The notes under the pieces are model-generated. The model was not told the origin of the DNA, searched no databases, and saw nothing but the letters and a program-made list of their open reading frames with translations. From NCBI GenBank assembly GCA_050184225.1, contig JBFXAN010000007.1, forward strand, positions 1,141 to 65,140: 64,000 nt of DNA. The letters are read 5' to 3'. The position numbers and the translations under genes were made by a program. This DNA comes from Dehalococcoidia bacterium (lineage in GTDB: Bacteria > Chloroflexota > Dehalococcoidia > CAUJGQ01). Within the stretch, counting starts at the first letter, position 1. Each line of letters starts with the position of its first letter. Shown here piece after piece: positions 1 through 64,000 of this stretch.

Positions 1-1
1 A

Positions 2-703
2 CGCAACCAGTCACCGTCGGCGACGCACTGGCTCGGCACCGATCAGCTGGGCCGCGACACATTCAGCCGGCTGCTGTACGGCGGCCGTATTTCCCTGCCC
101 CTCGGGTTGATGGCCGTGGCGTTGTCGGCAGTGTCCGGTATCACGATGGGAATCGTCGCCGGACACTTCGGCGGCGCTGCCGACCAGGTGACCGGCCGTT
201 TGGTTGATGCGCAACTGGCGTTTCCGGAACTGATCCTCGCGCTGACGATCGTCGCGGTTTTCGGCCAGAGCATCTTCAACGTGATGGTCGTGGTGGGACT
301 TTCCGGCTATCCCGCGTACTATCGCCTCGCCCGCGGGCAGGTGCTCCAGGCGCGGGAGTTCGAGTATGTCAAAGCGGCGCGCGCGCTTGGAGCCGGTGAC
401 GGACGGATCATGTCTCGTCACATCCTCCCCAACATCTTGAATCCGCTGATCATTCAAACCTCATTGGCTGCGGGAACGGCAGTGCTGCTCCAGGCATCGC
501 TCGGCTTCTTCGGCCTTGGCCCGAAGGCGGGCACAGCCGATTGGGGTTCGATGTTCTTCGATGGGCTGAATAACTTCCGAATCCAGCCATGGCTGGTCTT
601 CGGCCCAGGAATCGCCGTGTTCATCTCCGTGTTGTCGTTCTTCATGATCGGCGATGCGTTGCGCGACGCGCTCGATCCGCACCTGCGTGGGAGGAAGGTC
701 TAA
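2..703 (+). CDS. ABC peptide/nickel transporter permease (DppC/OppC-like), 5' end outside window
   Basis: The frame is open from base 2 (RNQSPSATHWLGTDQLGRDTFSRLLYGGRISL). It shows typical BPD permease motifs (EYVKAARALGAG, ILPNILNPLI). Confidence 0.85.
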   Translation, partial: RNQSPSATHWLGTDQLGRDTFSRLLYGGRISLPLGLMAVALSAVSGITMGIVAGHFGGAADQVTGRLVDAQLAFPELILALTIVAVFGQSIFNVMVVVGLSGYPAYYRLARGQVLQAREFEYVKAARALGAGDGRIMSRHILPNILNPLIIQTSLAAGTAVLLQASLGFFGLGPKAGTADWGSMFFDGLNNFRIQPWLVFGPGIAVFISVLSFFMIGDALRDALDPHLRGRKV

Positions 704-770
704 CCTGAGGGGAATCCCGGCGGACCGACGTGCGGCCGCCGTCGATTGAAAAGAGCAGAGGAGGGAAAGC

Positions 771-2402
771 ATGCTCGACCAACGGAAGTGGCTCATCGCG
801 ATCGTTCTGGCGATGGCCGCGATCGTCGCTGCCTGCGGCGGCGGTGACGACGATGAAGACACCGCCGGGACACAGGCGACACCTGGGGCCAGCGGTCAGG
901 CCGCGGCGACCCAGACGTCCAACATCAAGCGTGGGGGAACGCTTGTCGCCGCGCTCGGCAACAACCCGAAGACCTTTGACCCGATGCTCAGCAATGACGT
1001 TGCCAGCAGCGCCGTCCAGGTCAGCATCATCGAAGGGCTCTACAAGTACGACAAAGATTTCAAGCCGGTGCCGTGGCTGGCCGAGAAGGTCGATATCTCG
1101 CCCGACAACATGGAATACACCTTCCATATGCGCCAGGGTGTGATGTTCCATGACGGCACCGAGATGGATGCCGAAGCGGTGAAGTTCAGCATGGAGCGGG
1201 TCAAGAACAACCCCGCCTCCGTGCGTAACGCCGATGCGAAGACGATCACCGAGATCGCGGTGCTCGACAAGTACACCGTGAAGGTGTCGCTCAGCGAGCC
1301 GTTCGCGCCGTTCCCGTCTCGCCTGACCGGCGGACTCGGCGCCGTCGTGTCACCCAAGGCCGTGCAGGAAATGGGCGACGAGAAGTTCGGCCTGAGCCCC
1401 GTCGGCACCGGACCCTTCAAGTTCGACAACTGGCAGAACGACGTGTCGGTGCAGGTCGAGAAGTTCGACAACTATTGGAAGGACGGCGCCGACGGCAAGA
1501 AGCTGCCCTATCTCGACGGTGTCGAGTGGCGCATCATCACCGAACCAGCGGGACGGCTGACGGCGATCCAAGCCGGCGACGTCGACATCTTCGCCGACAA
1601 TACCCGGCCCCGCGACGCCGACCTGTCGACGATCAAAGCCGACTCAAACCTGAAGCTCGACATCGGCCCGGGGTTGGGGTGGTCCGGTCTCTGGCTGACG
1701 ATCAACAAGCCGCCGTTCGACAACAAGGCGCTGCGTCAGGCCGTCGCCTATGCGATCGACCGGCAGGAGATCAACACCGCGATCTACGAGGGCCAGCGCA
1801 CGATCGCCAACGGCCCGATTCCGGTGCCGCTCTCGTGGGCGGTCGATCCGAATTTCAAGTTCTACCCGGAAAAGGCTGACCTGGCCAAGGCGAAGGAAAA
1901 GCTGGCCGAGGGCGGCAAGCCGAATGGCTTCGAGTTCGAGTACTGGATCTCAGCCGGCGACCAGCTTGGTCAGTCACTCGCCGAACTGATTCAGTCTCAG
2001 CTCGCCAAGGTCGGCATCACGATGAACGTTCAAGCGGCCGACTTCAACGGAGTCGTCATCCCGAAGCTGATGAAGCAGGAGTCCAACGCCTATCAGCTCG
2101 GTCTGACCGGCGGTGTCGATCCCGATCAGCACGTCGGCAACGCCTTCGCCACCGGCGCCGGCTTCAACTTCTTCCCCTACAGCGTCCCCCGTGTGGACGA
2201 ACTGGTGAAGCAGGGCAAGGCTGTCAGCGACATCGAGCAGCGGGCGACGGTCTATAAGGAACTTGCAAAGATCATCGTCGAGGACGCCCCGTATATCTGG
2301 CACACCTACTCGAACGACTATGTGGTCGCCAACAAGAAGGTGCAGGGAACCTATCTCGGCCAGAAAGCCACCGCCGGCTATTCCGAGTTCTGGATTCAGT
2401 AG
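771..2402 (+). CDS. ABC transporter substrate-binding protein, family 5 (peptide/nickel type), lipoprotein
   Basis: 543 aa with a signal peptide and lipobox (VAACGG). The layout is SBP family 5-like. It lies directly downstream of the permease, with a GGAGGG RBS. Confidence 0.85.
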   Translation: MLDQRKWLIAIVLAMAAIVAACGGGDDDEDTAGTQATPGASGQAAATQTSNIKRGGTLVAALGNNPKTFDPMLSNDVASSAVQVSIIEGLYKYDKDFKPVPWLAEKVDISPDNMEYTFHMRQGVMFHDGTEMDAEAVKFSMERVKNNPASVRNADAKTITEIAVLDKYTVKVSLSEPFAPFPSRLTGGLGAVVSPKAVQEMGDEKFGLSPVGTGPFKFDNWQNDVSVQVEKFDNYWKDGADGKKLPYLDGVEWRIITEPAGRLTAIQAGDVDIFADNTRPRDADLSTIKADSNLKLDIGPGLGWSGLWLTINKPPFDNKALRQAVAYAIDRQEINTAIYEGQRTIANGPIPVPLSWAVDPNFKFYPEKADLAKAKEKLAEGGKPNGFEFEYWISAGDQLGQSLAELIQSQLAKVGITMNVQAADFNGVVIPKLMKQESNAYQLGLTGGVDPDQHVGNAFATGAGFNFFPYSVPRVDELVKQGKAVSDIEQRATVYKELAKIIVEDAPYIWHTYSNDYVVANKKVQGTYLGQKATAGYSEFWIQ

Positions 2403-2579
2403 GGCGGACTCGATTCACGTGTGATGTCGCGGCGCTCGATCGCAACCGATCGGGCGCCGCGGCGCCGGTGGGCACGACAGCCCGGTTCCGCACCTTGATC
2501 GGACCGGAGCCGGGTGAGGCGGCGCACACACTCAGCGTTGACGGTCTTCCGACGCGCCTGATACCCTGGATGAGGTCAT

Positions 2580-2653
2580 TGGGGACTCGTCTAATGGTAG
2601 GACAGCGGATTCTGGATCCGTATGTGGGGGTTCGAATCCTCCGTCCCCAGCCA
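2580..2653 (+). tRNA. tRNA-Gln (anticodon CUG)
   Basis: Cloverleaf read by eye: acceptor TGGGGAC/GTCCCCA, anticodon loop TTCTGGA, T-loop GGTTCGAATCC, encoded CCA. Confidence 0.9.
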
Positions 2654-2664
2654 GATTCCCACAC

Positions 2665-2741
2665 GGCGCATTCGTCTAGCGGCCTAGGACACCGCCCTCT
2701 CAAGGCGGAGATCACGGGTTCGAATCCCGTATGCGCTACCA
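2665..2741 (+). tRNA. tRNA-Glu (anticodon CUC)
   Basis: Acceptor GGCGCAT/ATGCGCT, anticodon stem CCGCC/GGCGG with loop CTCTCAA, T-loop GGTTCGAATCC, encoded CCA. Confidence 0.85.
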
Positions 2742-2851
2742 TGCACTGCCCCCGGCGATCAGGCTCGGGGGCTTCATTGTGGGGATGGTCCACGTATCAG
2801 GCGGCCGCCTTCGCTCCCACACGTTGAACGTGAACCCGACGGAAACGACCC

Positions 2852-3082
2852 ATGGACGAGCAATCGAAGCAAGCCTATCGTGCGGCGTTTGACGCATGGA
2901 TGACGCAACTCGATCGCGTCCACACCGTGCTTCTGGACGGCGAACCGATGGACCCGATGCATCGGGTTGCCCTGCTCCGGCGCGAGAGCCAGCTCAAGGC
3001 CCGCTACGACGAGGCGCGGGATCGGTTGCTTGGCATTCCCGCCGATGATGGCGCCGGAAGCGCCTTTCCGCCGGAAACCTGA
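2852..3082 (+). CDS. hypothetical small protein
   Basis: 76-aa ORF with a protein-like helical sequence. No family recognised. Confidence 0.4.
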   Translation: MDEQSKQAYRAAFDAWMTQLDRVHTVLLDGEPMDPMHRVALLRRESQLKARYDEARDRLLGIPADDGAGSAFPPET

Positions 3083-3128
3083 GCCGCGGGCGGAGCCGCG
3101 CTGTTTCCCTGGCACAGGCGCCGGTACA

Positions 3129-3638
3129 ATGAGGACAATCACACTGTTCCCCCGCGGACCGGGGGCGGCGGAGGCCGGGATGGCCGGCGACGACCTCGGC
3201 TTCGAGATCGATCCGATTCTGAACGCGATTGACACGGCAGACGTGCTGATCGTGCGTTTTCCGTTTTTCGAGAAGCGGTTGCTGGTCGATGCCCGCACCG
3301 ACGACGGCGATCCACCCGTCATTACCCTCGTTCCGCAGGCATCCGGCATTGAGGAGCGGTTTCGCAGCGTCAAACAGGCGCGGCCCCGACTGCCGGTTCC
3401 GGACCGTATCCTCTCCTTCCATTGGCCGCGCCACGTCGAGGTGCTGGCGGCGGCGGGCGTCTGGCAGCGGATCGTGCAGCGCCTGGTTGCCTCCGGCCAC
3501 GCCGAGCTTGGGCGCCGATGTGACGCCGCCTGGCAGGAAATGAAGCGGGAAGAGGCGTGGGAGATTCAGCGCGCGATTCGCGGCCACGAACGCTACGAAA
3601 CGATCTGGGAGCGATCGGCCGGCACCACCGGCGCCTAG
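3129..3638 (+). CDS. hypothetical protein
   Basis: Internal ATG (MRTITLF) of ORF 2967-3638. The composition is protein-like. No family recognised. Confidence 0.45.
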
Positions 3639-3657
3639 CCAATCCGGAGGCGGCACC

Positions 3658-4701
3658 ATGGAGATCATCGATCTGCGCAGCGATACCGTCACCCAACCGA
3701 CGCCGGACATGCGCCGGGCGATGGCCAACGCCGAGGTCGGCGACGATGTCTTCGGCGACGATCCCACGGTCAACGAGCTCGAGCGCCGCGCCGCCGAACT
3801 GATGGGCAAAGAGGCCGCCGTGCTGGTCGCCAGCGGCACGATGGGAAACATCAGCGCGCTCCTCAGCCACACCCAGCGCGGGGACGAGGTGATCGTCGGC
3901 TCTGAGGCACACATCCTGCTGGCCGAGGTGGGCGGGACCGGCGCGCTCGCCGGCGCGGTGCTGCGACCACTCGCCAACGATGCGCGCGGGCGGCTCGATC
4001 CCCTCTCTGTGGCGAGCACGATCCGGCCCCCAAACGTCCACTTCCCCCGGACTGCCCTCGTCTGCCTGGAGAATACGCACAACCGTTGCGGGGGCGCGGT
4101 ATTAACCGTGGAGGACACCGCCGCCGTTGCCGAGGTCGCGCATCAGCAGGGCGCGGCAGTGCATCTCGACGGCGCCCGTATCTTCAACGCCGCTGTCGCG
4201 CTCCGCATCCCGGCGCGTGACCTGACCGCGCCCGCCGACAGTGTCACCTTCTGTCTCTCGAAGGGGCTGTCGGCGCCGGTCGGCTCGTTGCTCTGTGGCA
4301 GCCAGGCGTTCATCGATCGCGCCCGCCGCAATCGGAAGATGCTCGGCGGCGGCATGCGCCAGGCGGGCATCCTCGCGGCGGCGGGACTGGTCGCGCTGGA
4401 CTCGATGATCGACCGCCTTGCCGAGGATCATGATCATGCCGCGCTCCTTGCGCGCGGCCTCGCCGAGTTGCCCGGCATTGATATCGATCCGGACGGAGTC
4501 CAGACAAACCTGGTGTTCTTCCGGCTGGTCGACGAACCGGCGGCAACGTTTAGTCAGCGGCTCAAGGAGGCCGGCATCCTCGCCGGTGCGTCTGGTCCGC
4601 GGAGCATTCGCATGGTCACCCACTACGGCATCGAGCGTCGCCACATCGACGAGACGCTCGCACGCATGTCCCGCGTCACGAGAGCAGCGATCACGGTATG
4701 A
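3658..4701 (+). CDS. ltaE: low-specificity L-threonine aldolase (PLP-dependent, beta-eliminating lyase family)
   Basis: N-terminus [35 protein letters not shown] and the GTMGN motif are typical of LtaE. Confidence 0.85.
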
Positions 4702-5417
4702 AGCGACTCCTCATCATCTGCGCCGCCGTATCGTTCTTTCTTGCCGGCTGCGGCAGTACCGTCACCACCCAGGTCATTCCCGTTCAGACGCCCCTTCCCG
4801 AACAGGAGGAGGCTGTCTATCGGGTTGAAGACAGTTCCGGCAATCAGATCGGACGCGCGATCTTCACGATCGCGGCCGACGGGTCCGATCTGCGGCTGAC
4901 CCAGGACTATGACTTCGGCGAGGGCCAGATCGACCGCAGCAGCGTCGTCGTCGATCGGGCGAGCATGCGGCCGCGGTCGTCGGAACGGATGGTGGTTGAC
5001 GAAACCCTGAACTACCGCACTGAGGCCGACTACAACGAGGACTCGGTCAGGGTCACCTTCGAGGGTGAGCAGGGCGAGCGACAGCGTGATGCCGACATCT
5101 CTGAAACAGCCTACGACAACCTCGAGTCGCTCTTTCTCTGGCGAACGATCGCCATGGGTGCGGGCGAAACGATCAGCTACGTCAACGTCGTCGTCGACCC
5201 CAAGCGCGGCACGATCAACCGGGCGCTCGGCACAATCGAGGTGTCCGGCCGCGAGCACGTGGAACTACCCTCGGGCACAGTCGAGGCGTGGCGGGTCGAC
5301 TTCCGCTCGGCCGGCGTCACCAATCACGCGTGGTACTCGGTTGATGGCGATCACCAACTCGTCAAGTACGACATTCAGCGTGGCCCAACGCTGGTCTTGG
5401 AACAGATATCGCCGTAA
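4698..5417 (+). CDS. lipoprotein of unknown function
   Basis: Signal peptide plus lipobox (FFLAGCGS). The start overlaps the ltaE stop (ATGA). Confidence 0.6.
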
Positions 5418-5457
5418 TTGCCAATCGACCCGCCGATACGGTGTAATAGAAGGGCCA

Positions 5458-5494
5458 GCGGGGGTAGCTCAGTGGTAGAGCTCCTGCCTTCCAA
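5458..5494 (+). repeat. 5' half of tRNA-Gly(UCC); left att repeat of the large element
   Basis: GCGGGGGTAGCTCAGTGGTAGAGCTCCTGCCTTCCAA is identical to 56456-56492. It diverges after the anticodon loop. Confidence 0.8.
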
Positions 5495-5539
5495 CTAGCA
5501 GCAACGGCCCGAACTTAGCAGTCACACGGGTAGAGATTC

Positions 5540-5571
5540 AAAACCGTTCCCTCGGGAGCGGTTTTTCTGTT
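5540..5571 (+). terminator. intrinsic-terminator-like hairpin
   Basis: Arms AAAACCGTTCCC / GGGAGCGGTTTT (one G-U pair) are followed by TTTTTCTGTT. Confidence 0.4.
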
Positions 5572-5603
5572 GCCCGACTCCCTGCCTTCCATCACGGTGT
5601 CCA

Positions 5604-5624
5604 CACGTGATCGTCACGTGATCG
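5604..5624 (+). promoter_or_regulatory. tandem CACGTGATCG repeat upstream of the integrase
   Basis: CACGTGATCG occurs at 5604-5613 and 5615-5624, about 40 nt upstream of the int start. It may be an operator or arm site. Confidence 0.3.
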
Positions 5625-5664
5625 CTACGGGTGGGTTGGAAAACGCTGCCGGAGGAGATTCCCT

Positions 5665-6714
5665 ATGAGCATGCAGGATCAACACAACGGCGTCGAGCGC
5701 GAGCACATCGGCCTGCCACTGAAGGGCTATCTACGCCTGTATGACGCCCAACTGCGCGCCGAACGCAAGGCCGCCAAGACGATCCAGGTGTACGGCTACG
5801 TCCTGGGCAAGTTCGAGCAGTGGCTTGCGACAGAGCATGGCCGACCTCCGACGCTGGCTGACTTTCGGGCTGACCAGGCCCGGTTCTTCATGGTTGCCGT
5901 CCAGGAGAAGCCGAAGTGGGAGGGACACCCGACGCTCGCCGGTGTCACACCCGATGGTATCGCTGGGGCCACGCTCCATCTCTATGTGCGCACGCTCAAG
6001 ACGTTCGGCGCGTGGCTCGCTCGCGAAGGCTGCCTACCGGCAAATCCGGTAGAGATGCTGCGGCTGCCGCAGGTCGAGCAGAAGCAGCTTGTGCCGCTGA
6101 CCGAGGAGGAGGAGCGCCGCCTGCTCGGCGCATACGATGACAATCAGCCGGTGGATTGCCGGGTCAAGGCGATCTTCCTGCTGATGCTTGATACCGGGCT
6201 GCGACGCGCCGAGGTCATCACGCTCAAGGACCGGAACGTCGACCTGGACAATGGCTTCCTCCTCGTCATGGGCAAGGGACGCAAGGAGCGGTCGGTACCA
6301 TTCGGCTTTACGACCGAGAAAGTGCTGCGCAAGTACGCGACCTTCTTCCGCCCGGACCCGGCCGATCCGACTGTCGATGAGTTCTTCCTCTCTCCCGATG
6401 GCTATCCTCTCACCAGCAATGCCATTGTGATGATCTTCGCGCGGGCGCGGAAGCGCACAGGGATCGCCCGGCTCCACCCGCATCTTCTGCGGCATACCTA
6501 CGGCATCCGTGCTCAGGAGAGCGATATGCCCACAATCACGCTCCAGCACTATATGGGGCACTCCTCGTCAAAGGTGACGGAACGCTATGTGCACGCAGCG
6601 CAGAGCGAAAAGCTCAAACGAGCACGCGGGTATTCGCCGATTGATCAGCTTGGGCTCCGCGTAAAGAGTGTCGTGAGGGGAGGCAATGGGAGACCGGGTC
6701 GCGGTCGTAGGTAG
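5665..6714 (+). CDS. tyrosine recombinase / phage-type integrase
   Basis: 349 aa with an N-terminal SAM-like domain. Catalytic motifs are present: GLRRAE, HPHLLRHTY, GHSSSKVTERYVH. Confidence 0.85.
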   Translation: MSMQDQHNGVEREHIGLPLKGYLRLYDAQLRAERKAAKTIQVYGYVLGKFEQWLATEHGRPPTLADFRADQARFFMVAVQEKPKWEGHPTLAGVTPDGIAGATLHLYVRTLKTFGAWLAREGCLPANPVEMLRLPQVEQKQLVPLTEEEERRLLGAYDDNQPVDCRVKAIFLLMLDTGLRRAEVITLKDRNVDLDNGFLLVMGKGRKERSVPFGFTTEKVLRKYATFFRPDPADPTVDEFFLSPDGYPLTSNAIVMIFARARKRTGIARLHPHLLRHTYGIRAQESDMPTITLQHYMGHSSSKVTERYVHAAQSEKLKRARGYSPIDQLGLRVKSVVRGGNGRPGRGRR

Positions 6715-6858
6715 CCGTCCGAGACGAAGCCAAAAGTCGAGACGGCTGGAAAGGATGTGATCGGCCATGCTATCCGCCTCCTGCCTACGACCGAACAGCG
6801 GCATTGTGCGGCGCACGGAATCAATAACAGAGCAATGCCCATTGCACGTAACAGTATA

Positions 6859-7332
6859 ATGACACTAATGTCCATTGCGAAGGAGTTGCTGCCCTCTGTG
6901 CTTCCGATATCTCCGGTCGACGGTGCCGTGGTGCGCGTCGTGCATTACTACAACCTCGTAAGCATCGCCCAGGTCTGCAAGCTTCTCTCTGTCTTCCCCG
7001 GCTCTCTGGCCTATGCCCAGAAGCGGCTCAAACGGCTCACCGATCTGGGCTACCTGCAGGCGATCTACCTGCCGAAGACCACGCAGGCCGGCTATCTGGC
7101 GTGCGCGACCCCTGGAGAGAGGAGCCTGCCGATACAACTGATCAAACGAACGGACTCTTGGTGGAGGTGGGGAAGAATCGGACTCCCCTCTCACCCAGGT
7201 TCCAAGTCGCCGATTGCCCCCGCGTTTGCCGTCGAAATTGAAGCCGATTCGACTGCACTTGACTCCATCCGCAGGACCAAACCTGCTCGCACGCCGTGGT
7301 CCATCGCGGCGCCATCTGATCTGCTAAAATAG
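6859..7332 (+). CDS. replication-relaxation-family N-terminal domain protein, probably truncated
   Basis: FPGSLAYAQKRLKRLTDLGYLQAIYLP parallels YPGSLTWAQTKLKDLTEAGYLERIYLP of the gene at 52914-53822. The C-terminal part is unrelated and the start is uncertain. Confidence 0.4.
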   Translation: MTLMSIAKELLPSVLPISPVDGAVVRVVHYYNLVSIAQVCKLLSVFPGSLAYAQKRLKRLTDLGYLQAIYLPKTTQAGYLACATPGERSLPIQLIKRTDSWWRWGRIGLPSHPGSKSPIAPAFAVEIEADSTALDSIRRTKPARTPWSIAAPSDLLK

Positions 7333-7342
7333 GTAATCAATT

Positions 7343-8341
7343 ATGGTCGAGCGCCCGAGAGGACATTCTAGACCTTACACCAAAGAGGATTCCGGTCTTG
7401 TTGACCATGCGACCGAGAGTTCAACGGAGCTTCTCGCTGAACTCAAGCCGTTCTGGCATACGATCTACGGCGAGCGGTCTGGGCTGCTCGGCCTCTTCTC
7501 TGGGCATCGAGACGGCCCGCGCCTCCGTGCACCCCGGGAAATCTACTTCATCTGGCCCAATGGCGTGCACTACGCCGCCGACTGGCTGGCGGATGAAGTC
7601 GCCGCAGGGCGCGATGTCTATCAGTGCGCCCATCTCCTCACGCGACCTCGACGGCGAAAACAGTATGCCGCGCCACTGCGCTCCCTCTACGTCGATCTCG
7701 ACCGCGCCGAGTTGCCCGCCGGCGCGCCAGCGCCGAGCGTGGTGGTCGAGTCCTCCCCGGGCCGCTGGCAATGCTACTGGCCGCTGACCGAACCGGTCGA
7801 CCCACATCGCGGCGAGGATCTGAATCGGCGCCTCGCCTACGCCTTCGGGGCTGACCGATCGGGATGGGACCTCACCCAGTTGCTCCGTCTCCCGGCGACC
7901 CCGAACCGGAAGTACTTGGAGGCGCCGCCCGTCCGCCTCCTCCAGCACTCGGACGTCCGCTTCGACCCGCTGGCGCTGGACGAGTCATTGCCCTCGGTCC
8001 CGACGGCGGCAACCGCCCGGGCCGCAGGTGTCGGCGTGGGCGATGCGACGGCCGCGCCGCTCGACATCGAAGGGCGCCTGTCCAAGGCCGCGATGCGCGT
8101 CATGACTGGCGAGTCGGTGAAGCGAACACCGGATGGACGGCTCGATCGGTCGGCATCACTGGTGTGGATGGCCCGCGTCTTATGCGGTGCGGGCGCGAGT
8201 CGACCGGCGATCATCGCGGCACTGGCCGAACGAGACGCCACCTTGGGCTGGCGGAAGTTCACTGATCGGCGCGACGCCACCCCCCATTACCATCGGATCG
8301 TGGACGTGATCGAGCGAGGCACTCGGCCACAACGGTCTTGA
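7343..8341 (+). CDS. RepB-type DNA primase domain protein
   Basis: YVDLD ... VVVESSPGRWQCYWPL ... LLRLPATPNRK resembles the RepB primase domain of plasmids and integrative elements. Confidence 0.5.
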   Translation: MVERPRGHSRPYTKEDSGLVDHATESSTELLAELKPFWHTIYGERSGLLGLFSGHRDGPRLRAPREIYFIWPNGVHYAADWLADEVAAGRDVYQCAHLLTRPRRRKQYAAPLRSLYVDLDRAELPAGAPAPSVVVESSPGRWQCYWPLTEPVDPHRGEDLNRRLAYAFGADRSGWDLTQLLRLPATPNRKYLEAPPVRLLQHSDVRFDPLALDESLPSVPTAATARAAGVGVGDATAAPLDIEGRLSKAAMRVMTGESVKRTPDGRLDRSASLVWMARVLCGAGASRPAIIAALAERDATLGWRKFTDRRDATPHYHRIVDVIERGTRPQRS

Positions 8342-8508
8342 AGACCCTCGCACACCGTACCGCCGCGTCCCGGCGCTCCCCCCGTCCATTCTCGAATCTG
8401 CGCCAGCGGCCGCAGTACCCGTTTGTACCAGCCTGTGCCAACGAGTTGGCAAGCGATACCTGTGCGGCTCGCCGGGTCGGCTCGCGGCGGAGGACTCGTA
8501 TGCGATCG

Positions 8509-9033
8509 CTAGCGTATGAGCTTTAGACGAGAAAGGCGGATGGTCATCGCTTCCGAACTGACGCCGTATCTCTGGGAAAGTCGATCAATAATATCTTCTA
8601 TCTGAACATCTTCCGGGATTGACTGGAATTCTCGACTGATAGTATCTGCAGGCATGAGAAGTTCGGCCGCAAACTGGTTAGCTTCAACCTCGCGTTCATT
8701 TATCGCCATACTAGATACGTCATTTCGGAATCCGATCGGAACGTACTCATCAACATGCATATCATCATCACTGTGCAGTAATAGGTGTCCGATTTCGTGC
8801 GCAATCGTGAAGCGTTTGCGTGTAAGCGGCTGCAAAGAGTTTACGCCGATGACGTTGACCGCATCCGGTCGTCGATACGCCATACCAGAAAGAGACCCAT
8901 CGAATGGTTCGTATCGAATGGTCGCACCAACCAGGCTGGCAAGTGCTTCCACCGGTACTGGTGGTTCGGTAACTCCTGCTTTGACGAGCAATTGCGTCGC
9001 GCGTTTCCGCGCGAGGGCATATCTAGCTGCCAT
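8509..9033 (-). CDS. ImmA/IrrE-family zinc metallopeptidase (CapP-like)
   Basis: HEIGHLLLH (HExxH) motif. 174 aa, starting 1 nt after the XRE gene stop. Confidence 0.8.
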   Translation of the reverse strand: MAARYALARKRATQLLVKAGVTEPPVPVEALASLVGATIRYEPFDGSLSGMAYRRPDAVNVIGVNSLQPLTRKRFTIAHEIGHLLLHSDDDMHVDEYVPIGFRNDVSSMAINEREVEANQFAAELLMPADTISREFQSIPEDVQIEDIIDRLSQRYGVSSEAMTIRLSRLKLIR

Positions 9034-9034
9034 G

Positions 9035-9370
9035 TTAACGCTCCTGATCCGCAGAATGTGCCGGCCCCATCACCCGCTCCGCCCATGCTCGTTTCTCGGG
9101 GTCCAGCGCACGCAGCTTCGAGCTATTCGGGGGTCCGCTCGGTGCGGCCCGCAGTGGCAGCAGGTCACCAACGCTGACGCCAAGTGCGTCGGCGAGGCGG
9201 ATGAGCACGTGGATCTGCACCGGCTGGCGGCCCTTCTCGATGTTTGTGATGGAAGTTCGTGAGAGACCGACCGCACGAGCGAGATCCTCCTGTGTAATCT
9301 TCGCAGCCTGGCGCGCCCGGCTGAGACGCGCGCCCAACTCCTTGTACATCGGCCCCTGCGGTGTTGCCAT
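9035..9370 (-). CDS. XRE-family HTH transcriptional regulator (CapH-like)
   Basis: ITQEDLARAVGLSRTSITNIEKGRQ is a classic Cro/C1 HTH. The gene is divergent from the operon starting at 9605. Confidence 0.8.
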   Translation of the reverse strand: MATPQGPMYKELGARLSRARQAAKITQEDLARAVGLSRTSITNIEKGRQPVQIHVLIRLADALGVSVGDLLPLRAAPSGPPNSSKLRALDPEKRAWAERVMGPAHSADQER

Positions 9371-9451
9371 GCGAATAGGATATCTGGGTGGGTTGTACGG
9401 TCAACTGGGGAAACAGTTTCTCGTGGTGACATATGGCTTGGCACTGGTATT

Positions 9452-9480
9452 TTGACATCCACTCCAATATCCGCTACCCT
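9452..9480 (+). promoter_or_regulatory. candidate sigma70-type promoter for the MBL/E2-E1-JAB/patatin operon
   Basis: TTGACA (9452-9457), 17-nt spacer, TACCCT (9475-9480), about 125 nt upstream of the ATG at 9605. Confidence 0.3.
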
Positions 9481-9604
9481 CGCACAAATCAGTCGAGCTC
9501 ACCGCGGACGCCGATGGGCGCCATACCCCTCACGCGGTGCGGTCGAGCCGCTGGTTCGCCTTTAATCATCGAAGTCCTCGCCGACGGCGGGACGAGGGGG
9601 CTCC

Positions 9605-10852
9605 ATGACCACGGCAGTCTTCCCAGATCAGGGGATTATCTTCTGGCCGGTCGGCACTGGCGATTCCACGACCATCGTCTTCGACGAAGAGTGTGTCCTT
9701 CAGGTCGACCTTCACCACATGGCGGCAGCTGACGCAGAGGGCGCCGTGTGCTGCCCTGTAGTCGACCGTCTCCTAGAATCCCTGCCGCGTCGCGATGGGA
9801 AGCCTTACCTGGCGGTGTTTGCCCTCACCCACGCCGACCTCGATCATTGCAAGGGTTTCGGCGACCTGCTCGACTCAGATGTTCTGGTTGGCGAAATATG
9901 GGCTACGCCGCGGCTTTGGCGCGAATATGCGGACGAGGCCGAGATGTGCGAGGACGCGCGGCGGTTCCATGAGGAGGCAGATCGTCGCGTGCAGGCATCG
10001 CTTGAGCACCTCGCGGCCTGGCGTGACGTCCCGAGCGGTGACCGAGTGCGCATCATCGGCTACGACACCGACGTGAACGACCCGAGCCATCCCTACAGTG
10101 TCCTGCCCGACGAGCAGCGCAGTTTCCCCGGGGACGTCGTCACCGTAGTTGATGGTGTGGATGTCGGGCACCGCTTCGAGGCTTTCATTCACGCGCCGTT
10201 CAAAGACGACTGCGCAGCGGCGCGCAACGACACGTCCTTGGCGATGCAGGTCACGCTCCGGAACGGCGAGACCGACGGTCGCGTGCTACTATTCGGTGAT
10301 CTGGCGTATCCCACGCTGCGACTCATCTTCGACAGGAGCGTGGAGGCAGGAAATGCGGACCGTCTCCAGTGGGATGTGCTGCTCGCTCCGCACCACTGTA
10401 GCCGCAAAGTGATGTACGCCCCGGACGAGAACGGCGAGGAGGAGATGAAGCAAGATATCCTCGACGACTTCGATGCTAGTCGGCAGGAACCAGCCTATGT
10501 CGTGGCAAGCTCCAACCCGGTGCCGGCAACGAACCAGCCGAGGGACAATCCGCCCCATGCAAAAGCGAAGGCGCGCTACCAGGAGCTGGGCATCGAGCAG
10601 TTCCTCTGCACGCAGGAGCACGGCAGTGTCGACGCCCCTCAACCTGCCGTGTTCGCGCTGGTGCCGGGCGTGGGCCTTGTGCTCCAGCCGATCGAGGCGG
10701 TCGAGAGTGAATCCCTGGGCAAAACAATGGCGAAGCTCGCCGCTGCGGCGGCCGGCGGGACCGGCACGCTGATCGCGACACAGGAGGCGCTGAAGCGAGC
10801 TCGCGGTACGGATGCCGCGCCGGTCAAGCCCGTGGGCTTCGGTGGGTCGTAG
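9605..10852 (+). CDS. metallo-beta-lactamase-fold hydrolase (ComEC-C-terminal-like)
   Basis: VGTGDS ... LTHADLDHCKGF ... FGDL ... LLAPHHCS motifs. The Ala/Gly-rich C-terminal tail ends VGFGGS. Confidence 0.75.
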   Translation: MTTAVFPDQGIIFWPVGTGDSTTIVFDEECVLQVDLHHMAAADAEGAVCCPVVDRLLESLPRRDGKPYLAVFALTHADLDHCKGFGDLLDSDVLVGEIWATPRLWREYADEAEMCEDARRFHEEADRRVQASLEHLAAWRDVPSGDRVRIIGYDTDVNDPSHPYSVLPDEQRSFPGDVVTVVDGVDVGHRFEAFIHAPFKDDCAAARNDTSLAMQVTLRNGETDGRVLLFGDLAYPTLRLIFDRSVEAGNADRLQWDVLLAPHHCSRKVMYAPDENGEEEMKQDILDDFDASRQEPAYVVASSNPVPATNQPRDNPPHAKAKARYQELGIEQFLCTQEHGSVDAPQPAVFALVPGVGLVLQPIEAVESESLGKTMAKLAAAAAGGTGTLIATQEALKRARGTDAAPVKPVGFGGS

Positions 10853-10861
10853 CCGCGGAGA

Positions 10862-13432
10862 ATGGCGAGCACGGCCGGGCGAGATATAACACCGGGACAG
10901 GAGCAGGCGCTTCTTGAGCTTCGGGAAATCGCGGCCGAAGATCCTGCGGCCTTCGAGATCCTTGAGGTAGAGCAACTCACAACATCCGGTCATCTGCCGA
11001 TCCTCATCTCCGTCGGCACGTCAGGGGCCGGACAGGAAGGGCTGCTTACCCAAACCGGTCCCCGCGCACGGATTCGGGCTCGCGAACGCTTCCGCGTCCT
11101 CGTGCCCGCCAGCTTTCCCTTCGAGTATCCGCTGGTGCTCGTGCAACATGACCGGTTCGCGGGCCTTCCCCACGTACAGTGGCGGCGCTCCATCTGCTTG
11201 TACGTCTCACCGACGACGGAGTGGCAGCCCTCCGACGGCATGTTCGGCTTCCTCGAGCGCCTGCTGAAATGGATTGAGAGGGCGGCTGCCGGCGCATTGG
11301 ACCCGGCCGGCGAACCGCTGCACCCCCCCGCTGTCTATCCGACGACAGAAGGAGGAGCCGTGGTTGTCCGCGCTGATGCTCCTCTTACGACTGAAGAACC
11401 TTGGCTAGGCATTGCGGTGCTCAGGCGAATATCGCAGGTCCGGGTCGATCTGGTCGACTGGGCGGACCTCTCCGACGCACAGAACCTGCTCTACAATTCA
11501 CCCGCCGACGTGGCCAGCAAATGGCTCGAGGGCGAGGATAGACTCGGGAGCCTCGTCCTTGGATTGGCCGTCCTTTTGCCCAAACCGACGCAGTACGAGT
11601 ACCCAGTCAACGCACGCGCGCTCGTGGACATACTAGCCGGGCAGGGAATTTCTAAGGATAGTCTGATCAGCGGGCTGGCACTTCTGGCATTGCTTAACAA
11701 CCGCTTTGCCCCGCACCGACACGCCGATGAAGCAGAGGACACACCGATCTTCATGGTCGTCGGTGCACCGATGCGTGGGATGGCTGGCGGCGAGCGGCGA
11801 CAGCACCTCGCCGTCTGGCGGCTTTCTGAGCTGGGCCGGGATATCGTTCGGCTGCTCGACAATGTCTTCTCTGACTACACCGAACAGGCGTCCGTGGGGG
11901 AGAAGGCCAAGGACTTGCTGAGTGAGTGGCTCGATGTCGCCGGTCTGGATTGGGCGCGGGTCTACGAGGAGCGTCCCGAAGTGAGTACGCGGCGGGACGC
12001 TGGTAGTCCCCTGGAAGAGATTCGGGGCAAGCACGTCATGCTGCTCGGGTGTGGGGCCATTGGTGGGCATGCCGCTGAGTACCTCGTACGGGCGGGCGTG
12101 GCGTGCCTGACCCTCGTCGACAACGGGCGCGTCTCGCCGGGGGTGCTCGTGCGTCAGCCGTACGACGACTCCGACATTCATCGACCAAAGGCCGAAGCCC
12201 TTGCTGCGGGCCTTCACCGCATGAGGCCCGATTTGAACGTACGAGTGATCGTGGGGGACGCCCGCAAGACTGTGCTCGCCGACGATGAGCTCCGTGATGT
12301 CGATCTCATCATCGATGCAGCCGCAAATGCCGCCGTGACGGCGTTGCTCGAGCGGCGAAGGCGGGATTGGCCCTGGCCGCGCCCCTCGATTGTCACCATG
12401 CTGCTCGGACACCGAGCGACCCGTGCTATGACGACGGTCGCACCGAGTGATTACACCGGCAGCGGAATAGACCTGATGCGCAAGGTCAAGGTTGCAGTGT
12501 TCGCCGACCCGGATCTAGACGCGTTCGCCGAGGACTTCTTTCCCGATCCGCCCCGGTCCGACTACTTCCAGCCTGAGCCGGGTTGCTCGGAGGCCACATT
12601 TGTCGGTGCTGATGCTGACGTGGCGGCGCTCACCGCAACACTGCTCACGCACTCCCTGTCGCTGTGGAGATCGGCCGCGGACAGTGCGCGGGCGGCGGCC
12701 GTGTTAGTGGATCTGGGACTCGATACCAAGTTCCCCGCCAAGCTACGGCACATCTGGTGGCCTGCGGACGTGGTCCATCGCGACACCGACGCTCCGCTGG
12801 AGATCCGAATCTCACCATCAGCGTTCGCCGAAGTCCGAGCGGAGTGCCGCTTGATGGCACGACGACGCGGTTCGGAGATCGAGACCGGCGGCATCCTGCT
12901 CGGCGAGATAGACGATGCGTGCGGGATAGCGTGGGTGTCGGCAGCGACGGGCCCGCCACCTGACAGTCGGGCCTCGGCGCGGGCATTCATATGTGGTGTC
13001 GATGGGGTCGAGGAGCTGATCACTTCGCATGACCGAGCCTCCGGTGGGGCGTTGCGATTTGTCGGGATGTGGCATTGCCACCCTTTCGGATCGGCTAGAC
13101 CTAGTCCGGTAGACGACGAGGGGATGCGAGAACTCGTAACGCCGTTAGCTCAAGCCCCTCGGCGCGCGCTCCTGCTAATCATTGGCGGACGGGGTGCTCG
13201 CTGGGAATCCTGGCTGAATTCATCTGACGCAGGTAGCGTTGACGTACCACCCGAACTGTTCGTCCATCTTTGCCACCGGACCAGCGTCAGGGGTGCGACG
13301 TCTACCACTCCCACAGCCCTCTACCTAGCCGCCCTTTCGCACCCCAATTCCGCCGAGACACGTAGGTGGCCCTCAGCTCGCGAGAGAGCGGATCGCCGCG
13401 TGTGGCCCTGGGTCAGGTGGTGGCGCAGTTGA
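10862..13432 (+). CDS. E2(UBC-like)-E1(ThiF-like)-JAB/JAMM triple-fusion protein (Cap2+Cap3-like)
   Basis: E2 module: FPFEYP..LPHVQWRRSICLY (Cys112). E1 module: HVMLLGCGAIGGHAAEYLVRAGV..LVDNGRV. JAB module: ETGGILLG...WHCHPFGSARPSPVDD. Confidence 0.8.
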   Translation: MASTAGRDITPGQEQALLELREIAAEDPAAFEILEVEQLTTSGHLPILISVGTSGAGQEGLLTQTGPRARIRARERFRVLVPASFPFEYPLVLVQHDRFAGLPHVQWRRSICLYVSPTTEWQPSDGMFGFLERLLKWIERAAAGALDPAGEPLHPPAVYPTTEGGAVVVRADAPLTTEEPWLGIAVLRRISQVRVDLVDWADLSDAQNLLYNSPADVASKWLEGEDRLGSLVLGLAVLLPKPTQYEYPVNARALVDILAGQGISKDSLISGLALLALLNNRFAPHRHADEAEDTPIFMVVGAPMRGMAGGERRQHLAVWRLSELGRDIVRLLDNVFSDYTEQASVGEKAKDLLSEWLDVAGLDWARVYEERPEVSTRRDAGSPLEEIRGKHVMLLGCGAIGGHAAEYLVRAGVACLTLVDNGRVSPGVLVRQPYDDSDIHRPKAEALAAGLHRMRPDLNVRVIVGDARKTVLADDELRDVDLIIDAAANAAVTALLERRRRDWPWPRPSIVTMLLGHRATRAMTTVAPSDYTGSGIDLMRKVKVAVFADPDLDAFAEDFFPDPPRSDYFQPEPGCSEATFVGADADVAALTATLLTHSLSLWRSAADSARAAAVLVDLGLDTKFPAKLRHIWWPADVVHRDTDAPLEIRISPSAFAEVRAECRLMARRRGSEIETGGILLGEIDDACGIAWVSAATGPPPDSRASARAFICGVDGVEELITSHDRASGGALRFVGMWHCHPFGSARPSPVDDEGMRELVTPLAQAPRRALLLIIGGRGARWESWLNSSDAGSVDVPPELFVHLCHRTSVRGATSTTPTALYLAALSHPNSAETRRWPSARERADRRVWPWVRWWRS

Positions 13433-14580
13433 AGCGCGACATTGGATTAGCACTCTCGGGGGGTGGCTTCCGTGCCGCAGCGTTCCATCTGGGCTGCCTT
13501 CGCGCGCTCGACGACCGGGGTCTGCTCCCGCGTGTACGGGTCATCTCGGGTGTATCAGGCGGCGCGCTGCTCTCAGCCCTCTATGCGTACGGTCCGGCCA
13601 ACTTCCGCGAGTTTGATGAACGGGCGACGGAACTCCTACGCAATGGTTTGCAGCTTTCGATCACGCGTCAATTCCTGATGACTCGCCGCGCCCTGGAGGC
13701 TGGGCTTGGCGTCGCGCTCCGACCGGCCGATGCTGCCATATCTCTTGCTCAACGCCTGTTGGCGCCCAACGGCCCGAAACGGCAACGTGCTGCATTAGGG
13801 CAGACAGGTTTGCAACGCGTGCCGCGCGTCAATGTGACCACGGCGTTTGCCGACGTGCTCGCGGAGCGGTTCTTCGGTACCAAGTCAATGCCGATGGTGA
13901 CCCACGACGGACTCGATGTGGTGCTCACGGCGTGCGACCTCTGGACCGGGAGCGCAGTCCGATTCGGAAGCCGAACGAGCGCCTGCTCCCGCATTGGAGA
14001 GATACTCGATGACGTGACCGTCGCCTCGGCCGTCGCGGCATCGGCCGCATACCCGGCGCTGCTTCCCTCGCTGGAGCAGCGCTACCGCTTCCGCGATCGA
14101 GCTGGGAGGGAGTTGGAGCAACTGCTCCTGCTGACCGACGGCGGCGTATACGACAATCTCGGGCTTAGCGTCCTTGAGCTGGGCCGGGATGAGCGCTATA
14201 CCCGTCATGTCTACGACGTGGACTACGTGGTCGCCTGTGATGCGGGCCAAGGTCGCTTGGCACCAGCATTGCCGCGGGTGTGGCCGACGCGCATGATGAG
14301 GGTCGTGAGTGTCATGCATGGGCGCGCTCAAAATAGGCAACGCGCACTTCTCTACGCGGCTAGATCGAGCGGGAATCTGTCAGGATTTGTCCATGCCTAC
14401 CTCGGCATGGAGGATCGATTCTTACCAGTGCCTCTTCCCGACCTTGTCCCCAGAGAGGCGGTCGCCCAATATCCGACCAATTTTAGGGCAGTGTCTGCGG
14501 AAGGTCTTTACAACCTCACTATTCGTGGCGAGCAACTCGCGCGGATACTTTTGGCTCACTACTGCCCGTCCTTGACTTGA
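13366..14580 (+). CDS. patatin-like phospholipase
   Basis: LSGGGFRAAAFHLG oxyanion motif, GVSGG (Ser64) and TDGGVYDNLG. The true start may be the GTG at 13417, which overlaps the upstream stop. Confidence 0.85.
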   Translation: MALSSRESGSPRVALGQVVAQLKRDIGLALSGGGFRAAAFHLGCLRALDDRGLLPRVRVISGVSGGALLSALYAYGPANFREFDERATELLRNGLQLSITRQFLMTRRALEAGLGVALRPADAAISLAQRLLAPNGPKRQRAALGQTGLQRVPRVNVTTAFADVLAERFFGTKSMPMVTHDGLDVVLTACDLWTGSAVRFGSRTSACSRIGEILDDVTVASAVAASAAYPALLPSLEQRYRFRDRAGRELEQLLLLTDGGVYDNLGLSVLELGRDERYTRHVYDVDYVVACDAGQGRLAPALPRVWPTRMMRVVSVMHGRAQNRQRALLYAARSSGNLSGFVHAYLGMEDRFLPVPLPDLVPREAVAQYPTNFRAVSAEGLYNLTIRGEQLARILLAHYCPSLT

Positions 14581-14973
14581 GGCATACTCACGCCGCCAAC
14601 GAAGCCTAAAATGCTAGGCATTATTAACTCATATAGTCAGCGATTGTGATGTATAGAACTGACTTGTCATTATGTTCGGCATTCGGTCCGTGCTGCGTGC
14701 GTGCTCCATACTTCCAGTAGGGCTGGCGTCGCCTTCGTCGCGACGCTCAGCATCCGTGCCGTCGGCCGGAGCTGACGACGAGCCTGGAAGACAGGCGCCC
14801 CATCTTGACGGCCGGGTGCCCGTGCCGGTTGCAGGTATGGTGCGACCGCTACGTCGGGATGGCGGAACGCTGCGCCACAGGCGGTGCCGCTCAGTCAGTG
14901 TTCGCATAACGCCAGTTTCCCGCCCCTCGGTGCGGCGCCTATTGACCTGGACTAACGCACCGTCGCTCCGGCA

Positions 14974-15186
14974 TCAGCCAATGCGGCGGTAGGGGTAGCG
15001 ATCCTTTAATTCCTCGTGAACGAATGACCCCTTGGAGGGGGCGGACAAGAAGCGCTGAAAGACGCTCGATGGCACGCCGCTGTAGGCATACAGGGAGCCG
15101 TTATGGAACCGCACCTGCAGGAGTTCGGTCGCGTCATCATAACCAATCGCGGCGACGTTGCTGGATGAGACCGGGATCATGTCCAT
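14974..15186 (-). CDS. KTSC domain protein
   Basis: SSNVAAIGYD..LLQVRFHNGSLYAYSGVPSSVFQRFLSAPSKGSF matches the KTSC domain pattern. Confidence 0.7.
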   Translation of the reverse strand: MDMIPVSSSNVAAIGYDDATELLQVRFHNGSLYAYSGVPSSVFQRFLSAPSKGSFVHEELKDRYPYRRIG

Positions 15187-15370
15187 CAGCTTCCCCCAAT
15201 CGCGTGTCGGTCATTGGTCCCGCCACCCATGCTGCTTGCCACGCCAGCATGGGCGATGAACGAGCAGGTCATACACTTCGGAGTCTGCTCCCATGCTACC
15301 GGTATCTGCCAGTTAGGCAGCCCACGCCGCACAACGGCCACTTTGCGTCGCGGCCGTATAATTAGCGCAT

Positions 15371-15922
15371 ATGGTTGAACAATTCACCTACGCTGCCGCT
15401 GCCTTGCCGTCGCATCTCCGATGGCAGATTCTCGACTTCCTGCGGATGGAGTGGCCCGAGGGCTTCGCCGGCGACAATCGCTTGCGCGAGTGGATATCAC
15501 CGGCGCACGAGCACCCGATGCACATCGTGCTGGTAGACGGCGACCTCCTCGTCAGTCACACCGAGGTGAAGCGGAAGGACCTCGAGCACGACGGCGTCAT
15601 CTATAAGGCATATGGGCTGAGCGGCGTGCTCACCTACCCGCAGTTCCGGCGCGAGGGATACGGCCTGCAGGTGGTGGAGGCCGGCAAGCGCCATATCGAG
15701 CGGACGGACGCCGACATCGCCATCTTCAACAGCCGGTTGCGGGGCTTCTACGAGCGGGCGGGCTTCATCCCGATGGAGTCGCTGCACATGACCTACGGCG
15801 ACCCGGCACACCCGACCGTGAGCGACGAGACGACCTTCATGCTCTTCCTGACGGAGAAAGGCCGGGCAGGCCGCAGGAGCTTCGAGACCCGACCCGTCTA
15901 CTTCGGTGCCGACACGTGGTAG
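15371..15922 (+). CDS. GNAT-family N-acetyltransferase
   Basis: FRREGYGLQVVEAG (acetyl-CoA binding R-x-x-G-x-G/A) and a YERAGF motif. Confidence 0.7.
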   Translation: MVEQFTYAAAALPSHLRWQILDFLRMEWPEGFAGDNRLREWISPAHEHPMHIVLVDGDLLVSHTEVKRKDLEHDGVIYKAYGLSGVLTYPQFRREGYGLQVVEAGKRHIERTDADIAIFNSRLRGFYERAGFIPMESLHMTYGDPAHPTVSDETTFMLFLTEKGRAGRRSFETRPVYFGADTW

Positions 15923-16049
15923 ACCGACGGCTCACGTCGCCTTTGACGGGTTCTACGTCGTGGACGGCCAGGTTGACGATCACCGATCACGTCGGCACGG
16001 CAAGACTGCCCCCAAAGTCGGTCGGTGCGAAAGACATACAGCAACCGTA

Positions 16050-16676
16050 CTACAGCCAAGCCTTCCCCTTGTAATACATGACCATCGGATCGATGTCCAG
16101 CAATTTATTTGCACTGTCAACACCAACAAGCACACCGATCACTTCCAGTGCAACACCTCTCGCACTCCTAGACAACAGTAGAAATCGCTCCGTCATACTG
16201 TCGCTAATCAACGACTCCGCCGAAGCGATCAGTCGAATAGTCCAATTGCTCTTTCTTCCCATGAATAGCAGATGATCGACCAGTTCATGATAGCGCTCTA
16301 CTTTGAAATTACTCTGAACGGCTGCCAGATCAAATTCAATAGACTGGAAATCGTCGTTGGCTAGTGCTTGCTCGTCAAGAATCAATAGCTTGCCATGGTC
16401 GGCAGCATATTTCTGTACCATCTGGAATCTTTGTGCAGGAAAGAGTCTTTGTATCACTTCTCTTGAACGGGCGCCCTCCTCGGATAGCTCGCCGGTGAGC
16501 TCGAAGTTTAGTCCGAGCACACTGAGCAGCTTTCCAAGGCCGAGCTTTCCTCCAGTTTTATCGTTACGGCGAGAAGATTCTGTCGATTTGAGCTGCTCCT
16601 CAACCCTTTCGACCGTAGAGCTGTATGCGATATCTATTTTCGCCGTGTTCATGTATACCATATTGAGAATGGACAT
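16050..16676 (-). CDS. hypothetical protein (low-GC cassette, downstream gene)
   Basis: 208-aa clean ORF in a visibly AT-richer segment, 7 nt after the upstream gene. No family recognised. Confidence 0.5.
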   Translation of the reverse strand: MSILNMVYMNTAKIDIAYSSTVERVEEQLKSTESSRRNDKTGGKLGLGKLLSVLGLNFELTGELSEEGARSREVIQRLFPAQRFQMVQKYAADHGKLLILDEQALANDDFQSIEFDLAAVQSNFKVERYHELVDHLLFMGRKSNWTIRLIASAESLISDSMTERFLLLSRSARGVALEVIGVLVGVDSANKLLDIDPMVMYYKGKAWL

Positions 16677-16682
16677 TACAGT

Positions 16683-17543
16683 TTACCTCAGATCATGATC
16701 GTTCGCTTCTAAGCGGTTGATCTGTTCAGTGAGTTCTTCGATGCGGCCAAGCTCGAACCCAAACAATTCACTTTGCAAGTGTATGGCAAGGCTGTCAATA
16801 TCTTCGAGACCATGTCGTAACTCTTCAGCTTCTGTATTCCTATGTAGTTTGTCAAGAACGTCACACTTTGCTGTAACCAGTGCGCGAAAAACAAAGGGAT
16901 AGTATGAGCTGGTGTCGTAATACTCATCGGAGAAGATGCATTTGGGTTTGTACTCGTCGGATAGCAGTGATTCAATACCGTAATTGCAGTATTCTAGTGC
17001 CTCAGATTCTTGTCCGTTCATGTTGTAATGAATAGCCATTATAAAGTTCATGTACGGTTCTGTCGGATCATATTCGAGGGCCATGCGAGCAGCTTCAACT
17101 CCGCGATCAGTCTCTCCTGCATCAAGAAGCAGGTCACAGGCGGTCATACATAGCGAAAGAATGATGCGAGATGTGTAGTGGGTATCCTGAACAATATCGA
17201 ATCCATCACGGACGAGTTGCCATGCGCGGTTGTAGTCACCTGACTCGCGGGCTTCACTAATGGAGTTCATGAGGCTATGCATCTGGTCTATATGCGACAA
17301 CTCATCAGGGCCGAGCCATAGGGTTCGCTGATGTTTGTCGAGTTTAACTACCATTTCCTCGCCGGTGGCCAGATTGGTTGCGTGGTACACGATCATACAA
17401 CCGCCGATAGCGAGGATGTACTCCAGTAGCAGCGTGCCAGTAGGGGTCTCCAGTCGGTGGCCAATGTAGCTCTCTGGGGTACGCATTGGCAGCGCTCTTT
17501 CCACTGGTGTTGGTCGGCGCGTCGCGCTTACTGACCGCTGCAC
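16683..17543 (-). CDS. hypothetical protein with helical-repeat (TPR-like) region
   Basis: 286-aa ORF in the low-GC segment. The central and C-terminal part is helical-repeat-like (YNRAWQLVRDG..., ALEYDPTEPYMNFIMAIHY). Confidence 0.5.
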   Translation of the reverse strand: MQRSVSATRRPTPVERALPMRTPESYIGHRLETPTGTLLLEYILAIGGCMIVYHATNLATGEEMVVKLDKHQRTLWLGPDELSHIDQMHSLMNSISEARESGDYNRAWQLVRDGFDIVQDTHYTSRIILSLCMTACDLLLDAGETDRGVEAARMALEYDPTEPYMNFIMAIHYNMNGQESEALEYCNYGIESLLSDEYKPKCIFSDEYYDTSSYYPFVFRALVTAKCDVLDKLHRNTEAEELRHGLEDIDSLAIHLQSELFGFELGRIEELTEQINRLEANDHDLR

Positions 17544-17727
17544 TGGTTCGTAAACCTTCGGCAGCCGAGCGCCTCGGCCTGGGTTCGATCGTGCTCCTCC
17601 GGCGGCGGGATAATTTAGAAACCTATGCTGAGGTCAGTAAGTCAGCGGGTGGTTAAAGCCTGATTGGAGGCGCGCTCTTTAAAGTTGGTCACTTGGGTGT
17701 CACGTCTGTCAATACTGGCACGGTGAG

Positions 17728-18445
17728 TGTACACGTTCAGTGATTCTGTCGTCCGATCTGTTCAGTGAAAGTGTCACCTCCCGTACCGGCGCCAGGGGTG
17801 CGAGGCGGCGGGCGGGCGCTGGCGGCTGGGGGCGGCGTCAATCGGCGTGGGCGCGGCGACGGTGACGGCGGGCTGGTCCGGGCCGAACCAGTGATGGGGA
17901 CTGCCATCGGCCTGGACGAGCATGCCCTCCTGGGCCATCCGCACCCGCCGCGCCCGTCGCACCGGCCGGCGCCGCGGGTGCGCCTCGACCACTCCGGCGG
18001 CGCGCAGCACGCGGCGCACCGTGCTGCGGCTGAGGTGGATCGCCTCCCGTTCCGCCAGCGTCTCGGTCAGGTGCTGCTGGTTGAAGCCGGCGTATGGTCC
18101 TTGGGCCAACGCCACGATGCGGGCGGCAGCCTCCGGCGCCGTCGCCCACGCTGGCGTGCGCCCGCGATTGCCATGCACCAGGGCCGCTGGACCATGGGCG
18201 CGGTAGGCCGCCTGCAGCCGCTGCACCTGGCGAACCGAGCGTCCGAGCAGCGCCGCAGCCTCCTCGACTGTGACCAGACCCGCCCAGACCTGGTTCAACA
18301 CCAGCGCTCGCTTCTGCTCATTGCGTCCCAAGATGAGTGTCTCCTCGTTCATCCCTTCAGCGTTCGTGATGCCGTGCCCACGCGCAGCGCCACGGTGACA
18401 TTTTCACTGAACACTTCGCGGGTGACGGAATCGCTGGACACCCAC
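17728..18445. mobile_element. internally deleted IS remnant with imperfect terminal inverted repeats
   Basis: TTCAGTGAAAGTGTCACC (17761-17778) faces GGTGACATTTTCACTGAA (18395-18412). A flanking 16-nt direct repeat ATACTGGCACGGTGAG lies at 17712-17727 and 18446-18461. Confidence 0.55.
17774..18352 (-). pseudogene. truncated transposase (HTH N-terminus plus start of DDE domain; ISNCY/IS481-like)
   Basis: LVHGNRGR and MLVQADGSPHHWFGP motifs are typical of the N-terminal third of these transposases. The rest of the DDE domain is missing. Confidence 0.6.
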
Positions 18446-18495
18446 ATACTGGCACGGTGAGCCAGCATCATAACCTGCCGACCGAGTCCCTCCAC

Positions 18496-18596
18496 GTCCG
18501 ATAACGGCTTTTATCGGACTCACGCCCCCACCCGGCTCAATTCAACCTGGTCGCTGGCTGCGTCCGGATAACGGGCAAATCCTCACGTTATCGGAC
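18496..18596. promoter_or_regulatory. two inverted-repeat pairs of GTCCGATAAC upstream of the recombinase gene
   Basis: Pair 1 is GTCCGATAA-N6-TTATCGGAC (18496-18519). Pair 2 is GTCCGGATAACG-N12-CGTTATCGGAC (18562-18596). Confidence 0.4.
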
Positions 18597-18657
18597 CCAC
18601 TTTCCGGGGCCACGTTGCCGTTGACGGCCTGCCACCCGCGCGGTATCGTTAGGCCAT

Positions 18658-19590
18658 ATGAACAATAATCTGCAAATACACAATCAGCGAGCGAATTTCA
18701 CCCTGGTCGTCGGGCAGCCGGCGACCCCACTGGAGGTGACCATCGAAGCCTTCCTCCGCTCGTTGCCTGGGAAGAACCGCAGCGCCGCCACGGTGAAGGC
18801 CTACCGCTCGGACCTCGGCCAGTTCGCCACCTGGCTGACCGAGAACAACGTCATCGCCGTTGACCCGACCAGGATTCGCCGTGCTGACGTTGAAGCCTAC
18901 CTCTCGGACCTGGCCCACCTCGGCCTGTCTGGTGTCTCACGGTCACGCAAGCTGGCCGCCATTCGGGAGTACTTCCGCTTCCTCGAGGACCACGGCACCA
19001 TTGCCCGCTCCCCCGCCGCCGGCGTGGACGGACCCCGGCGCGAGCAGAAGACCCGCTCGTATCTCAAACCCGACGAATATCGCGCCGTGCTGTCACTCGC
19101 CGGCAGCAACGCCCGCGACTACGCCATCTTGCAGGTCTTCCTGCAGACCGGCCTGCGCGTCTCGGAGCTGGTCCATTTGCGCATGGTCGACCTCGACCTG
19201 GCCGGCAAGGTGCTGACCGTGCGTGGTGGCAAGGGGCTCAGCGACCGGGAGATTGACCTGGAGAAGCATGCGATTGAGGCGGTGAAGAATTGGCTGAGAA
19301 TCCGCCCCCCCAGCTTGCACGAGCACCTATTCCTCAACTACCGGGGCGAACCCATCAGCGAGCGCAGCGTGCGGCGCCTGGTGGCCAAGTACCGCCACCG
19401 CGCCGGTCTGACGAAGAAAGCGACGCCCCACACGCTGCGGCACACCTTCGCCAGCTACAAAGCCCGTCGCGGCGTCCCCTTGCGCCAGGTCCAGGAATGG
19501 CTGGGGCACAAGAACATCGCCACGACGCAAATCTACGTCCACCTGGACCGCCAGGACGCCCAGAAAGCGATGGAGGCGACCAGCCTATGA
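18658..19590 (+). CDS. tyrosine recombinase (XerC/XerD-like)
   Basis: TVKAYRSDLGQF, GLRVSEL, PHTLRHTFAS and LGHKNIATTQIYVH motifs. Confidence 0.85.
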   Translation: MNNNLQIHNQRANFTLVVGQPATPLEVTIEAFLRSLPGKNRSAATVKAYRSDLGQFATWLTENNVIAVDPTRIRRADVEAYLSDLAHLGLSGVSRSRKLAAIREYFRFLEDHGTIARSPAAGVDGPRREQKTRSYLKPDEYRAVLSLAGSNARDYAILQVFLQTGLRVSELVHLRMVDLDLAGKVLTVRGGKGLSDREIDLEKHAIEAVKNWLRIRPPSLHEHLFLNYRGEPISERSVRRLVAKYRHRAGLTKKATPHTLRHTFASYKARRGVPLRQVQEWLGHKNIATTQIYVHLDRQDAQKAMEATSL

Positions 19591-20218
19591 CCCGCAGCCG
19601 GTTGCTCCGACTCCGCCGGCGCCGGATGGCCGAGCGGTCCTACGACCACCAGGCCGAACTAGGCCGGATTGCCCAGTGGCTGCAGGACCACGGCTGCAGG
19701 ACCACCCACGGAGGCAGCGGTGAGCGAACGGGAGCCCCGCCGTGGCGAGGAGCCGCAGGCCTTCCGTGACTTCGCCGCACAATTACCAGAGGCAAACCAT
19801 CGCCGATGCCTATTGGCATGTGCGCCGGGCCTCAGGATGCACGCAAGGCCTCAGAAATCGCCACCCAAAACGGCACGGTGGAGGTTCTTTGTCTGCTGCC
19901 GTCACGTTATTCGGGCAGCCTGCCACTTCCTGCTGATCGTTGACAGGTGGCGCGGGCATCGGCAATTTCGGAGCTGGCTCCCGTGGGACGGTCACCAACT
20001 CCGCGCGCCGTCGCCGATTACGCGCAACGGCTATCAGATCGCTGCTCCATAAGTCGTTGGGCGGACCGCCGAACCGGCCCGCTGCTGCTGGCACTATCCA
20101 GCGCAGTCTTGTATGCTCCCCCCAATTGGGTTTATGCACAGGCGACTGCCGTAGTGGTTGGCGTTGTCACTATGACGTTGACTTCAATTGTGCAGGCGCG
20201 TATACAGGTATACAGGAC

Positions 20219-20650
20219 ATGTCATCGAAGCACAGCATCGCTGTAATGCTCCGGGGGTCGGGTATGGACCGACGCTGGAAAGTTGGCCGCAGCATGAGGT
20301 CATACCTACAGCAAGCTAGCGCTAGCTTGACCACTTGGTTTAAAAAGGGAGGTGCAAAGCCTATTACGAACTCCGAACGAGGTATATCACATCGTCATGA
20401 TGATGAACTGCCATTGTCTGAGGAAGACGTCGCGATGATGAAGCAGTTTCATCAAGATACGATATTTTACGAAGAGCATCGTGGATCTATAGCACGTGAG
20501 TATAATGATGGATGGGTGGCTATCTATCAAGGGATAATCATCGCCCACGAGTCAGAACTACAGCAATTAGCAGACAAGCTGGTAGCAATGAAGGAGGCTG
20601 ATGGACTGCCGGCAGAACGAGCTGTTTTGCGGCACGCTGTCCTCGGCTAA
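20219..20650 (+). CDS. hypothetical protein (start uncertain)
   Basis: The low-GC ORF tail FYEEHRGSIAREYNDGWVAIYQGIIIAHESELQQL is protein-like. It resembles small antitoxin-like DUF proteins, but this is only an impression. Confidence 0.35.
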   Translation: MSSKHSIAVMLRGSGMDRRWKVGRSMRSYLQQASASLTTWFKKGGAKPITNSERGISHRHDDELPLSEEDVAMMKQFHQDTIFYEEHRGSIAREYNDGWVAIYQGIIIAHESELQQLADKLVAMKEADGLPAERAVLRHAVLG

Positions 20651-20689
20651 CTCCAGTGCTCTGCTACATGAGTTGCAGCGTGCACGTTT

Positions 20690-21247
20690 TTGTTTATGTT
20701 ACAAGGTTATTTTATAGCCCGTGGCAAACATCTTGTTCTGGACAATATGCAAATTGTCCATCCGGATGATATGCAGAAATTCCAGAAGGTGCCGGTCATT
20801 GATACAATTATTCGCCTTGGCGGTGCCCTGCAGACCGGCATCCTGGCGGTAACGTTCGTTTTATCCCCTGCCGATACGTACTCATACCTTGCCCCTCAGG
20901 ACTCGGTGCGGCTGTCTATGCTCCGGGTCAAGGTTGACGAGCTCAAGGCCTCGGAGAGCCGGCTGCATACCATTGCTGGTATGCAGACCACGCTCCGGTT
21001 GGACAACGCTATCATCCAGTCGCTCACCGGGCAACGCATCTGGCGTGGGTCATTGCCTGTCGTCCGTCCTATTCACCCCGACCACGCAAATTCACCGGCT
21101 GAGAAGTTACGGAATGCGCTGCCGTCTGTCCTCGGGCAAGACATCCTACAGAGGTATCCTCTCTACGCCAATCCCCACACTGGCCAGGTGTTCCTGTTCA
21201 CCCAGGAGGAGGCGCAGAGGCTTCCTATCGAGCGACGCGACGCCTAG
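20690..21247 (+). CDS. hypothetical protein, possibly retropepsin-like fold with degenerate active site
   Basis: VIDTII stands where DTG would be, and the C-terminal SVLGQDILQRYPLYANPHTGQVFL resembles retropepsin-like proteins. The evidence is weak. Confidence 0.35.
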   Translation: MFMLQGYFIARGKHLVLDNMQIVHPDDMQKFQKVPVIDTIIRLGGALQTGILAVTFVLSPADTYSYLAPQDSVRLSMLRVKVDELKASESRLHTIAGMQTTLRLDNAIIQSLTGQRIWRGSLPVVRPIHPDHANSPAEKLRNALPSVLGQDILQRYPLYANPHTGQVFLFTQEEAQRLPIERRDA

Positions 21248-21265
21248 CAGCCTCCTCCTGGGTCT

Positions 21266-21818
21266 GTGACGTGCATCGGGATGTTAGCGCAAAACGCTAG
21301 GCAAAACTCGTCGCGGCCTGGGCGCGACGCGGACACGGCGGACCGACACATCGACCAACCACACCTACTTCGCCCAGGATCTGGACCAGTTCGACGGAAC
21401 CGATGGCGTCATCTTCATCAAAGTGTCAACGACCAGCGAGAAGGGCTCTCCCGCAGATTCGATGATTTGCCGGCGGATGTCCCGCCGAACAAGAAGGCGA
21501 TCGCGGCGCTGCGGCTGTGGCTGAGTGCCCGCCGACCGACCGAGCACAGGGTGCTGTTCACCAACCGATTCGACGCACCGATGGGGGTACGCAGCATCCA
21601 GAAACTAGTAGAGCGCTACCGTCACGGCGCCGGCATTGAGAAGCGGATCACGCCCCACTCGCTGCGCCACACATCTGCCACGCACAAGGCCCGCTAGGTG
21701 GTGAATGCCTTCCAGTTCCGCGACTATATGGGGCACGCCACGGTGGCAACCACACAGCTTGTACGTGCATCTTGGTCAGGACGAAGCCAGGAAGGTGATG
21801 GAAGCGACGAGTCTATGA
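21266..21818 (+). pseudogene. tyrosine recombinase pseudogene (paralogue of 18658-19590)
   Basis: ITPHSLRHTSATHKAR is followed by an in-frame TAG. YMGHATVATTQ then shifts frame into LYVHLGQDEARKVMEATSL, matching IYVHLDRQDAQKAMEATSL of the intact gene. Confidence 0.6.
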
Positions 21819-21847
21819 GCGGCTCAAAAGGCTCCAACGCTTTCGAG

Positions 21848-23035
21848 CTATACAGATAGACGGGAGAGATCCCGTGCTCGATCTTGGCGGAACGCTGCGA
21901 GAGCTCCCGTCGATGCATCAGACGCCGGACCCAGAAAGCCTCGTTGGCCGGACATGAACCCATCACTCTGGAGAAGTTGCGCGCGCCCGATTGCCGCTGC
22001 GAGCACTTCAGCGACCACGGCGGCTCTCTCCGCGCCCGTCGGGCCTGAGATACCGAAAAGCGTCCATTCTCGGCGCAGCTCGTGAAGAAAGTGATGGAAC
22101 GCATCGCGCTCGCCCCACGGTACGTTCGCGGGTGTCTCTGCCTCTAGCAGCGGTCGGCACTGATCGCACTCAGGTCCGAAACGCCCGCGCAACCCGCGTC
22201 TATAGCCAAGCGTCAGTTGCTGTGGGCGGTACTCCCCTAGCGTGCCAGCGTCGTAATACCAGGTGGACCGTTGCCGATCTTCAGGGTCTTGCGTCATGAA
22301 CATCGTGGTGTCGAACTGCCGCGTGTTCCGAAAATTTCCACTTGCCAGCTCCGTCACGCCAGCGGCTGCGAAGAGCAGTGACTGCTGGTTAGCATAGCCA
22401 TAGAGGATGCGCTTGCCCGCGCGACGAATGCTAAGAAACCCATCCAAGAGGGCATACAAGAAGTTCTCGTCATCAATCAAGAACCGGCTGTGCGGATGCT
22501 GTACCAGGAAGTACACGCCATCAACGGGATAACTCACCACCTGGTCAAGCACCGCATCGAACCTCGATTCGCTCGAAACAACAGACGGGCCTACGGCAAC
22601 CGTCATGTATGTAGGCGTACCCGCTGCGCAGCGGCTGCCCGCCTCAGCAATTCTCATTTGCAGCTCAAGCCACGGTTCGTCGGCAGAATCTGAGAACCGG
22701 CCCGGCAAGATGACTTCGTCCACGTGCACTCTGTTTCTTTGGTATTCAACAACGCGCTCGCAGAAGTCATGTGCCTCGAATTCTCGAGTAGAGAAGTCTG
22801 CCCCTTCCCAATATTCATGCACGAGGATATTCGGGTGGTCGGTCCGCGGTTCATAAAACTGTGGGTCGCAGAGAACGACTCCATCCAGGTCGTGAATTTC
22901 TCCTGCATCGCGCAGGAGCGAATCGGGATTCCGATATGCACGTGGAGACAGGACCACGCCGGAACTCTGGTGTGCTGGGAGAAAATCTCGCACCAGCGGC
23001 ATCATGTTCCAGCCCTGTTGCATTAGGAATCGCAT
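21848..23035 (-). CDS. hypothetical protein (third gene of nuclease-like/kinase cluster)
   Basis: 395 aa from ATG 23035, with a GAGG RBS 19 nt after the kinase stop. No family recognised. Confidence 0.55.
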   Translation of the reverse strand: MRFLMQQGWNMMPLVRDFLPAHQSSGVVLSPRAYRNPDSLLRDAGEIHDLDGVVLCDPQFYEPRTDHPNILVHEYWEGADFSTREFEAHDFCERVVEYQRNRVHVDEVILPGRFSDSADEPWLELQMRIAEAGSRCAAGTPTYMTVAVGPSVVSSESRFDAVLDQVVSYPVDGVYFLVQHPHSRFLIDDENFLYALLDGFLSIRRAGKRILYGYANQQSLLFAAAGVTELASGNFRNTRQFDTTMFMTQDPEDRQRSTWYYDAGTLGEYRPQQLTLGYRRGLRGRFGPECDQCRPLLEAETPANVPWGERDAFHHFLHELRREWTLFGISGPTGAERAAVVAEVLAAAIGRAQLLQSDGFMSGQRGFLGPASDASTGALAAFRQDRARDLSRLSV

Positions 23036-23054
23036 TACATCCCCGCCTCGCCCG

Positions 23055-23928
<874 letters not shown>

Positions 23929-23940
23929 CCTGGTCTCCGG

Positions 23941-24636
23941 TTAACTAATCGGGTGACGGGCCAAGTCGTCCACGAGCCGCTCATTCAACAACCATGTCAA
24001 ATACGTATGTCGCTGCGTCCCTCTTGAAGAGGGCACTGCCACGCGCGGGTGGCCAGCGGTATCGGGCACGATGAGGCCGACCAGCGACTCGCGACATGCG
24101 GCGGCCGCCTTTGATATGAGGGAATCGGTTACGTGAGCCAACACGACGTACGACGCATGAGCAAACCATAGATGTCGCATTGCTTGGGCGACCCCACGCC
24201 GCCATTCCCGAAGTTTGGCCTCAAAGGCGACCACACTGTGTATCGCCAAGCACTGGCGGAGCGCCCGTGCGCGGATGCAGGCATCGCGTCTATGTATGAG
24301 CCCACGAGCCTCAAGCTCGGCTCCGACGGCCAGGGCCTTTGCCGGCGTTATGCCTAGGTGCGAAGCGAGACTGTCGAACGAGGTCCATCGGCGATGGACC
24401 AGAAAGGCCATAGCGTACGCCCCTGCGCGGGTCAGCCGTGTGCGGTCTTTAAGCTGCGCGACACGTTCCTCAACCACCGACGGCCGGACGTTCGCGAGCA
24501 AGATATCCGGCCTTCCGAACTCGGTTCGTGGCTCTTTCCAGATGACGGGAGAATACCCAGCACTTCCGGCGAGATTGGGCAGCAGCTCCGCCCATTCGTT
24601 GATGAATCGTTCTTCTGTTTGCCACATGGGTCTCAA
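23941..24636 (-). CDS. hypothetical protein, PD-(D/E)xK-like motifs with inserted winged-helix
   Basis: GRPDILLANV ... VAFEAKLREW resembles a D...ExK nuclease core. The middle segment FDSLASHLGITPAKALAVGAELEARGLI is wHTH-like. Confidence 0.5.
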   Translation of the reverse strand: MRPMWQTEERFINEWAELLPNLAGSAGYSPVIWKEPRTEFGRPDILLANVRPSVVEERVAQLKDRTRLTRAGAYAMAFLVHRRWTSFDSLASHLGITPAKALAVGAELEARGLIHRRDACIRARALRQCLAIHSVVAFEAKLREWRRGVAQAMRHLWFAHASYVVLAHVTDSLISKAAAACRESLVGLIVPDTAGHPRVAVPSSRGTQRHTYLTWLLNERLVDDLARHPIS

Positions 24637-25390
24637 ACCGGGAGCAAATGTTACCGCAGTTTAACAGCTTCGCCCGGTTAGTTTGATCCCTAGCGGAGTG
24701 ATGCCCATTGACCCGTCCAGACTCGATTCCTCACTGTGTCGCCGCACGGCCCCGGCTGGTAGCAGCGAGTGAGCCAGGCACTCAAGCCGTCGAGGCCCCG
24801 GAAGAGCGGTGGTGCCTCGCGTACGGCCACCTCATCCTCTGCGGGCAGAGTCGCGGCCGTGCTCACCGTGTTCCGGCTGTGGCCCCATCCCAGCCATCGA
24901 TTCGCGCAGTTCCGAGAACAAAACCGCGATGCTGCTCGCGTTGGCTCGATGGCTGCCCGACACGTCTCGCAGGTTCGCGTCGTCCATTAGCGAGCGAGGT
25001 AGCCGATACTTCGACCGACCTCCAGGAGAGGCTCGCCGGTGGATTGGTATTGCGCAAATGCCAGGTTCTCGTTGATGCAGACCCTTGCCGCCCTCTCCCA
25101 GCCACAGGAGTATGCGGCGTAGTTATGCGGGATTGGTATTATTCCCAGGTGGGGCAACAAATTCTCGCCGCAACGCCGGATACTGCAGAAGTACTGTTGT
25201 CTTCGTGGACAGTGAGGCTGCTTCGATGGGTGTGCGTTGGCAAGCCGGCGAGGGAGAAATTGTCTGGCCAGATCCGGTGCCGTGCAGGCCAGAGAACCCG
25301 GTGCAAGGCATTCGTACCTGCGAAGCGCTGCGGACTGGCCAGCCGTGTCCATGGCTCCGAGTTCGATACTGCGGAGTTCGTGCGGACGAT

Positions 25391-25648
25391 ATGGCATCGT
25401 CCCTTGAGACGCTGGAGCTGGAGGAGTTCGCCTGGCTGTTTGAGGACGATGTGGACGCGGACGACTTGCAGGAAGCCGCCGACGAATTGCAAAGGGAGTT
25501 GAGAGCTCTCGACACAGCGTCGAGCCAGGAATATCAGGCCCTTGGGCGAGTTCGCTGGCTTGTCCGCCTCATCGGGCAGTCGGAGCGGTACGGGTTTGGA
25601 CTCAGTGGTCGGTTCGCAGAGCGACTCGACACCAAGGACCGGTATTGA
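25391..25648 (+). CDS. small acidic hypothetical protein
   Basis: 85 aa. Its stop overlaps the start of the ImmA-like gene (TGATG). Confidence 0.35.
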   Translation: MASSLETLELEEFAWLFEDDVDADDLQEAADELQRELRALDTASSQEYQALGRVRWLVRLIGQSERYGFGLSGRFAERLDTKDRY

Positions 25649-26157
25649 TGCGCAAAGCGTATTGTCGAAGTGAAGCCCAGCGACTTCTTTCCGATTGCAC
25701 CATCAATGCACCACCGGTAGACGCTACGGCGGCCGCGGCGTCTCTATTCCTTGAGGTTCAAGTGAAACGTCCGTGGCGGTGGGCCTCACGGTCCTTGCTC
25801 CGTCGGGAGGACGGTCAGATCTGGGTGAACGCTGATGAGTCCCGGCGTGGTCAACGGTTCTCCATCGGCCATGAGATCGGACATTTCCTCCTGCATCCGG
25901 ATACCAGCGTCTTCTCGGAGCACGCGGATCCAGAGACGTTGGACTACGCTCCGGATCCGCAAAAGACACTCGAGGCTGAAGCCGACTACTTCAGCAGCGT
26001 GCTGCTTGTTCCTCCGAAGTGGTTCAGCGCAGACGTGCTGGTCGGTCTCCAGACCAGGGAACTGGTCTGCCGCTACGACGTCTCCGACGAGGTCGTGTTC
26101 ATCGCCCTGCAACAGCGTGGGCTGCTAAGTAGGCTGGGAAAGCGCTCGCGGCGGTAG
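25648..26157 (+). CDS. ImmA/IrrE-family zinc metallopeptidase
   Basis: IGHEIGHFLLHP (HExxH) and a downstream EAEADYF motif. Confidence 0.7.
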   Translation: MRKAYCRSEAQRLLSDCTINAPPVDATAAAASLFLEVQVKRPWRWASRSLLRREDGQIWVNADESRRGQRFSIGHEIGHFLLHPDTSVFSEHADPETLDYAPDPQKTLEAEADYFSSVLLVPPKWFSADVLVGLQTRELVCRYDVSDEVVFIALQQRGLLSRLGKRSRR

Positions 26158-26754
26158 CCCCAGTTCCTGCCGCACTTCAGCCAGATATCGCTGTACGTCC
26201 GCACCACCCGCATCACGCGTTTCAGCGAGGAACTCCTCGCGGTCTTCGCCGGTAGCCCCGCGCGCCATCCTCGTGAACTGCTGGACCTCCCTCGGTTGCT
26301 GTGCGCTCAGCTCCAGCAGGGTTATTAGATGCGTCGGGTCGAACGAAAGCGCCTGCGACAACGCCCGCCATACGCTGGGCGGCTTGACCGCCCAGGGGTT
26401 CACCGCTTGAGATTCGAGTCTCTGAATGGCGACTGGTGAGATTCGCAGGCCATCCTGAGCGAGCCGTTGCACCAGCGCACTCTCACTCAGACCGAGTGCG
26501 AGCCGGCGCTGCTTGAGCGCCGCGCCGACATCGATGTTCTCGTTGCGCGCGAACAGTGTTCGGTGGAGGTTGATCCACAACTGCTCCTGAGTGAGTGCCT
26601 GCTGCTGCTTTGCCGCCTGGACCGCGGCCTGAGCAAGAGCAGCAGCCTCCTCGGGAAAGCTGCGTCTGAGCTCGTGAAGATCAGGTTCTTCTCCTTGATT
26701 GATGTATTCCCAGAAGCGCCGGACGCCGGGCCCCTGTCCTCGACCACTAGTCAT
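26125..26754 (-). CDS. HTH (XRE-like) domain protein
   Basis: LKQRRLALGLSESALVQRLAQDGLRISPVAIQRLE. The start ATG at 26754 overlaps the upstream stop (ATGACTAG). Confidence 0.55.
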   Translation of the reverse strand: MTSGRGQGPGVRRFWEYINQGEEPDLHELRRSFPEEAAALAQAAVQAAKQQQALTQEQLWINLHRTLFARNENIDVGAALKQRRLALGLSESALVQRLAQDGLRISPVAIQRLESQAVNPWAVKPPSVWRALSQALSFDPTHLITLLELSAQQPREVQQFTRMARGATGEDREEFLAETRDAGGADVQRYLAEVRQELGLPPRALSQPT

Positions 26755-27517
26755 ATGTGCCCTCGTACCCAGAAAGCTCACGGAGGCGGGCGAGTCCCTC
26801 GGCAATCAGCTTGCGCGCCTTGGATTCACTGCACCCGAGTGTCGAGGCGACGGTGTGCTCCTCAGGGTTGGTGCTGTAGACCTTCAGGTCCATTAGCACA
26901 TGCAAGGCTATCGCTTGTGCCATCTCATCCGGCAGGTGCGCGAGCCATGCTTGGGCAACAAGCTTGCCGTCAACCTCGCTAGCCCCGTCCTCAACAACTC
27001 CCGGCAAGCTATCGTGTGCGATAGCCCAGGGCTCCGTATAAGCCTCATCGCCCGACGGAACAATCCGCCAAGCCGCCCGCTCTCGGGTACGCTCCTTCCC
27101 TTCTATTACCTTGCGGTACGCGGTCTGCGCCACTCTGTGCATAGCGAGGTTGAAGCGGTTTTCGAAGAAAGACTCTCCGTTAAGCACCGCCTCGAAAAAC
27201 TCGTGACCTAGCTCATCTTCGACCTCCTCCCGGTCGTACGCAGACAGCACGTGGACCTTCGTCTTCTCCACGGCACGTACGGCCGCTTTCACTCGGGGTG
27301 TTGCACGCTCGATGAGCAACTCGTACAGGCGATCGCCAGCAATTCGGCCGTAGACGCGGCACGCGGTCACGATCGTCTCGATGGACTGGTGCGTGAGGCG
27401 GTCGAAGAAATCGAAGGCGCCCGGCTCCCCCAGCGCCTCCCATTCCGCCGCGAGTTCGGGCGGCTTCGGCTTCTTGTTCACGGCCACTGTATCTTCGCCA
27501 CCTCCTTGGTCATCCAC
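26747..27517 (-). CDS. sigma-70 region-4-like / HTH regulatory protein
   Basis: The C-terminal TVASTLGCSESKARKLIAEGLARLRE is a region-4-like HTH. The gene is divergent from the Ubl operon. Confidence 0.45.
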   Translation of the reverse strand: MDDQGGGEDTVAVNKKPKPPELAAEWEALGEPGAFDFFDRLTHQSIETIVTACRVYGRIAGDRLYELLIERATPRVKAAVRAVEKTKVHVLSAYDREEVEDELGHEFFEAVLNGESFFENRFNLAMHRVAQTAYRKVIEGKERTRERAAWRIVPSGDEAYTEPWAIAHDSLPGVVEDGASEVDGKLVAQAWLAHLPDEMAQAIALHVLMDLKVYSTNPEEHTVASTLGCSESKARKLIAEGLARLRELSGYEGTYD

Positions 27518-27663
27518 CCCTAGTTATTAATAGCAGCCCGGCTTTCAAAACCCGTACGTGCCCAGATGCGATCCCGTCGGCCGACCCGTACAGGTTTCCT
27601 GGCCTCGGGTGCGATCAACCATATAGAGGGGTGACGAGATGCCCCACTTCACAGGAGGACGTG

Positions 27664-27936
27664 ATGACAACCACAGAGCAGATCCACGCAGATGCGGAAC
27701 GGCCCGTGACCGTCACCGTGACGGTCAACAATGGGCCGGTCGTGTTCCACATTAAGAAGGCTACCGGAAGCGAGATCAAGGCGACCGCTATCAGTCAGGG
27801 CGTGAACATCCAGGCAGACTTCGTCCTGTACGAGGTCCACGGTGGCGGCAAGCTTAAGCCGGTTCTGGATGACGACACCGTGACGTTGCACGAGCGCCAG
27901 GCGTTCCGCGCAGTGGCGCCGGACGACAACAGTTAG
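27664..27936 (+). CDS. ubiquitin-like beta-grasp protein (multiubiquitin-type)
   Basis: VTVTVNNGPVVFHIKKATGSEIKATAISQGVNIQADFVLYEV...TVTLHERQAF has a beta-grasp pattern. An AGGAGG RBS precedes ATG 27664. Confidence 0.65.
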   Translation: MTTTEQIHADAERPVTVTVTVNNGPVVFHIKKATGSEIKATAISQGVNIQADFVLYEVHGGGKLKPVLDDDTVTLHERQAFRAVAPDDNS

Positions 27937-27945
27937 GAGAGCCGC

Positions 27946-28332
27946 ATGACCCCAGAGGTGGCACGCGCGATCGACGATATCCGCACGGCCTTCCCCGGCC
28001 ACCGGCTTGAGGTCCAGGACGAAGCGCAAGGCGGCGCCTACGTTGTCGTCCACGACCTGCCCATCGGTGAGCAGTACGCGCCAGCGACGAGTTGGTGCGG
28101 GTTCGTCATCACGTTCCAGTATCCACGGGCGGACGTTTATCCCCATTTCCTCGATCCGAACCTGCGCCGAGTCGACGGCAAGCCGCTTGGCGAGAGCTTC
28201 TCCGGCCAACCGGTGGATTGGAACGGCCGTCAGGCATATCAGGTCTCTCGCCGGTCCAACCGCTGGAGCGCCGCCACCGATACGGCAGCGACGAAGCTGG
28301 CGAAGGTGTTGGAGTGGGTGCGATCGCGATGA
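27946..28332 (+). CDS. prokaryotic E2/UBC-like protein
   Basis: 128 aa with an FQYPRADVYPHFLDPNL core, placed between the Ubl and the JAB::E1 genes as in Bil-type operons. Confidence 0.65.
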   Translation: MTPEVARAIDDIRTAFPGHRLEVQDEAQGGAYVVVHDLPIGEQYAPATSWCGFVITFQYPRADVYPHFLDPNLRRVDGKPLGESFSGQPVDWNGRQAYQVSRRSNRWSAATDTAATKLAKVLEWVRSR

Positions 28333-29729
28333 AGCAACCGATATCACTCACGATCGATGCGCCGCTGTACGCACAACTGGAGCAGCATCTCTTCCCTGGC
28401 GATCGGGATGAGCACGGGGCGGTGATCGCCGCCGGCATCGCCGAGACCGGTCGGGGCACCCGCCTCCTCGCCAGAGGACTGTTCCTGGCGCGCGACGGCA
28501 TTGACTACGTTCCGGGCACACGGGGCTACCGCGCCCTCACGCCACGCTTCGTGGCGGAGACGGTCGAACACTGCGCCAGGGAGAACCTTTGTTACCTGGC
28601 CGTCCATAATCACGGCGGCGGGGACCAGGTGCGCTTCTCCCTGCAGGATCTCGCTTCGCACCGTCGAGGCTACCCGGCCCTGCTCGACATCACCTACGGG
28701 GGGCCAGTGGGTGCGCTCGTCCTCACGCCGGCGGCTGCTGCCGGTGACATCTGGACGCCCGACGGACGCCGCTCTCTCAGCCACCTGCGCGTTGTGGGAC
28801 CGCGCGCCCGTACCCTGTATCCGGCGCCACCCCGGCGCCCTGATCACGCCGACCCGATGTACGACCGGCACGCACGCCTATTTGGTGATGTCGGTCAGGC
28901 GATCCTCGGCGGGCTGAAGGTGGGGATCATCGGTCTGGGCGGTGGCGGCTCGTTGGTGAATGAGTGGCTGGCGCGACTCGGCATTGGCCATATCGTCGCC
29001 ATTGACTTCGACCGGGTGGAGCTGTCGAACCTGCCACGCATCGTCGGGGCGACCCGCCGTGACGCGGCGGTGGGACGCTACAAGGTCGACGTGGCGCGCC
29101 GCGTCGCCCGCCAGGCGAACCCACGCATTCGCTTCGACGCCGTCGTCGGCGACATCCTTGATGAACCGACCGCTCGCCGTCTGACGGACGTGGACTTCCT
29201 CATGCTCGCCAGCGACACCATCCAGAGCCGGCTGGTCTTCAACGCGCTCGTCCACCAATACCTGATCCCTGGTGTGCAGATCGGAGCGAAGGTCCGCACC
29301 GACCGCACCACGCGTCAGGTGACGGAGATCCACACCGCAACGCGGCCGGTGTTGCCGGCCGCCGGCCACGGCTGCCTGGAGTGCCACGACCTCATTCCGG
29401 CCGCGCGGCTGAGTGAGGAGGCGCTGAGCGAGGGTGAGCGGCGGGCACAACGATATGTCGAAGATGAGACGGTCGCTGAGCCGAGTGTGATTGCCCTGAA
29501 CGTGCTGTCGGCGGGCCAGGCCGTTGCCGACCTGATGCTGATGTTCACCGGTTTGTACGAAGGCATCGAGGCGCTGCCTCATCAACTGCACTTCGTCAGG
29601 GAACGGGCGCTTAACGAGGTAACACCACACGCGAACCCGACCTGCTTGGATTGCAGTACACACTCGCGGAGCCGGCGGGCACGCGGAGACCGGATGCGGT
29701 TACCCTGCCGTGCCCCGTCGTCCAACTGA
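28329..29729 (+). CDS. JAB/JAMM peptidase fused to ThiF/E1-like adenylating enzyme
   Basis: JAB part: DEHGAVIAAG...AVHNHGGGDQVRFSLQD. E1 part: VGIIGLGGGGSLVNEWLARLGIGHIVAIDFDRVELSNLPR with CLECH...CLDC pairs. The ATGA overlaps the E2 stop. Confidence 0.8.
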   Translation: MKQPISLTIDAPLYAQLEQHLFPGDRDEHGAVIAAGIAETGRGTRLLARGLFLARDGIDYVPGTRGYRALTPRFVAETVEHCARENLCYLAVHNHGGGDQVRFSLQDLASHRRGYPALLDITYGGPVGALVLTPAAAAGDIWTPDGRRSLSHLRVVGPRARTLYPAPPRRPDHADPMYDRHARLFGDVGQAILGGLKVGIIGLGGGGSLVNEWLARLGIGHIVAIDFDRVELSNLPRIVGATRRDAAVGRYKVDVARRVARQANPRIRFDAVVGDILDEPTARRLTDVDFLMLASDTIQSRLVFNALVHQYLIPGVQIGAKVRTDRTTRQVTEIHTATRPVLPAAGHGCLECHDLIPAARLSEEALSEGERRAQRYVEDETVAEPSVIALNVLSAGQAVADLMLMFTGLYEGIEALPHQLHFVRERALNEVTPHANPTCLDCSTHSRSRRARGDRMRLPCRAPSSN

Positions 29730-30008
29730 TTCGCGCCAATCGGAGCCGACTATATCCGCAGAATCGACCTTCTGCGTCATGACTGGCCGCCGAACCATTC
29801 ACACGGCGCAGCGCATGCAAGTTACGGCAACGTGTCCATCGTATCGAAACCTACATCGCCAACAACGTCTCCCACGACTCCCGAATCCGTCCTAGGGAGG
29901 GTATGTAGTCCGCCCCTGTCTCCTACCGCCGATCACAGACTTCCATTCGCGCGGCGTGTTGACGCCACGCCGAGGACACGGCCATAGTGTGCATCAAGCT
30001 GCAGAGCC

Positions 30009-31751
30009 ATGACCTGTGATCCGACATCACCGCGGGCGGTCGAGCACGAGTCGGGAGGTCGCGCCGTGCCATCCCATTGGAATCAGCTCCTGCGGCAGCA
30101 ACGGGTGGCGGCGGGTCTCAGCCGCGAACAGCTGGCCGCACGGGCTGGGGTCTCGCGTGACACCGTGGTCGCCTACGAACTTGGCCGGCGACCACCCACA
30201 CGGACAACGCTCGTTCGCCTTGCTGGTGCGGCATCGCCGACGACGGCCGAAGCGAATCGGATCGTCGCCGCCGCCGGCTTCCACCCAGAGCCGGACGCTG
30301 ATCTGGCGGTGTTGCATCAGCGCCGACCGGCACCGACCTCACTGGCCGAGGCGGTTCGCGGGTACGATTGGCCGTGCCTGGTCGTCAACGAGCGGATGGA
30401 GATCGTCGGCTGGAATGCGGCCGCGATCCAAGTCGGCGAATGGGACTTTGCCACCCAATCACCCACGCCGCGCGAGCGCAATATGCTGCGGATCGCGGCC
30501 CAGCCGCACTTCCGCCAGCGGGCGCTCAATTGGGACGCGATCGTCAGTGACCTGCTCGGGCTGGTCAAAGGCGAGGCGCCAGAACTCTTGCAGTCGGGCA
30601 CCGCCGACCCCTACTTCCTGGCGGTGGTCAACGACATCGCTACCCACCACAGCGCCGCCCTGCCGGACCTGATGCGGCTCTGGACGGCCGCCACGCCGTA
30701 TGACCCACGCCACCGCAACATCCAGTACCCTCACTGGCGCACCGCCGCCGGTGACGAGTTGCGTTTCAATACGGTGGTCGTGACCTGGAGCGACTTCGAC
30801 GCACTGTACGCCAACGACTGGCAGCCGGCCGATGCGTTCACCTGCGAATGGCTCGCCAATCGACGACTGGCGTCGGTGGGCTCCCAGCCACCCACGTCCA
30901 TCCCGGCCGTGGAACCGGCGGCGGCGCCGACCTGGTTTGCCCGACTGCGGGCAGCGCGCGAACAATCCGGCCTCACGCGCAGGCAGTTGGCCACCCTGAC
31001 GGAACTCCATCCGCGCACGCTAGACAACTGGGAGACGGGCCGGCACACGCCCGACCGCGAGGGCATCCTCCACTTCGCGCGGGCGATGCGGCTCGACGGT
31101 GGCACGACCAACGCCATCCTCGCCGCCGCCGGCCTCGAGCCGGAGCCGTCGGACTGGGCCTTGTTCATCGCCCAGCAATCACTGCGGGTGGCACCCACTC
31201 GTTATGAGCTGCTGGCCGGCCAGCCGCCGGCATCCCTAGCGGAGATTCGGCGGGAGATCGGCGCGCACACCTGGCCCTGCCTGGTAGTGGGACCGGGCTG
31301 TGACATCATCGCCGCCAACGCGCCGCTGGCACGCGTTGTCGGTGGTGACCCGCTGGAGCTACACCGCAACCTGGTGCGCTTCTTCCTCAGCCGGACCGTG
31401 CGCGAGCGGGTGGTCAACTGGGACGAAGTGGTGACGGCGGTCGTACCCAGCACGCTGCGACAGGCGCTCGGCGGTGAGCGGACCACCCCGGCGCTACGCC
31501 CCCTGACAGCGGAACTGGAGCGGGAGGAACCAGGGGTTCTCCCGCAGCTTCAGGCCCTCTGGCACTCTTCGCCGCTCCCGGTGCTCCAGAGTCGGGTCGT
31601 GTTCCCGCTGGTCTGGCGGCACGCCGACGGCACGGCGCTCGCCTTCAACGCGATCATCTCGCTGTGGGACAGTCGCGTGCCGAGCTGGGTGATCGATTGG
31701 CATCCCACTGACGCAGTCACCTGGACCTGGTTGGCTGATCGCACGCGGTAA
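30009..31751 (+). CDS. tandem-duplicated HTH + MmyB-like ligand-binding regulator
   Basis: Two copies of an XRE HTH (GLSREQLAARAGVS; GLTRRQLATLTELH). Each is followed by a WPCLVV...NAA... MmyB-like domain. Confidence 0.7.
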   Translation: MTCDPTSPRAVEHESGGRAVPSHWNQLLRQQRVAAGLSREQLAARAGVSRDTVVAYELGRRPPTRTTLVRLAGAASPTTAEANRIVAAAGFHPEPDADLAVLHQRRPAPTSLAEAVRGYDWPCLVVNERMEIVGWNAAAIQVGEWDFATQSPTPRERNMLRIAAQPHFRQRALNWDAIVSDLLGLVKGEAPELLQSGTADPYFLAVVNDIATHHSAALPDLMRLWTAATPYDPRHRNIQYPHWRTAAGDELRFNTVVVTWSDFDALYANDWQPADAFTCEWLANRRLASVGSQPPTSIPAVEPAAAPTWFARLRAAREQSGLTRRQLATLTELHPRTLDNWETGRHTPDREGILHFARAMRLDGGTTNAILAAAGLEPEPSDWALFIAQQSLRVAPTRYELLAGQPPASLAEIRREIGAHTWPCLVVGPGCDIIAANAPLARVVGGDPLELHRNLVRFFLSRTVRERVVNWDEVVTAVVPSTLRQALGGERTTPALRPLTAELEREEPGVLPQLQALWHSSPLPVLQSRVVFPLVWRHADGTALAFNAIISLWDSRVPSWVIDWHPTDAVTWTWLADRTR

Positions 31752-31882
31752 ATTTCCAGCGCGTGTACAAATCTACGATCGCATTGGTTGACAGGTGCCT
31801 GTTTGTCCGGCAGCATATCCTGCAATGCCGGTGCAATGCATTATGCACACGAACTCGCGGCGACCGAATGTGAGGTAGCTGG

Positions 31883-34800
31883 ATGCGGCGGTTGATGCTT
31901 CTCGCCTCTATGCTTATCGTCGGCCTTTCCCTAAATGTCCGGCTCTTGAATGCCGCGCCCACTGATCTCGATCCGACCTTCGGTCAGGGAGGCGTCGCGA
32001 CGATCACGCCGCCACTCAACGGAACCGGCGGGCCAGTGCGCATCATCACCCAATCGGACGGGAAGATCTTCGCGATTAGCCAAGCCGGGTGGATGTATCG
32101 TGTCCAGGGTGATGGTGCGCCAGATACGACCTTCGGATCCATGCAGCATGGCGTAGCGGCCCTTGCTTTGCCGCCTGATACCACACTATTTGGCGTGACG
32201 ATAGTAGATGCATTTCTCGACAATAATGGCGCGTATGTCATCGTCTTTCAAGGAATTTGTGGTAATGTCTCTTGTTTGGCAATTCTCCGCTATACTAGAT
32301 TCGGCATTCTAGATACATTGTTCGGCAGTAGTGGTGCGATATACTACCAAAATTCCATTGCTTCCGGAGCGATGATGCAACCAGACGGGAAGATTGTTGT
32401 GGCCATTCGCACACAAGACCCTCTGCAGAGCTTCCGTCATGTCGCTTACTTGATTAGATTCAACGTCGATGGCAGCATTGACAATAGCTTCGGATCTAGT
32501 GGACTAGTAGAGTTTGCCTCTGACCCTACTACGTCGGTTACGACATTCGTAGTGGCTATTCAACCAGATGGAAAGATAGTTTCCGCTGGAGATTTTAATA
32601 CCGGAGGGCTACAGAATATACTTCGGATTCGCCGATACAATAGTAGTGGTTCAGTAGACAACTTGTTCGGAGTAAATCAAAGCGGCGCCATTGACATTCC
32701 TGTTAGCTCATCAGAAGCATTTACAGGCCCATATGTCCGAGCAATCCTAATTGATAGCACAGAAGGACTAACTATTGCTGGTAGAGTCAATGACCGTCTG
32801 GATGGCAACTCCAGGGTTCTACTTGTGCAACTGACACCATTGGGAACACCTGTCTCAACTTATGGAACAAGTGGCGTTATTCTTGGTAGTTCATTTCAAC
32901 CCGCTCCCTTCGACTTCGCCATTGATACGAATAACAAAGTAGTTTTGACAACGTTCATTCAAACAAGCAATAACGCTGGGGACATTGTGTCGATACGCTA
33001 CTTGCACAGTGGTCAAGTCGACACCGAGTTTGCCGCGGGAGGTGTCGTACGCACCAGCATTGGTATCGAAGGCCATGGGTCGCATGCAGCTATCTCGATC
33101 CAGCCTGATACTAAAATCGTGGTGGGTGCAGAGGGAACAGCATTCACGCTCGTGCGATATGTTGGTAGCTCCGCTGCAGGACCCACGGGAGCTAGGCTCG
33201 ACTTCACCCAACTGCCGTCGAGCACGGCCACGGCCGGTCAGCCTTTCGCCCAGCAGCCGAAAGTGACGGTGCGAGATGCTAGCGGCAACCCTGTCACGAG
33301 CTACAGCGGCACGGTCACGCTCGCGAAGGCGCCGAGCAGCACCGGACCCGGCAATCTCACCTGCACCGGTGGGCCGGGACCGAACCAGCAGACTGTCGTC
33401 AACGGCGTGGCGTCCTTTGCCGGGTGTGCGTTTGATCAGCCGGGGACCTATTTACTCCGGGCAACGAGTGGGACACTCGCCGCAGCCGACAGTACCGCCG
33501 TTACAGTAACGGGAACGGCACCACTGACGAAGGTTGCGGCTGTGGAGCCCCTGCCCCTCGGTCAGGCCCAAACCTGGACGATTACCGCCACCAACCCCGG
33601 CTCCACGCCCACGTCATCCGTCACCGTCACCGATGTGCTGCCAAGCCAGTATCGGAACCTGCAGGTGCGTTCGAGTGGCTGGAGCTGCAATTCCAGCAGT
33701 CAGACCACCAACAACCAGACGACCAGCCGGGTGACCTGCACCTGGCGCACGCCGCTGGCACCGGGAGCCAGCACCGCACCGATTACCATTCAAGCAGTCG
33801 CCGCAACCTGTGGCACGGCTCCGATCCCCAACACCGCCAGCGTCAGCTTCGCCTACGCAGGGATGTCGGCTCCAACTACGGCGACCGCCAGCGCGATGAC
33901 GACTATTACCTGTTCGGGGACGCCGACTCCCAATCCCTCTGCATCTCCTCCACCATCCCAGCGCCGCTATGCTGCCGGTGGCGATTCGATACCTTTCGGC
34001 GCAGATCTATCCGAGAGCGTTCGCACGGGTCAGAATTATCCGAGCCAGTTGCTTAACAACCATCTCGCCACGCTCAACTTCTCTTCAACCGCCTTCCTGA
34101 ATACCGCCCAAAGTGGCGCGTCGAGCACGAACTATGTTTCGGGTGGTGGCAGCTTTACGCGGCAGCTCGATCCGACTGTGGCACATCGACCAGACCTCAT
34201 CACGATGACTTTGGGTGTCGACAATAAGGTGCTCCCGAGCTTAGTAGAGCAGTGTCTGCCGCTTCTCCAGGCGTTCGACATTGCTGCGACAGTAGCGTGT
34301 GAAAACACAATTCTGAACGACGAGGCCGCCTGGAATACCTTGATAACGGATCTGCAGGTAATCTTCTCCCGTTACTTGCAACTGATGCAGGAGAACCGCC
34401 AACTTCTTGTTGCCGTGACGAACTACTACAATCCGCTGCCCCGCCGGCTCACCGACGACACGATCAGAGCGCTCTGCGACCAGCTCCAGGCCGGTTTCTC
34501 CGGCCGCTGCCGCGAGCAGCTCAACGAGCTCAGCCCGGCGTTTATCGGCGCCAATGCAGTCATCGAACGACTCAACCGCACGATCGAGGGGATGGTCCGG
34601 AGATTCACTCCCTTCGCCGGCGGCCGATTCGTGTTCGTTGATCTCTATCGATCCTTCATCGGGCACTGCACATCGATCAATGCCACCATTGCTGTCACGC
34701 CAGCGGGTGGCAACGCTAGCGGCAACCTGGGTTGCTCAGAGAGCTGGATCGAGCCGGCCTTCCCGATTCAGGGCTCCAAACAGATACCGATTACGGTGGC

Positions 34801-34954
34801 AGGTCAGCAGGTCGTTACCTTCACGGTTGCGCTGATGGGACAGGCGGGGGTGCATCCGAACGCCGCGGGACATCGCTGCATCGCCGCGTTGATTTGGGAA
34901 GCAACCAAAGCCAGGCTTGGCTCATCAGAGCCGGCCAAGCAACCATGTGCTTAG
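31883..34954 (+). CDS. large secreted protein: delta-60-type repeats + Ig-like middle + C-terminal SGNH/GDSL hydrolase
   Basis: Signal peptide, repeated DxxFGxxG...QxDGKIV units, and GGDSIPFG (GDS block) with a later HPNAAGH block. Confidence 0.7.
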   Translation: MRRLMLLASMLIVGLSLNVRLLNAAPTDLDPTFGQGGVATITPPLNGTGGPVRIITQSDGKIFAISQAGWMYRVQGDGAPDTTFGSMQHGVAALALPPDTTLFGVTIVDAFLDNNGAYVIVFQGICGNVSCLAILRYTRFGILDTLFGSSGAIYYQNSIASGAMMQPDGKIVVAIRTQDPLQSFRHVAYLIRFNVDGSIDNSFGSSGLVEFASDPTTSVTTFVVAIQPDGKIVSAGDFNTGGLQNILRIRRYNSSGSVDNLFGVNQSGAIDIPVSSSEAFTGPYVRAILIDSTEGLTIAGRVNDRLDGNSRVLLVQLTPLGTPVSTYGTSGVILGSSFQPAPFDFAIDTNNKVVLTTFIQTSNNAGDIVSIRYLHSGQVDTEFAAGGVVRTSIGIEGHGSHAAISIQPDTKIVVGAEGTAFTLVRYVGSSAAGPTGARLDFTQLPSSTATAGQPFAQQPKVTVRDASGNPVTSYSGTVTLAKAPSSTGPGNLTCTGGPGPNQQTVVNGVASFAGCAFDQPGTYLLRATSGTLAAADSTAVTVTGTAPLTKVAAVEPLPLGQAQTWTITATNPGSTPTSSVTVTDVLPSQYRNLQVRSSGWSCNSSSQTTNNQTTSRVTCTWRTPLAPGASTAPITIQAVAATCGTAPIPNTASVSFAYAGMSAPTTATASAMTTITCSGTPTPNPSASPPPSQRRYAAGGDSIPFGADLSESVRTGQNYPSQLLNNHLATLNFSSTAFLNTAQSGASSTNYVSGGGSFTRQLDPTVAHRPDLITMTLGVDNKVLPSLVEQCLPLLQAFDIAATVACENTILNDEAAWNTLITDLQVIFSRYLQLMQENRQLLVAVTNYYNPLPRRLTDDTIRALCDQLQAGFSGRCREQLNELSPAFIGANAVIERLNRTIEGMVRRFTPFAGGRFVFVDLYRSFIGHCTSINATIAVTPAGGNASGNLGCSESWIEPAFPIQGSKQIPITVAGQQVVTFTVALMGQAGVHPNAAGHRCIAALIWEATKARLGSSEPAKQPCA

Positions 34955-35475
34955 CGGGGTGTGCGGCGGAAGGTAGCGAAGATCAGCTCGCAGGTCCGCC
35001 AATCGCCAGGCGGCCCGGCCACCAGCCAGAACGTACCGTCAGGTTCATTGACGACAATCTGTTCATAGGGATAAAGGCCGGCGACCACAACGTGCCTGCG
35101 CTCGGCGCTCACTCCACCAAGCTTAATTGGCTCCACCCAAGAAAGGCCCTCAGGCGTGACTGCTGCACCGGATGCCTGGACTGAAATGGAACAGGTCACA
35201 TCCCCAATCGAGCGAAAGGCTACGCCATCGTGGGAGTCAACTGTGTACCCGTCTGGATAGTGGACCTCGAAACCATTGCGCTGGTCGGTGTACCGCCGCC
35301 AGGCAGCGGTCTGGCTCTGAACACTCGCTTCATCGGGAAATGGCGGCAGCGGCGCTGGATGAGGTAGGTTGATGTCAAAGGTCATCGGATTACCATTGGC
35401 TCGCAGTAGCATCAACATAAACACGATACAGCTCATCGCTATTACCAAGATTGACACACTTAGAAAGTACTTCAT
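34951..35475 (-). CDS. membrane-anchored hypothetical protein
   Basis: MKYFLSVSILVIAMSCIVFMLMLL signal/anchor. Convergent with the large secreted gene. Confidence 0.45.
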   Translation of the reverse strand: MKYFLSVSILVIAMSCIVFMLMLLRANGNPMTFDINLPHPAPLPPFPDEASVQSQTAAWRRYTDQRNGFEVHYPDGYTVDSHDGVAFRSIGDVTCSISVQASGAAVTPEGLSWVEPIKLGGVSAERRHVVVAGLYPYEQIVVNEPDGTFWLVAGPPGDWRTCELIFATFRRTPR

Positions 35476-35621
35476 ATGTTGTTCCAGTCTCCTAATAATG
35501 AGTATATAGTCTAATGATAGCATTGATCCTTGGTGCCTTCAGCATGAAAACTCAATATCATGCGGTCATTCGACCTTCTGCGACACGGTGGTCGTTGCCC
35601 GGCGGCGTATAATAGGCCTAT

Positions 35622-35861
35622 ATGGCGAAGACCGTTAAACCAATTTCCTATCAGGATGGTGGTGGCAGACCGCTCTTCACGATGCCCGACACGTATCGCG
35701 CCTTCCTCACCCGGGACGGCCGGATGACGATCCCGGCGCCGATTCGCCAGCGGCTGGGCCTCACCCCCGAGAGGACGCTACCGGTGGGCGTCAGCGACGA
35801 TGGCGAGAGCGTCATCGTCACGACCGGCCACCGCCGCACGCTTGCCGACTCACTTGGATGA
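35622..35861 (+). CDS. AbrB/MazE/SpoVT-family DNA-binding protein (orphan antitoxin-like)
   Basis: GRMTIPAPIRQRLGL is a swapped-hairpin motif. A TATAAT lies about 10 nt upstream of the ATG. No convincing toxin partner is present. Confidence 0.6.
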   Translation: MAKTVKPISYQDGGGRPLFTMPDTYRAFLTRDGRMTIPAPIRQRLGLTPERTLPVGVSDDGESVIVTTGHRRTLADSLG

Positions 35862-36087
35862 TCCGGACAGGAACCAGCCTGGCCGCTCCGCTCGCGCCCG
35901 CGGCGCCAGGGGTTCCGCTGACGCATCGGCGGCTTGTTCACCTGCGGCACCAGCTGTCACCCCCTGCCTCGAAGCGGCGCGATGCCGTCTCGTGCCTTCC
36001 TCCACCACATACTAGTGGCCACCTTCCTGGCCGCTTCAATTCGCACCGCGCTGTCGCCTTCGCACACAAAATCGCGCCATGATCAAT

Positions 36088-36116
36088 TTGACATTGTGTA
36101 CACTATGTAGTATATT
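36088..36116 (+). promoter_or_regulatory. sigma70-type promoter with overlapping palindromes for the Phd/PIN operon
   Basis: TTGACA (36088-36093), 17-nt spacer, TATATT (36111-36116). GTGTACAC and GTAGT...ACTAC palindromes overlap it. Confidence 0.45.
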
Positions 36117-36150
36117 CGACACTACGAGAACACCCGTTGAAAGGAGGACT

Positions 36151-36462
36151 ATGGTGGTTAAACGCTATTCATCTCGCGAGGCCAGGGCCAACTTCAGTGA
36201 TATTTTGGGCTTTGTCTACTACACGAAGGAGCCGGTCATTGTCGAGCGGAAAGGCAAGCCATACGCCGTGATGATTAGCCCAGAGCAGTACGACGCTCTC
36301 CAGCAGGAAGAAGCACAAACGTGGCAGCTCATTGATGCGATGCGCCAGCAGAATGCGCCGTTCGACCCTGACGAAATCGAGGCCGCGGTGACCGCGGAGG
36401 TCGAGGCCGTCCGCGAGCGGCGCTACGCGGAGGAGCAGCGAGCTGGTCAGCGCCGTCGTTGA
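36151..36462 (+). CDS. Phd/YefM-family antitoxin
   Basis: YSSREARANFSDILGFV...EPVIVERKGKPYAVMISPEQYDAL, with an AAAGGAGGA RBS. Confidence 0.75.
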   Translation: MVVKRYSSREARANFSDILGFVYYTKEPVIVERKGKPYAVMISPEQYDALQQEEAQTWQLIDAMRQQNAPFDPDEIEAAVTAEVEAVRERRYAEEQRAGQRRR

Positions 36463-36874
36463 TACCAACCCGGTGGTCAGCGGCCTGCTCAGCGACCGCG
36501 GCGCGGCGTACCAGCTCCTCGAAGCCTGGCGCGTCGGCGCCTTCGTCTTGCTCTACTCGGACGCGATCTACGCCGAGTACGCCGACGTGCTGCCACGACC
36601 GAAATTCGCCCGGTACCACCTCACGCCTGAGATCATCGCCGCCTTCCTCCGCCGCGTCAGGCGCCACGGGCGCCGCGTGACGCCACGCCGGCGCCTCCCG
36701 ATCACCGTGCGCGATCCAAAGGACGACATGGTCCTGGCGGCGGCACTCGGTGGGCACGCCGACTATCTCGTCACCGGCGACGCGGACCTCCTCGACCTGC
36801 GCGGCCGTCCTGAACTCGGCACCCTGCAGATTGTTCCCGTGGCCGAATTCCTCGCCATTCTCAAGCAGCCCTAG
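36443..36874 (+). CDS. PIN-domain toxin (probable CTG start)
   Basis: VVDTNPVVSG...RDPKDDMVLAAAL...YLVTGDADLL motifs. The first catalytic Asp lies upstream of any ATG/GTG/TTG. GGAGGAG lies 7 nt before CTG 36443. Confidence 0.7.
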   Translation: MVSAVVDTNPVVSGLLSDRGAAYQLLEAWRVGAFVLLYSDAIYAEYADVLPRPKFARYHLTPEIIAAFLRRVRRHGRRVTPRRRLPITVRDPKDDMVLAAALGGHADYLVTGDADLLDLRGRPELGTLQIVPVAEFLAILKQP

Positions 36875-37141
36875 CTGCTTCCAGTGCATCGTCCGCAGGG
36901 AGCACCGGCGTCCTTCGCCAGTTCGATCGCTCTCATCACCGCTCCCCTCGTGGCTTCGCCACCAGGGGCCCCCGCCAACCAACCCACCCGCACCGGACCA
37001 GCGGCACCACCCTCGCCACCGCTGGTGGCTTCAGGGCGTGCCTTCCACCCGCTCATCTCGTTGCACGAGTCGGCACGGTGCAGGGGTGCGCGATCACCGC
37101 CTTAAGATACCCTTAACACCGTTGTTGGTATCCTCGGCGGC

Positions 37142-37528
37142 ATGTCATCACCGGAACGGGGTTCCGGTCCCGGTCAGCCGGAACAACCCAGCCCACCTGA
37201 GTCCGAACCGCCGCCGTACTATCGTGCCGCGCGCTTCACCGACGAGCGGACCGCCGCCGGCGTCTATCGCCGTGCCGAGCAGACGATCCATCGCACGCCG
37301 TGTGACCTCTCTGCGTATCGGTTTCTGCTCGACCAGGTCTCCCATGTCGCCCTAATCGGTGCGCCACCGCCACCGCAACTCGACCAGGTGCTCGCCGATC
37401 TCTTCGCGGCGGGCGAGCCGGCCACCCTCCCCTCAGAGGTTCTCCGTCAGCTCTCCGAACGCCGGGCACAGGCCAGCCGGATCGGCCCGTGGGTCGAAGG
37501 GCATTACCGGCCCGGCCGACGACTCTGA
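37142..37528 (+). CDS. hypothetical protein
   Basis: 128-aa ORF. No family recognised. Confidence 0.35.
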   Translation: MSSPERGSGPGQPEQPSPPESEPPPYYRAARFTDERTAAGVYRRAEQTIHRTPCDLSAYRFLLDQVSHVALIGAPPPPQLDQVLADLFAAGEPATLPSEVLRQLSERRAQASRIGPWVEGHYRPGRRL

Positions 37529-37673
37529 GGGGGCGACGATCTCTCCCCCGCACCTGACACCTTCCATCGCTTGATAACACTTGACGAGACTATTGCATTG
37601 ATTCGTATAATAAGTACATACACCAACTTGCGGTTGTAATTGACAAAGTTGGATCAAGTTATACAGCGAAACT

Positions 37674-38522
37674 ATGGAGTTACCCTATCTTGCATACTTC
37701 CATCTCAAAGAAGAACCCTTCTCGACCGTCCCCTCGCCGCGGTATTTCTTCCTGACCTCGGTGCATGCTACGGCGCTGGAGAAGACGGTCTACGTCGTTG
37801 GCGCGAAGAAGGGCCTCGCCGCCGTCTTCGGTGACACCGGCACCGGCAAGTCCAGCCTGGCGCGGCTGCTTCATCAGAAGTTCCGCGACTCCGGCTTCCT
37901 CTCGACCCTGCTCACCAACCCCAGCTATCCCACGCCCAACAGCCTCCTGCGCACCATCGCCCAGGAGTTCGGCGTGCCCAAGACCGACAAATCCTTCAAG
38001 GGCATGCTCGACCTGTTCAAGGCCTATCTCTTCCAGCAGGCCGTGGACGAGGGCAAGACCGTGGTTCTGATCATCGACGAGGCCCAGACACTCAAGCCGC
38101 CCCTGATCGAGCTGCTTCGTCAACTCGCCAATTACGAGACCAACGACATGAAGCTGGTGCAGCTTGTCCTGTTCGCCCAGGAGGAGCTGCGCAACACGCT
38201 TTCCCGGCCGGCGCTGCGCAACTTCCGCAGCCGGATCGTGCTCGCCTCGACGCTGGAGCACCTCTCGCTGGACGACCTGCGGGCGATGCTCAAGTTCCGC
38301 TGGGAGGTCGCCTCCGGCGGCGCCCAGCATCCGTTCAGCGAGGACGCCATCCGGGCGATCTTCGATGCCTCCGCCGGGATGCCCCGCGAGGCGAACATCC
38401 TCGCCGACAACGCCCTCGTCGCCGCCTACTACCAGCAGGCCCGCCTGATCGATGCCGACCTCATCACCGCGATCGCGGCCGACCGCACGGAGAATCTCTC
38501 CCGGCTGGAGGCACAGCGATGA
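37674..38522 (+). CDS. ExeA-like AAA+ ATPase
   Basis: YFHLKEEPFS N-terminus, Walker A GDTGTGKS and Walker B VLIIDEAQ. Confidence 0.75.
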   Translation: MELPYLAYFHLKEEPFSTVPSPRYFFLTSVHATALEKTVYVVGAKKGLAAVFGDTGTGKSSLARLLHQKFRDSGFLSTLLTNPSYPTPNSLLRTIAQEFGVPKTDKSFKGMLDLFKAYLFQQAVDEGKTVVLIIDEAQTLKPPLIELLRQLANYETNDMKLVQLVLFAQEELRNTLSRPALRNFRSRIVLASTLEHLSLDDLRAMLKFRWEVASGGAQHPFSEDAIRAIFDASAGMPREANILADNALVAAYYQQARLIDADLITAIAADRTENLSRLEAQR

Positions 38523-39013
38523 AGGGCACCAGCATCTTCAGCGGCAAGAAGCTCTCGGAGCAGACGCCGGTGGCGACGTCGGGCATCGACCAACGACTCT
38601 TCGCCCCCGCACCGTCGCCACAGAGCCAGCCATCCGCACCCACAGCGGCGGCAGCGCATCCCAACCGGCCTGAGTCGCCGACGGCCACGCCGGAGATAGC
38701 CGAGATGAACGAAGCGACACGACCGGTACCAATCCCACTGCCGTCGGCCGCGGCGCCGGCAGCAGTGCAGGATCCACCACCGCGGTTCGAGCTGGACCTC
38801 ACCGCCATCCCCCACCGCAAGGATTCGTTCCTCTTCACCACCGAGGAATTCGAGGCGCTGGAAGACCTGAAGCTACAGGTCGGCCGCGGCTTGGACATCA
38901 AGGTGACCAAGCAGAACCTCATGCGCTGCGCCCTGGCCGCCCTGATCGATGACTGGCGGCGGAAGGGCCCCAACAGCTCCATCATCGCCCCTCTGAGGCG
39001 GCGTGGCCGATAG
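38519..39013 (+). CDS. hypothetical protein (Pro/Ala-rich N-half)
   Basis: The start overlaps the ATPase stop (ATGA). The C-terminal half is protein-like. Confidence 0.45.
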   Translation: MKGTSIFSGKKLSEQTPVATSGIDQRLFAPAPSPQSQPSAPTAAAAHPNRPESPTATPEIAEMNEATRPVPIPLPSAAAPAAVQDPPPRFELDLTAIPHRKDSFLFTTEEFEALEDLKLQVGRGLDIKVTKQNLMRCALAALIDDWRRKGPNSSIIAPLRRRGR

Positions 39014-39222
39014 TCGCCCTCATTTCCAGGTTCCTGGTTTTCTGGCCTCTTTCCCTTTTCCCCAAGTGGGAATGAAGGTAGGAGGCCACTTTCCCACATG
39101 GCCGGGAGGGAAGCCTGCCAGTTGTCTGGGAAACTGGCCGGGAAGGTGGCCAGCCAGGAAACTGGTTGACCAGTGTCAAGGCGCCTGTGGTTTAGTGAGG
39201 TGTCGAGCGTCGCTCGATCATC

Positions 39223-40194
39223 ATGAAGACGAACGGGGAGCGAACCACCAATCAGCACCGATCATCCGGATTTGCCGGCTTTGACCCGCCGACGGCGAAC
39301 TGGTTTCGCATGCCCGACAACTGGGTCGACATCTCGGCCGGCATCACGAGCCTCGCCGAGCTCAAGGTCGTGCAGTACATCCTGCGGCATACCTGGGGCT
39401 ACCGCGAGTATGACATCAAGAAGCACATTACCGTCGATGAATTTGTCAGCGGACGGAAGCGCCGCGACGGCAGCCGCATGGATCGGGGCACCGGCCTGGC
39501 CGAGCAGTCGGTGCGGAACGGTCTTGAGGCCGCCAAACGCGACGGATTCGTCGAGGAGTTCGTTGACGATACCGATCGAGCGAGGATCAAGAAGTACTAC
39601 GGCCTCACGATGCGCGCGGCGGTGGGGGAGCCTCAGGATCATGACGGCTCGAACACCGACACGAACCCACCCCAACGGATGGAGACCGAGGTCCAAGATT
39701 TGGACCCCGAGGTCCAGAGATTAGACCCCAGAGGTCCAGAAGTTGGACCTCGTACAGAGACCACCACCAAGAATGAAACCTTCGAAATGGGGAACGGTTC
39801 GACGATTGCATCATCCGCGACCTTGAGTTCAAGACCAGCCGCTTCGTCCGCCCTTCGCCGCCCGATAGACGCCTCAGACGAGACTGCTACGACGGCGAGC
39901 CGCATCCAGGCCGTGATCAACGAGTTGTCCCAAACCTTCCACGACGACGCGCACCGTGGCTCGAACGCCGCCCAGGCGATGAACCTGTACCTCACTTCGG
40001 GCATCGGCGTCGCGGCCTTCGAGCAGCAGCTCTTTGAGGCGGCAGCGATCACCAAAGACGCGGCTCAGCGGCGGCGCCGATCGACGAAAGCGGCGCCGAT
40101 CGAGCGGCCGATGGCCTTCTTCTTCACCGTGCTGCGCGACGCATTGGAACACGCGCCACTCGCAACCGTAGCTGCGAGGGAGGAGACGCCATGA
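39223..40194 (+). CDS. replication initiator / replisome-organiser-like protein
   Basis: FRMPDNWVDISAGITSLAELKVVQYILRHTWGY resembles the N-terminal wHTH of phage or plasmid replication proteins. Confidence 0.5.
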   Translation: MKTNGERTTNQHRSSGFAGFDPPTANWFRMPDNWVDISAGITSLAELKVVQYILRHTWGYREYDIKKHITVDEFVSGRKRRDGSRMDRGTGLAEQSVRNGLEAAKRDGFVEEFVDDTDRARIKKYYGLTMRAAVGEPQDHDGSNTDTNPPQRMETEVQDLDPEVQRLDPRGPEVGPRTETTTKNETFEMGNGSTIASSATLSSRPAASSALRRPIDASDETATTASRIQAVINELSQTFHDDAHRGSNAAQAMNLYLTSGIGVAAFEQQLFEAAAITKDAAQRRRRSTKAAPIERPMAFFFTVLRDALEHAPLATVAAREETP

Positions 40195-40844
40195 CCCCAC
40201 TCGAATTGCTTGTCCGGCTCGTCACCGCGATCGAAGTACTGCCAGGTCTGCTGCGACAGGTGGTCGCCGTGGGCGCGCTTGTGACGCGACATCTGCCGGT
40301 CCGCCCAGCCGCTGCGTATGAGACTGTGAGCCTCGACCTCGTGCTCGACATCCGCGACGCCGAAGGGCATCGCGCCATACTCACCCGGCGCCAGCGAGTC
40401 CGGGCGTTGACGGGTGAGCCTGTGACCGTGCGCGAGCTGGTGTGGGGCGAGGGCACACCACTCGCCCATTACCGGGTGCGTGGCGCCAGCCGACTCACGA
40501 TCGTGCCGGAAGGCTCGCGTGCGGCGGTCCTGCTGTGCCTATTCAGTGGCGATTCTGCTCGGCGCATCAACACGATCGAATCGCGTCGGCTGATCCGCAA
40601 CGGCCTGCGCAAACGCCACGAGTACTGTGAAGCGCTCGTTGAGCGACCGACCGGCCGACTGGCGATGCGCGTGGTGTTCCCCGGCACCCGGCCACCAAAG
40701 CGGGCCGAGCTGATCACCACACCCCTACAAGACCGACCGCGCCACCTGCCGCTGCGACGGGCCGCCGATGGTCGGCCATGTCTGACCTGGCGGACGCGCC
40801 GCCCCCGGCTACACACGATCTACAGCCTGCGCTGGACCTGGTAA
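40191..40844 (+). CDS. hypothetical protein
   Basis: 217-aa ORF. The start overlaps the upstream stop (ATGA). Confidence 0.4.
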   Translation: MTPLELLVRLVTAIEVLPGLLRQVVAVGALVTRHLPVRPAAAYETVSLDLVLDIRDAEGHRAILTRRQRVRALTGEPVTVRELVWGEGTPLAHYRVRGASRLTIVPEGSRAAVLLCLFSGDSARRINTIESRRLIRNGLRKRHEYCEALVERPTGRLAMRVVFPGTRPPKRAELITTPLQDRPRHLPLRRAADGRPCLTWRTRRPRLHTIYSLRWTW

Positions 40845-40976
40845 AAGGAAGAGGCGGCCTTCGCCGCCTCCCAGTCATTCAGCCACCCGAGCCAACGCCG
40901 CGTACCACGGTCGCACCTCCACGATTTTTCAGGTCACTTCCGATGTCGGAATTATGGCCGCATACGGCCATATCTG

Positions 40977-41192
40977 TCAATTACCCACTCTCCGCTTCGG
41001 CCCCGGCTTGCGCTCTTCCTTGAGGTAGGTCGTCACCGCCGAGAGGCGGACGAGCCAGTCGCGGCCCGGTTTAATGCCGTCGATCACCCCGGTCTGGAGC
41101 AGCCGCGTGAGCTGCCGCCGGCTGAGGCCGGTGCGGCGCGACGCCTCGGCGACGGTGACGTACGCCTCGTCGGGCACTCGGCCCTCCGTCAC
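40977..41192 (-). CDS. excisionase-family / MerR-type HTH DNA-binding protein
   Basis: YVTVAEASRRTGLSRRQLTRLLQTGVIDGIKPGRDWLV. Confidence 0.7.
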   Translation of the reverse strand: MTEGRVPDEAYVTVAEASRRTGLSRRQLTRLLQTGVIDGIKPGRDWLVRLSAVTTYLKEERKPGPKRRVGN

Positions 41193-41617
41193 GACGCTCC
41201 GTCGCCACCATGATATGCGAACTCATTGCGGCAACTCGCCACCCCGTGTCTCTCGGGCGCTGAGATCGCCTGTAATCGCTCAGGGAGTACATCTGCCGCC
41301 CACAACCGCACGAGCCGGCGGCAGCCGTTCTATGGCCACCTCACGTCGTCTGGTGACCCGTCCGCTGGACAAGTCGAACACTCGTGAGGGTGGTACCACG
41401 TCATCGCTGATCGGGTAACTTTGGTGCGCGAGGACAATCCCTGCGCAAGTTGGGAACCGGCGTACTGCGACGAAGCGATAGAGTCTCGACTAGGTTTCGA
41501 GGCTCTACACCAGACTCTAGTCAAAGCATTCAAAGGGAAGTGCGAGATTTTGAGGGCGCTGCGCGGCAGGGACAGGGAAGGAAGGGCGCGCCAGGTTCGG
41601 CGCGGGGCGTCGGGGAC

Positions 41618-41713
41618 GCCGCAGGGGAGTCCGTGCCACCGCTGCGCTAAACCCCTCCATGCCACGCCACTGGGCGTCGCATTCCATGATTTTGGCACGG
41701 ACTCCCCTGCGGC
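41618..41713. repeat. 21-bp perfect inverted repeat with 54-nt spacer
   Basis: GCCGCAGGGGAGTCCGTGCCA (41618-41638) is the exact reverse complement of 41693-41713. Confidence 0.85.
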
Positions 41714-42233
41714 TGTACTGACCTTTGACGCTGTGTACCGGCACGTTGGTACTGACCGATTTGGGCTGGTGGTTTGCGGCATTCCTTCCCTGGCCCTTCC
41801 TTCCGCAAACCACAGAGGGACCCTGCGGGGCATGGGCGCCTGGCGGCGATCGGTATCCCTGTACCATGCGGTGCGGTTGGAGCGGACGCCTATGGCGATC
41901 GTCGTGGCCCACCCACCCGGCGCGGCGAGAACGGCGTTGTGTCGTGCCTTGGGCAACCACGTTTCCGCCCGGCTGCCACCGTGAAGCGTGCGCACGCACG
42001 CACCACTGCGGTCGTTGCCGCTTGCGACCTCGCGCTCCATATCCACTGCTCGCTCCAGCAGGATGGGCTGCCTGACAGCTTTCTCACTGGGTATCACCCG
42101 GCATCGCCGCTCAAGGTACCGCTGCGCTCAGGCACGCGCGGCCTCATCGGCCGGCAGCCTGACCTTGATCGGCTGCTGGCGGGTGATGGCACGAAAGTGC
42201 GGCAGGCAGCCGCAGGAAGGGGGTGAGGTGAAA

Positions 42234-42521
42234 ATGCCAGGAGCCAGCATCACGTTGGTCTATAGCGTCGAGGCTCCGAGCAAGCTTCTAGCGTCGCTCA
42301 AGGTGTCGGAGGCGGTCAGCAGCGGCATTGCCGATGGCGTGACGCAGGAGTTCGCGTCGGTCCAGATGGACCCGGAGAGCCTGCTCACGATCAATCCCGC
42401 GGGGCATGACCCGAGCAGTCTACGGCTCTGGGTGAAGGCCTGGGCGGAGGAGGTCCGCGACCAGCTGCTGGGACCGTCGAAAGCAAACCAGCAACCGGTC
42501 GACAGGAAGTCCCAGTCGTAG
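42234..42521 (+). CDS. hypothetical protein
   Basis: 95 aa from ATG 42234, with a GGAAGGGGGTGAGG RBS. Confidence 0.4.
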   Translation: MPGASITLVYSVEAPSKLLASLKVSEAVSSGIADGVTQEFASVQMDPESLLTINPAGHDPSSLRLWVKAWAEEVRDQLLGPSKANQQPVDRKSQS

Positions 42522-43141
42522 AGACTGCGATCGGGAGCCATCGTTCCCCGCAGGGGGTGCGGTGGCTCCCACTGCCTCTCATTGTACCAATCCGCCGCAA
42601 TCCCTCGTTCCCTGGGGGTGTCCGCGAGCCCTCTGCACGGTGGGTGGTGTACCCGAGGTCCTCGGTTCGGGCTCGCGGCTGCGCGATCGTCCGTGCGGTG
42701 GGGCGAGGATCCAGATCTGGCCGCCAGTCTTCGCAGAGTATCACCCGTCCTCACATGCCTCGGCACCGCTCCCGCTCGGGCATGCGGCCGGGCCCTGACC
42801 CGCTGCGGGCGGGCGATGGGGAGGCGCAAGGGAGGCCACCGCCGGACGCAGCGGGCACGACGAAACCGGTGTGCGATGCCGCTCGACATCACCAGGTTCG
42901 ACCGGGCTGGCCCAAAGCCACGTGATCTCGGGGAGTGGGGCGGCTGTGAGGGGGTCTTTCCCCCTCGGCTGCAAGGGTCGAGATGAACGCGCCCGCCGGC
43001 GCATGGATGACGCCCCGCCGTTACGGGGAGCGGCGCGCCCTTGCAGCCTTCACCCCCGCTTCCCTTCGGGTTCCAGTAACGAAGGCTAAGTGCCTTCGCC
43101 CATCAACACGCGGCGGGAGCACGGGAAAGGAGGTGAGGGCA

Positions 43142-43459
43142 ATGGCACAGATAACGTACGAGGTCCGGTTGGCGCTGGACGGGAATCACAGCGTCACAGT
43201 GCGCAGCGCCGATCCTAGCCAGATGAAGGTAGCTATCTCGTGGGCCAAGGCGACGCATGCAGCGCTGGCCGCCCGGTACGGCGACACCGCTCCATATGCG
43301 GATGAGGCAGCGACCGATGAGCCGGCCGAGCCACCAGTCTGCGGGGTGCACGACATCCCGATGGTGCGGGTGGAAGGGAAGAACGGCCCGTTCTACAGCT
43401 GCCATGAGCGCGATGCGCAGGGGCATTTCTGTTCCTACCGACCGGCGAATGGGGCCTAG
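43142..43459 (+). CDS. hypothetical protein with C-terminal zinc-ribbon-like motif
   Basis: GGAAAGGAGGTGA RBS. The motif is CGVHDIPMVRVEGKNGPFYSCHERDAQGHFC. Confidence 0.45.
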   Translation: MAQITYEVRLALDGNHSVTVRSADPSQMKVAISWAKATHAALAARYGDTAPYADEAATDEPAEPPVCGVHDIPMVRVEGKNGPFYSCHERDAQGHFCSYRPANGA

Positions 43460-43518
43460 CGATATAAGCCCGGTGCGGCCGTCCTCGGTGGGCGGCCCGC
43501 GGAAAGGAGGTGATCGGC

Positions 43519-43812
43519 GTGAATGACACCACACAACAATTCATTGCCCAGTCCGGCCACATCGGCGGCTACGACGTGTTCCTGCACGGGGACACGGTGA
43601 CGGTGCTCGACGACGAAGGCATTGTCACCCGCCAGACCGTGGACGGGCTTGGCGCCTTCATCACGCGTGCGAAGTCCCTGCGGACCGGCTGGGGGCAGTT
43701 CCCGGACGGGATGGAGGTGATTTACCTCTACAACCGCGGCGACGATAATTACGGCTATGCGATCAACCTGCAGGCCGAGCACTTGAGCGAGTGGGGCTAC
43801 GCGCCATTCTAG
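43519..43812 (+). CDS. hypothetical protein
   Basis: GGAAAGGAGG RBS before GTG 43519. Protein-like sequence. Confidence 0.4.
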   Translation: MNDTTQQFIAQSGHIGGYDVFLHGDTVTVLDDEGIVTRQTVDGLGAFITRAKSLRTGWGQFPDGMEVIYLYNRGDDNYGYAINLQAEHLSEWGYAPF

Positions 43813-44067
43813 ACGCTGGATTACGCGAGGGTGGATGCAAGAGTTCCGGGACCAGCTGCTGGGAGCGCGCAATGTGCATTAGCAGCTGACCGGGGCACGT
43901 CACCGTCGAGATGACGGCGACCACGGAGCCGTCGTTCTCACACCCGAGGGCGGCGGCTCCTGCCCACGAACATTTTACGTTTCCGAGGCAAGTGGTTGTC
44001 CTCGGGGCGGCGGCGCGAGCCCTCTGAGAGGCTGAGTGTCTGCCCTGTGCAGGGTTCGGGCTCGCGC

Positions 44068-44556
44068 CTAGGAACGGCGTTTGATGACCGCCGCGGTGAT
44101 CTCGATGATCGTGCGCGGTCCTCGCGTGCCCTCGATGATTCGTGCTCTCTCGTACCCGATAATTTCCACGCTATCCCCAATGTGTAGATGGTCACGGGCG
44201 TAGATCGCCCGCTCGCGAAATGCGAGCACATCGCGCCAGATTTTCTTGCCTGGGTTGCGCTCGTCTGGTAAGCCGATGGGGAATTTCGCTCTAGGCACGT
44301 GGTTGCGCGTCAGCGAAAACATGGGCGTCTTGCCCACCCGGCCACTGACTGTCACCCGCTCCTGTTCGACCGATTCGGCGGCTGCTCCCTCTTCTCTGGG
44401 TGCGGACGGTTCGCCCGTAGCATTCGTCAGGGGATAGACAATCGCTTCGGCAGAGACGTTTGTTGAAGCGCTCTCGACCGGCACAAAATCGGACGGCCGG
44501 GTCCAGGGCTCGGTCCGCGGACGGAAATCAGTTGGTCGTTCACGTTCATAACTCAT
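44068..44556 (-). CDS. OB-fold single-stranded DNA-binding-like protein
   Basis: VTVSGRVGKTPMF...WRDVLAFRERA...LHIGDSVEIIGY has an SSB-like pattern. Low similarity, judged by eye. Confidence 0.5.
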   Translation of the reverse strand: MSYERERPTDFRPRTEPWTRPSDFVPVESASTNVSAEAIVYPLTNATGEPSAPREEGAAAESVEQERVTVSGRVGKTPMFSLTRNHVPRAKFPIGLPDERNPGKKIWRDVLAFRERAIYARDHLHIGDSVEIIGYERARIIEGTRGPRTIIEITAAVIKRRS

Positions 44557-44583
44557 TGTACACGTATTATATAATACTCATAT

Positions 44584-44961
44584 ATGGAGCATGAGAAGAA
44601 AGCGGGTTGTCACAGTGATCGAGACCGGTCGGAACGACGAATGTCCCGGCCAGAGGAGCCGAGTCATCCGGAGTGGTCATCGGCGGAAATCCTCCGTAGC
44701 GGCGACAGCAGCCCACCCGGGCGCAATCGGCAGGAGAGTTGGGCCTACTGGCAGGATCTCTGGGAGAGCGAACCCGTCTTTCAGCACCATTTGCAGCGCG
44801 TCTTTGACTCACTGAGCGAACACGAACGCAGGCAACGAAACGTCGAGTCGGTCGACGACTTGAAGAACTGGCTCCTGCATCGGTATGGGACGGCTCACCC
44901 CTTCGAACAACACCCACAGACGTTCCCTGATAGCGGGCTGGAGAACGACTCAGATATCTGA
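44584..44961 (+). CDS. hypothetical protein
   Basis: 125-aa ORF. No family recognised. Confidence 0.35.
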   Translation: MEHEKKAGCHSDRDRSERRMSRPEEPSHPEWSSAEILRSGDSSPPGRNRQESWAYWQDLWESEPVFQHHLQRVFDSLSEHERRQRNVESVDDLKNWLLHRYGTAHPFEQHPQTFPDSGLENDSDI

Positions 44962-45006
44962 CCTCTCATTCGCTATCGCCGCGAGATCAGGCGGCACGGA
45001 GGGGGA

Positions 45007-46458
45007 CTACCATCCATACGCCGCGGCGTAGCGACGGACCTGTGCGTCATAGCGGGCCTCAAGGCTCGGCTGGCCAGCGACGCATCGACCCAGCCCCACG
45101 TAAATCCAGAGCAGCTCATACGCGTATTCGAGCGGGAGGCCGTTTCGTGCGGTGCTACGCCGCTTCGCCTCGCGTTCAGCGGCGTCAAAGAGCCGTCGAG
45201 CCCCAGCCTGATCCCCCTCACTCAGCTTGTACCATCCCCACTGCCGCATCAACATGACCCACCCCCACCACTGCCTCGTGGTTTGAAGCGCCTGCTGGAT
45301 GGTTTCCACGTTGGATTCCAGTTGCTTTGACGTGAGTAGACCGGAGCGGTGCTGGGCCACCCAAACCTGAAAGCGAAACACGGACAAGTATGGCAGGTGA
45401 ATATTTGGCCCGCGCTCGGGACCGACGCGCAACGCGGCATCATATTCTCGTTCCGCTTTCTGCCAATTGCCGCCATGGACGGCGATTGTGCCCAGTAGTT
45501 GGTGGGCATGTGCCTCCCGCCAATACCCGCCCATTGGTCCGAGATCCCGAAGATATTCAGGCTCCAACAGGGGTCGCCAGCGGGCGTTGCGGGCGGCGGC
45601 GAGGCTTCGTCGCGCGTGAACCTCAGCCATGTCAAGGTTGCCGAGCATGAGTTGCGCGAACCCGTGTGCATACTCCGCCAAGGCGATCCCGTACGGATCA
45701 TCACGACGTGGCGGGTGGTCCGTAACGAGCGCTTGCATCTCCGCGAAGGCACCGATTTGGGCCTTGAGCGTGGTGTAGTGCGATGCAGCTCGACTGCACC
45801 AGATAGGATCGCCGAGATCCTCAAAGATACGAAGTGCTGCGGCAAGAGCCCGGTCTCCCTCCGCCAAGTGTCCGGCTTGGGTGTAGGCCAGCCCCAGATC
45901 GGAGAGCAGGCGCCCGCGATCGCGAACCTGTTCGGCGTGCAAAGCGGCGAGCGCGCGTTTGTAGTGTCCGATGGCTAGATCATGACGGCCGAGTGCGGCG
46001 AAGAAGCGACCGAACCACTCCGGCACCAACTCGTCGTTGCCCGTGGCCAACGTCCTCAGTTGTGCCAGGAATTCGGCGAATTGGCGCGCGCCTGCCCCGA
46101 GCCTGTCGAGCACAGCGCTTAGCGAACCGCGCGGGTCGCTGCGACCGACCCGCGCGGCTAGGCGCGTGGCCTCCGCCTCACCCAAGCGAGCACGATTCAT
46201 CAGATTCCACTTCGTTAGCGACCGTGCATGGCTGCGTCGCAGCGATGCCGCTTCATCGGCGTTGAGATCCAGCCGTGCGATGAGCTGATCGATATCCCGT
46301 GAGTTTGCCTTTGGCGGCTGACCAGCCCGCCAGCGCCGCAGGGTCCGCCCGTCGATGCCGACGTCGCGAGCGAACTGCTCCTGTGACTTCTCTCGCTTGG
46401 TGCGCAGCATCTCTAGATGCGTTGGTAGGTCGAACGACTCATCATCTCGGGCGGACAT
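45007..46458 (-). CDS. XRE HTH + TPR-repeat regulator
   Basis: SQEQFARDVGIDGRTLRRWRAG HTH followed by about 350 aa of TPR-like helical repeats. Confidence 0.7.
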   Translation of the reverse strand: MSARDDESFDLPTHLEMLRTKREKSQEQFARDVGIDGRTLRRWRAGQPPKANSRDIDQLIARLDLNADEAASLRRSHARSLTKWNLMNRARLGEAEATRLAARVGRSDPRGSLSAVLDRLGAGARQFAEFLAQLRTLATGNDELVPEWFGRFFAALGRHDLAIGHYKRALAALHAEQVRDRGRLLSDLGLAYTQAGHLAEGDRALAAALRIFEDLGDPIWCSRAASHYTTLKAQIGAFAEMQALVTDHPPRRDDPYGIALAEYAHGFAQLMLGNLDMAEVHARRSLAAARNARWRPLLEPEYLRDLGPMGGYWREAHAHQLLGTIAVHGGNWQKAEREYDAALRVGPERGPNIHLPYLSVFRFQVWVAQHRSGLLTSKQLESNVETIQQALQTTRQWWGWVMLMRQWGWYKLSEGDQAGARRLFDAAEREAKRRSTARNGLPLEYAYELLWIYVGLGRCVAGQPSLEARYDAQVRRYAAAYGW

Positions 46459-46761
46459 TTTCGTGTCCGGTTTCCGGGTAGTCGCGGCTGGCGCTGGTAC
46501 ACCCGAGGTGTTGGAGGCCTCGCGGCTTCCACGTAGCGATTGCCGGAGAGATGCAGTCCAAGGAGGTGGCCATGAGCGCAGTTTAACGGTGGCGGACCGC
46601 CGCTACCAGTATGACAACAACACCCAGCCAGTCCAGAGTTTACTCGACGCGACAGGAGCTCTGCCGAGCCATTGAGGCACGCCTCTCATTCATTGTTGTC
46701 AACGCCTACCCTCGGGGCGGCTGGGTCAGACGACAGGTTTCTGTATCAGGAGTACACAGCG

Positions 46762-47283
46762 ATGCAGCAAGTCATTCGATCGGTCCTGAGCGCGATGGAT
46801 ATCACTTTCGTGGAAGCGAATGACCACTTCTCCCTGGCGATGCGAGGTGACTATGGCCTCTTCGACATCGAGGTTCGCACCATGGAGCAACCACCGCTCC
46901 TGTGGCTGCGGACTTCGCTGCCAGTCAGGGCACGAGGCGAACAGAAGGCGGCTGTACTCGAAGCCGCACTCGCCCTCAACTACACGCGGCCCATGGTCAA
47001 ACTCGGTCATGACCCGAGCGATGGGGAGATCGTCCTATATCTGGATGTGCCCGTCATCGACAGGACCCTGACCGAGGTGGAGTTTGCCACCTATCTTGCC
47101 GTCGTCATCGGGGCGACACAGGATATCCTCCCTCGGCTTTTGAAGGTCGCGCTCGGCTGCGAGAGTGTCGCGCAGTCGCTCAGCCTGCCCGTGCCGTCAC
47201 GCCGACGAGCGCGGCGCCGGATGAGTCGGGCTGAACGAGAGGCACGGGAGATTGTGGAGCGGCTCGACATCGAAGAGGCGTAG
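46762..47283 (+). CDS. YbjN-like (putative sensory-transduction regulator / chaperone-like) protein
   Basis: DITFVEANDHFSLAMRGDYGLFDIEVRT...LWLRTSLPV...LNYTRPMVKLGHD pattern. CAGGAG RBS. Confidence 0.5.
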   Translation: MQQVIRSVLSAMDITFVEANDHFSLAMRGDYGLFDIEVRTMEQPPLLWLRTSLPVRARGEQKAAVLEAALALNYTRPMVKLGHDPSDGEIVLYLDVPVIDRTLTEVEFATYLAVVIGATQDILPRLLKVALGCESVAQSLSLPVPSRRRARRRMSRAEREAREIVERLDIEEA

Positions 47284-47369
47284 CGGAGTCGCTGGTGGGT
47301 ACTTGACGCGACCGGGCGGCTCTGTCCGCCCAGTCGCCACGCCATCCAGCACGAAACGGAGAAGATGAC

Positions 47370-48140
47370 ATGGTGGACTCCGAATTTGGACCAGAGCCTG
47401 ACATCCATCTCAACGACCCGCTGATGTACAAGATCGCCGTCACCGTTGGGCACCGGCGGGCCGATGGACAACCGGTGCCGATTGACCTGCTCGATACCGC
47501 GATCACTTATCTGACTGACGTCTTCAGCATCATGTTCGGCGGCGCGCGCATGCTCGGCGAAGCAGGCCGCACTGATGAGTGCGACGGATACCAGCACGCC
47601 GGCGCAACGGTGGTGATCGAACATGGTAGTACTGTCTGGGCCTTCGGCTCGGGCGTCGACATCCGCATCACCGAGCTCAAGACGGCTGCCGCTGAGGTTG
47701 CCTGGCGACTGCGGCAGGAGACGGTGCTGCTGAGCATCGAGCCGGTACTCGGACCGATCTACTTCGTCGAGCCGCGGATCGCCGAGGCGCAGCCGCTCGG
47801 TGTCTGTTGGGTCGAGCGGGCGTGCGAACCCGCGGCCGCTGCGGCACTGCCACCAGCACCTGCGTCGCTGGGGGAGCTGGAGGCGATGATCGACGATGTC
47901 TTTCACGATCGGCTCAGCGAGCGGACGCGCCAGGTGCTTGCACGCCGCGTGCTGGGCTTCTCCGACGCGGAGATCGCCGCGGCGCTATTCCTGTCCGAAA
48001 GCACTGTCCGAACCCACGACGGCAAGCTCCTGGAATTGTTTGAGCTGACGAGCGTGCGCCAACTCGCCGCCGTCGTCTTCCGGGCCCTCTGGGACTATTA
48101 CCGACCGGATGACGATAGCGGCCACAGAAAGGTCTGGTAA
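47370..48140 (+). CDS. LuxR/GerE-type HTH regulator
   Basis: C-terminal LSERTRQVLARRVLGFSDAEIAAALFLSESTVRTH. Confidence 0.6.
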   Translation: MVDSEFGPEPDIHLNDPLMYKIAVTVGHRRADGQPVPIDLLDTAITYLTDVFSIMFGGARMLGEAGRTDECDGYQHAGATVVIEHGSTVWAFGSGVDIRITELKTAAAEVAWRLRQETVLLSIEPVLGPIYFVEPRIAEAQPLGVCWVERACEPAAAAALPPAPASLGELEAMIDDVFHDRLSERTRQVLARRVLGFSDAEIAAALFLSESTVRTHDGKLLELFELTSVRQLAAVVFRALWDYYRPDDDSGHRKVW

Positions 48141-48485
48141 CGTCCGGCTTTTCCACGATGGGCGAGCGCTGGTCAGTCCGCGATTCTGAATACATGGCGG
48201 CGGTGGAGGTCGGTCTTCCCCGCCGATTTTAGCGAAAGAGGAGGTCAGCCTGCAGCAGGGAGAAGAAGTCGACCCCTGAGGGCCATCCGGGATCGTCAGA
48301 CAGGGAGGTCACCGGGGCTCCGGCGCGCTGTGTACTCCCATGCCCCAGCGTAGCCCAGCCCGTTCGGGCCGGCAACTCGGGCACCTCCCGTCCCTCCTCG
48401 CATCAGGCGCACGATTGCGGCGCCCCGCGCCGTGAACTCCCACCGCGTCGTACCTCAGCACATTCAGTACACCGGAGAATGCGGA

Positions 48486-48650
48486 ATGCCATTCATCAAT
48501 CGCGAAGGCACCGTCCAGCAATGCCGCACCTGCAGCGGCAGCGGCCAATGCCAAGCATGCGACGGCGAGGGCCGTGGCTGCACGGCCTGTTTCAAAGGGC
48601 GCTGTGCGCCCTGCGGCGGCAGCGGCGTCGTCGTCGCCCGCCGGTTCTAG
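48486..48650 (+). CDS. small Cys-rich protein (DnaJ-type CxxCxGxG repeats)
   Basis: CRTCSGSGQCQACDGEGRGCTACFKGRCAPCGGSG. Confidence 0.4.
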   Translation: MPFINREGTVQQCRTCSGSGQCQACDGEGRGCTACFKGRCAPCGGSGVVVARRF

Positions 48651-48665
48651 AAGGAAGGAAGCAGC

Positions 48666-49091
48666 ATGGACCTGACGACTACCGATACAAGTGCCACCGT
48701 GGTCCCAGACCACGACACGACCAACACAAACCGGCCCAAGATCATCGGCGTTGCCCAGGAGCTGGTCATCATTCCCTTCACGGAGGAGATCGTCCTCGCT
48801 GCCCAGAGCGTAGAGGAGTCCGACCGGGCCCGGGCGACCGAGGCACTCGCGGGTCAACTGGCGGCGCTCTGGGGATGCGCCGATCATCCGCTCTATCACG
48901 CCGCGGCTGCCGAACTGCGGCGCCTCAAACTCCTCGATGACTTCGAGTTCGGCAAGGTGAAGTCGCGGCGGACGCAATGTCGCACCGTTCCATCGATGCG
49001 GGCCCGGCGCGAGGCAGCCAAGGCGGCTCGCCGGACGGCGCGGTATCAGGCGAGCCAGGCCGCCGTTGGCGACCACGGTGAAAGGACCTAG
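48666..49091 (+). CDS. hypothetical protein
   Basis: 141-aa ORF. No family recognised. Confidence 0.4.
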   Translation: MDLTTTDTSATVVPDHDTTNTNRPKIIGVAQELVIIPFTEEIVLAAQSVEESDRARATEALAGQLAALWGCADHPLYHAAAAELRRLKLLDDFEFGKVKSRRTQCRTVPSMRARREAAKAARRTARYQASQAAVGDHGERT

Positions 49092-49095
49092 CAGA

Positions 49096-49446
49096 ATGCG
49101 CGCATTGATCAGAAGCTCAAGTTTGGACAGGCACGCCCGGCGGGCGGCCCGCGCACACCGCCGTCACCATGATCCCGTCATCCCTCACCGTCCCCAATCG
49201 CTCACCCAGCACGTCCATTGGTGGCGGTTGCCGCCGGATCGGCGTAGTTGCCGGGGCCGGTGCGTGAGCTGCCGGCTCACCAAGCACTTCCCACACGGCA
49301 CCTACCGCTGCCCGAAGTGCCGCCGCGTAACGCTCCAGATCGTCAGCTTCCAGATCGGCTGTGGCCGCTGGCGGCACCGCTGCCCCGGCTGCTTCAGCGC
49401 CGAACTGACCGTCGACGAAGTGGACGACACGCTCGCCGCCGACTGA
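49096..49446 (+). CDS. hypothetical zinc-ribbon protein
   Basis: CPKCRRV...CPGCF pairs. The N-terminus is basic. Confidence 0.35.
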   Translation: MRALIRSSSLDRHARRAARAHRRHHDPVIPHRPQSLTQHVHWWRLPPDRRSCRGRCVSCRLTKHFPHGTYRCPKCRRVTLQIVSFQIGCGRWRHRCPGCFSAELTVDEVDDTLAAD

Positions 49447-49527
49447 CCTACGGCAACCAGCGAAACACCATCACCGCTGCGGAGGCACGGGATTCCGGCC
49501 TCCGCAGCGGCATTTCCGGAGACAGAC

Positions 49528-50994
49528 ATGACCATCGCACCGATCTCCTGGCCGCTGCTTATCGGCACGGCCGCCCTCGTCGTCCTGCTCATGCTCGTCT
49601 GGTACGGCTGGGACCGGCTGCGTGCCTGGCAGCGACGCCGCACAGCACGACGACACATCGCCGCGCTGCTCGCCGCCGGTCTGCCGCCCGACACGGAGCC
49701 GCTCGTCTTGCCCGGCAGCAGCCTAACCGCCACCACCCTGTCGCCGGCGATCTTCTTCATCGCTGTCGGCACCTATGGTCTCAACCGGACACTGGCCAGC
49801 CTGAAGCTGCTGGCCACCGCCGGCCTCGACCCCCTGGTCGGCGTCGTGCTCGCCGTTGAGACCGATACTGTCGTGCGGGCGGCCTTCGCCGCAGCGCTGC
49901 CGGTAGTCTACCGCGATCGGGTCGTCTACGGTGCGGTCGAGGACTACACCGGATTCGCCAACCGCCCGATCGCCCAGAGCCTCGACCAGGCCGACGAATG
50001 GGCAGCGCCGATCGCGCGGGCGACCGAGGAGGCGATCGACCGCTACTTGCGGCGCAGCCTGAGCCAGGCGCCGGCGCTCGTCTGGCTCGACCTCTCGCTC
50101 GGCGGCCAGCTGCCCACCGGCCTCGTCGTCCTCGCCGCGCTGGCCGACCGTTTCGAGCGGGGCACGACCCTGTTTGCCGCGAGCACCGGTCTGCCCCGTC
50201 ATCGGCGCCTGCGCGACCGCTGGCGCGCCGTCAAGCCGCGCTGCGACCGTTACCTGGCCGGCTGGTTGCTGATCGACAACCTCGGTGCCGACCCGACGAC
50301 GAGCGACAGCGCCCTCGCCCTGCTGATCGCCGGCCAACTCGCCGCCGGCCTGACCGAGGAGCGGCCGACGGCGCTGATCAACCTGCTCGCCCTCGCCCTC
50401 AGCGAGCAGCCGGGCGGCGTGCTCATCCTCCAGAGCATCGACCGCACCCTGCCGGCGTTCGCCTTCCAGCCGGACCCGATCCAGCCGCCGATCTACTACG
50501 TCCACCGCCGGCCGCTCGTCGTCCAGGTGCAGCGGACGCTGCGCGCGCTGGATGTGGGCCGGGGTGTCTGGTCGGCCGACCTGCCCGTCGCCGAGGCGGA
50601 CACCTCCCTCTTTGACCTTATCCTTGTGCCCCTCACGCCGGCGGCGCTGCAGGCGGTGCGCGACGACGTCGCCGCCGGCCACGAGGTCCGCCAGGTTCTG
50701 CTCGGCGACGGTGCCGCTACCGCGCTGGCGGCGCTCCCCGTGCGCCAGCCCGATCGCGACCTCGCCTTCGGCAGTCTGCCCGCCGTGATCGACCCGCAGC
50801 GGCCGCTCTGCCGGGTGATTGGGCTGCGCATCACCGCCGTGCGCGACGGCGCGGCGCTGGTCGCCGAGATTGTTAAGCCGCCCGCCCAGCGCCGGTGGCA
50901 CGGGACCCGTATGCCCCGACCGGCGCCCCGCGTGAGCACGCATGGTCACCAGGAAAGGAGGGTGCGCAATGCCCGCACCGATGCGTCTCGATGA
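49528..50994 (+). CDS. membrane-anchored hypothetical protein
   Basis: N-terminal TM helix (ISWPLLIGTAALVVLLMLVWYGW), 488 aa. No family recognised. Confidence 0.5.
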   Translation: MTIAPISWPLLIGTAALVVLLMLVWYGWDRLRAWQRRRTARRHIAALLAAGLPPDTEPLVLPGSSLTATTLSPAIFFIAVGTYGLNRTLASLKLLATAGLDPLVGVVLAVETDTVVRAAFAAALPVVYRDRVVYGAVEDYTGFANRPIAQSLDQADEWAAPIARATEEAIDRYLRRSLSQAPALVWLDLSLGGQLPTGLVVLAALADRFERGTTLFAASTGLPRHRRLRDRWRAVKPRCDRYLAGWLLIDNLGADPTTSDSALALLIAGQLAAGLTEERPTALINLLALALSEQPGGVLILQSIDRTLPAFAFQPDPIQPPIYYVHRRPLVVQVQRTLRALDVGRGVWSADLPVAEADTSLFDLILVPLTPAALQAVRDDVAAGHEVRQVLLGDGAATALAALPVRQPDRDLAFGSLPAVIDPQRPLCRVIGLRITAVRDGAALVAEIVKPPAQRRWHGTRMPRPAPRVSTHGHQERRVRNARTDASR

Positions 50995-51655
50995 GGCTCC
51001 CGTCGTCTCTGAGCAACCTGTGTCGACATCCCACCGACGGCGGCCGCCCCGGATCTGGTTCGTTGGCGGCGCGCTGCTCGTGCTGCTTACCATCCTCACC
51101 GGGCCCTGCGCCGGCGCGGATGAGGCAACAGTGCCCGTCGGTCCCGAGGTGGAGTGGGCCTGCTTTGGCGCGCCGCCGGTCTGTCTGGCGAATGACCCCG
51201 CCCTGCCCTGGCTCAGCTACTACCGCGACCACCGCGTGCTGTTGGGTGAGGTGCTGCGCTGGACCAGCGTTAGCGGCCGCCAGCGCTGTCTCGCCACCAC
51301 CTTCAGCATCATCTGCCCCAACGACGACCCGCGCGCGGCCGGCACGATCTATCGATTCGAGCCGATTGACCTGGGAACACGCCTCCTGCCCCGGGGACTG
51401 GTCCCGACCCCTGGTGTCGCCGTGCCGCCGCTCGTCGCCACCTATCTCGACCAACTGCGCCGCGACCGCCATGACCCGACGTATTGGCTCGGACAGGCGA
51501 TCAGCGAACCGCTATGCGTCAGCATCGGTGGCCAGGCCGATCCGGGCACGTGCGAGGTCTGGTTCACGCGGGCCGTCGTCCGCTACCCCAACCGGCCGGA
51601 TGCGACGGTCGCCGACGTGTCTCGCGGCGACCTCGGCCGGCAGGGGTTGCCGTAG
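50969..51655 (+). CDS. secreted/membrane-anchored hypothetical protein
   Basis: AGGAAAGGAGGG RBS before ATG 50969, with a TM/signal segment IWFVGGALLVLLTILTG. Confidence 0.45.
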   Translation: MPAPMRLDEAPVVSEQPVSTSHRRRPPRIWFVGGALLVLLTILTGPCAGADEATVPVGPEVEWACFGAPPVCLANDPALPWLSYYRDHRVLLGEVLRWTSVSGRQRCLATTFSIICPNDDPRAAGTIYRFEPIDLGTRLLPRGLVPTPGVAVPPLVATYLDQLRRDRHDPTYWLGQAISEPLCVSIGGQADPGTCEVWFTRAVVRYPNRPDATVADVSRGDLGRQGLP

Positions 51656-51667
51656 GAGGGCGCCGCG

Positions 51668-52435
51668 ATGAAATACGTCGTTGTTGGCATCGCCCTCGCC
51701 GTCGCCCTGCTCCTGCTCGTCACGCTCCAGCCGGCGGACGGCGACGGGCCGGGGAGCTCGCCACCGGTTCCACCGGCGTCGCCGGTGCCGGGGAACGACC
51801 CGGTGGTCGACCCGATCCGGGATGCCTACTTCTGGTGCCACCAGACCAATCCCAGCTGCCGGCGGGGAGACCCCTGGTGGATGGTCTTCGCCGAAACGCC
51901 GCTGGCGGGTCGCTGCCGCTACGCCTTCCTGCCGCAGACCTTGGTCACCGACTGCGCGCTGGTCGAAGCGGTGGTCAACACCGCCCTCTGGCCGGTGGGC
52001 CGGACCCTGCTCGAGGAGGCAGCGGCCGGCGGCGTCACGCTGCGGGTGGTGCCCCAGGCGAGCCTGCCGGCGAACGCGATCGCGGTCTACCGGTCCGATG
52101 GGCGGCAGATCCTGATCGGCGACCGCTACCACCGCCTCTCCACCTGGATGGTGAGCGCGATCGTCGTCCACGAGCTCTGGCACGCCCGCCAGCACCGCCA
52201 GGGACAGCTCGATGGGTCGTGCGTCGACGTGGAAACGCCGGCCTATCAGGCGGGGGCGGACTACGTGCGCTGGCTGGCGGCGCGCATGGGCGGCATGCCG
52301 CCGGTCGAGGCGGTGCAACAGCAGCTGTCGGACGACGACGAGCGGATCTTCGACCAGCTCCAGCAGCAGATGGCCATGCCCGACCTCCGCCAGTGGGTGC
52401 GGGGCATCTGTGACCGCCCGTTCGTGATCTGGTAG
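51668..52435 (+). CDS. secreted protein with HExxH motif (putative metallopeptidase)
   Basis: Signal peptide MKYVVVGIALAVALLLLV and VVHELWHARQH. Confidence 0.5.
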   Translation: MKYVVVGIALAVALLLLVTLQPADGDGPGSSPPVPPASPVPGNDPVVDPIRDAYFWCHQTNPSCRRGDPWWMVFAETPLAGRCRYAFLPQTLVTDCALVEAVVNTALWPVGRTLLEEAAAGGVTLRVVPQASLPANAIAVYRSDGRQILIGDRYHRLSTWMVSAIVVHELWHARQHRQGQLDGSCVDVETPAYQAGADYVRWLAARMGGMPPVEAVQQQLSDDDERIFDQLQQQMAMPDLRQWVRGICDRPFVIW

Positions 52436-52505
52436 ATGGCGCGGCGGCCGGGGGGCCAGTAGCCGCCTCGCCGCTCGGACCGCCCGCCCGAACGGAGCGA
52501 CGACG

Positions 52506-52910
52506 ATGACACGACAGAACGACGGCACCGAGCACATCGCCAAAGCACTGGTGGCGATCACGATCCTGGCCATCCGGCTGGGCGTCTGGGTTGGCGGTGG
52601 TCTCATCGGTCGCACGGTACGCGCCTATCAGGACTATGGCGATCGGGCGGGGATGCGCCTGATCAGCCTTCTAGTGGGGATCGCCCTGCTGGCGACGGTG
52701 CTGCTCGGGCTGGGTGGCTGGTCGGCGCTGGCGCTGCTGGTCGGCGTGGGATCGCTGCTGACCTGGATGGCGGTCGCGATCGTACTGGTGGCCGTCTACG
52801 ACTTCCACGAACGCCGGGCGGCGCAAGCACTTGCGCGGCAATCGCTCCAGGACCTGCTCGCCGATGGTTTGACGTGGCCCGAAGAGACTAGCCAACGCAT
52901 GAGAGAATAG
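52506..52910 (+). CDS. integral membrane protein
   Basis: Three or four hydrophobic helices in 134 aa. Confidence 0.45.
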   Translation: MTRQNDGTEHIAKALVAITILAIRLGVWVGGGLIGRTVRAYQDYGDRAGMRLISLLVGIALLATVLLGLGGWSALALLVGVGSLLTWMAVAIVLVAVYDFHERRAAQALARQSLQDLLADGLTWPEETSQRMRE

Positions 52911-52913
52911 GAC

Positions 52914-53822
52914 ATGGTGGGAGAAAAGAACAACAACAACGGGAATACGGCGCGAGGATATGTCCTCAAGCCGATCGATGATGATATCTTTGGCGCGTTT
53001 TTGCGCTATCACTTCCTGACAAGCCCGCTCGTCTGTCAACTCTTCTATGCCTATCCGGGATCACTCACCTGGGCGCAGACGAAGCTGAAGGACCTGACCG
53101 AGGCGGGGTATCTGGAGCGCATTTACCTGCCACGGCGGAGCCGCGCTGGCTCAGCGCCATCGCTGTTCACGCTCGCCCGGCCCGGGATGCAACGCCTCGC
53201 AAGCCTCGGCCATCCGGTGCCGAGTCGTGCGCGACCTCAACGGACGCGCACACATGGATTTCTGCACCTCGCCCACGCCGTGTCGGTCTCTACCCTACTC
53301 GTCAATGCGGAGTTGCTCGCCCGCCAGCATCCAGCGATCACGGTCGCGCGGATGGTGCATGACCTCGACCTGAAACGCCACCCAGTCACCGTGGCGGACC
53401 GCGATGGGACGCACACCACGGTGATCCCCGATGGGTTCCTCGACCTGCACCTGCGCGGTGGGGATGGCCGGCGCTATCAGGCGAGCCTCTGCCTCGAATG
53501 GGATACGGGGTCGGAACACGGACCACGCTACCGGCAGCGCCTGCGGTCGTGGCTGCAGTTCGCCCAGGGACCGTATCAGCAAGCCTTCGCCACGCCGGTG
53601 CTGACGATCGCCGTGGCGACACCGGATGCGACACGCTGCGCGCAATTGGTCGCGTGGACCGAGGCGGAACTCACCGCCCTCGGTGTGGAAGACCACGCGC
53701 ATTTCTTTCTCTTCACGGCCCTCGACCTGGAGACGGCGACGCCGGAAGAGATCTATCTCGCACCGCGCTGGTCTATGCCCTTCAATCGCCAGCCCGTGCC
53801 GCTCGTGGAGGTGCCGGCATGA
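52914..53822 (+). CDS. replication-relaxation family protein
   Basis: FLRYHFLTSPLVCQLFYAYPGSLTWAQTKLKDLTEAGYLERIYLP... with a later IPDGFLDL motif. It is paired with the coupling ATPase. Confidence 0.65.
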   Translation: MVGEKNNNNGNTARGYVLKPIDDDIFGAFLRYHFLTSPLVCQLFYAYPGSLTWAQTKLKDLTEAGYLERIYLPRRSRAGSAPSLFTLARPGMQRLASLGHPVPSRARPQRTRTHGFLHLAHAVSVSTLLVNAELLARQHPAITVARMVHDLDLKRHPVTVADRDGTHTTVIPDGFLDLHLRGGDGRRYQASLCLEWDTGSEHGPRYRQRLRSWLQFAQGPYQQAFATPVLTIAVATPDATRCAQLVAWTEAELTALGVEDHAHFFLFTALDLETATPEEIYLAPRWSMPFNRQPVPLVEVPA

Positions 53823-55282
53823 GATTTGGTCGTTCGCCGCGGCCAGACGGTCTGCGGCTGGGCACGTACACCACCGGCTGGCGCCGGCATCCCCTCAGCA
53901 TCTCCCCAACGCAAGCCCTCACGCATATGCACTGTATCGGCGCAAGTGGCTCCGGGAAGAGTCGTTTCTTAGCTGCTCTCTACCTGAACTTCCTGCATAA
54001 CGGCGTACCAGCAACCATTATCGATCCGCATGGAGATTTAGCACGGCTTATTTTGGCGTATCTGGTTGCTGGTGGTGCCTATAATACCCACACCGCGTTT
54101 GAGCGGGTGCTGTATCTGGACTTCCCTGCGGCGGAACGGGCTGGCCGGTTCTTACCGTTCAATGTGCTCAAGGGCCAGGGCACGCCCCACACGGTCGCCA
54201 CCAACGTCAAAGAGGCGTTCCAGCGGGCGTGGCCCCAGCTCGCCGGCGGCCAGGCGCCGATGTTCGAAGTGCTGGTGCAGGACGGGGTCAAGGTCTTGAT
54301 CTCGAATGACCTGCCCGTCACTGCCCTCTATCGACTGCTGACGGACAAGCACTTCCGCGATGGGCTACTTGCGCGGGAGTCCGACCCGGATATCGTCGCC
54401 TTCTTCCAGGACCAGTATGACCGCTTGTCCGAGCGCGACCGCGCCGACCAGGCCGGGGCAGCGCTGCGCAGGGCACACCTGCTCACCTTCTCGCCGGTAC
54501 TGAAGTACTCGCTCGGTCAGGCGGACAACACGCTCGCCTTCCGCGACCTGCTCGATGCCAACCGCTCGCTGATCGTCAACCTCTCGCTTGGTGATGCCGA
54601 CTCCCGTCGGCTGCTCGGGTGCCTGCTCTCCGTGGGCCTGGAGCAAGCGGCGCTCTCCCGGGCGGACACGCCGCCGGAGACGCGTGGTGGACCGCATATG
54701 CTCATGCTCGATGAGTTTAGTGAGTTCTCCGCGCAATCAGAAGATGCGTTATCACGCATGCTTAGTTTGACAAGGAAATATGGATTGTATGCGGTTATGG
54801 CCCATCAGTCCTGGTCACAGGCGTCAGATCGGCTCAAAGGTGGCCTGCAGAATGTTGGTATTGAAGTGGCGTTTCGCCTAGGTCGGGCCGACGCCGAATA
54901 CTCGGCCACGGTATTGGGTCGGGTGGATCCATTGCGGGTCAAGCACCAGGTCGTCGATGAGCGGGCCGCCGAGCGCGGACATCCCGTGTTCTACACGCTG
55001 CCGGAACAGTGGGAACGCTGGGTGCAGGCCATCCAGGATCTGCGCCCACGAGAGGCGTTCGTCCGCCTGCCGGATGGGGTCGTGCAGCAGTTCACGACGA
55101 TCGCCGTCCCCGACCCGCCCGTCGATGCCGAGCGCCTAGCGGCGGTGGAAGCGCAGTACCTGGAGACCTGCTTCCGGCCACAAGTCGAGATCGAAGCGGA
55201 GCTTGCCGCCTACCGCCGGCCACCGACACCAGCGCCGACCCGGACCAGTCGCATGCGCCCGCTCCCGGATGATACGCCATGA
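53819..55282 (+). CDS. TraD/VirD4-like type IV coupling-protein ATPase
   Basis: Walker A GASGSGKS, Walker B MLMLDEFSEF, and a later AHQSWSQ motif. The ATGA overlaps the upstream gene. Confidence 0.7.
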   Translation: MRFGRSPRPDGLRLGTYTTGWRRHPLSISPTQALTHMHCIGASGSGKSRFLAALYLNFLHNGVPATIIDPHGDLARLILAYLVAGGAYNTHTAFERVLYLDFPAAERAGRFLPFNVLKGQGTPHTVATNVKEAFQRAWPQLAGGQAPMFEVLVQDGVKVLISNDLPVTALYRLLTDKHFRDGLLARESDPDIVAFFQDQYDRLSERDRADQAGAALRRAHLLTFSPVLKYSLGQADNTLAFRDLLDANRSLIVNLSLGDADSRRLLGCLLSVGLEQAALSRADTPPETRGGPHMLMLDEFSEFSAQSEDALSRMLSLTRKYGLYAVMAHQSWSQASDRLKGGLQNVGIEVAFRLGRADAEYSATVLGRVDPLRVKHQVVDERAAERGHPVFYTLPEQWERWVQAIQDLRPREAFVRLPDGVVQQFTTIAVPDPPVDAERLAAVEAQYLETCFRPQVEIEAELAAYRRPPTPAPTRTSRMRPLPDDTP

Positions 55283-55488
55283 CGGCAGCACGAGGCGTGG
55301 TGTCCAGATTTCCCTTGACACACGATGCGCAGATTTGGTTGAACGAGCTATTCATGTCAGGGAAGGAGCGACCGACACCAGTACAAGATCTTGTCCGCAG
55401 TGCCCTTGAGTTACACGCGGAATACACCACCTGGGATGCTTCAGACCTACTGGCGCTAACGAGAATCCGTTCGAACAGGAAGACCTGA
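55279..55488 (+). CDS. small hypothetical protein
   Basis: 69-aa ORF overlapping the upstream stop (ATGA). Confidence 0.35.
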   Translation: MTAARGVVSRFPLTHDAQIWLNELFMSGKERPTPVQDLVRSALELHAEYTTWDASDLLALTRIRSNRKT

Positions 55489-55944
55489 GTAGCATGCTCG
55501 CCAGCGGGAGAGGCTGGTGGGAGCGGGAGAACTGAGTGATGAACGATACGCATGGAACACTTGACGGCGGCATACAGCTGCGGTTGGGAAGTGGAGTGGC
55601 GAGGCCGCCACGGGACCGGCTCGACGATACCGGCGTCGACGACACCGCGATGCTGGTGCTGTTTTACCTGAGCCCCTTACACCGGACCGACCAGCGGCGG
55701 GCGCTGTACCGCGCTCTTCAGATCCTCGACCGCCCGTGACGGTCAGATATTGCTCGGATGTGACAGCTTGCGAAGGACGTACAGAATGAATGACGACGTA
55801 GGTTGGTGCGCCAACAGATGGCGCAGGAAGCCACCGCACGACTGGCGTGCGGCCGCCTTGCGACGGCGCGGCGGCATTGTCAACTCCGGCGAAGTTGCTC
55901 GCTTGGCGCGCCGGCGGCGCGGTCTGAGAGAGTGAGGTTTCGAC

Positions 55945-56394
55945 ATGCGGGTACAGCTTGGACGGCGGCGGCTGACTGACCATGAATTGCGGTCCCTGGT
56001 CGCGTCAGCGCTCTTGCACCTCCACGATCCGGCCTGGCTCTCCATCAATTCACCGCTTGTTGGGCTTGCCGAGGTGCAGCACCGCAGCGCTGGTAGTTCA
56101 AAGCTCTTTGCCGACGGTCATGCTCTGGCCGAACTCTTGCACCACATCGCCGAGGGCATCAGTGCACGGTTAGAAGGGGGCGGCAAACTCGCAACCCTCC
56201 GAGCAATCTATGCCGGTATTTGCGACGGTCGATCAATCGCCGCGATTGCCCGGGAGCAGGGCAAAACACGGGAGCATTTCTCGCGCACGTACTGGCGCCT
56301 CGCTGTTCAGTTGTTGGCGGCCGAGCTCGCCGCGGTGGACGCTCAACGGCGCGTCGCCTACAATGGCGTCAGGGAACGGAAACCGACCACCTAA
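55945..56394 (+). CDS. hypothetical HTH-containing protein
   Basis: GRSIAAIAREQGKTREHFSRTYWRL is an HTH-like segment. Confidence 0.4.
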   Translation: MRVQLGRRRLTDHELRSLVASALLHLHDPAWLSINSPLVGLAEVQHRSAGSSKLFADGHALAELLHHIAEGISARLEGGGKLATLRAIYAGICDGRSIAAIAREQGKTREHFSRTYWRLAVQLLAAELAAVDAQRRVAYNGVRERKPTT

Positions 56395-56455
56395 CTTCCG
56401 GATTTCCAGGCGAACCGGACGGTGGCTGCCAGGTTCCAGGCCGTTACCCTGCTAC

Positions 56456-56530
56456 GCGGGGGTAGCTCAGTGGTAGAGCTCCTGCCTTCCAAGCAGGCTG
56501 TCGCGAGTTCGAATCTCGTCCCCCGCTCCA
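56456..56530 (+). tRNA. tRNA-Gly (anticodon UCC)
   Basis: Acceptor GCGGGGG/CCCCCGC, anticodon stem CCTGC/GCAGG with loop CTTCCAA, T-loop GAGTTCGAATCTC, encoded CCA. Confidence 0.9.
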
Positions 56531-56539
56531 ACCGCCGGC
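56484..56539 (+). repeat. left att repeat of the islet (tRNA-Gly anticodon stem to 9 nt past the 3' end)
   Basis: Identical to 62970-63025. Confidence 0.8.
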
Positions 56540-56639
56540 TCTGAATCTGGGAAGCTCCGATAACTGGACAAAGGCCACCAAAGCGACTGTGCTGCACTGT
56601 CGGTAGAGCCGATAACTGTACAAATTGCTAAGGTGGCCC

Positions 56640-57491
56640 ATGTCGTATAAAGATCCCGCCAGCCTGCTGAAGCGCACCGTCGCCTCTGGCGAATACCAGC
56701 AGCTTGCCCAGTCCTTCCGCCGCTCGCTTCTCGCAGAGAATAAAGCGCCGCGCACCGTCGAGACCTACGCCGAGGCGATCCGGTCGTTCGGTGACTTCCT
56801 CGCGCAGCAGGGGATGCCGACCGTGCCGCGCCACATCAAGCGCGAGCACGTCGAAGCCTACATCGCGGACCTCCTCTCGCGCTGGAAGCCGGCCACCGCG
56901 AGCAACCGCTACCGCGCCCTCCAGCAGTACTTCAAGTGGATGGTCATGGAGGGAGAGATCAAGACCTCGCCCATGCAGAATACGAAGCCGCCGATCATCC
57001 CGGAGACACCGCCGCCCGTCTTCACCGATGATCAGCTCAGACGGCTGCTGCGCGCGTGCGAGGGGCGATACTTCGATGACCGCCGCGACATGGCGATCGT
57101 CCGCCTCTTGCTCGATACGGGGATGCGCCGGTCGGAGTGCGTCAACCTGACGGTGGAGGACGTAGACCTCGATGCCAACGTCGCCAACGTCGTCGGCAAG
57201 GGCCGGCGACCGCGCGCCTGTCCCTTCGGCTACAGGACCGCCCAGGCGATCGACCGCTACCTCCGCAGCCGGGCTGCCCACCGACTTGCGCACCTGCCGG
57301 AGCTGTGGCTGGGCCGGGCCGAGCCGCTCGGTGAGTCCGGGATGCGAGATGCGGTTCGAACCCGCGCGCAGAAGGCTGGTCTGGATGGCGTGCACCTCCA
57401 TCTCTTCCGCCATACCTTCGCCCATACCTGGCTCGCCAGCGGCGGGCCGGAGAACGACCTGATGCGGCTCGCAGGATGGCGCAGCCGGTAG
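56640..57491 (+). pseudogene. tyrosine integrase interrupted by an in-frame TAG before the catalytic Tyr
   Basis: GMRRSE and HLHLFRHTFAH motifs, then AGWRSR-TAG-MVGRYRASAADERA in the same frame (Tyr codon 57504-57506). Confidence 0.75.
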
Positions 57492-57608
57492 ATGGTGGGG
57501 CGGTACAGGGCGAGCGCGGCCGACGAACGGGCGCGAGCGGCGTATATACACAAGCAAGTGTTGGTAGATGGTCGCTCAATCCACCTCAACACCGTACAAT
57601 TGCTGAGC

Positions 57609-58067
57609 ATGCACTGGAACAGAGGAAAAACGGGAGTGGTACTTGTCAACTTGCTCGCGGACTGCGCGGCGAACGGGATCACGTTGAGGCTCACGGAGAG
57701 CGGCTTCGGGGTGGATGGTCCCGGCGATGCGGTCGGGGCGCTGCTCCCGCGTATCCACCGCCACAAGCACGATATCCGGTCGCTGCTCCAGCGGCGGGGG
57801 TGCGAGCAGTGCGGTCAGGTCACAGTCATCGTTACGCCCGATGGGAGCGGATGGTGTGGCGAGCACCGCCTCGCGGCCACGGCACTGTGGCTCGCGGGAG
57901 TGCAGAGCTACCCGGCACTCGACCTTCGGCCGATTGTGCCGTTCGCGCTTCACCAGGGACATCAGGGCTGGCTGGAGTTTGCGCGGGCGGCGAGTGGTGA
58001 GGCGCTGGTCGTCGCCTTGCGGAGCCTGGAATACCAGGAGGAGGAGGTTGCCCAGCACGCGGAGTGA
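57609..58067 (+). CDS. hypothetical protein
   Basis: Same frame as the integrase tail. LLADCAANGITLRLTESGFGVDGPGDAVGALLPRIHRHKHDIRSLL resembles a docking-domain-like helix pair, by impression only. Confidence 0.35.
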   Translation: MHWNRGKTGVVLVNLLADCAANGITLRLTESGFGVDGPGDAVGALLPRIHRHKHDIRSLLQRRGCEQCGQVTVIVTPDGSGWCGEHRLAATALWLAGVQSYPALDLRPIVPFALHQGHQGWLEFARAASGEALVVALRSLEYQEEEVAQHAE

Positions 58068-58143
58068 TGCGTTGTACCTGCATTGTGACAACCGCTCCGT
58101 GGTCATCACTGGCTTTCGATGGAGATCGCATGGCGAGACGGGC

Positions 58144-58632
58144 CTAGCAGGGTCGTTCTCGTTTCTCAAGATCCTGCGCCTCACGTCCATGGGCCAGCAC
58201 TCGCTCGTGCGCCGCCCGATACTCTTGCTCGTGACGAGATCGCGCATACACTGGCATCGAACGGTACAGGAGTGAGGCTTGCGCCTCTTCGCGCAACGCC
58301 TGTGCCTGTTTTTTCCACGTCTCGTAACTCGACTTGCACGTTTCTCGCACCTTCAGCGTGACGAAATGGTCAATCGCCATGATCACGCCTTCATGGGCGT
58401 ACAGCAGAAAGTCGGCGTTCCGGCCGACCATCTCGTTGGTCGGGGTGCCGGTGTCGGCTAGGATCCAGACCGCTCCGGCATTCTGGTACGCTTCCTTCTC
58501 GCGCAGGTATTCCTCGAAGCTCAGCGGATCCTCCTCCGCAAGCCGTTGCACGCCTTTAATGACGCCGCCAATCGCGACCAGCACTACGAGCGAGACGCCG
58601 ATGATGAGTGCAATCATGGCTTTGTCAGACAT
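58144..58632 (-). CDS. membrane-anchored hypothetical protein
   Basis: N-terminal TM (AMIALIIGVSLVVLVAIGGVI) and a GGGAGGGGAAAG RBS. Confidence 0.5.
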   Translation of the reverse strand: MSDKAMIALIIGVSLVVLVAIGGVIKGVQRLAEEDPLSFEEYLREKEAYQNAGAVWILADTGTPTNEMVGRNADFLLYAHEGVIMAIDHFVTLKVRETCKSSYETWKKQAQALREEAQASLLYRSMPVYARSRHEQEYRAAHERVLAHGREAQDLEKRERPC

Positions 58633-58653
58633 GATGCTTTCCCCTCCCAGTCC

Positions 58654-59302
58654 TCATCCCTCCGCATGGGGTGCGAGGCAAGACTCCTTCTCCTCAAGGT
58701 CTACTGCCTCATCTCCCAGGTGCAGCCGGTTGGCGCGTTCGGTCTCGTAAGTGACACGGGCTTCTGACCGAACGACCTCACTCAATTCGAGCTGACGGAT
58801 GTGCATGGCGGCGTTCGACTCCTTGCGCGCTGCTTCCGCCTGCTGTTTTCGCAGTGCATAGCTTTTGGCGGCGCAGTCTGGCGGCTCTAGGGTGACAAAA
58901 TGGTCGATGGCTCGAATCAGGGGCAGATCGCTGTATCAGGTCCATCAAGGCTTCCTGTGAGTTCCCTATCCCCGACTCGACCCCATACCAAACGATCAGC
59001 GCATTCAGGAATGCCGCCCGCTCGCGGCGGTAGTTGGGAGCGTCCAGCGCAGTCGCGCTCCCGTCACTTTTTGAGAGTACGGACAGTCCGATCACCGCGA
59101 TGCCGAAGATGATCATCCATGTGGTACGCCTTCGACGCTGGTCGTCTGTCACGCGCGTCCCCTCGGTTGTGGTGGCGTCTGTCGCATCGGTTTGAGCCGC
59201 GCCCATAGGTCGAGGGTTGCGCGACTGGATCGGCGTGCCGCAACGCGCGCAGAATCGGGCACCTGTGCGGACTGACTCGCCGCAGTTCGGACAAGTATCC
59301 AC
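58654..59302 (-). pseudogene. zinc-ribbon + TM paralogue of 58144-58632 with a frameshift near 58930
   Basis: A GTG start follows GAGGAG. Motifs are CPNCGESVRTGARFCARCG and the TM segment WMIIFGIAVIGLSVL. The shared AIDHFVTL motif is reached only in a second frame. Confidence 0.5.
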
Positions 59303-59384
59303 TTCGCTACGCTCCTCGGTGGCGTAGTATAAAATGACAGGAGCCGTGCTGTACAGCGCCGCACTGCCATCACTCAAGGAGTGT

Positions 59385-60542
59385 ATGCCAGTCTGTATGC
59401 ACGATGAGGAGGAAATGATGCCGGACCTCCTGCTCCATATCGACATCTCGCTCGATGACAATGATCCTAATCGCCCCTGGCGGACCAACGGGCCAGGGTT
59501 TCATCGCTGGCTACCGGACGGTCGGCAGGATGCCCTCACCCTGAACACAGAAGACCCGACCGCCGAGCTACAGGTCTGGTTTGAGCGATGGGGGGCTACG
59601 AAGACTACGGAGCCTCGCGCAGGATTCGTTGAGTTCTCCACCAACCGCCACGAGGTGGACCCAACGATCATGGAACGCCAGGGTGTCCTCGACGCGGGTC
59701 CGCTGTTAGGGATGCTCATCCTGCGCGACGTGCCGCAAGAGCAACTTGACGCGGTAGTGAACGACCGACGAAACGATCCTGCGTACGTGGCCCTTGGTAA
59801 GCGCGTCGTCAAACGGCTTCATCCACCCATCTCCCGCTTGGTAGACATCCTCCGCACGACCTACGGTCAGTTCTGGCTCCGGCGGATTGTGCCGTGGGAC
59901 TCACGTCAGGAGTCGCTCAGCGTCTACTGCGCGAGGTTCGGCCTCCACTGGAGCATCGATACTGGAGCATCATGGACGCGGTTTATGCCGGATACGCAGC
60001 GTTCACACGGCACGACCCGTCTGGTGTCGGCGCGGTTCCAAGACTACATCACGCAGCAGGACTGGTCTGAGTTGGAGCAGCTCGTCAATAGCGACTTCGA
60101 ACCAAGCGATGGTGCAAACCTCCTGACGAGGGCGCGGCATATCCTCATCACCGGCAACCCGCGCCATGCGCTCATTGAGGCCGTCACCGCGCTGGATGTC
60201 GCCGTCGCGGAGTTCGTGCGACTGCACACCAAACTGCGCAAGACCTTGGCAGACCAAATCCAGTCGTTCCAGACCCTCAGGCTGCCAGCGCAACTGGCAA
60301 TGGTGGCGCTCAACCAACCAGAAATCAGCGACGAAGACTTGCAGGTAGTGTTCACGGTAATCAAGCGCCGGAACGAGGTAGTGCATGAGGGAAAGGAACC
60401 GCCGGACGACCTCGATCGCTACTTGGAAGCCGCCTACCGCGTCGTCGCAGCCCTGCTACCAGGTTCGTCAGGCCGGATGCCGCCGCTCCCGTTCATGAAT
60501 AACTGGCTCCGCACACCAGAAGAGTGGGATGCCGATCCGTAG
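59385..60542 (+). CDS. hypothetical protein with C-terminal HEPN-like RNxxxH motif
   Basis: ALIEAVTALDVAVAEF helix and IKRRNEVVHEG (R-N-x-x-x-H). The start is uncertain (59334-59415). Confidence 0.5.
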   Translation: MPVCMHDEEEMMPDLLLHIDISLDDNDPNRPWRTNGPGFHRWLPDGRQDALTLNTEDPTAELQVWFERWGATKTTEPRAGFVEFSTNRHEVDPTIMERQGVLDAGPLLGMLILRDVPQEQLDAVVNDRRNDPAYVALGKRVVKRLHPPISRLVDILRTTYGQFWLRRIVPWDSRQESLSVYCARFGLHWSIDTGASWTRFMPDTQRSHGTTRLVSARFQDYITQQDWSELEQLVNSDFEPSDGANLLTRARHILITGNPRHALIEAVTALDVAVAEFVRLHTKLRKTLADQIQSFQTLRLPAQLAMVALNQPEISDEDLQVVFTVIKRRNEVVHEGKEPPDDLDRYLEAAYRVVAALLPGSSGRMPPLPFMNNWLRTPEEWDADP

Positions 60543-60704
60543 CGTCGCTCCAGTACTTGATCAGCGACCGACCGATTGACGGACGAATCCTTCCATCGCT
60601 ATTCTTCTTCCTGCCCCCGACCTGTCGAACTTCAATGTCTCGCTCGGAACATTGTTCGATGTGCTCTGCGCCATCGGCGCGATGTCGAGCGCTGAGGGGG
60701 GACC

Positions 60705-61952
60705 ATGCGTCGATGGCTCCAACAGGTGCCAGGGTTTCGGAGCGGCACCGTGTGGAAGCAGATCACGGCCGTCATCGGCTACGGCGTGACTGCTCTGCTG
60801 AGCGGCGTCTGGATTGCAACGTCGCCCTGGTTTGGGATCGCCTTCCTGCTGCTCGCCCTGGCATCGGTCGCGCTCATCACCAATGCCTGGGGTGTACGCG
60901 CTCGAACGCCGATCCTGAACTCGCCGAGCCGCTGGAAGCAAGCCGGTGGGTGGGTGCTGTTCGGCTTGGTCGCGATCATCATCCTCGGCGTGATCGCGCC
61001 AGAGAGCGACGAGGTCGCCTCCTCGTCAGAACCAGCGTCGCCGTCACCTGCTGCGGCACGCTCTCAGCTGTCGCCCGCAACCGATGTCGCCCAGCAGCCC
61101 AGGACTGTCGTGCCATCGCCCTCGCCGACAGCTACGCCGAGTCCAACGATGCCATCACCGACACCGTCGCCGACGCCGACACTGGTCGCCACGCCAACCA
61201 CAACGGCACCACCGACGCCCAGCCCTTCGCCATCGCCAACGCCGGTTCCGACCAGCACGCCGACTCCCATACCGACTCCGACACCATCACCGCTTCCGAC
61301 GCCAACACCGTCGCCGGAACCGACCCCGACTGCCACCCCCACACCGTCACCGTCCCCAACGCCATCACCTGCACCATCGCCTGCGCCGACGCCAACGCCG
61401 ACGCCAGAGCCGACCCCGCCACCGACGCCTGCTCCTACGCCTCGGCCGAGCGGCCTCATTGGCAATGTGCGGCGTGAGGATGGGCACAACGACGTGCGCC
61501 GGGATGAAGAGTCGCCGCCTGTGTCCCGGCCCCACCTGGACCTCACGGGTGTGCGTCTCGACGCAGACGCTTCGACGCTCACGATTACCTACGAGCTGGC
61601 TGGACCGGTACCGACGCGGGTGGCTGATGACGACTTCATTCTCTTTGTGGTCACCACCTTTGTCGGCGACCAGAGTGGGTACCAGCTTGGTGCGAAGCTG
61701 ATCGGTTCAGAGTGGACGGTGTTCGTATTTGATCTCAGAGGCGCACGCCAGACCAACCTCAACGGTGACCCGGAGATCAACGGCACGAGTCTCACCGTCC
61801 ATTTCCCGGTGGCTGCCGTCGAACGACTCACAGACGGCTTTCGCTGGTATGCGCGGACGGAGGCGGGTGGCTGGCCGCAGGTGGGCGACTGGGCACCGGA
61901 GTCAGAGGAGGGCGGTCAACCGGTCGGAGGTGAGCTATCGACGTTTCCGTAG
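60705..61952 (+). CDS. membrane protein with long Pro/Thr/Ser-rich linker and C-terminal globular domain
   Basis: Three TM helices at the N-terminus, about 110 aa of PSPTPTP low complexity, then a beta-rich domain. Confidence 0.55.
61110..61452 (+). repeat. low-complexity coding repeat (PT/PS-rich linker)
   Basis: Degenerate CCGAC(G/A)CC(G/A)-type periodicity encoding PSPTPTPSP. Confidence 0.7.
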
Positions 61953-62119
61953 CGGAGACTGCTGGAAGACCATGTATCGAGCGACGGATGCTGGGTGGCT
62001 CAGCTTGTCCGCCGCACACCCGACCAGCCAGGTCGTTGGCGGAACTCTGCGCGTTGCCTCTGCCGACTACCCTCCGTAGGATGACCGCCAAACGCGCCGA
62101 CACGCGCGGGTGAGGGCCA

Positions 62120-62395
62120 ATGCCGCTGACCTTGCCGGAGTACGTCACCCATTGGAAAGCCTCAACGCTGACCGAGCGGAGTGGCGCTCAACAACACTTC
62201 ACGCAACTCTGTGAAGTCCTCGGCCAGCCTCGTCCGGCCGATGTGGATCTGACCGGCGCGGAGTACACCTTCGAAAAGGGATGACGAAGACCAGCGGTGG
62301 CCAGGGCTTCGCCGATGTCTGGTGGCGGGGCAAGTTCGCCTGGGAGTACAAGGGGCGACACAAGGATCTCGGTGCCGCCTTCGCCCGTAGTGGAT
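62120..62395 (+). pseudogene. N-terminal fragment of an MmeI-like type IIG/IIL restriction-modification enzyme, frameshifted
   Basis: YVTHWKASTLTERSGAQQHFTQLCEVLG...AEYTFEKG is followed by a stop. After a frame shift it continues TKTSGGQGFADVWWRGKFAWEYKGRHKDLGAAFA, and no methylase domain follows. Confidence 0.5.
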
Positions 62396-62969
62396 CGACT
62401 GTGCGTCTAGCAGATGGATGCGCGGCGACGGGGTATATGACCCCCACTTCCGCGTGCAGATTCGAGTTCGCCCGATGGAGTCCCAGGTCCGGGACTGGAG
62501 TCCCGTTCCACCTGGCCTAGCTGCACCGCCCCGCTCGTCGTCGCCCGGCTCTGATTACGCGGGCCTTGGAGCCCCATCCGCCCCTCGCCCCATGTTCTGC
62601 ATGTTGGCTTCGGGACTCCGCTCACTCTTCGCCACCCGCATCATCGGACATAGCTCATAGTTGTCGCTTAACGGTACACGGGCTTGTGAACCGCAGTTGC
62701 CCCCTCACGAGGCGCGACGGCAACGCTAGTCGCCATCGACTGGAATAGCCGTGCCTCGCGGACCCAAGCCCACATTCCTAACGGCTGATCCACGTTCTAC
62801 ACGGATCCGCCCCCGGTGTACATGCTGAGCGCGATTTCAACTGAGTCAGACGCATACAATAAGGATCTGTCGGCGTCACTGCGCCTCTGTTTATTCACGT
62901 AAAGCGACGATAACTGGACAGGATTTGGTCGTTGTGCTAGATTCAGTGGTGTAGCGCAGCGCGCTGGCG

Positions 62970-63025
62970 GCCTTCCAAGCAGGCTGTCGCGAGTTCGAAT
63001 CTCGTCCCCCGCTCCAACCGCCGGC
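62970..63025 (+). repeat. right att repeat of the islet (displaced 3' part of tRNA-Gly)
   Basis: 56 nt identical to 56484-56539. The 5' half of the tRNA is absent here. Confidence 0.8.
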
Positions 63026-63045
63026 CGTGAATCCGGCGCGACACG

Positions 63046-63951
63046 TCAGGGCGCAGGCGCCACACCCTGCTTGGTGAAGAAGGCGTGGAGGGCGCGAAAG
63101 GTTTCGTCGGGCGCCTCCTCGGGGAGGAAGTGGCCGCAGGGGAAGCCCTCCCCACGGACATCGGTTGCCCAGTCCCGCCAGACGCTCAGCCAATCGCGGC
63201 CACCGCGCCCGATCCGCCCCGCACCCCATAGCACCAGAACCGGACAGCCGATGCGATGGCCGCGCGCCCGATCGGCGCGGTCGTGGTCCCGGTCGAGGGT
63301 GGCACCGGCGCGGTAGTCCTCACAGGTGGCGTGGATACAGGCCGGGTCGCGGAAGGCGTCGAGGTAGGCGGCCATCGCTTCTGGAGCAAAGGCGTCGGGA
63401 CTTCCGGACCAGCGGGCGAGGGTGGTACGGAGGAAGTACTCCGGCTCGGCACCGATCAAACGCTCGGGCAGGTCAAAGGGCTGGGCGAGGAAGAACCAGT
63501 GATAGGCGCCCATGCCGAAGGCCTGGTCGGCGCCATCCCACATTACGGCCGTGGGGACGATGTCGAGAACGGCAAGTCGGATCACGCGGTCGGGGTGGTC
63601 GAGGGCCATCCGGTAGGCGACGCGGCCGCCACGGTCGTGGCCGGCAACGGCGAACCGAGGAAAGCCAAGTTGTTCCATCACCGCTACCTGATCCAGGGCC
63701 ATCACGCGCTTGCTGTAGGCGGCGTGGTCGGTGTCGCCGGGCGGTTTCGTGCTGGCGCCGTAGCCACGCAGGTCGGGAACGACGACGGTGAAGTGCTTCG
63801 CGAGGTGGGGGGCGACGCGGTGCCACAGAACATGGGTCTGGGGGTAACCGTGCAATAGCAGGAGGGGTGGACCGCTGCCGGCGGTGACGAGATGGATGGT
63901 GGCGCCGTCGACCGTGACCTGGCGGTGGGCAAAGCCGTCGAACAATGTCAT
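63046..63951 (-). CDS. alpha/beta hydrolase, haloacetate dehalogenase / epoxide hydrolase-like
   Basis: LLLLHGYPQTHVLWHRVAP, VVPDLRGYGAS and AGHDRGGRVAYRMA (Asp nucleophile) motifs. Confidence 0.8.
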   Translation of the reverse strand: MTLFDGFAHRQVTVDGATIHLVTAGSGPPLLLLHGYPQTHVLWHRVAPHLAKHFTVVVPDLRGYGASTKPPGDTDHAAYSKRVMALDQVAVMEQLGFPRFAVAGHDRGGRVAYRMALDHPDRVIRLAVLDIVPTAVMWDGADQAFGMGAYHWFFLAQPFDLPERLIGAEPEYFLRTTLARWSGSPDAFAPEAMAAYLDAFRDPACIHATCEDYRAGATLDRDHDRADRARGHRIGCPVLVLWGAGRIGRGGRDWLSVWRDWATDVRGEGFPCGHFLPEEAPDETFRALHAFFTKQGVAPAP

Positions 63952-64000
63952 CGGCTGATCCTTCTCCCGGTTGCTCCATCGGCGCGCGCTGCGGTGATAT

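What the first reader, a model, noticed from the sequence alone, without database searches (positions are those of the whole stretch)
9605..14580. E2-E1-JAB triple-fusion operon with an MBL hydrolase and a patatin phospholipase, but no CD-NTase and no Ubl
Three co-directional genes are tightly packed. There is a 9-nt gap between genes 1 and 2, and the start of gene 3 overlaps the stop of gene 2.

1. A 415-aa MBL-fold hydrolase with ComEC-like motifs (THADLDH, APHHCS).
2. One 856-aa polypeptide with three modules: an E2/UBC-like module (LPHVQWRRSIC112LY), a ThiF/E1 Rossmann (LLGCGAIGGHAAEYLVRAGV) and a complete JAMM motif (ETGG...WHCHPFGSARPSPVDD).
3. A patatin phospholipase (GGGFR, GVS64GG, DGG).

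E2-E1 (Cap2), JAB (Cap3) and patatin (CapV) are the accessory and effector parts of type II CBASS. The defining cyclase is missing here. I see no nucleotidyltransferase-like ORF in or beside the operon, and an MBL hydrolase occupies its slot. There is also no free beta-grasp Ubl of the kind found in Bil operons.

What gets conjugated, and how the phospholipase is triggered without a cyclic-nucleotide signal, is therefore unexplained. I know of no experimentally characterised system with this composition. Earlier comparative-genomic catalogues of prokaryotic E1/E2/JAB operons may list relatives, and I cannot check that here.
Basis: partly seen in the sequence, partly recalled or inferred. Interest (0 to 1): 0.9.

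Follow-up and report, generated by a model that had tools for sequence, protein, structure and literature searches.

The report
Known 6A-MBL defence system, patatin variant
The three genes are real, but two of them form the already named "6A-MBL" anti-phage system, a ubiquitin-like ligase that appears to attach a nuclease-like enzyme to other proteins. What looks undescribed is that a large branch of this system, including this locus, carries a membrane-attacking patatin phospholipase as a third part.

Summary
Three co-directional ORFs lie at 9605-10852, 10862-13432 and 13366-14580: an MBL-fold protein, an E2-E1-JAB fusion and a patatin.

The novelty claim is overstated. The MBL and the E2-E1-JAB protein both pass NCBIfam's curated cut-offs for the "anti-phage 6A-MBL system". 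This is operon type 6a of Iyer et al. 2006, which held papers cite as phage-defensive in Pseudomonas aeruginosa.

- **What gets conjugated.** Most likely the MBL itself. Its disordered C-terminal tail ends in a conserved ...ARGxxxAPxxxVGFG followed by 0-9 variable residues (118 of 120 homologues). The same tail sits on CD-NTases and on a STAND-like protein that partner same-clade ligases.
- **MBL fold.** The closest solved structure is the ComEC nuclease domain.
- **Patatin.** It is a real partner. Among loci whose MBL has the VGFG tail, 81 of 84 carry it, and in 28 it is fused in-frame to the JAB end. In relatives the same slot holds small multi-TM proteins or a metallophosphoesterase.
- **Regulators.** A CapH/CapP-like pair lies divergently upstream.

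Verdict: a patatin-bearing variant of a known system, mechanism untested. How the phospholipase is triggered remains open.

The parts
8509..9033 (-). CapP-like M78/ImmA zinc peptidase, a regulator, transcribed divergently from the operon
   Evidence: Pfam Peptidase_M78 1e-25. Best PADLOC hit is capP, PDLC04141, 1.6e-32. The same HTH+M78 pair lies directly upstream and divergent in L025, L057, L071, L077 and L045.
9035..9370 (-). CapH-like XRE-family HTH repressor
   Evidence: Pfam HTH_31 2e-17. Best PADLOC hit is capH, PDLC04142, 8.2e-13.
9371..9604 (.). Divergent intergenic control region. It has promoter-like sites on both strands (9426-9453 on +, 9404-9377 on -) and an imperfect inverted repeat at 9493-9506 / 9533-9546.
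   Evidence: These are consensus matches only and are weak evidence.
9605..10852 (+). 6A-MBL system MBL-fold protein (415 aa): a ComEC-like metallo-hydrolase core (about residues 1-360) followed by a disordered tail
   Evidence: NCBIfam NF058524 270.7 bits, cut-off 220. AlphaFold pLDDT 82.9, with residues 370-415 below 50. Foldseek top hit is 9ic4, the ComEC beta-lactamase-like domain, E 2e-10, TM 0.73. Invariant H76xD78xD80H81, H196, D232, H263H264.
10802..10849 (+). Conjugation tail R400-G413 (RGTDAAPVKPVGFG) plus a two-residue pro-extension (GS, 10844-10849). Gly413 (10841-10843) is the predicted residue to be adenylated.
   Evidence: 118 of 120 homologues end in ...VGFG plus 0-9 variable residues. 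Within the related loci only 1 of 87 ends exactly at the Gly. The same tail is found on the CD-NTases of L019 and L029 and on the STAND-like partner in L066.
10862..13432 (+). E2-E1-JAB triple fusion (856 aa; Cap2-Cap3-like). E2 covers about aa 1-165, with Cys112 at 11195-11197. The E1/ThiF domain covers about aa 380-600, with Cys575 at 12584-12586. The JAB domain covers about aa 642-790 (12785-13231).
   Evidence: NCBIfam NF058523 365 bits, cut-off 320. Pfam Prok-E2_A, ThiF and Prok-JAB. PADLOC E1-E2 PDLC00857 4.6e-78 and JAB 2.9e-20. Best PDB sequence hit is Cap2 7to3. Invariant catalytic residues are listed.
13366..14580 (+). Patatin-like phospholipase. The maximal ORF is 404 aa; the probable start is GTG 13417 or 13420, giving about 386 aa.
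   Evidence: Pfam Patatin 3e-22. AlphaFold pLDDT 86.6. Foldseek hits are patatin, PlpD, CapE and CapV at 1e-11 to 1e-7. Invariant GGGxR, Ser and DGG. The patatin is fused to or adjacent to the E2-E1-JAB gene in 81 of 84 loci whose MBL has the VGFG tail.

Best explanation
This is a 6A-MBL-family anti-phage system of the 'VGFG-tail' clade. It has a patatin phospholipase as a third, effector-slot component and a CapH/CapP-type regulator pair upstream. The proposed mechanism follows. Only the sequence features are shown here; every enzymatic step is inferred by homology.

1. The CapH-like repressor holds the operon down, and the CapP-like peptidase relieves repression under stress.
2. The ComEC-like MBL is made as a pro-protein. 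The JAB domain of the fusion protein trims the short variable extension ('GS' here) and exposes ...VGFG-COOH.
3. The E1 domain adenylates Gly413. The MBL passes as a thioester from E1 Cys575 to E2 Cys112 and is then ligated to a lysine on one or more unknown targets. The JAB domain can reverse this. This matches what Cap2 and Cap3 do with the CD-NTase in type II CBASS.
4. Conjugation primes, relocates or activates the nuclease-like MBL.
5. The patatin is often covalently fused to the ligase. It acts as a membrane-damaging effector whose activity depends on the state of the conjugation machine rather than on a diffusible nucleotide. The expected result is abortive infection.
For: **Family identity.** Both hallmark proteins exceed the NCBIfam equivalog cut-offs. 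The operon type is described in PMC1779556. 6A-MBL is cited as an anti-phage system.

**The MBL is the ligase substrate.**
- Its tail is disordered.
- The tail has a conserved ARGxxxAPxxxVGFG motif followed by a non-conserved extension of 0-9 residues in 118 of 120 homologues.
- The identical tail is present on CD-NTases (L019, L029) and a similar one on a STAND-like protein (L066), all in the same position before same-clade ligases.
- Ligase clades track tail type, not cargo fold. Ligases of the GFG-tail and RAG-tail groups are only about 19% identical to each other. Ligases paired with a CD-NTase are up to 69% identical to GFG-clade ligases paired with an MBL.
- Across the wider MBL family most C-termini end in Gly or Ala. 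This is the rule reported for type II CBASS cyclases (PMC11153139).
- Cap3 cleaves peptide-linked C-terminal fusions exactly after the last residue of the cyclase (bioRxiv 2022.03.31.486616).

**Enzymes look active.** All catalytic residues of E2, E1 and JAB are invariant.

**The MBL resembles a nuclease.** ComEC is the top structural hit.

**The patatin is a genuine partner.**
- 81 of 84 VGFG-tail loci carry it, and 28 of these are in-frame fusions, against 6 of 34 RAG-tail loci.
- Look-ups that start from two patatin homologues land on the same trio.
- Its catalytic residues are invariant.

**The third position is an effector slot.** Elsewhere it holds a metallophosphoesterase fusion (L055), three families of 3-4-TM proteins, or a second MBL.

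**Regulators.** The best PADLOC hits of the upstream pair are capH and capP.
Against: - No biochemistry was done here. JAB trimming, adenylation and the conjugation target are all inferred.
- I could not read the primary 6A-MBL paper, so I do not know the composition of the validated system or whether it already reports the patatin or the tail.
- MBL nuclease activity is inferred from fold similarity at 16% sequence identity.
- Nothing shows how the patatin is gated. It has no recognisable sensor domain, and the fusion linkers contain no JAB-type cleavage motif.
- The CapH/CapP pair accompanies only a minority of related loci, so it is an optional add-on.
- The tail/patatin association statistic is not corrected for phylogeny.
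Confidence: 0.6

Rival explanations
1. Signalling model. The MBL replaces the CD-NTase as the signal-generating enzyme. Once primed by conjugation, it releases a small molecule, for example a nucleotide or oligonucleotide hydrolysis product, and this molecule activates the patatin or, in other loci, the TM proteins. That would make it a CBASS-like pathway with new chemistry.
For: - The MBL occupies exactly the CD-NTase position and carries the same tail.
- The third slot is filled by effector types typical of nucleotide-signalling systems: patatin and small multi-TM proteins.
- PMC11601596 refers to the MBL as one of the 'signaling enzymes' of these pathways.
- Some lower-ranked Foldseek hits are MBL-fold phosphodiesterases (7dck, 4ojv).
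Against: - MBL enzymes are hydrolases, and the closest structure is a DNA nuclease domain.
- The patatin has no SAVED, CARF or cNMP-binding domain and hits no PADLOC model, including the CBASS patatin effector.
- The patatin is often fused to the ligase, which a freely diffusing signal would not require.
- Some loci show only MBL plus E2-E1-JAB, with no conserved ORF following.
Confidence: 0.15
2. Bil-like tagging model. The ligase attaches the MBL directly to phage proteins or structures, so the nuclease is delivered to phage DNA or particles. The patatin attacks phage-associated membranes, for example the early-infection vesicles of jumbo phages, rather than killing the host cell.
For: - A held preprint lists 6A-MBL among 'jumbo phage defense systems'.
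- A nuclease together with a lipase would suit a target that is enclosed in membrane.
Against: - No target is known.
- The hosts of this clade are mostly Actinomycetota and environmental phyla. I know of no vesicle-forming jumbo phages for these hosts; this rests on my own knowledge.
- In B. cereus CBASS the conjugation target is a host protein, PspA.
Confidence: 0.1
3. Not primarily anti-phage. The cassette would serve the mobile element that carries it, through addiction or exclusion of competing elements or of incoming DNA. The ComEC-like nuclease would act on transferred DNA.
For: - The locus sits next to an integrase and a RepB-primase-like gene, inside a mosaic island that also has a TraD-like coupling protein.
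- Iyer et al. 2006 raised a selfish-maintenance role for these operons.
- L086 has a TrwC relaxase next to the trio.
Against: - 6A-MBL is reported as phage-defensive.
- The island also carries other defence-type genes: a PD-T4-6-like kinase, a Bub-like E1 and capP-like genes.
- Defence systems are commonly carried on mobile elements in any case.
Confidence: 0.07
4. The patatin is an unrelated neighbouring gene, and the true system is only the two-gene 6A-MBL.
For: - Iyer et al. 2006 describe 'usually two genes'.
- NCBIfam defines only two component models.
- 28 RAG-tail loci have no patatin.
Against: - There are 28 in-frame fusions of the patatin to the JAB end.
- Adjacency or overlap is conserved across more than eight phyla.
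- Patatin homologues map back to the trio.
Confidence: 0.03

Closest known systems
6A-MBL anti-phage system (operon type 6a of Iyer, Burroughs & Aravind 2006; named and tested in P. aeruginosa by van den Berg et al. 2024, as cited in held papers)
   Same: - A specialised MBL-fold gene lies immediately upstream of a single E2-E1-JAB polypeptide.
- Both window proteins pass the NCBIfam equivalog cut-offs.
- The locus is on a mobile or defence island.
   Different: - This locus has a third conserved gene, the patatin. It is absent from the NCBIfam and PADLOC component sets and from the 2006 description.
- The window MBL belongs to a sub-family only about 24% identical to the MBL of L022, which scores highest against the model (398 bits).
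- Its tail is VGFG plus a pro-extension, not the ...PRAG tail of most patatin-less loci.
- A CapH/CapP pair is attached.
- I could not check the composition of the experimentally validated system.
Type II CBASS (CD-NTase + Cap2 E2-E1 + Cap3 JAB + effector such as CapV patatin)
   Same: - Cap2- and Cap3-type enzymology, with conserved E1 and E2 cysteines.
- The substrate is an enzyme with a disordered tail ending in Gly or Ala.
- There is a patatin-class effector.
- Some systems have CapH/CapP regulators.
- Same-clade E2-E1-JAB fusions serve true CD-NTase operons (L019 with an upstream patatin, L029 with a SAVED effector).
   Different: - There is no CD-NTase; an MBL hydrolase takes its place.
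- The patatin lies downstream of, or is fused to, the JAB domain instead of lying upstream of the cyclase.
- The patatin does not hit any PADLOC model and shows no similarity to the CBASS patatin of L019.
- No nucleotide-sensor domain was found.
Bil (bacterial ISG15-like) systems
   Same: An E1, E2 and JAB cascade used in phage defence, with the JAB domain both maturing and reversing the modifier.
   Different: - Bil has a free beta-grasp Ubl and separate, eukaryote-like E1 and E2 proteins.
- Here there is no Ubl, and the E2, E1 and JAB domains form one Atg7/Cap2-like chain.
Bub (bacterial ubiquitination-like) pathways, Ye et al. 2024 (PMC11601596)
   Same: A ubiquitination-related defence-island operon. 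A BubCD-like E1 lies elsewhere in this same window (28092-29729).
   Different: - Bub works through serine oxyesters and has a Ubl and a Ser-His protease.
- The protein studied here keeps invariant catalytic cysteines and a JAMM site.
ComEC beta-lactamase-like nuclease domain (PDB 9ic4)
   Same: It is the best structural match of the MBL core (E 2e-10, TM 0.73). Some NCBI records annotate homologues as 'ComEC/Rec2 family'.
   Different: - The window protein is soluble and stand-alone, with no competence-channel domains.
- Sequence identity is 16%.
- It carries a conjugation tail.

Membership tests
6A-MBL anti-phage system | MBL-fold protein of the specialised 6A type (NCBIfam NF058524 at or above its cut-off) | tested here: met
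   270.7 bits against a cut-off of 220, with residues 13-351 matching model positions 1-341 of 346. The MBL fold is confirmed by AlphaFold and Foldseek.
6A-MBL anti-phage system | A single polypeptide with E2, E1 and JAB domains in that order (NF058523 at or above its cut-off) | tested here: met
   365 bits against a cut-off of 320. Pfam finds the three domains in that order. Caveat: the CBASS-linked fusion in L019 also passes this model (372 bits), so the model alone is not specific to an MBL partner.
6A-MBL anti-phage system | The two genes are adjacent and co-directional in one operon | tested here: met
   The gap is 9 nt. The same arrangement is seen in about 75 of 80 related loci.
6A-MBL anti-phage system | Simple two-gene composition (Iyer 2006: 'usually with two genes') | tested here: not met
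   A third gene, the patatin, overlaps the end of gene 2. It is conserved or fused across the clade.
6A-MBL anti-phage system | Protects against phage | not testable with these tools
   Only second-hand citations were available. The primary paper is not held.
Type II CBASS | CD-NTase (SMODS) cyclase in the operon | tested here: not met
   No SMODS or CD-NTase hit in genes 1-3 or their neighbours. Gene 1 has an MBL fold.
Type II CBASS | Cap2-type E2-E1 with catalytic cysteines, plus a Cap3-type JAB | tested here: met
   PADLOC E1-E2 4.6e-78 and JAB 2.9e-20. The best PDB sequence hit is Cap2 7to3. C112, C575 and the JAMM residues are invariant.
Type II CBASS | An effector activated by a cyclic nucleotide (CapV-type patatin or SAVED fusion) | tested here: inconclusive
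   The patatin fold is present, with CapE and CapV among the structural hits at the same level as plant patatin and PlpD. It hits no PADLOC model, and no sensor domain was found. Ligand dependence cannot be tested here.
Bil system | A free beta-grasp ubiquitin-like protein with a C-terminal Gly | tested here: not met
   No Ubl ORF was found. The downstream small ORFs have no Pfam hit and are not conserved. The MBL tail is disordered and is not a beta-grasp.
Bub pathway | Catalytic serines (oxyester intermediates) in E1 and E2 | tested here: not met
   The invariant residues at the catalytic positions are cysteines, C112 and C575.
CapH/CapP regulatory module | An XRE-type HTH repressor plus an M78 metallopeptidase, placed divergently upstream of the defence operon | tested here: met
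   The best PADLOC hits are capH 8.2e-13 and capP 1.6e-32. The genes lie on the minus strand, 235 nt upstream of the MBL start. Their regulatory function was not tested.

The most novel reading that the evidence does not exclude
In the VGFG-tail clade, Cap2-like conjugation of an enzyme cargo (the pro-MBL) would directly switch on a phospholipase that is tethered or fused to the ligase. The switch might work by ligating the MBL onto the ligase-patatin complex, or by conjugation-driven assembly. That would be a defence pathway in which a ubiquitin-like modification itself, and not a second messenger, carries the signal from sensor to membrane effector. A portable 14-residue tail would act as a minimal 'ubiquitin' that can be grafted onto MBLs, cyclases or STAND NTPases.
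Probability: 0.25. Interest if true: 0.75.

Novelty: new variant of a known kind. Interest (0 to 1): 0.5.

Why it matters
Type II CBASS showed that bacteria conjugate whole enzymes through Cap2-like ligases. What conjugation achieves is still debated.

The 6A-MBL family is a simpler relative whose mechanism I found described in no held paper. The patatin-bearing clade seen here adds three useful handles:

- a cargo that is systematically made as a pro-form, so JAB trimming can be tested cleanly;
- a short tail motif shared by unrelated cargos, which defines what the ligase recognises;
- an effector that is often covalently fused to the ligase, which argues for direct protein-level control of a phospholipase.

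If confirmed, this would show how ubiquitin-like chemistry alone can connect sensing to killing. It would also provide a transferable tag-and-ligase pair.

If the primary literature already covers the patatin subtype, the locus is just another member of a named system.

Tried and rejected
- **Divergent CD-NTase in gene 1.** Rejected. The fold is MBL and the top structural hit is ComEC. Gene 1 matches NCBIfam's 6A-MBL model and has no SMODS hit.
- **Hidden Ubl gene.** The small ORFs at 14629-15365 have no Pfam hit and no homologue in 87 related loci.
- **JAB-mediated release of the patatin from fusion proteins.** The JAB-patatin linkers are 20-30 non-conserved residues with no GFG-type site.
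- **Patatin as a CapV orthologue.** It hits no PADLOC or NCBIfam model. tblastn with the window patatin finds nothing in L019, whose CBASS patatin is Pfam-confirmed. Foldseek places CapE and CapV no closer than plant patatin or PlpD.
- **Nucleotide-level relatives on plasmids.** Megablast of 9400-14700 found nothing. A protein-level plasmid search found 7 distant hits, annotated only as 'ThiF family' or 'hypothetical'.
- **Phage carriage.** Only 1 hit in 2.9 million viral contigs.
- **Attachment-site repeats around the island.** Only short two-copy matches, none convincing.
- **Organism identification.** Cluster look-ups returned no names.
- **Literature.** No held paper combines patatin with the MBL and E2-E1-JAB operon. 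The primary 6A-MBL paper is not held. The Cap2 preprint does not mention MBL operons.


Full report
**1.

The mechanical ORF list gives three co-directional ORFs at 9605-10852 (415 aa), 10862-13432 (856 aa) and 13366-14580 (404 aa) (translations). Nine bases separate genes 1 and 2. Gene 2 stops at 13430-13432. Homologue N-termini place the start of gene 3 at GTG 13417 or 13420, giving an overlap of 13-16 nt.

Pfam finds Prok-E2_A, ThiF and Prok-JAB, in that order, in gene 2 and Patatin in gene 3. Gene 1 gives only sub-threshold lactamase hits.
- MBL: H76xD78xD80H81 and H263H264.
- Fusion protein: E2 Cys112, the E1 glycine loop and Cys575, and JAMM E674, H738xH740, S748 and D751.
- Patatin: GGGxR, the catalytic Ser and DGG.

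The operon's GC content (0.62-0.65) matches the rest of the window.

**2. Two of the three genes belong to a named system.**

NCBIfam assigns gene 1 to NF058524, 'anti-phage 6A-MBL system MBL-fold protein' (270.7 bits, cut-off 220). It assigns gene 2 to NF058523, '6A-MBL system cap2_3 protein' (365 bits, cut-off 320).

The name goes back to Table 1, row 6a, of Iyer, Burroughs and Aravind 2006. [quoted passage not shown]

Three held papers bear on the system's status:
- A 2026 review credits van den Berg et al. 2024 with showing anti-phage activity of 6A-MBL in Pseudomonas aeruginosa (PMC13276650).
- A 2025 preprint lists 6A-MBL among jumbo-phage defence systems.

The primary paper is not held. 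I therefore could not check the exact composition of the validated system. No solved structure matches the MBL by sequence.

**3. The MBL resembles a ComEC-type nuclease and has a flexible tail.**

An AlphaFold model built on 39 homologues is confident (pLDDT 82.9, pTM 0.83), except for residues 370-415, which are disordered. Foldseek against the PDB puts the ComEC beta-lactamase-like domain (9ic4) first at E 2e-10 and TM 0.73. That is five orders of magnitude ahead of the class B3 lactamases.

**4. What gets conjugated: the MBL itself.**

- Of 120 MBL homologues, 118 end in a conserved ...[KR]xARG[ATD]xxAPxxxVGFG followed by 0-9 unconserved residues. The most common extension is two residues, and the window has 'GS'.
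- In the combined loci only 1 of 87 VGFG tails ends exactly at the Gly.
- Conservation up to a glycine followed by a throw-away extension is the signature of a ubiquitin-type precursor.
- The same tail sits on other cargos placed just before same-clade ligases. The CD-NTases of L019 and L029 end in '...ARGSAEPPQTRVGFGR'. A 781-aa STAND/AfsR-like protein in L066 ends in '...ARGDDSAVPPESTFGGRGRAW'.
- Ligase sequence follows tail type, not cargo fold. Ligases that partner VGFG tails are on average 41% identical to each other but only 19% identical to those that partner ...PRAG tails. The ligases linked to CD-NTases in L019 and L029 are 68-69% identical to the MBL-linked ligase in L022.
- Across 50%-identity representatives of the whole MBL family, most C-termini end in Gly or Ala, for example ...TYG...EHG and ...RFA.
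- This matches the rule reported for type II CBASS cyclases, where the last residue 'is typically an Ala or Gly' and is ligated to a lysine (PMC11153139).
- Cap3 cuts peptide-linked fusions exactly after the last cyclase residue. The fused JAB domain is therefore a credible maturase as well as a deconjugase.

All of these steps are inferred. None was measured here.

**5. The patatin is a real, clade-specific third component.**

A scan of one genome per GTDB species found 348 relatives of the ligase. In the 80 closest, which are 34-42% identical, about 70 show MBL, then E2-E1-JAB, then patatin. In 25 of these the patatin is fused in-frame to the JAB end, giving proteins of 1140-1260 aa. Such four-domain proteins are also common in the protein database.

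The hosts span Actinomycetota, Planctomycetota, Acidobacteriota, Chloroflexota, Cyanobacteria, Verrucomicrobiota, Latescibacterota, Elusimicrobia and several proteobacterial groups. Look-ups starting from two patatin homologues, and from two shorter ligases, land on the same trio.

A metagenome scan seeded with the other MBL sub-family shows the contrast. Most of those loci have ...PRAG tails and no patatin. Counting both sets of loci:

| MBL tail type | With patatin | Without patatin |
|---|---|---|
| VGFG | 81 (28 fused) | 3 |
| PRAG | 6 | 28 |

Fisher's exact test gives p = 5e-18, not corrected for phylogeny.

The patatin model is confident (pLDDT 86.6). It resembles plant patatin, PlpD, CapE and CapV about equally. 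It hits no PADLOC or NCBIfam model.

**6. The third position behaves as an effector slot.**

In relatives the slot holds one of the following:
- a calcineurin-like phosphoesterase fused to the JAB domain (L055);
- a second small MBL (L034, L039, L140);
- one of three conserved families of small proteins with 3-4 predicted transmembrane helices.

This modularity, mostly directed at membranes, parallels CBASS and Pycsar effectors. Here, however, no nucleotide-sensor domain is visible. The fusion linkers carry no JAB-type cleavage site, so the patatin stays tethered to the ligase.

**7. Regulation and context.**

Divergently upstream lie an XRE-type HTH gene (9035-9370) and an M78 peptidase gene (8509-9033). 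Their best PADLOC hits are capH and capP. From my own knowledge, Lau et al. 2022 (EMBO J) showed that this pair de-represses CBASS after DNA damage.

The same pair lies directly upstream and divergent in L025, L057, L071, L077 and L045. It is therefore an optional add-on. The 235-nt intergenic region has promoter-like sites on both strands and one imperfect inverted repeat, which is weak evidence.

The cassette sits just downstream of a tyrosine integrase and a RepB-primase-like gene, inside a mosaic island. It is almost absent from viral contigs.

**8. Most likely mechanism, and rivals.**

My preferred model (confidence about 0.6) runs as follows. CapH and CapP control expression. The JAB domain trims the pro-MBL after Gly413. 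E1 adenylates the new C-terminus. The MBL moves as a thioester from Cys575 to Cys112 and then onto a target lysine, reversibly. This primes or relocates a ComEC-like nuclease. The tethered patatin delivers membrane damage under control of the conjugation machine.

| Rival | Approximate confidence |
|---|---|
| The MBL is a signal generator for the patatin | 0.15 |
| Bil-like tagging of phage structures | 0.10 |
| A role in mobile-element competition | 0.07 |
| The patatin is a bystander gene | 0.03 |

The gating of the patatin is the weakest link. It is also the real open question.

**9. Novelty and score.**

The system is rare. Only 343 of 1.84 billion 50%-identity cluster representatives match the MBL at E <= 1e-10. 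The core is nevertheless known and named.

I found the following described neither in the libraries nor in any held paper:
- the patatin-bearing (or patatin-fused) VGFG-tail clade;
- the pro-tail shared across MBL, cyclase and STAND cargos;
- the variable membrane-effector slot.

I rate the locus 'new variant of a known kind' with interest 0.5. The caveat is that the primary 6A-MBL paper may already cover part of this.

Noticed in passing
window 27631-29729 (+): A second ubiquitination-like module lies in the same island. The 545-aa ThiF-domain protein at 28092-29729 has Citrobacter BubCD, the peptidase-E1 fusion of the Bub pathway, as its best PDB sequence hit (E 2e-24). A 101-aa ORF directly upstream (27631-27936) could be its Ubl.
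   Followed up: partly
window 23055-23834 (-): A Ser/Thr protein kinase whose best PADLOC hits are PD-T4-6 models (1.8e-48). It may be another defence gene in the island.
   Followed up: no
window 25645-26157 (+): A second capP-like M78 peptidase (PADLOC capP 5e-20). An HTH-containing ORF lies nearby at 26125-26805 (-).
   Followed up: no
window 5665-8341; 16000-22000; 32000-33000; 53498-55282: Signs of a mosaic mobile element:
- tyrosine integrases at 5665-6714 and 18658-19590, plus a fragment at 21266-21697;
- a RepB-primase-like gene at 7343-8341;
- a transposase-type HTH fragment at 17774-18352;
- low-GC patches at 16-17 kb (0.47) and 32-33 kb (0.48);
- a TraD/TrwB-like coupling protein at 53498-55282.

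No convincing att repeats were found.
   Followed up: partly
L019 7863-10304 and L029 7845-10295 (with upstream CD-NTases): These are genuine type II CBASS operons (patatin or SAVED effector, then CD-NTase, then an E2-E1-JAB fusion). In L019 the fused Cap2-Cap3 passes the NCBIfam '6A-MBL_cap2_3' equivalog cut-off (372 bits against 320). That model would therefore mis-name CBASS ligases of this clade.
   Followed up: yes
L066 4511-6856: A 781-aa STAND/AfsR-like NTPase carries the same type of conjugation tail (...ARGDDSAVPPESTFGG...). It sits in the cargo position before an E2-E1-JAB. This may be a third kind of conjugated cargo.
   Followed up: partly
L117, L123, L149, L150, L153, L160; L096, L126, L143; L116, L127 (gene directly after E2-E1-JAB): Three conserved families of small proteins, about 175-250 aa with 3-4 predicted TM helices and no Pfam domain, occupy the third slot in 6A-MBL loci that lack a patatin. 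They are candidate membrane effectors.
   Followed up: partly
L055 2315-5791: An E2-E1-JAB fused at its C-terminus to a calcineurin-like metallophosphoesterase instead of a patatin, next to a VGFG-tail MBL.
   Followed up: partly

What the first reader, a model, noticed from the sequence alone, without database searches (positions are those of the whole stretch)
27631..29729. Bil-type ubiquitin-like conjugation operon with a JAB::E1 fusion and an atypical Ubl C-terminus
Three genes are tightly coupled, with a 9-nt gap followed by an ATGA overlap.

- A 90-aa beta-grasp Ubl of multiubiquitin type.
- A 128-aa prokaryotic E2-like protein.
- A 466-aa protein fusing a JAB peptidase (HNHGGGDQVRFSLQD) to a ThiF/E1 domain (GLGGGGS...DFDRVELSNLPR, with CxxC pairs).

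This is the gene set of Bil (bacterial ISG15-like) antiphage systems. Two details differ from what I would expect. The Ubl ends ...RQAFRAVAPDDNS, with no Gly in its last 25 or so residues. The E2-like protein has a single Cys (Cys51, SWCGF), which lies N-terminal to the YPHF core rather than after it.

Either processing is extensive or the chemistry differs from the canonical Gly-thioester relay.
Basis: partly seen in the sequence, partly recalled or inferred. Interest (0 to 1): 0.7.

Follow-up and report, generated by a model that had tools for sequence, protein, structure and literature searches.

The report
Serine-ended bacterial ubiquitin-like conjugation operon
This is a real three-gene bacterial ubiquitin-like tagging system of the recently described cysteine-free "Bub/6E" kind (not Bil), and it belongs to a widespread, apparently undescribed branch whose tag protein always ends in serine (…DDNS) instead of the usual glycine and which lacks the family's usual fourth gene.

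Summary
The operon encodes a 90-aa Ubl (27664-27936), a 128-aa E2-like protein (27946-28332) and a 466-aa JAB::E1 fusion (28329-29729), with a 9-nt gap and an ATGA overlap.

The "Bil" label is wrong.
- Pfam places the proteins in Multi_ubiq, Prok-E2_E and ThiF.
- The best solved-structure matches for all three proteins are Bub components (BubA, BubB, BubCD).
- Bub (the old "6E" class) conjugates through Tyr/Ser oxyesters and has no catalytic cysteines.

The two "atypical" details are family traits.
- Cys51 is not conserved (5/79).
- Invariant E2 residues are S101, R102, D63 and H67.
- The E1 crossover-loop Tyr376, equivalent to BubCD Y370, is invariant (74/74).
- The Ubl ends in D-D-N-S, with Ser in 76/76 genomic and 51/51 metagenomic homologues.
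- In Ubl-E2 fusions of the same clade, a variable linker follows that Ser.

None of about 90 related loci has BubE (DUF6527), whereas a true type I Bub locus has it and its Ubl ends in Gly. 53 of 81 loci carry a CapP-like M78 peptidase upstream.

My best reading is a third, BubE-less and Ser-terminated Bub clade: a new variant of a known kind. Its function is probably stress or antiphage related, but this is unproven.

The parts
27664..27936 (+). Ubl gene (BubA-like, single beta-grasp, 90 aa). The tail is F81-x-A-x-x-x-D87-D88-N89-S90, followed directly by the stop codon. The DDNS codons are 27922-27933.
   Evidence: ORF and RBS. Pfam Multi_ubiq 8.5e-9. AF2 model has pLDDT 83 with a beta-grasp at residues 17-84, and its top PDB hits are Bub multi-ubiquitin proteins 9cd2, 9d5b and 9d59, followed by ubiquitin. 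D87, D88 and S90 are invariant and N89 is 73/76; 71/76 homologues stop exactly after S90. DDNS is 51/51 in metagenomic homologues.
27946..28332 (+). E2-fold gene (BubB-like, 128 aa, Cys-less in function). The candidate catalytic residue is Ser101 (codon 28246-28248) in the invariant motif Q-x-S101-R102-R103-S104. D63, Y65, P66 and H67 are also invariant.
   Evidence: Pfam Prok-E2_E 3.6e-9. There are 720 homologue clusters, almost all standalone and about 127 aa. AF2 model has pLDDT 91 and its best PDB hit is Citrobacter BubB 9eae_C (TM 0.72, E 1.7e-5), followed by the Cap2 E2 domain and UBC enzymes. hhalign against BubB-like E2s gives 95% probability and aligns S101 with catalytic S333 and R103 with H335. 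Residue frequencies are; Cys51 is 5/79.
28329..29729 (+). JAB::E1 fusion gene (BubCD-like, 466 aa). The JAB/JAMM domain covers roughly aa 1-165 (nt 28329-28823), with E28, H93, H95, S104 and D107. The ThiF-type adenylation domain covers roughly aa 178-466, with G205, D226, N234, R237, K252 and D296. There are two CxxC pairs (C349/C352, C439/C442). The crossover-loop Tyr376 is at codon 29454-29456.
   Evidence: Pfam ThiF 7.9e-31. The best PDB sequence hit is Citrobacter BubCD 9ea4 (1.3e-24) across both domains, and the Tyr in QRYVED aligns with BubCD Y370. All listed residues are 73-74/74 in homologues, and 72/74 have no Cys in the crossover loop. Identity is 49% to the JAB-E1 of a fused DDNS-clade locus and 26% to a type I Bub JAB-E1.
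27518..27663 (.). Intergenic region shared by the Ubl operon and the divergent sigma-like/HTH genes. This is the presumed promoter/operator region. An RBS (AGGAGG) lies at 27653-27658.
   Evidence: Sequence. The simple scans found no sigma-70-like promoter, terminator or inverted repeat, so this assignment rests on position only.
25645..26157 (+). CapP-like M78 (ImmA/IrrE) metallopeptidase. It is the probable stress-responsive regulator partner of the operon.
   Evidence: Pfam Peptidase_M78 1.1e-13. PADLOC capP 5e-20. An M78 ORF lies within 4 kb upstream of the E2 in 53/81 related loci. It is 32% identical to the M78 directly upstream of the triad in L090.
26125..26805 (-). HTH_31-type DNA-binding protein (209-226 aa). 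It is a candidate repressor (CapH-like role). Membership in the system is tentative.
   Evidence: The Pfam HTH_31 hit is weak (5.8e-4, below cut-off). In L090, a 227-aa HTH_31 protein sits between a sigma-70 gene and the M78 gene, upstream of the same triad. The two HTH proteins do not align by BLASTP.
26747..27517 (-). Sigma-70 region-4-like protein (244-256 aa), divergent from the Ubl operon. Membership in the system is tentative.
   Evidence: Weak hits only: Sigma70_r4 0.012 and NCBIfam SigM 4.4e-4, all below cut-offs. L090 has a sigma70_r2/r4 protein in the analogous module, but there is no pairwise similarity.

Best explanation
The operon is a member of a distinct, widespread clade of the Bub ('bacterial ubiquitination-like', formerly 6E) protein-conjugation pathways. 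The clade has a Ubl ending in the invariant tail D-D-N-S, an E2 with the motif S-R-R-S, a JAB::E1 fusion, and no BubE (DUF6527) protease.

Proposed mechanism:
1. The operon is kept silent. It is induced by DNA damage or stress through an M78 (CapP-like) peptidase and an HTH repressor. This step is inferred from gene neighbourhood.
2. The ThiF-type domain of the JAB::E1 uses ATP to adenylate the alpha-carboxylate of the Ubl's terminal Ser90. This step is inferred from the intact adenylation site and from the exact, invariant position of the C-terminus.
3. Tyr376 on the Cys-less crossover loop takes the Ubl as a tyrosyl oxyester. This step is inferred by homology to BubCD Y370.
4. The Ubl passes to Ser101 of the E2 as a seryl oxyester. 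Invariant R102/R103, H67 and D63 tune the site. This step is inferred by profile alignment to BubB S333.
5. The Ubl is then transferred to lysines of still unknown targets.
6. The invariant JAB/JAMM domain trims the minority of precursors that carry a linker-E2 fusion or a short extension after the Ser. Because BubE is absent, the JAB domain probably also reverses conjugates.

The biological role is most likely a stress or antiphage response carried on mobile islands.
For: **Family placement**
- Pfam places the proteins in Multi_ubiq, Prok-E2_E and ThiF.
- The JAB::E1 is best matched by Citrobacter BubCD over both domains (1.3e-24), with the catalytic Tyr aligned.
- The E2 model is best matched by BubB (TM 0.72).
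- The E2 profile hits BubB by sequence at 0.0036 and by hhalign at 95% probability, with S101 on S333.
- The Ubl model is best matched by Bub multi-ubiquitin proteins.
- The known Bub chemistry is a Tyr/Ser oxyester relay with no Cys, with the JAB domain cleaving the Ubl-E2 precursor. This comes from Ye et al., bioRxiv 10.1101/2024.11.21.623953.

**Conservation across phyla**
- E1: Y376 74/74. JAB: E28, H93, H95, S104 and D107 74/74. Adenylation residues 73-74/74. No crossover-loop Cys in 72/74.
- E2: S101, R102, D63 and H67 79/79. Cys51 5/79.

**Ser90 as the mature end**
- Ser is present in 76/76 and 51/51 homologues.
- About 90% of the genes stop exactly there.
- The remainder carry short, unrelated extensions (DGR, GGE, GGFI, SS, GEEF, ERPIV, MY, C).
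- Nine Ubl-E2 fusions of the same clade have D-[DE]-x-S followed by a variable 4-10 aa linker and then the E2. This parallels the BubAB precursor, which is cut after Gly.

**Clade distinctness**
- No BubE-type CxCxC protein occurs in 81 loci or in the window.
- PF20137 is absent from the precomputed annotations of 10 further clade loci.
- A bona fide type I Bub locus (L082) has PF20137 BubE, a Ubl ending ...EQTEG and an E2 with QRWSRHR.
- JAB-E1 identity is 49% within the clade against 26% to type I.

**Context**
- An M78 peptidase lies upstream in 53/81 loci.
- Integrases, a TIR protein and DUF499/DUF1156 genes are nearby in related loci.
- An integrase lies at 18658-19590 in the window.
Against: - No biochemical data exist for this clade. 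Every catalytic step is inferred by homology.
- A non-Gly residue in the narrow E1 channel is unusual for Ubl activation, and I could not model the E1-Ubl complex.
- The E2 lacks the Ser-x-His arrangement of type I BubB (Arg replaces His). The simple profile alignment and hhalign differ by one register, so S101 versus S104 is not settled. The active-site loop is the least confident part of the model (pLDDT about 64).
- BubE could be encoded elsewhere in the genomes.
- Even for characterised Bub operons, no phage protection has been shown, so the biological role is open.
- The window's regulator layout is atypical: the M78 gene is on the + strand, and the HTH and sigma-like genes are on the - strand.
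Confidence: 0.6

Rival explanations
1. The system does not conjugate proteins. The Cys-less E2-fold protein is an inactive RWD-like adaptor, as first proposed for 6e operons. The E1 adenylates the Ubl C-terminus for other chemistry, such as sulfur-carrier-type thiocarboxylation or an MccB/PaaA-like modification of the tail. Alternatively, the Ubl tail is only a recognition element.
For: - Iyer et al. 2006 read the 6e E2-like domain as catalytically inactive.
- The E1 retains the ThiF/MoeB-type double CxxC zinc site that type I BubCD lacks at the aligned position.
- MoeB, ThiF, TcdA, MccB and PaaA are among its PDB sequence hits.
- A non-Gly, acidic, Asn-containing tail is reminiscent of E1-like enzymes that act on peptide substrates. 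This last point is from my own knowledge of MccB and is not tested here.
Against: - Homologous BubB, once thought 'inactive', is catalytic through Ser.
- The aligned Ser101 and neighbouring residues are invariant (79/79), which is not expected of a passive adaptor.
- The crossover Tyr is invariant.
- No rhodanese, cysteine desulfurase or other sulfur-transfer partner is conserved nearby.
- Asn89 is replaceable (S, V, A, E) while Ser90 is not, which argues against Asn-based cyclisation.
Confidence: 0.17
2. This is a Bil-type (bacterial ISG15-like) antiphage system. It would work through a Gly-thioester relay after extensive C-terminal processing of the Ubl.
For: The gross gene content is Ubl + E2 + JAB + E1, and the operon lies in a variable, integrase-bearing region.
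Against: - The JAB is fused to the E1 rather than separate.
- The E1 has no IAD/CYS domains or Prok-E2_C domain, only ThiF.
- No conserved Cys is present in the E2 or in the E1 crossover loop.
- All three proteins match Bub structures best, not Bil structures.
- The only glycines in the Ubl's C-terminal half (G60-62) lie in a loop inside the fold. The gene ends precisely at an invariant Ser.
Confidence: 0.02
3. This is a decayed or incomplete type I Bub operon: a BubAB fusion split by a nonsense mutation, with bubE lost. The odd C-terminus would then be an accident of this one genome.
For: - Ubl and E2 are in the same reading frame, separated by TAG plus three codons.
- Type I Bub normally has a fusion and BubE.
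Against: - The same split arrangement, tail and motifs recur in hundreds of protein clusters and in 80/81 loci from more than 10 phyla, with all catalytic residues intact.
- The in-frame relation occurs in 28/76 loci, which is about the 1/3 expected by chance.
- The proteins are only 20-26% identical to type I counterparts.
Confidence: 0.02

Closest known systems
Type I Bub operons (6E.1: BubAB, BubCD, BubE; Ye, Gong, Chambers, Corbett et al., bioRxiv 2024 / NSMB 2026)
   Same: - Multi_ubiq-type Ubl and Prok-E2_E-type Cys-less E2.
- JAB::E1 fusion with an invariant crossover-loop Tyr and no Cys.
- Fused Ubl-E2 precursors exist in both groups.
- Frequent association with CapH+CapP-type regulators and mobile islands.
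- All three window proteins have Bub proteins as their best structural matches.
   Different: - The Ubl ends in invariant Ser (D-D-N-S) rather than Gly.
- The E2 motif is Q-x-S-R-R-S rather than Q-R-W-S-R-H-R, with Arg in place of the accompanying His.
- No BubE/DUF6527 gene is present.
- The E1 keeps two CxxC pairs.
- Sequence identity to type I proteins is only about 20-26%.
- Ubl and E2 are usually separate genes.
Type II Bub operons (6E.2: BubA, BubBD, BubE)
   Same: - Multi_ubiq Ubl. The E. coli ZDHYS365 protein (9cd2) is the top fold hit for the window Ubl.
- Ser-based E2 and Tyr-based E1 chemistry.
   Different: - Type II fuses the E2 to the E1 and has no JAB.
- Type II has BubE and a Gly terminus.
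- The window has a JAB-E1 fusion, a free E2 and no BubE.
'6e' operon class of Iyer, Burroughs & Aravind 2006 (Genome Biol 7:R60)
   Same: The description fits: a poly- or solo Ubl, a Cys-less E2/RWD-like domain sometimes encoded as a standalone gene between the Ubl gene and the JAB+E1 gene, and a JAB-E1 fusion.
   Different: - The class description includes a metal-binding protein 'Y' (now BubE), which is absent here.
- The Ser terminus is not mentioned in the passages I could read.
Bil (BilABCD) antiphage systems
   Same: The general logic is the same: a Ubl, an E2, a JAB peptidase and an E1 in one operon, located in defence or mobile contexts.
   Different: Bil has a separate JAB, a eukaryote-like E1 with IAD-AAD-CYS domains, catalytic cysteines in E1 and E2, and a Gly-terminated Ubl. 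None of these holds here.
CapH+CapP regulators (Lau et al. 2022, as cited)
   Same: An M78 peptidase with a strong PADLOC capP match (5e-20) lies 1.5 kb upstream. M78 genes are upstream in 53/81 clade loci.
   Different: - In the window the gene just upstream of the M78 is an 85-aa acidic ORF without an HTH.
- The HTH protein is on the other strand, together with a sigma-like protein.

Membership tests
Bil (BilABCD) | Stand-alone JAB/JAMM peptidase (BilC) | tested here: not met
   The JAMM motif (E28, H93-x-H95, S104, D107) lies in the N-terminal 165 aa of the E1 protein. There is no separate JAB gene in the operon.
Bil (BilABCD) | [quoted passage not shown] | tested here: not met
   Only ThiF (aa 178-372) is found. 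The best PDB hit is the homodimeric-type BubCD. 72/74 homologues have no Cys in the crossover loop.
Bil (BilABCD) | E2 (BilB) with a catalytic cysteine | tested here: not met
   The only Cys (C51) is conserved in 5/79 homologues.
Bil (BilABCD) | Ubl with a C-terminal glycine | tested here: not met
   The Ubl ends in DDNS. Ser is present in 76/76 and 51/51 homologues.
Bub type I (6E.1) | Multiubiquitin-type beta-grasp Ubl (BubA) | tested here: met
   Pfam Multi_ubiq is above cut-off. The fold model matches Bub Ubl structures best.
Bub type I (6E.1) | Ubl encoded as a fusion to the E2 (BubAB) and released by the JAB domain after a conserved Gly | tested here: not met
   In the window these are separate genes with a 9-nt gap. 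The conserved terminal residue is Ser, not Gly. Fusion state is not a clean discriminator: a true type I locus can be split (L082), and this clade has fused members.
Bub type I (6E.1) | Cys-less UBC-fold E2 (BubB) with an invariant Ser accompanied by His (S-x-H) and Asp | tested here: inconclusive
   The fold and the Ser are met: TM 0.72 to BubB, and S101 aligns to S333 and is 79/79. The accompanying His is replaced by Arg103. Invariant H67 and D63 lie two residues to either side of the position aligned with D299. No coordinates were available to check the geometry.
Bub type I (6E.1) | JAB::E1 fusion (BubCD) with an intact adenylation site, no crossover-loop Cys and an invariant crossover Tyr | tested here: met
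   Both domains align to BubCD (1.3e-24), and Y376 aligns with Y370. Y376 is 74/74 and the adenylation residues are 73-74/74.
Bub (types I and II) | BubE (DUF6527/PF20137) Ser-His protease gene in the operon ('all Bub operons encode BubE') | tested here: not met
   No CxCxC...C protein occurs in the window or in 81 loci, and the pattern was validated on a real BubE. No PF20137 appears in the annotated neighbours of 10 clade loci. No conserved same-strand downstream gene exists. A copy elsewhere in the genomes could not be tested.
6e operon class (Iyer et al. 2006) | Ubl(s) + Cys-less E2/RWD-like domain + JAB-E1 fusion (+ metal-binding protein Y) | tested here: met
   Three of the four components are present in the described order, including the 'standalone E2-like gene sandwiched between' variant. 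Protein Y is absent.
CapH+CapP regulation | M78 peptidase (CapP) paired with an adjacent HTH repressor (CapH) next to the regulated operon | tested here: inconclusive
   The capP match is strong (5e-20) and recurs across the clade (53/81). In the window the adjacent co-directional ORF has no HTH. The HTH_31 match of the convergent gene is below cut-off.
Antiphage defence system | Demonstrated protection against phage | not testable with these tools
   Only contextual evidence is available. Even characterised Bub operons have not been shown to protect.

The most novel reading that the evidence does not exclude
The invariant C-terminal serine is not merely a tolerated substitute for glycine. It marks different chemistry. 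For example, the Ser side chain might take part in activation or transfer, through acyl shift or ester/lactone-type intermediates. Alternatively, it might direct the tag to a non-lysine or non-protein acceptor. In either case the JAB domain would be the sole eraser. That would make this clade a mechanistically new Ubl pathway: the first with an obligate non-glycine modifier terminus, run entirely without cysteines.
Probability: 0.15. Interest if true: 0.85.

Novelty: new variant of a known kind. Interest (0 to 1): 0.58.

Why it matters
Every characterised ubiquitin-like modifier that an E1 activates for protein conjugation ends in glycine. The Bub pathways have already overturned the rule that E1 and E2 need cysteines.

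This window is a clean example of a large, phylogenetically broad sister clade. It comprises hundreds of protein clusters across Cyanobacteria, Acidobacteriota, Chloroflexota, Planctomycetota, Verrucomicrobiota, Proteobacteria and Actinomycetota, and some members are on plasmids. The clade keeps the Bub Tyr/Ser machinery but differs in three ways:
- It replaces the Gly terminus with an invariant Ser.
- It swaps the E2 active-site His for Arg.
- It has no BubE protease.

This gives a natural experiment on three questions:
- How strict the Gly requirement of E1 enzymes really is.
- What tunes oxyester reactivity in the E2.
- Which peptidase erases the mark.

The clade's very frequent pairing with DNA-damage-type regulators (M78/HTH) also makes it a good candidate for finding the still unknown biological role and targets of Bub-like conjugation. 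For annotation, the result shows that 'Ubl + E2 + JAB + E1' should not be called Bil by default.

Tried and rejected
**Searches that gave nothing**
- Single-sequence phmmer of the Ubl and the E2 against PDB gave only noise. Profiles and fold search were needed.
- PADLOC and NCBIfam have no models matching the Ubl or the E2.
- Promoter, terminator and inverted-repeat scans of 27400-30100 found nothing useful.
- A literature search for 'DDNS' together with 'ubiquitin-like' found nothing.

**Hypotheses tested and rejected**
- Stop-codon readthrough producing a BubAB-like fusion in the window. Ubl and E2 are in frame here, but across loci this holds in 28/76, which is about chance.
- Asn-based chemistry (succinimide or MccB-like). 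Asn89 varies (S, V, A, E) while Ser90 never does.
- Processing to an internal Gly. G60-62 are inside the fold.
- Cys51 as the catalytic residue (5/79).
- A conserved fourth gene downstream of the JAB-E1. The downstream ORFs are heterogeneous. Neighbour clustering recovered only HTH and M78 regulators and lineage-specific defence-like genes.

**Comparison that failed**
- Homology of the window's sigma-like and HTH proteins to the analogous L090 proteins. BLASTP found no similarity; only the M78 proteins align.

**Sources not available**
- Not held in the library: Burroughs et al. 2009 and 2011, Chambers et al. 2024 (Nature version), the NSMB 2026 version of Ye et al. and the preprint's Table S1. 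I therefore cannot exclude that this clade is mentioned there.
- No model coordinates were accessible, so the S101/H67/D63 geometry could not be measured.


Full report
**1. What is there**

The + strand between 27.6 and 29.7 kb carries three tightly coupled genes.
- A 90-aa protein from ATG 27664, with AGGAGG five bases upstream; the stop codon ends at 27936.
- A 128-aa protein at 27946-28332. It begins nine bases after the first stop, and that stop codon sits inside its ribosome-binding site.
- A 466-aa protein at 28329-29729, which starts within an ATGA overlap.

Independent gene calls on the public source contig (GCA_050247955.1, JBFWTG010000189.1) give the same three products.

- the …RQAFRAVAPDDNS end, with no Gly after G62;
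- the single Cys51 in SWCGF;
- HNHGGGDQVRFSLQD, GLGGGGS and DFDRVELSNLPR;
- two CxxC pairs.

Pfam places the proteins in Multi_ubiq (8.5e-9), Prok-E2_E (3.6e-9) and ThiF (7.9e-31), all above the curated cut-offs.

**2. Which family: Bub/6E, not Bil**

The combination of Multi_ubiq, Prok-E2_E and a JAB fused to the N-terminus of a ThiF-type E1 defines the '6e' operon class of Iyer, Burroughs and Aravind (2006). They already noted a Cys-less E2/RWD-like domain that is sometimes a standalone gene between the Ubl gene and the JAB+E1 gene.

The Corbett laboratory renamed this class Bub. They showed that it conjugates the Ubl through a tyrosyl oxyester on the E1 crossover loop (BubCD Y370) and a seryl oxyester on the E2 (BubB S333, with H335 and D299). 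The JAB domain cleaves a BubAB precursor after a conserved Gly, and a DUF6527 protein, BubE, acts as a Ser-His protease that removes conjugates.

Bil differs in having a separate JAB, a eukaryote-like multi-domain E1, and catalytic cysteines.

The tool results all point to Bub:
- The window's JAB::E1 is best matched in the PDB by Citrobacter BubCD over both domains (1.3e-24). The Tyr of QRYVED aligns with Y370, once the two-residue tag offset of the deposited chain is taken into account.
- An AlphaFold model of the E2 (pLDDT 91) is best matched by Citrobacter BubB (TM 0.72, E 1.7e-5), ahead of the Cap2 E2 domain and classical UBCs.
- A model of the Ubl (pLDDT 83, beta-grasp at residues 17-84) is best matched by the multi-ubiquitin proteins of Bub operons, followed by ubiquitin.
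- PADLOC and NCBIfam have nothing for the Ubl or the E2.

**3. The 'atypical' details are clade-wide traits**

*Sampling.* The E2 has 720 homologue clusters at 90% identity, almost all standalone proteins of about 127 aa. It has 295 representatives at 50% identity in a 1.8-billion-protein library.

A scan of one genome per species returned 81 loci. They come from Cyanobacteria, Acidobacteriota, Chloroflexota, Planctomycetota, Verrucomicrobiota, Alpha- and Gammaproteobacteria, Actinomycetota, Nitrospirota, Myxococcota and others, including two plasmids. 80 of the 81 loci have the Ubl-E2-JAB::E1 triad. Ubl-to-E2 gaps are 1-16 nt, and the overlap into the E1 gene is 4 nt in 56/76.

*E2.*
- Cys51 is present in 5/79 homologues; V, I, F or L occupy the position otherwise.
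- D63, Y65, P66, H67, S101 and R102 are 79/79.
- R103 is 75/79 and S104 is 77/79.

*JAB::E1.*
- The JAMM residues E28, H93, H95, S104 and D107 are 74/74.
- Tyr376 is 74/74, and both CxxC pairs are 74/74.
- The adenylation residues are 73-74/74.
- 72/74 homologues have no Cys in the crossover loop.

*Ubl tail.*
- D87, D88 and S90 are 76/76, and N89 is 73/76.
- 71/76 genes stop immediately after S90.
- An independent set of 51 metagenomic homologues has DDNS in 51/51.

**4. Ser90 is the functional end**

The few proteins that continue past the Ser carry short, unrelated extensions: DGR, GGE, GGFI, SS, GEEF, ERPIV, MY and C.

The representative search also recovered nine Ubl-E2 fusions belonging to this clade. 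In all nine, D-[DE]-x-S is followed by a variable 4-10-residue linker and then the E2 domain. This is exactly the layout of the type I BubAB precursor, with Ser in place of the Gly after which the JAB domain cuts.

Two such fused loci consist of just two genes, the fusion and the JAB::E1, with CapH+CapP-type genes and an integrase alongside.

The residue before the Ser varies (N, S, V, A, E). I therefore reject Asn-based chemistry and processing to an internal Gly.

**5. The clade is distinct from published Bub types**

- *Positive control.* A bona fide type I-like locus (L082) has a Multi_ubiq Ubl ending …EQTEG, an E2 with QRWSRHR, a JAB-ThiF protein and a PF20137 BubE with the CPCKC zinc motif.
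- *BubE absent here.* No protein with that motif occurs in the window or in any of the 81 loci. PF20137 is absent from the precomputed annotation of ten further clade loci. No fourth gene is conserved downstream.
- *Sequence distance.* The window's JAB::E1 is 49% identical to that of a fused clade member but only 26% identical to the type I protein, which also lacks the first CxxC.
- *E2 active site.* Profile-profile alignment of the clade's E2 with BubB-like E2s (95% probability) places S101 on the catalytic Ser and R103 on the accompanying His. Y65, flanked by invariant D63 and H67, lies on the accompanying Asp. A plain profile alignment is shifted by one residue. The loop is the least confident part of the model. 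S101 is therefore the favoured nucleophile but not a proven one.

I found no description of this Ser-terminated, BubE-less clade in the literature available to me. Several key papers and the Bub operon table are not held, so I cannot rule out a prior mention.

**6. How it most likely works**

The sequence shows intact adenylation, JAMM, Tyr and Ser sites, and a precisely conserved Ser terminus. The following steps are inferred by homology to Bub:
1. The E1 adenylates the Ser90 carboxylate.
2. The Ubl transfers to Tyr376.
3. It then transfers to Ser101 of the E2.
4. Target lysines attack the E2-bound Ubl (aminolysis).

From the absence of BubE, and from an invariant JAMM site even though about 90% of the Ubls need no trimming, I infer that the JAB domain both matures the fused or extended precursors and serves as the deconjugase. 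The invariant Arg102/Arg103 may pair with the acidic D87/D88 tail; this is speculative.

*Regulation.* A CapP-like M78 peptidase (PADLOC capP 5e-20) lies 1.5 kb upstream. An M78 ORF lies within 4 kb upstream in 53/81 loci, about twice the 31% reported for Bub operons.

In the window the M78 gene is accompanied by a weak HTH_31 protein and a sigma-70-region-4-like protein on the opposite strand. One related locus (L090) has sigma70, HTH_31 and M78 genes in a row directly upstream of the triad, followed by a TIR protein and an integrase. Only the M78 proteins are alignable between the window and L090.

*Context.* The window region also holds a tyrosine recombinase at 18658-19590 and stretches of lower G+C. 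This is consistent with a mobile or variable island.

The biological role, whether antiphage or a general stress response, is unproven even for characterised Bub operons.

**7. Verdict**

- The Cys-less E2 is already explained by published work.
- The obligate Ser terminus, the S-R-R-S E2 motif and the lack of BubE define a widespread sister clade that appears undescribed.
- I rate it a new variant of a known kind, of moderate-to-good interest. It offers a direct test of the glycine rule for E1 substrates and of how oxyester relays are tuned.

Noticed in passing
window 18658-19590 (+): A tyrosine recombinase/phage-type integrase (Phage_integrase 2.8e-41 plus an N-terminal SAM-like domain). It lies about 8 kb upstream of the operon, next to a low-G+C stretch (15-18 kb, 0.53-0.54 against about 0.62 elsewhere). 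This suggests the Ubl operon sits on an integrated or variable island. I did not look for att repeats.
   Followed up: partly
window 25391-25648 (+), just upstream of the M78 gene: An 85-aa, very acidic ORF (MASSLETLELEEFAWLFEDDVDADD...) overlaps the start of the CapP-like M78 gene, in the position where a CapH HTH protein would be expected. It has no Pfam hit and no homologue in the 81 related loci. It was called as a gene on the source contig.
   Followed up: partly
window 30009-31751 (+): A 580-aa regulator made of two tandem copies of an HTH (HTH_31/HTH_3) plus an MmyB-like ligand-binding domain. It lies directly downstream of the operon and is preceded by the only sigma-70-like promoter match in the region (29959-29988).
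   Followed up: no
window 21848-23834 (-): A Ser/Thr protein kinase (Pkinase 1.7e-31; 23055-23834) overlaps a 415-aa ORF with no family match (21848-23095). This may be a further island-borne signalling or defence pair.
   Followed up: no
window 31883-34954 (+): A 1023-aa predicted secreted protein combining a DUF5122 beta-propeller repeat, DUF11 and a GDSL/SGNH lipase-like C-terminal part. It lies in a second lower-G+C stretch (0.56-0.57).
   Followed up: no
L090 3739-9123; L091 2238-11429; L087 7250-9766: Related loci place the DDNS-type operon next to a TIR_2 protein and an integrase (L090), next to DUF1156, DUF499 and DUF7680 genes (L091), and next to CapH+CapP and an integrase (L087). These are typical defence-island or mobile-element company.
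   Followed up: partly
L023, L025 (Acidobacteriaceae), L036-L058 (Verrucomicrobiota/Planctomycetota), L079: [quoted passage not shown] Only the last domain carries the DDNS tail. The window's Ubl is the minimal single-domain form.
   Followed up: partly
window 49000-52000: A stretch of markedly higher G+C (0.71-0.72) than the rest of the window. I did not examine it.
   Followed up: no
L045 9921-10169, L064 9919-10167, L075 9337-9555: In a few Planctomycetota/Verrucomicrobiota loci, a small conserved ORF (about 72-82 aa, MSKDRDRMVYRR.DGQWANERNDA...) overlaps or closely follows the end of the JAB::E1 gene. It is lineage-specific and not part of the core.
   Followed up: no
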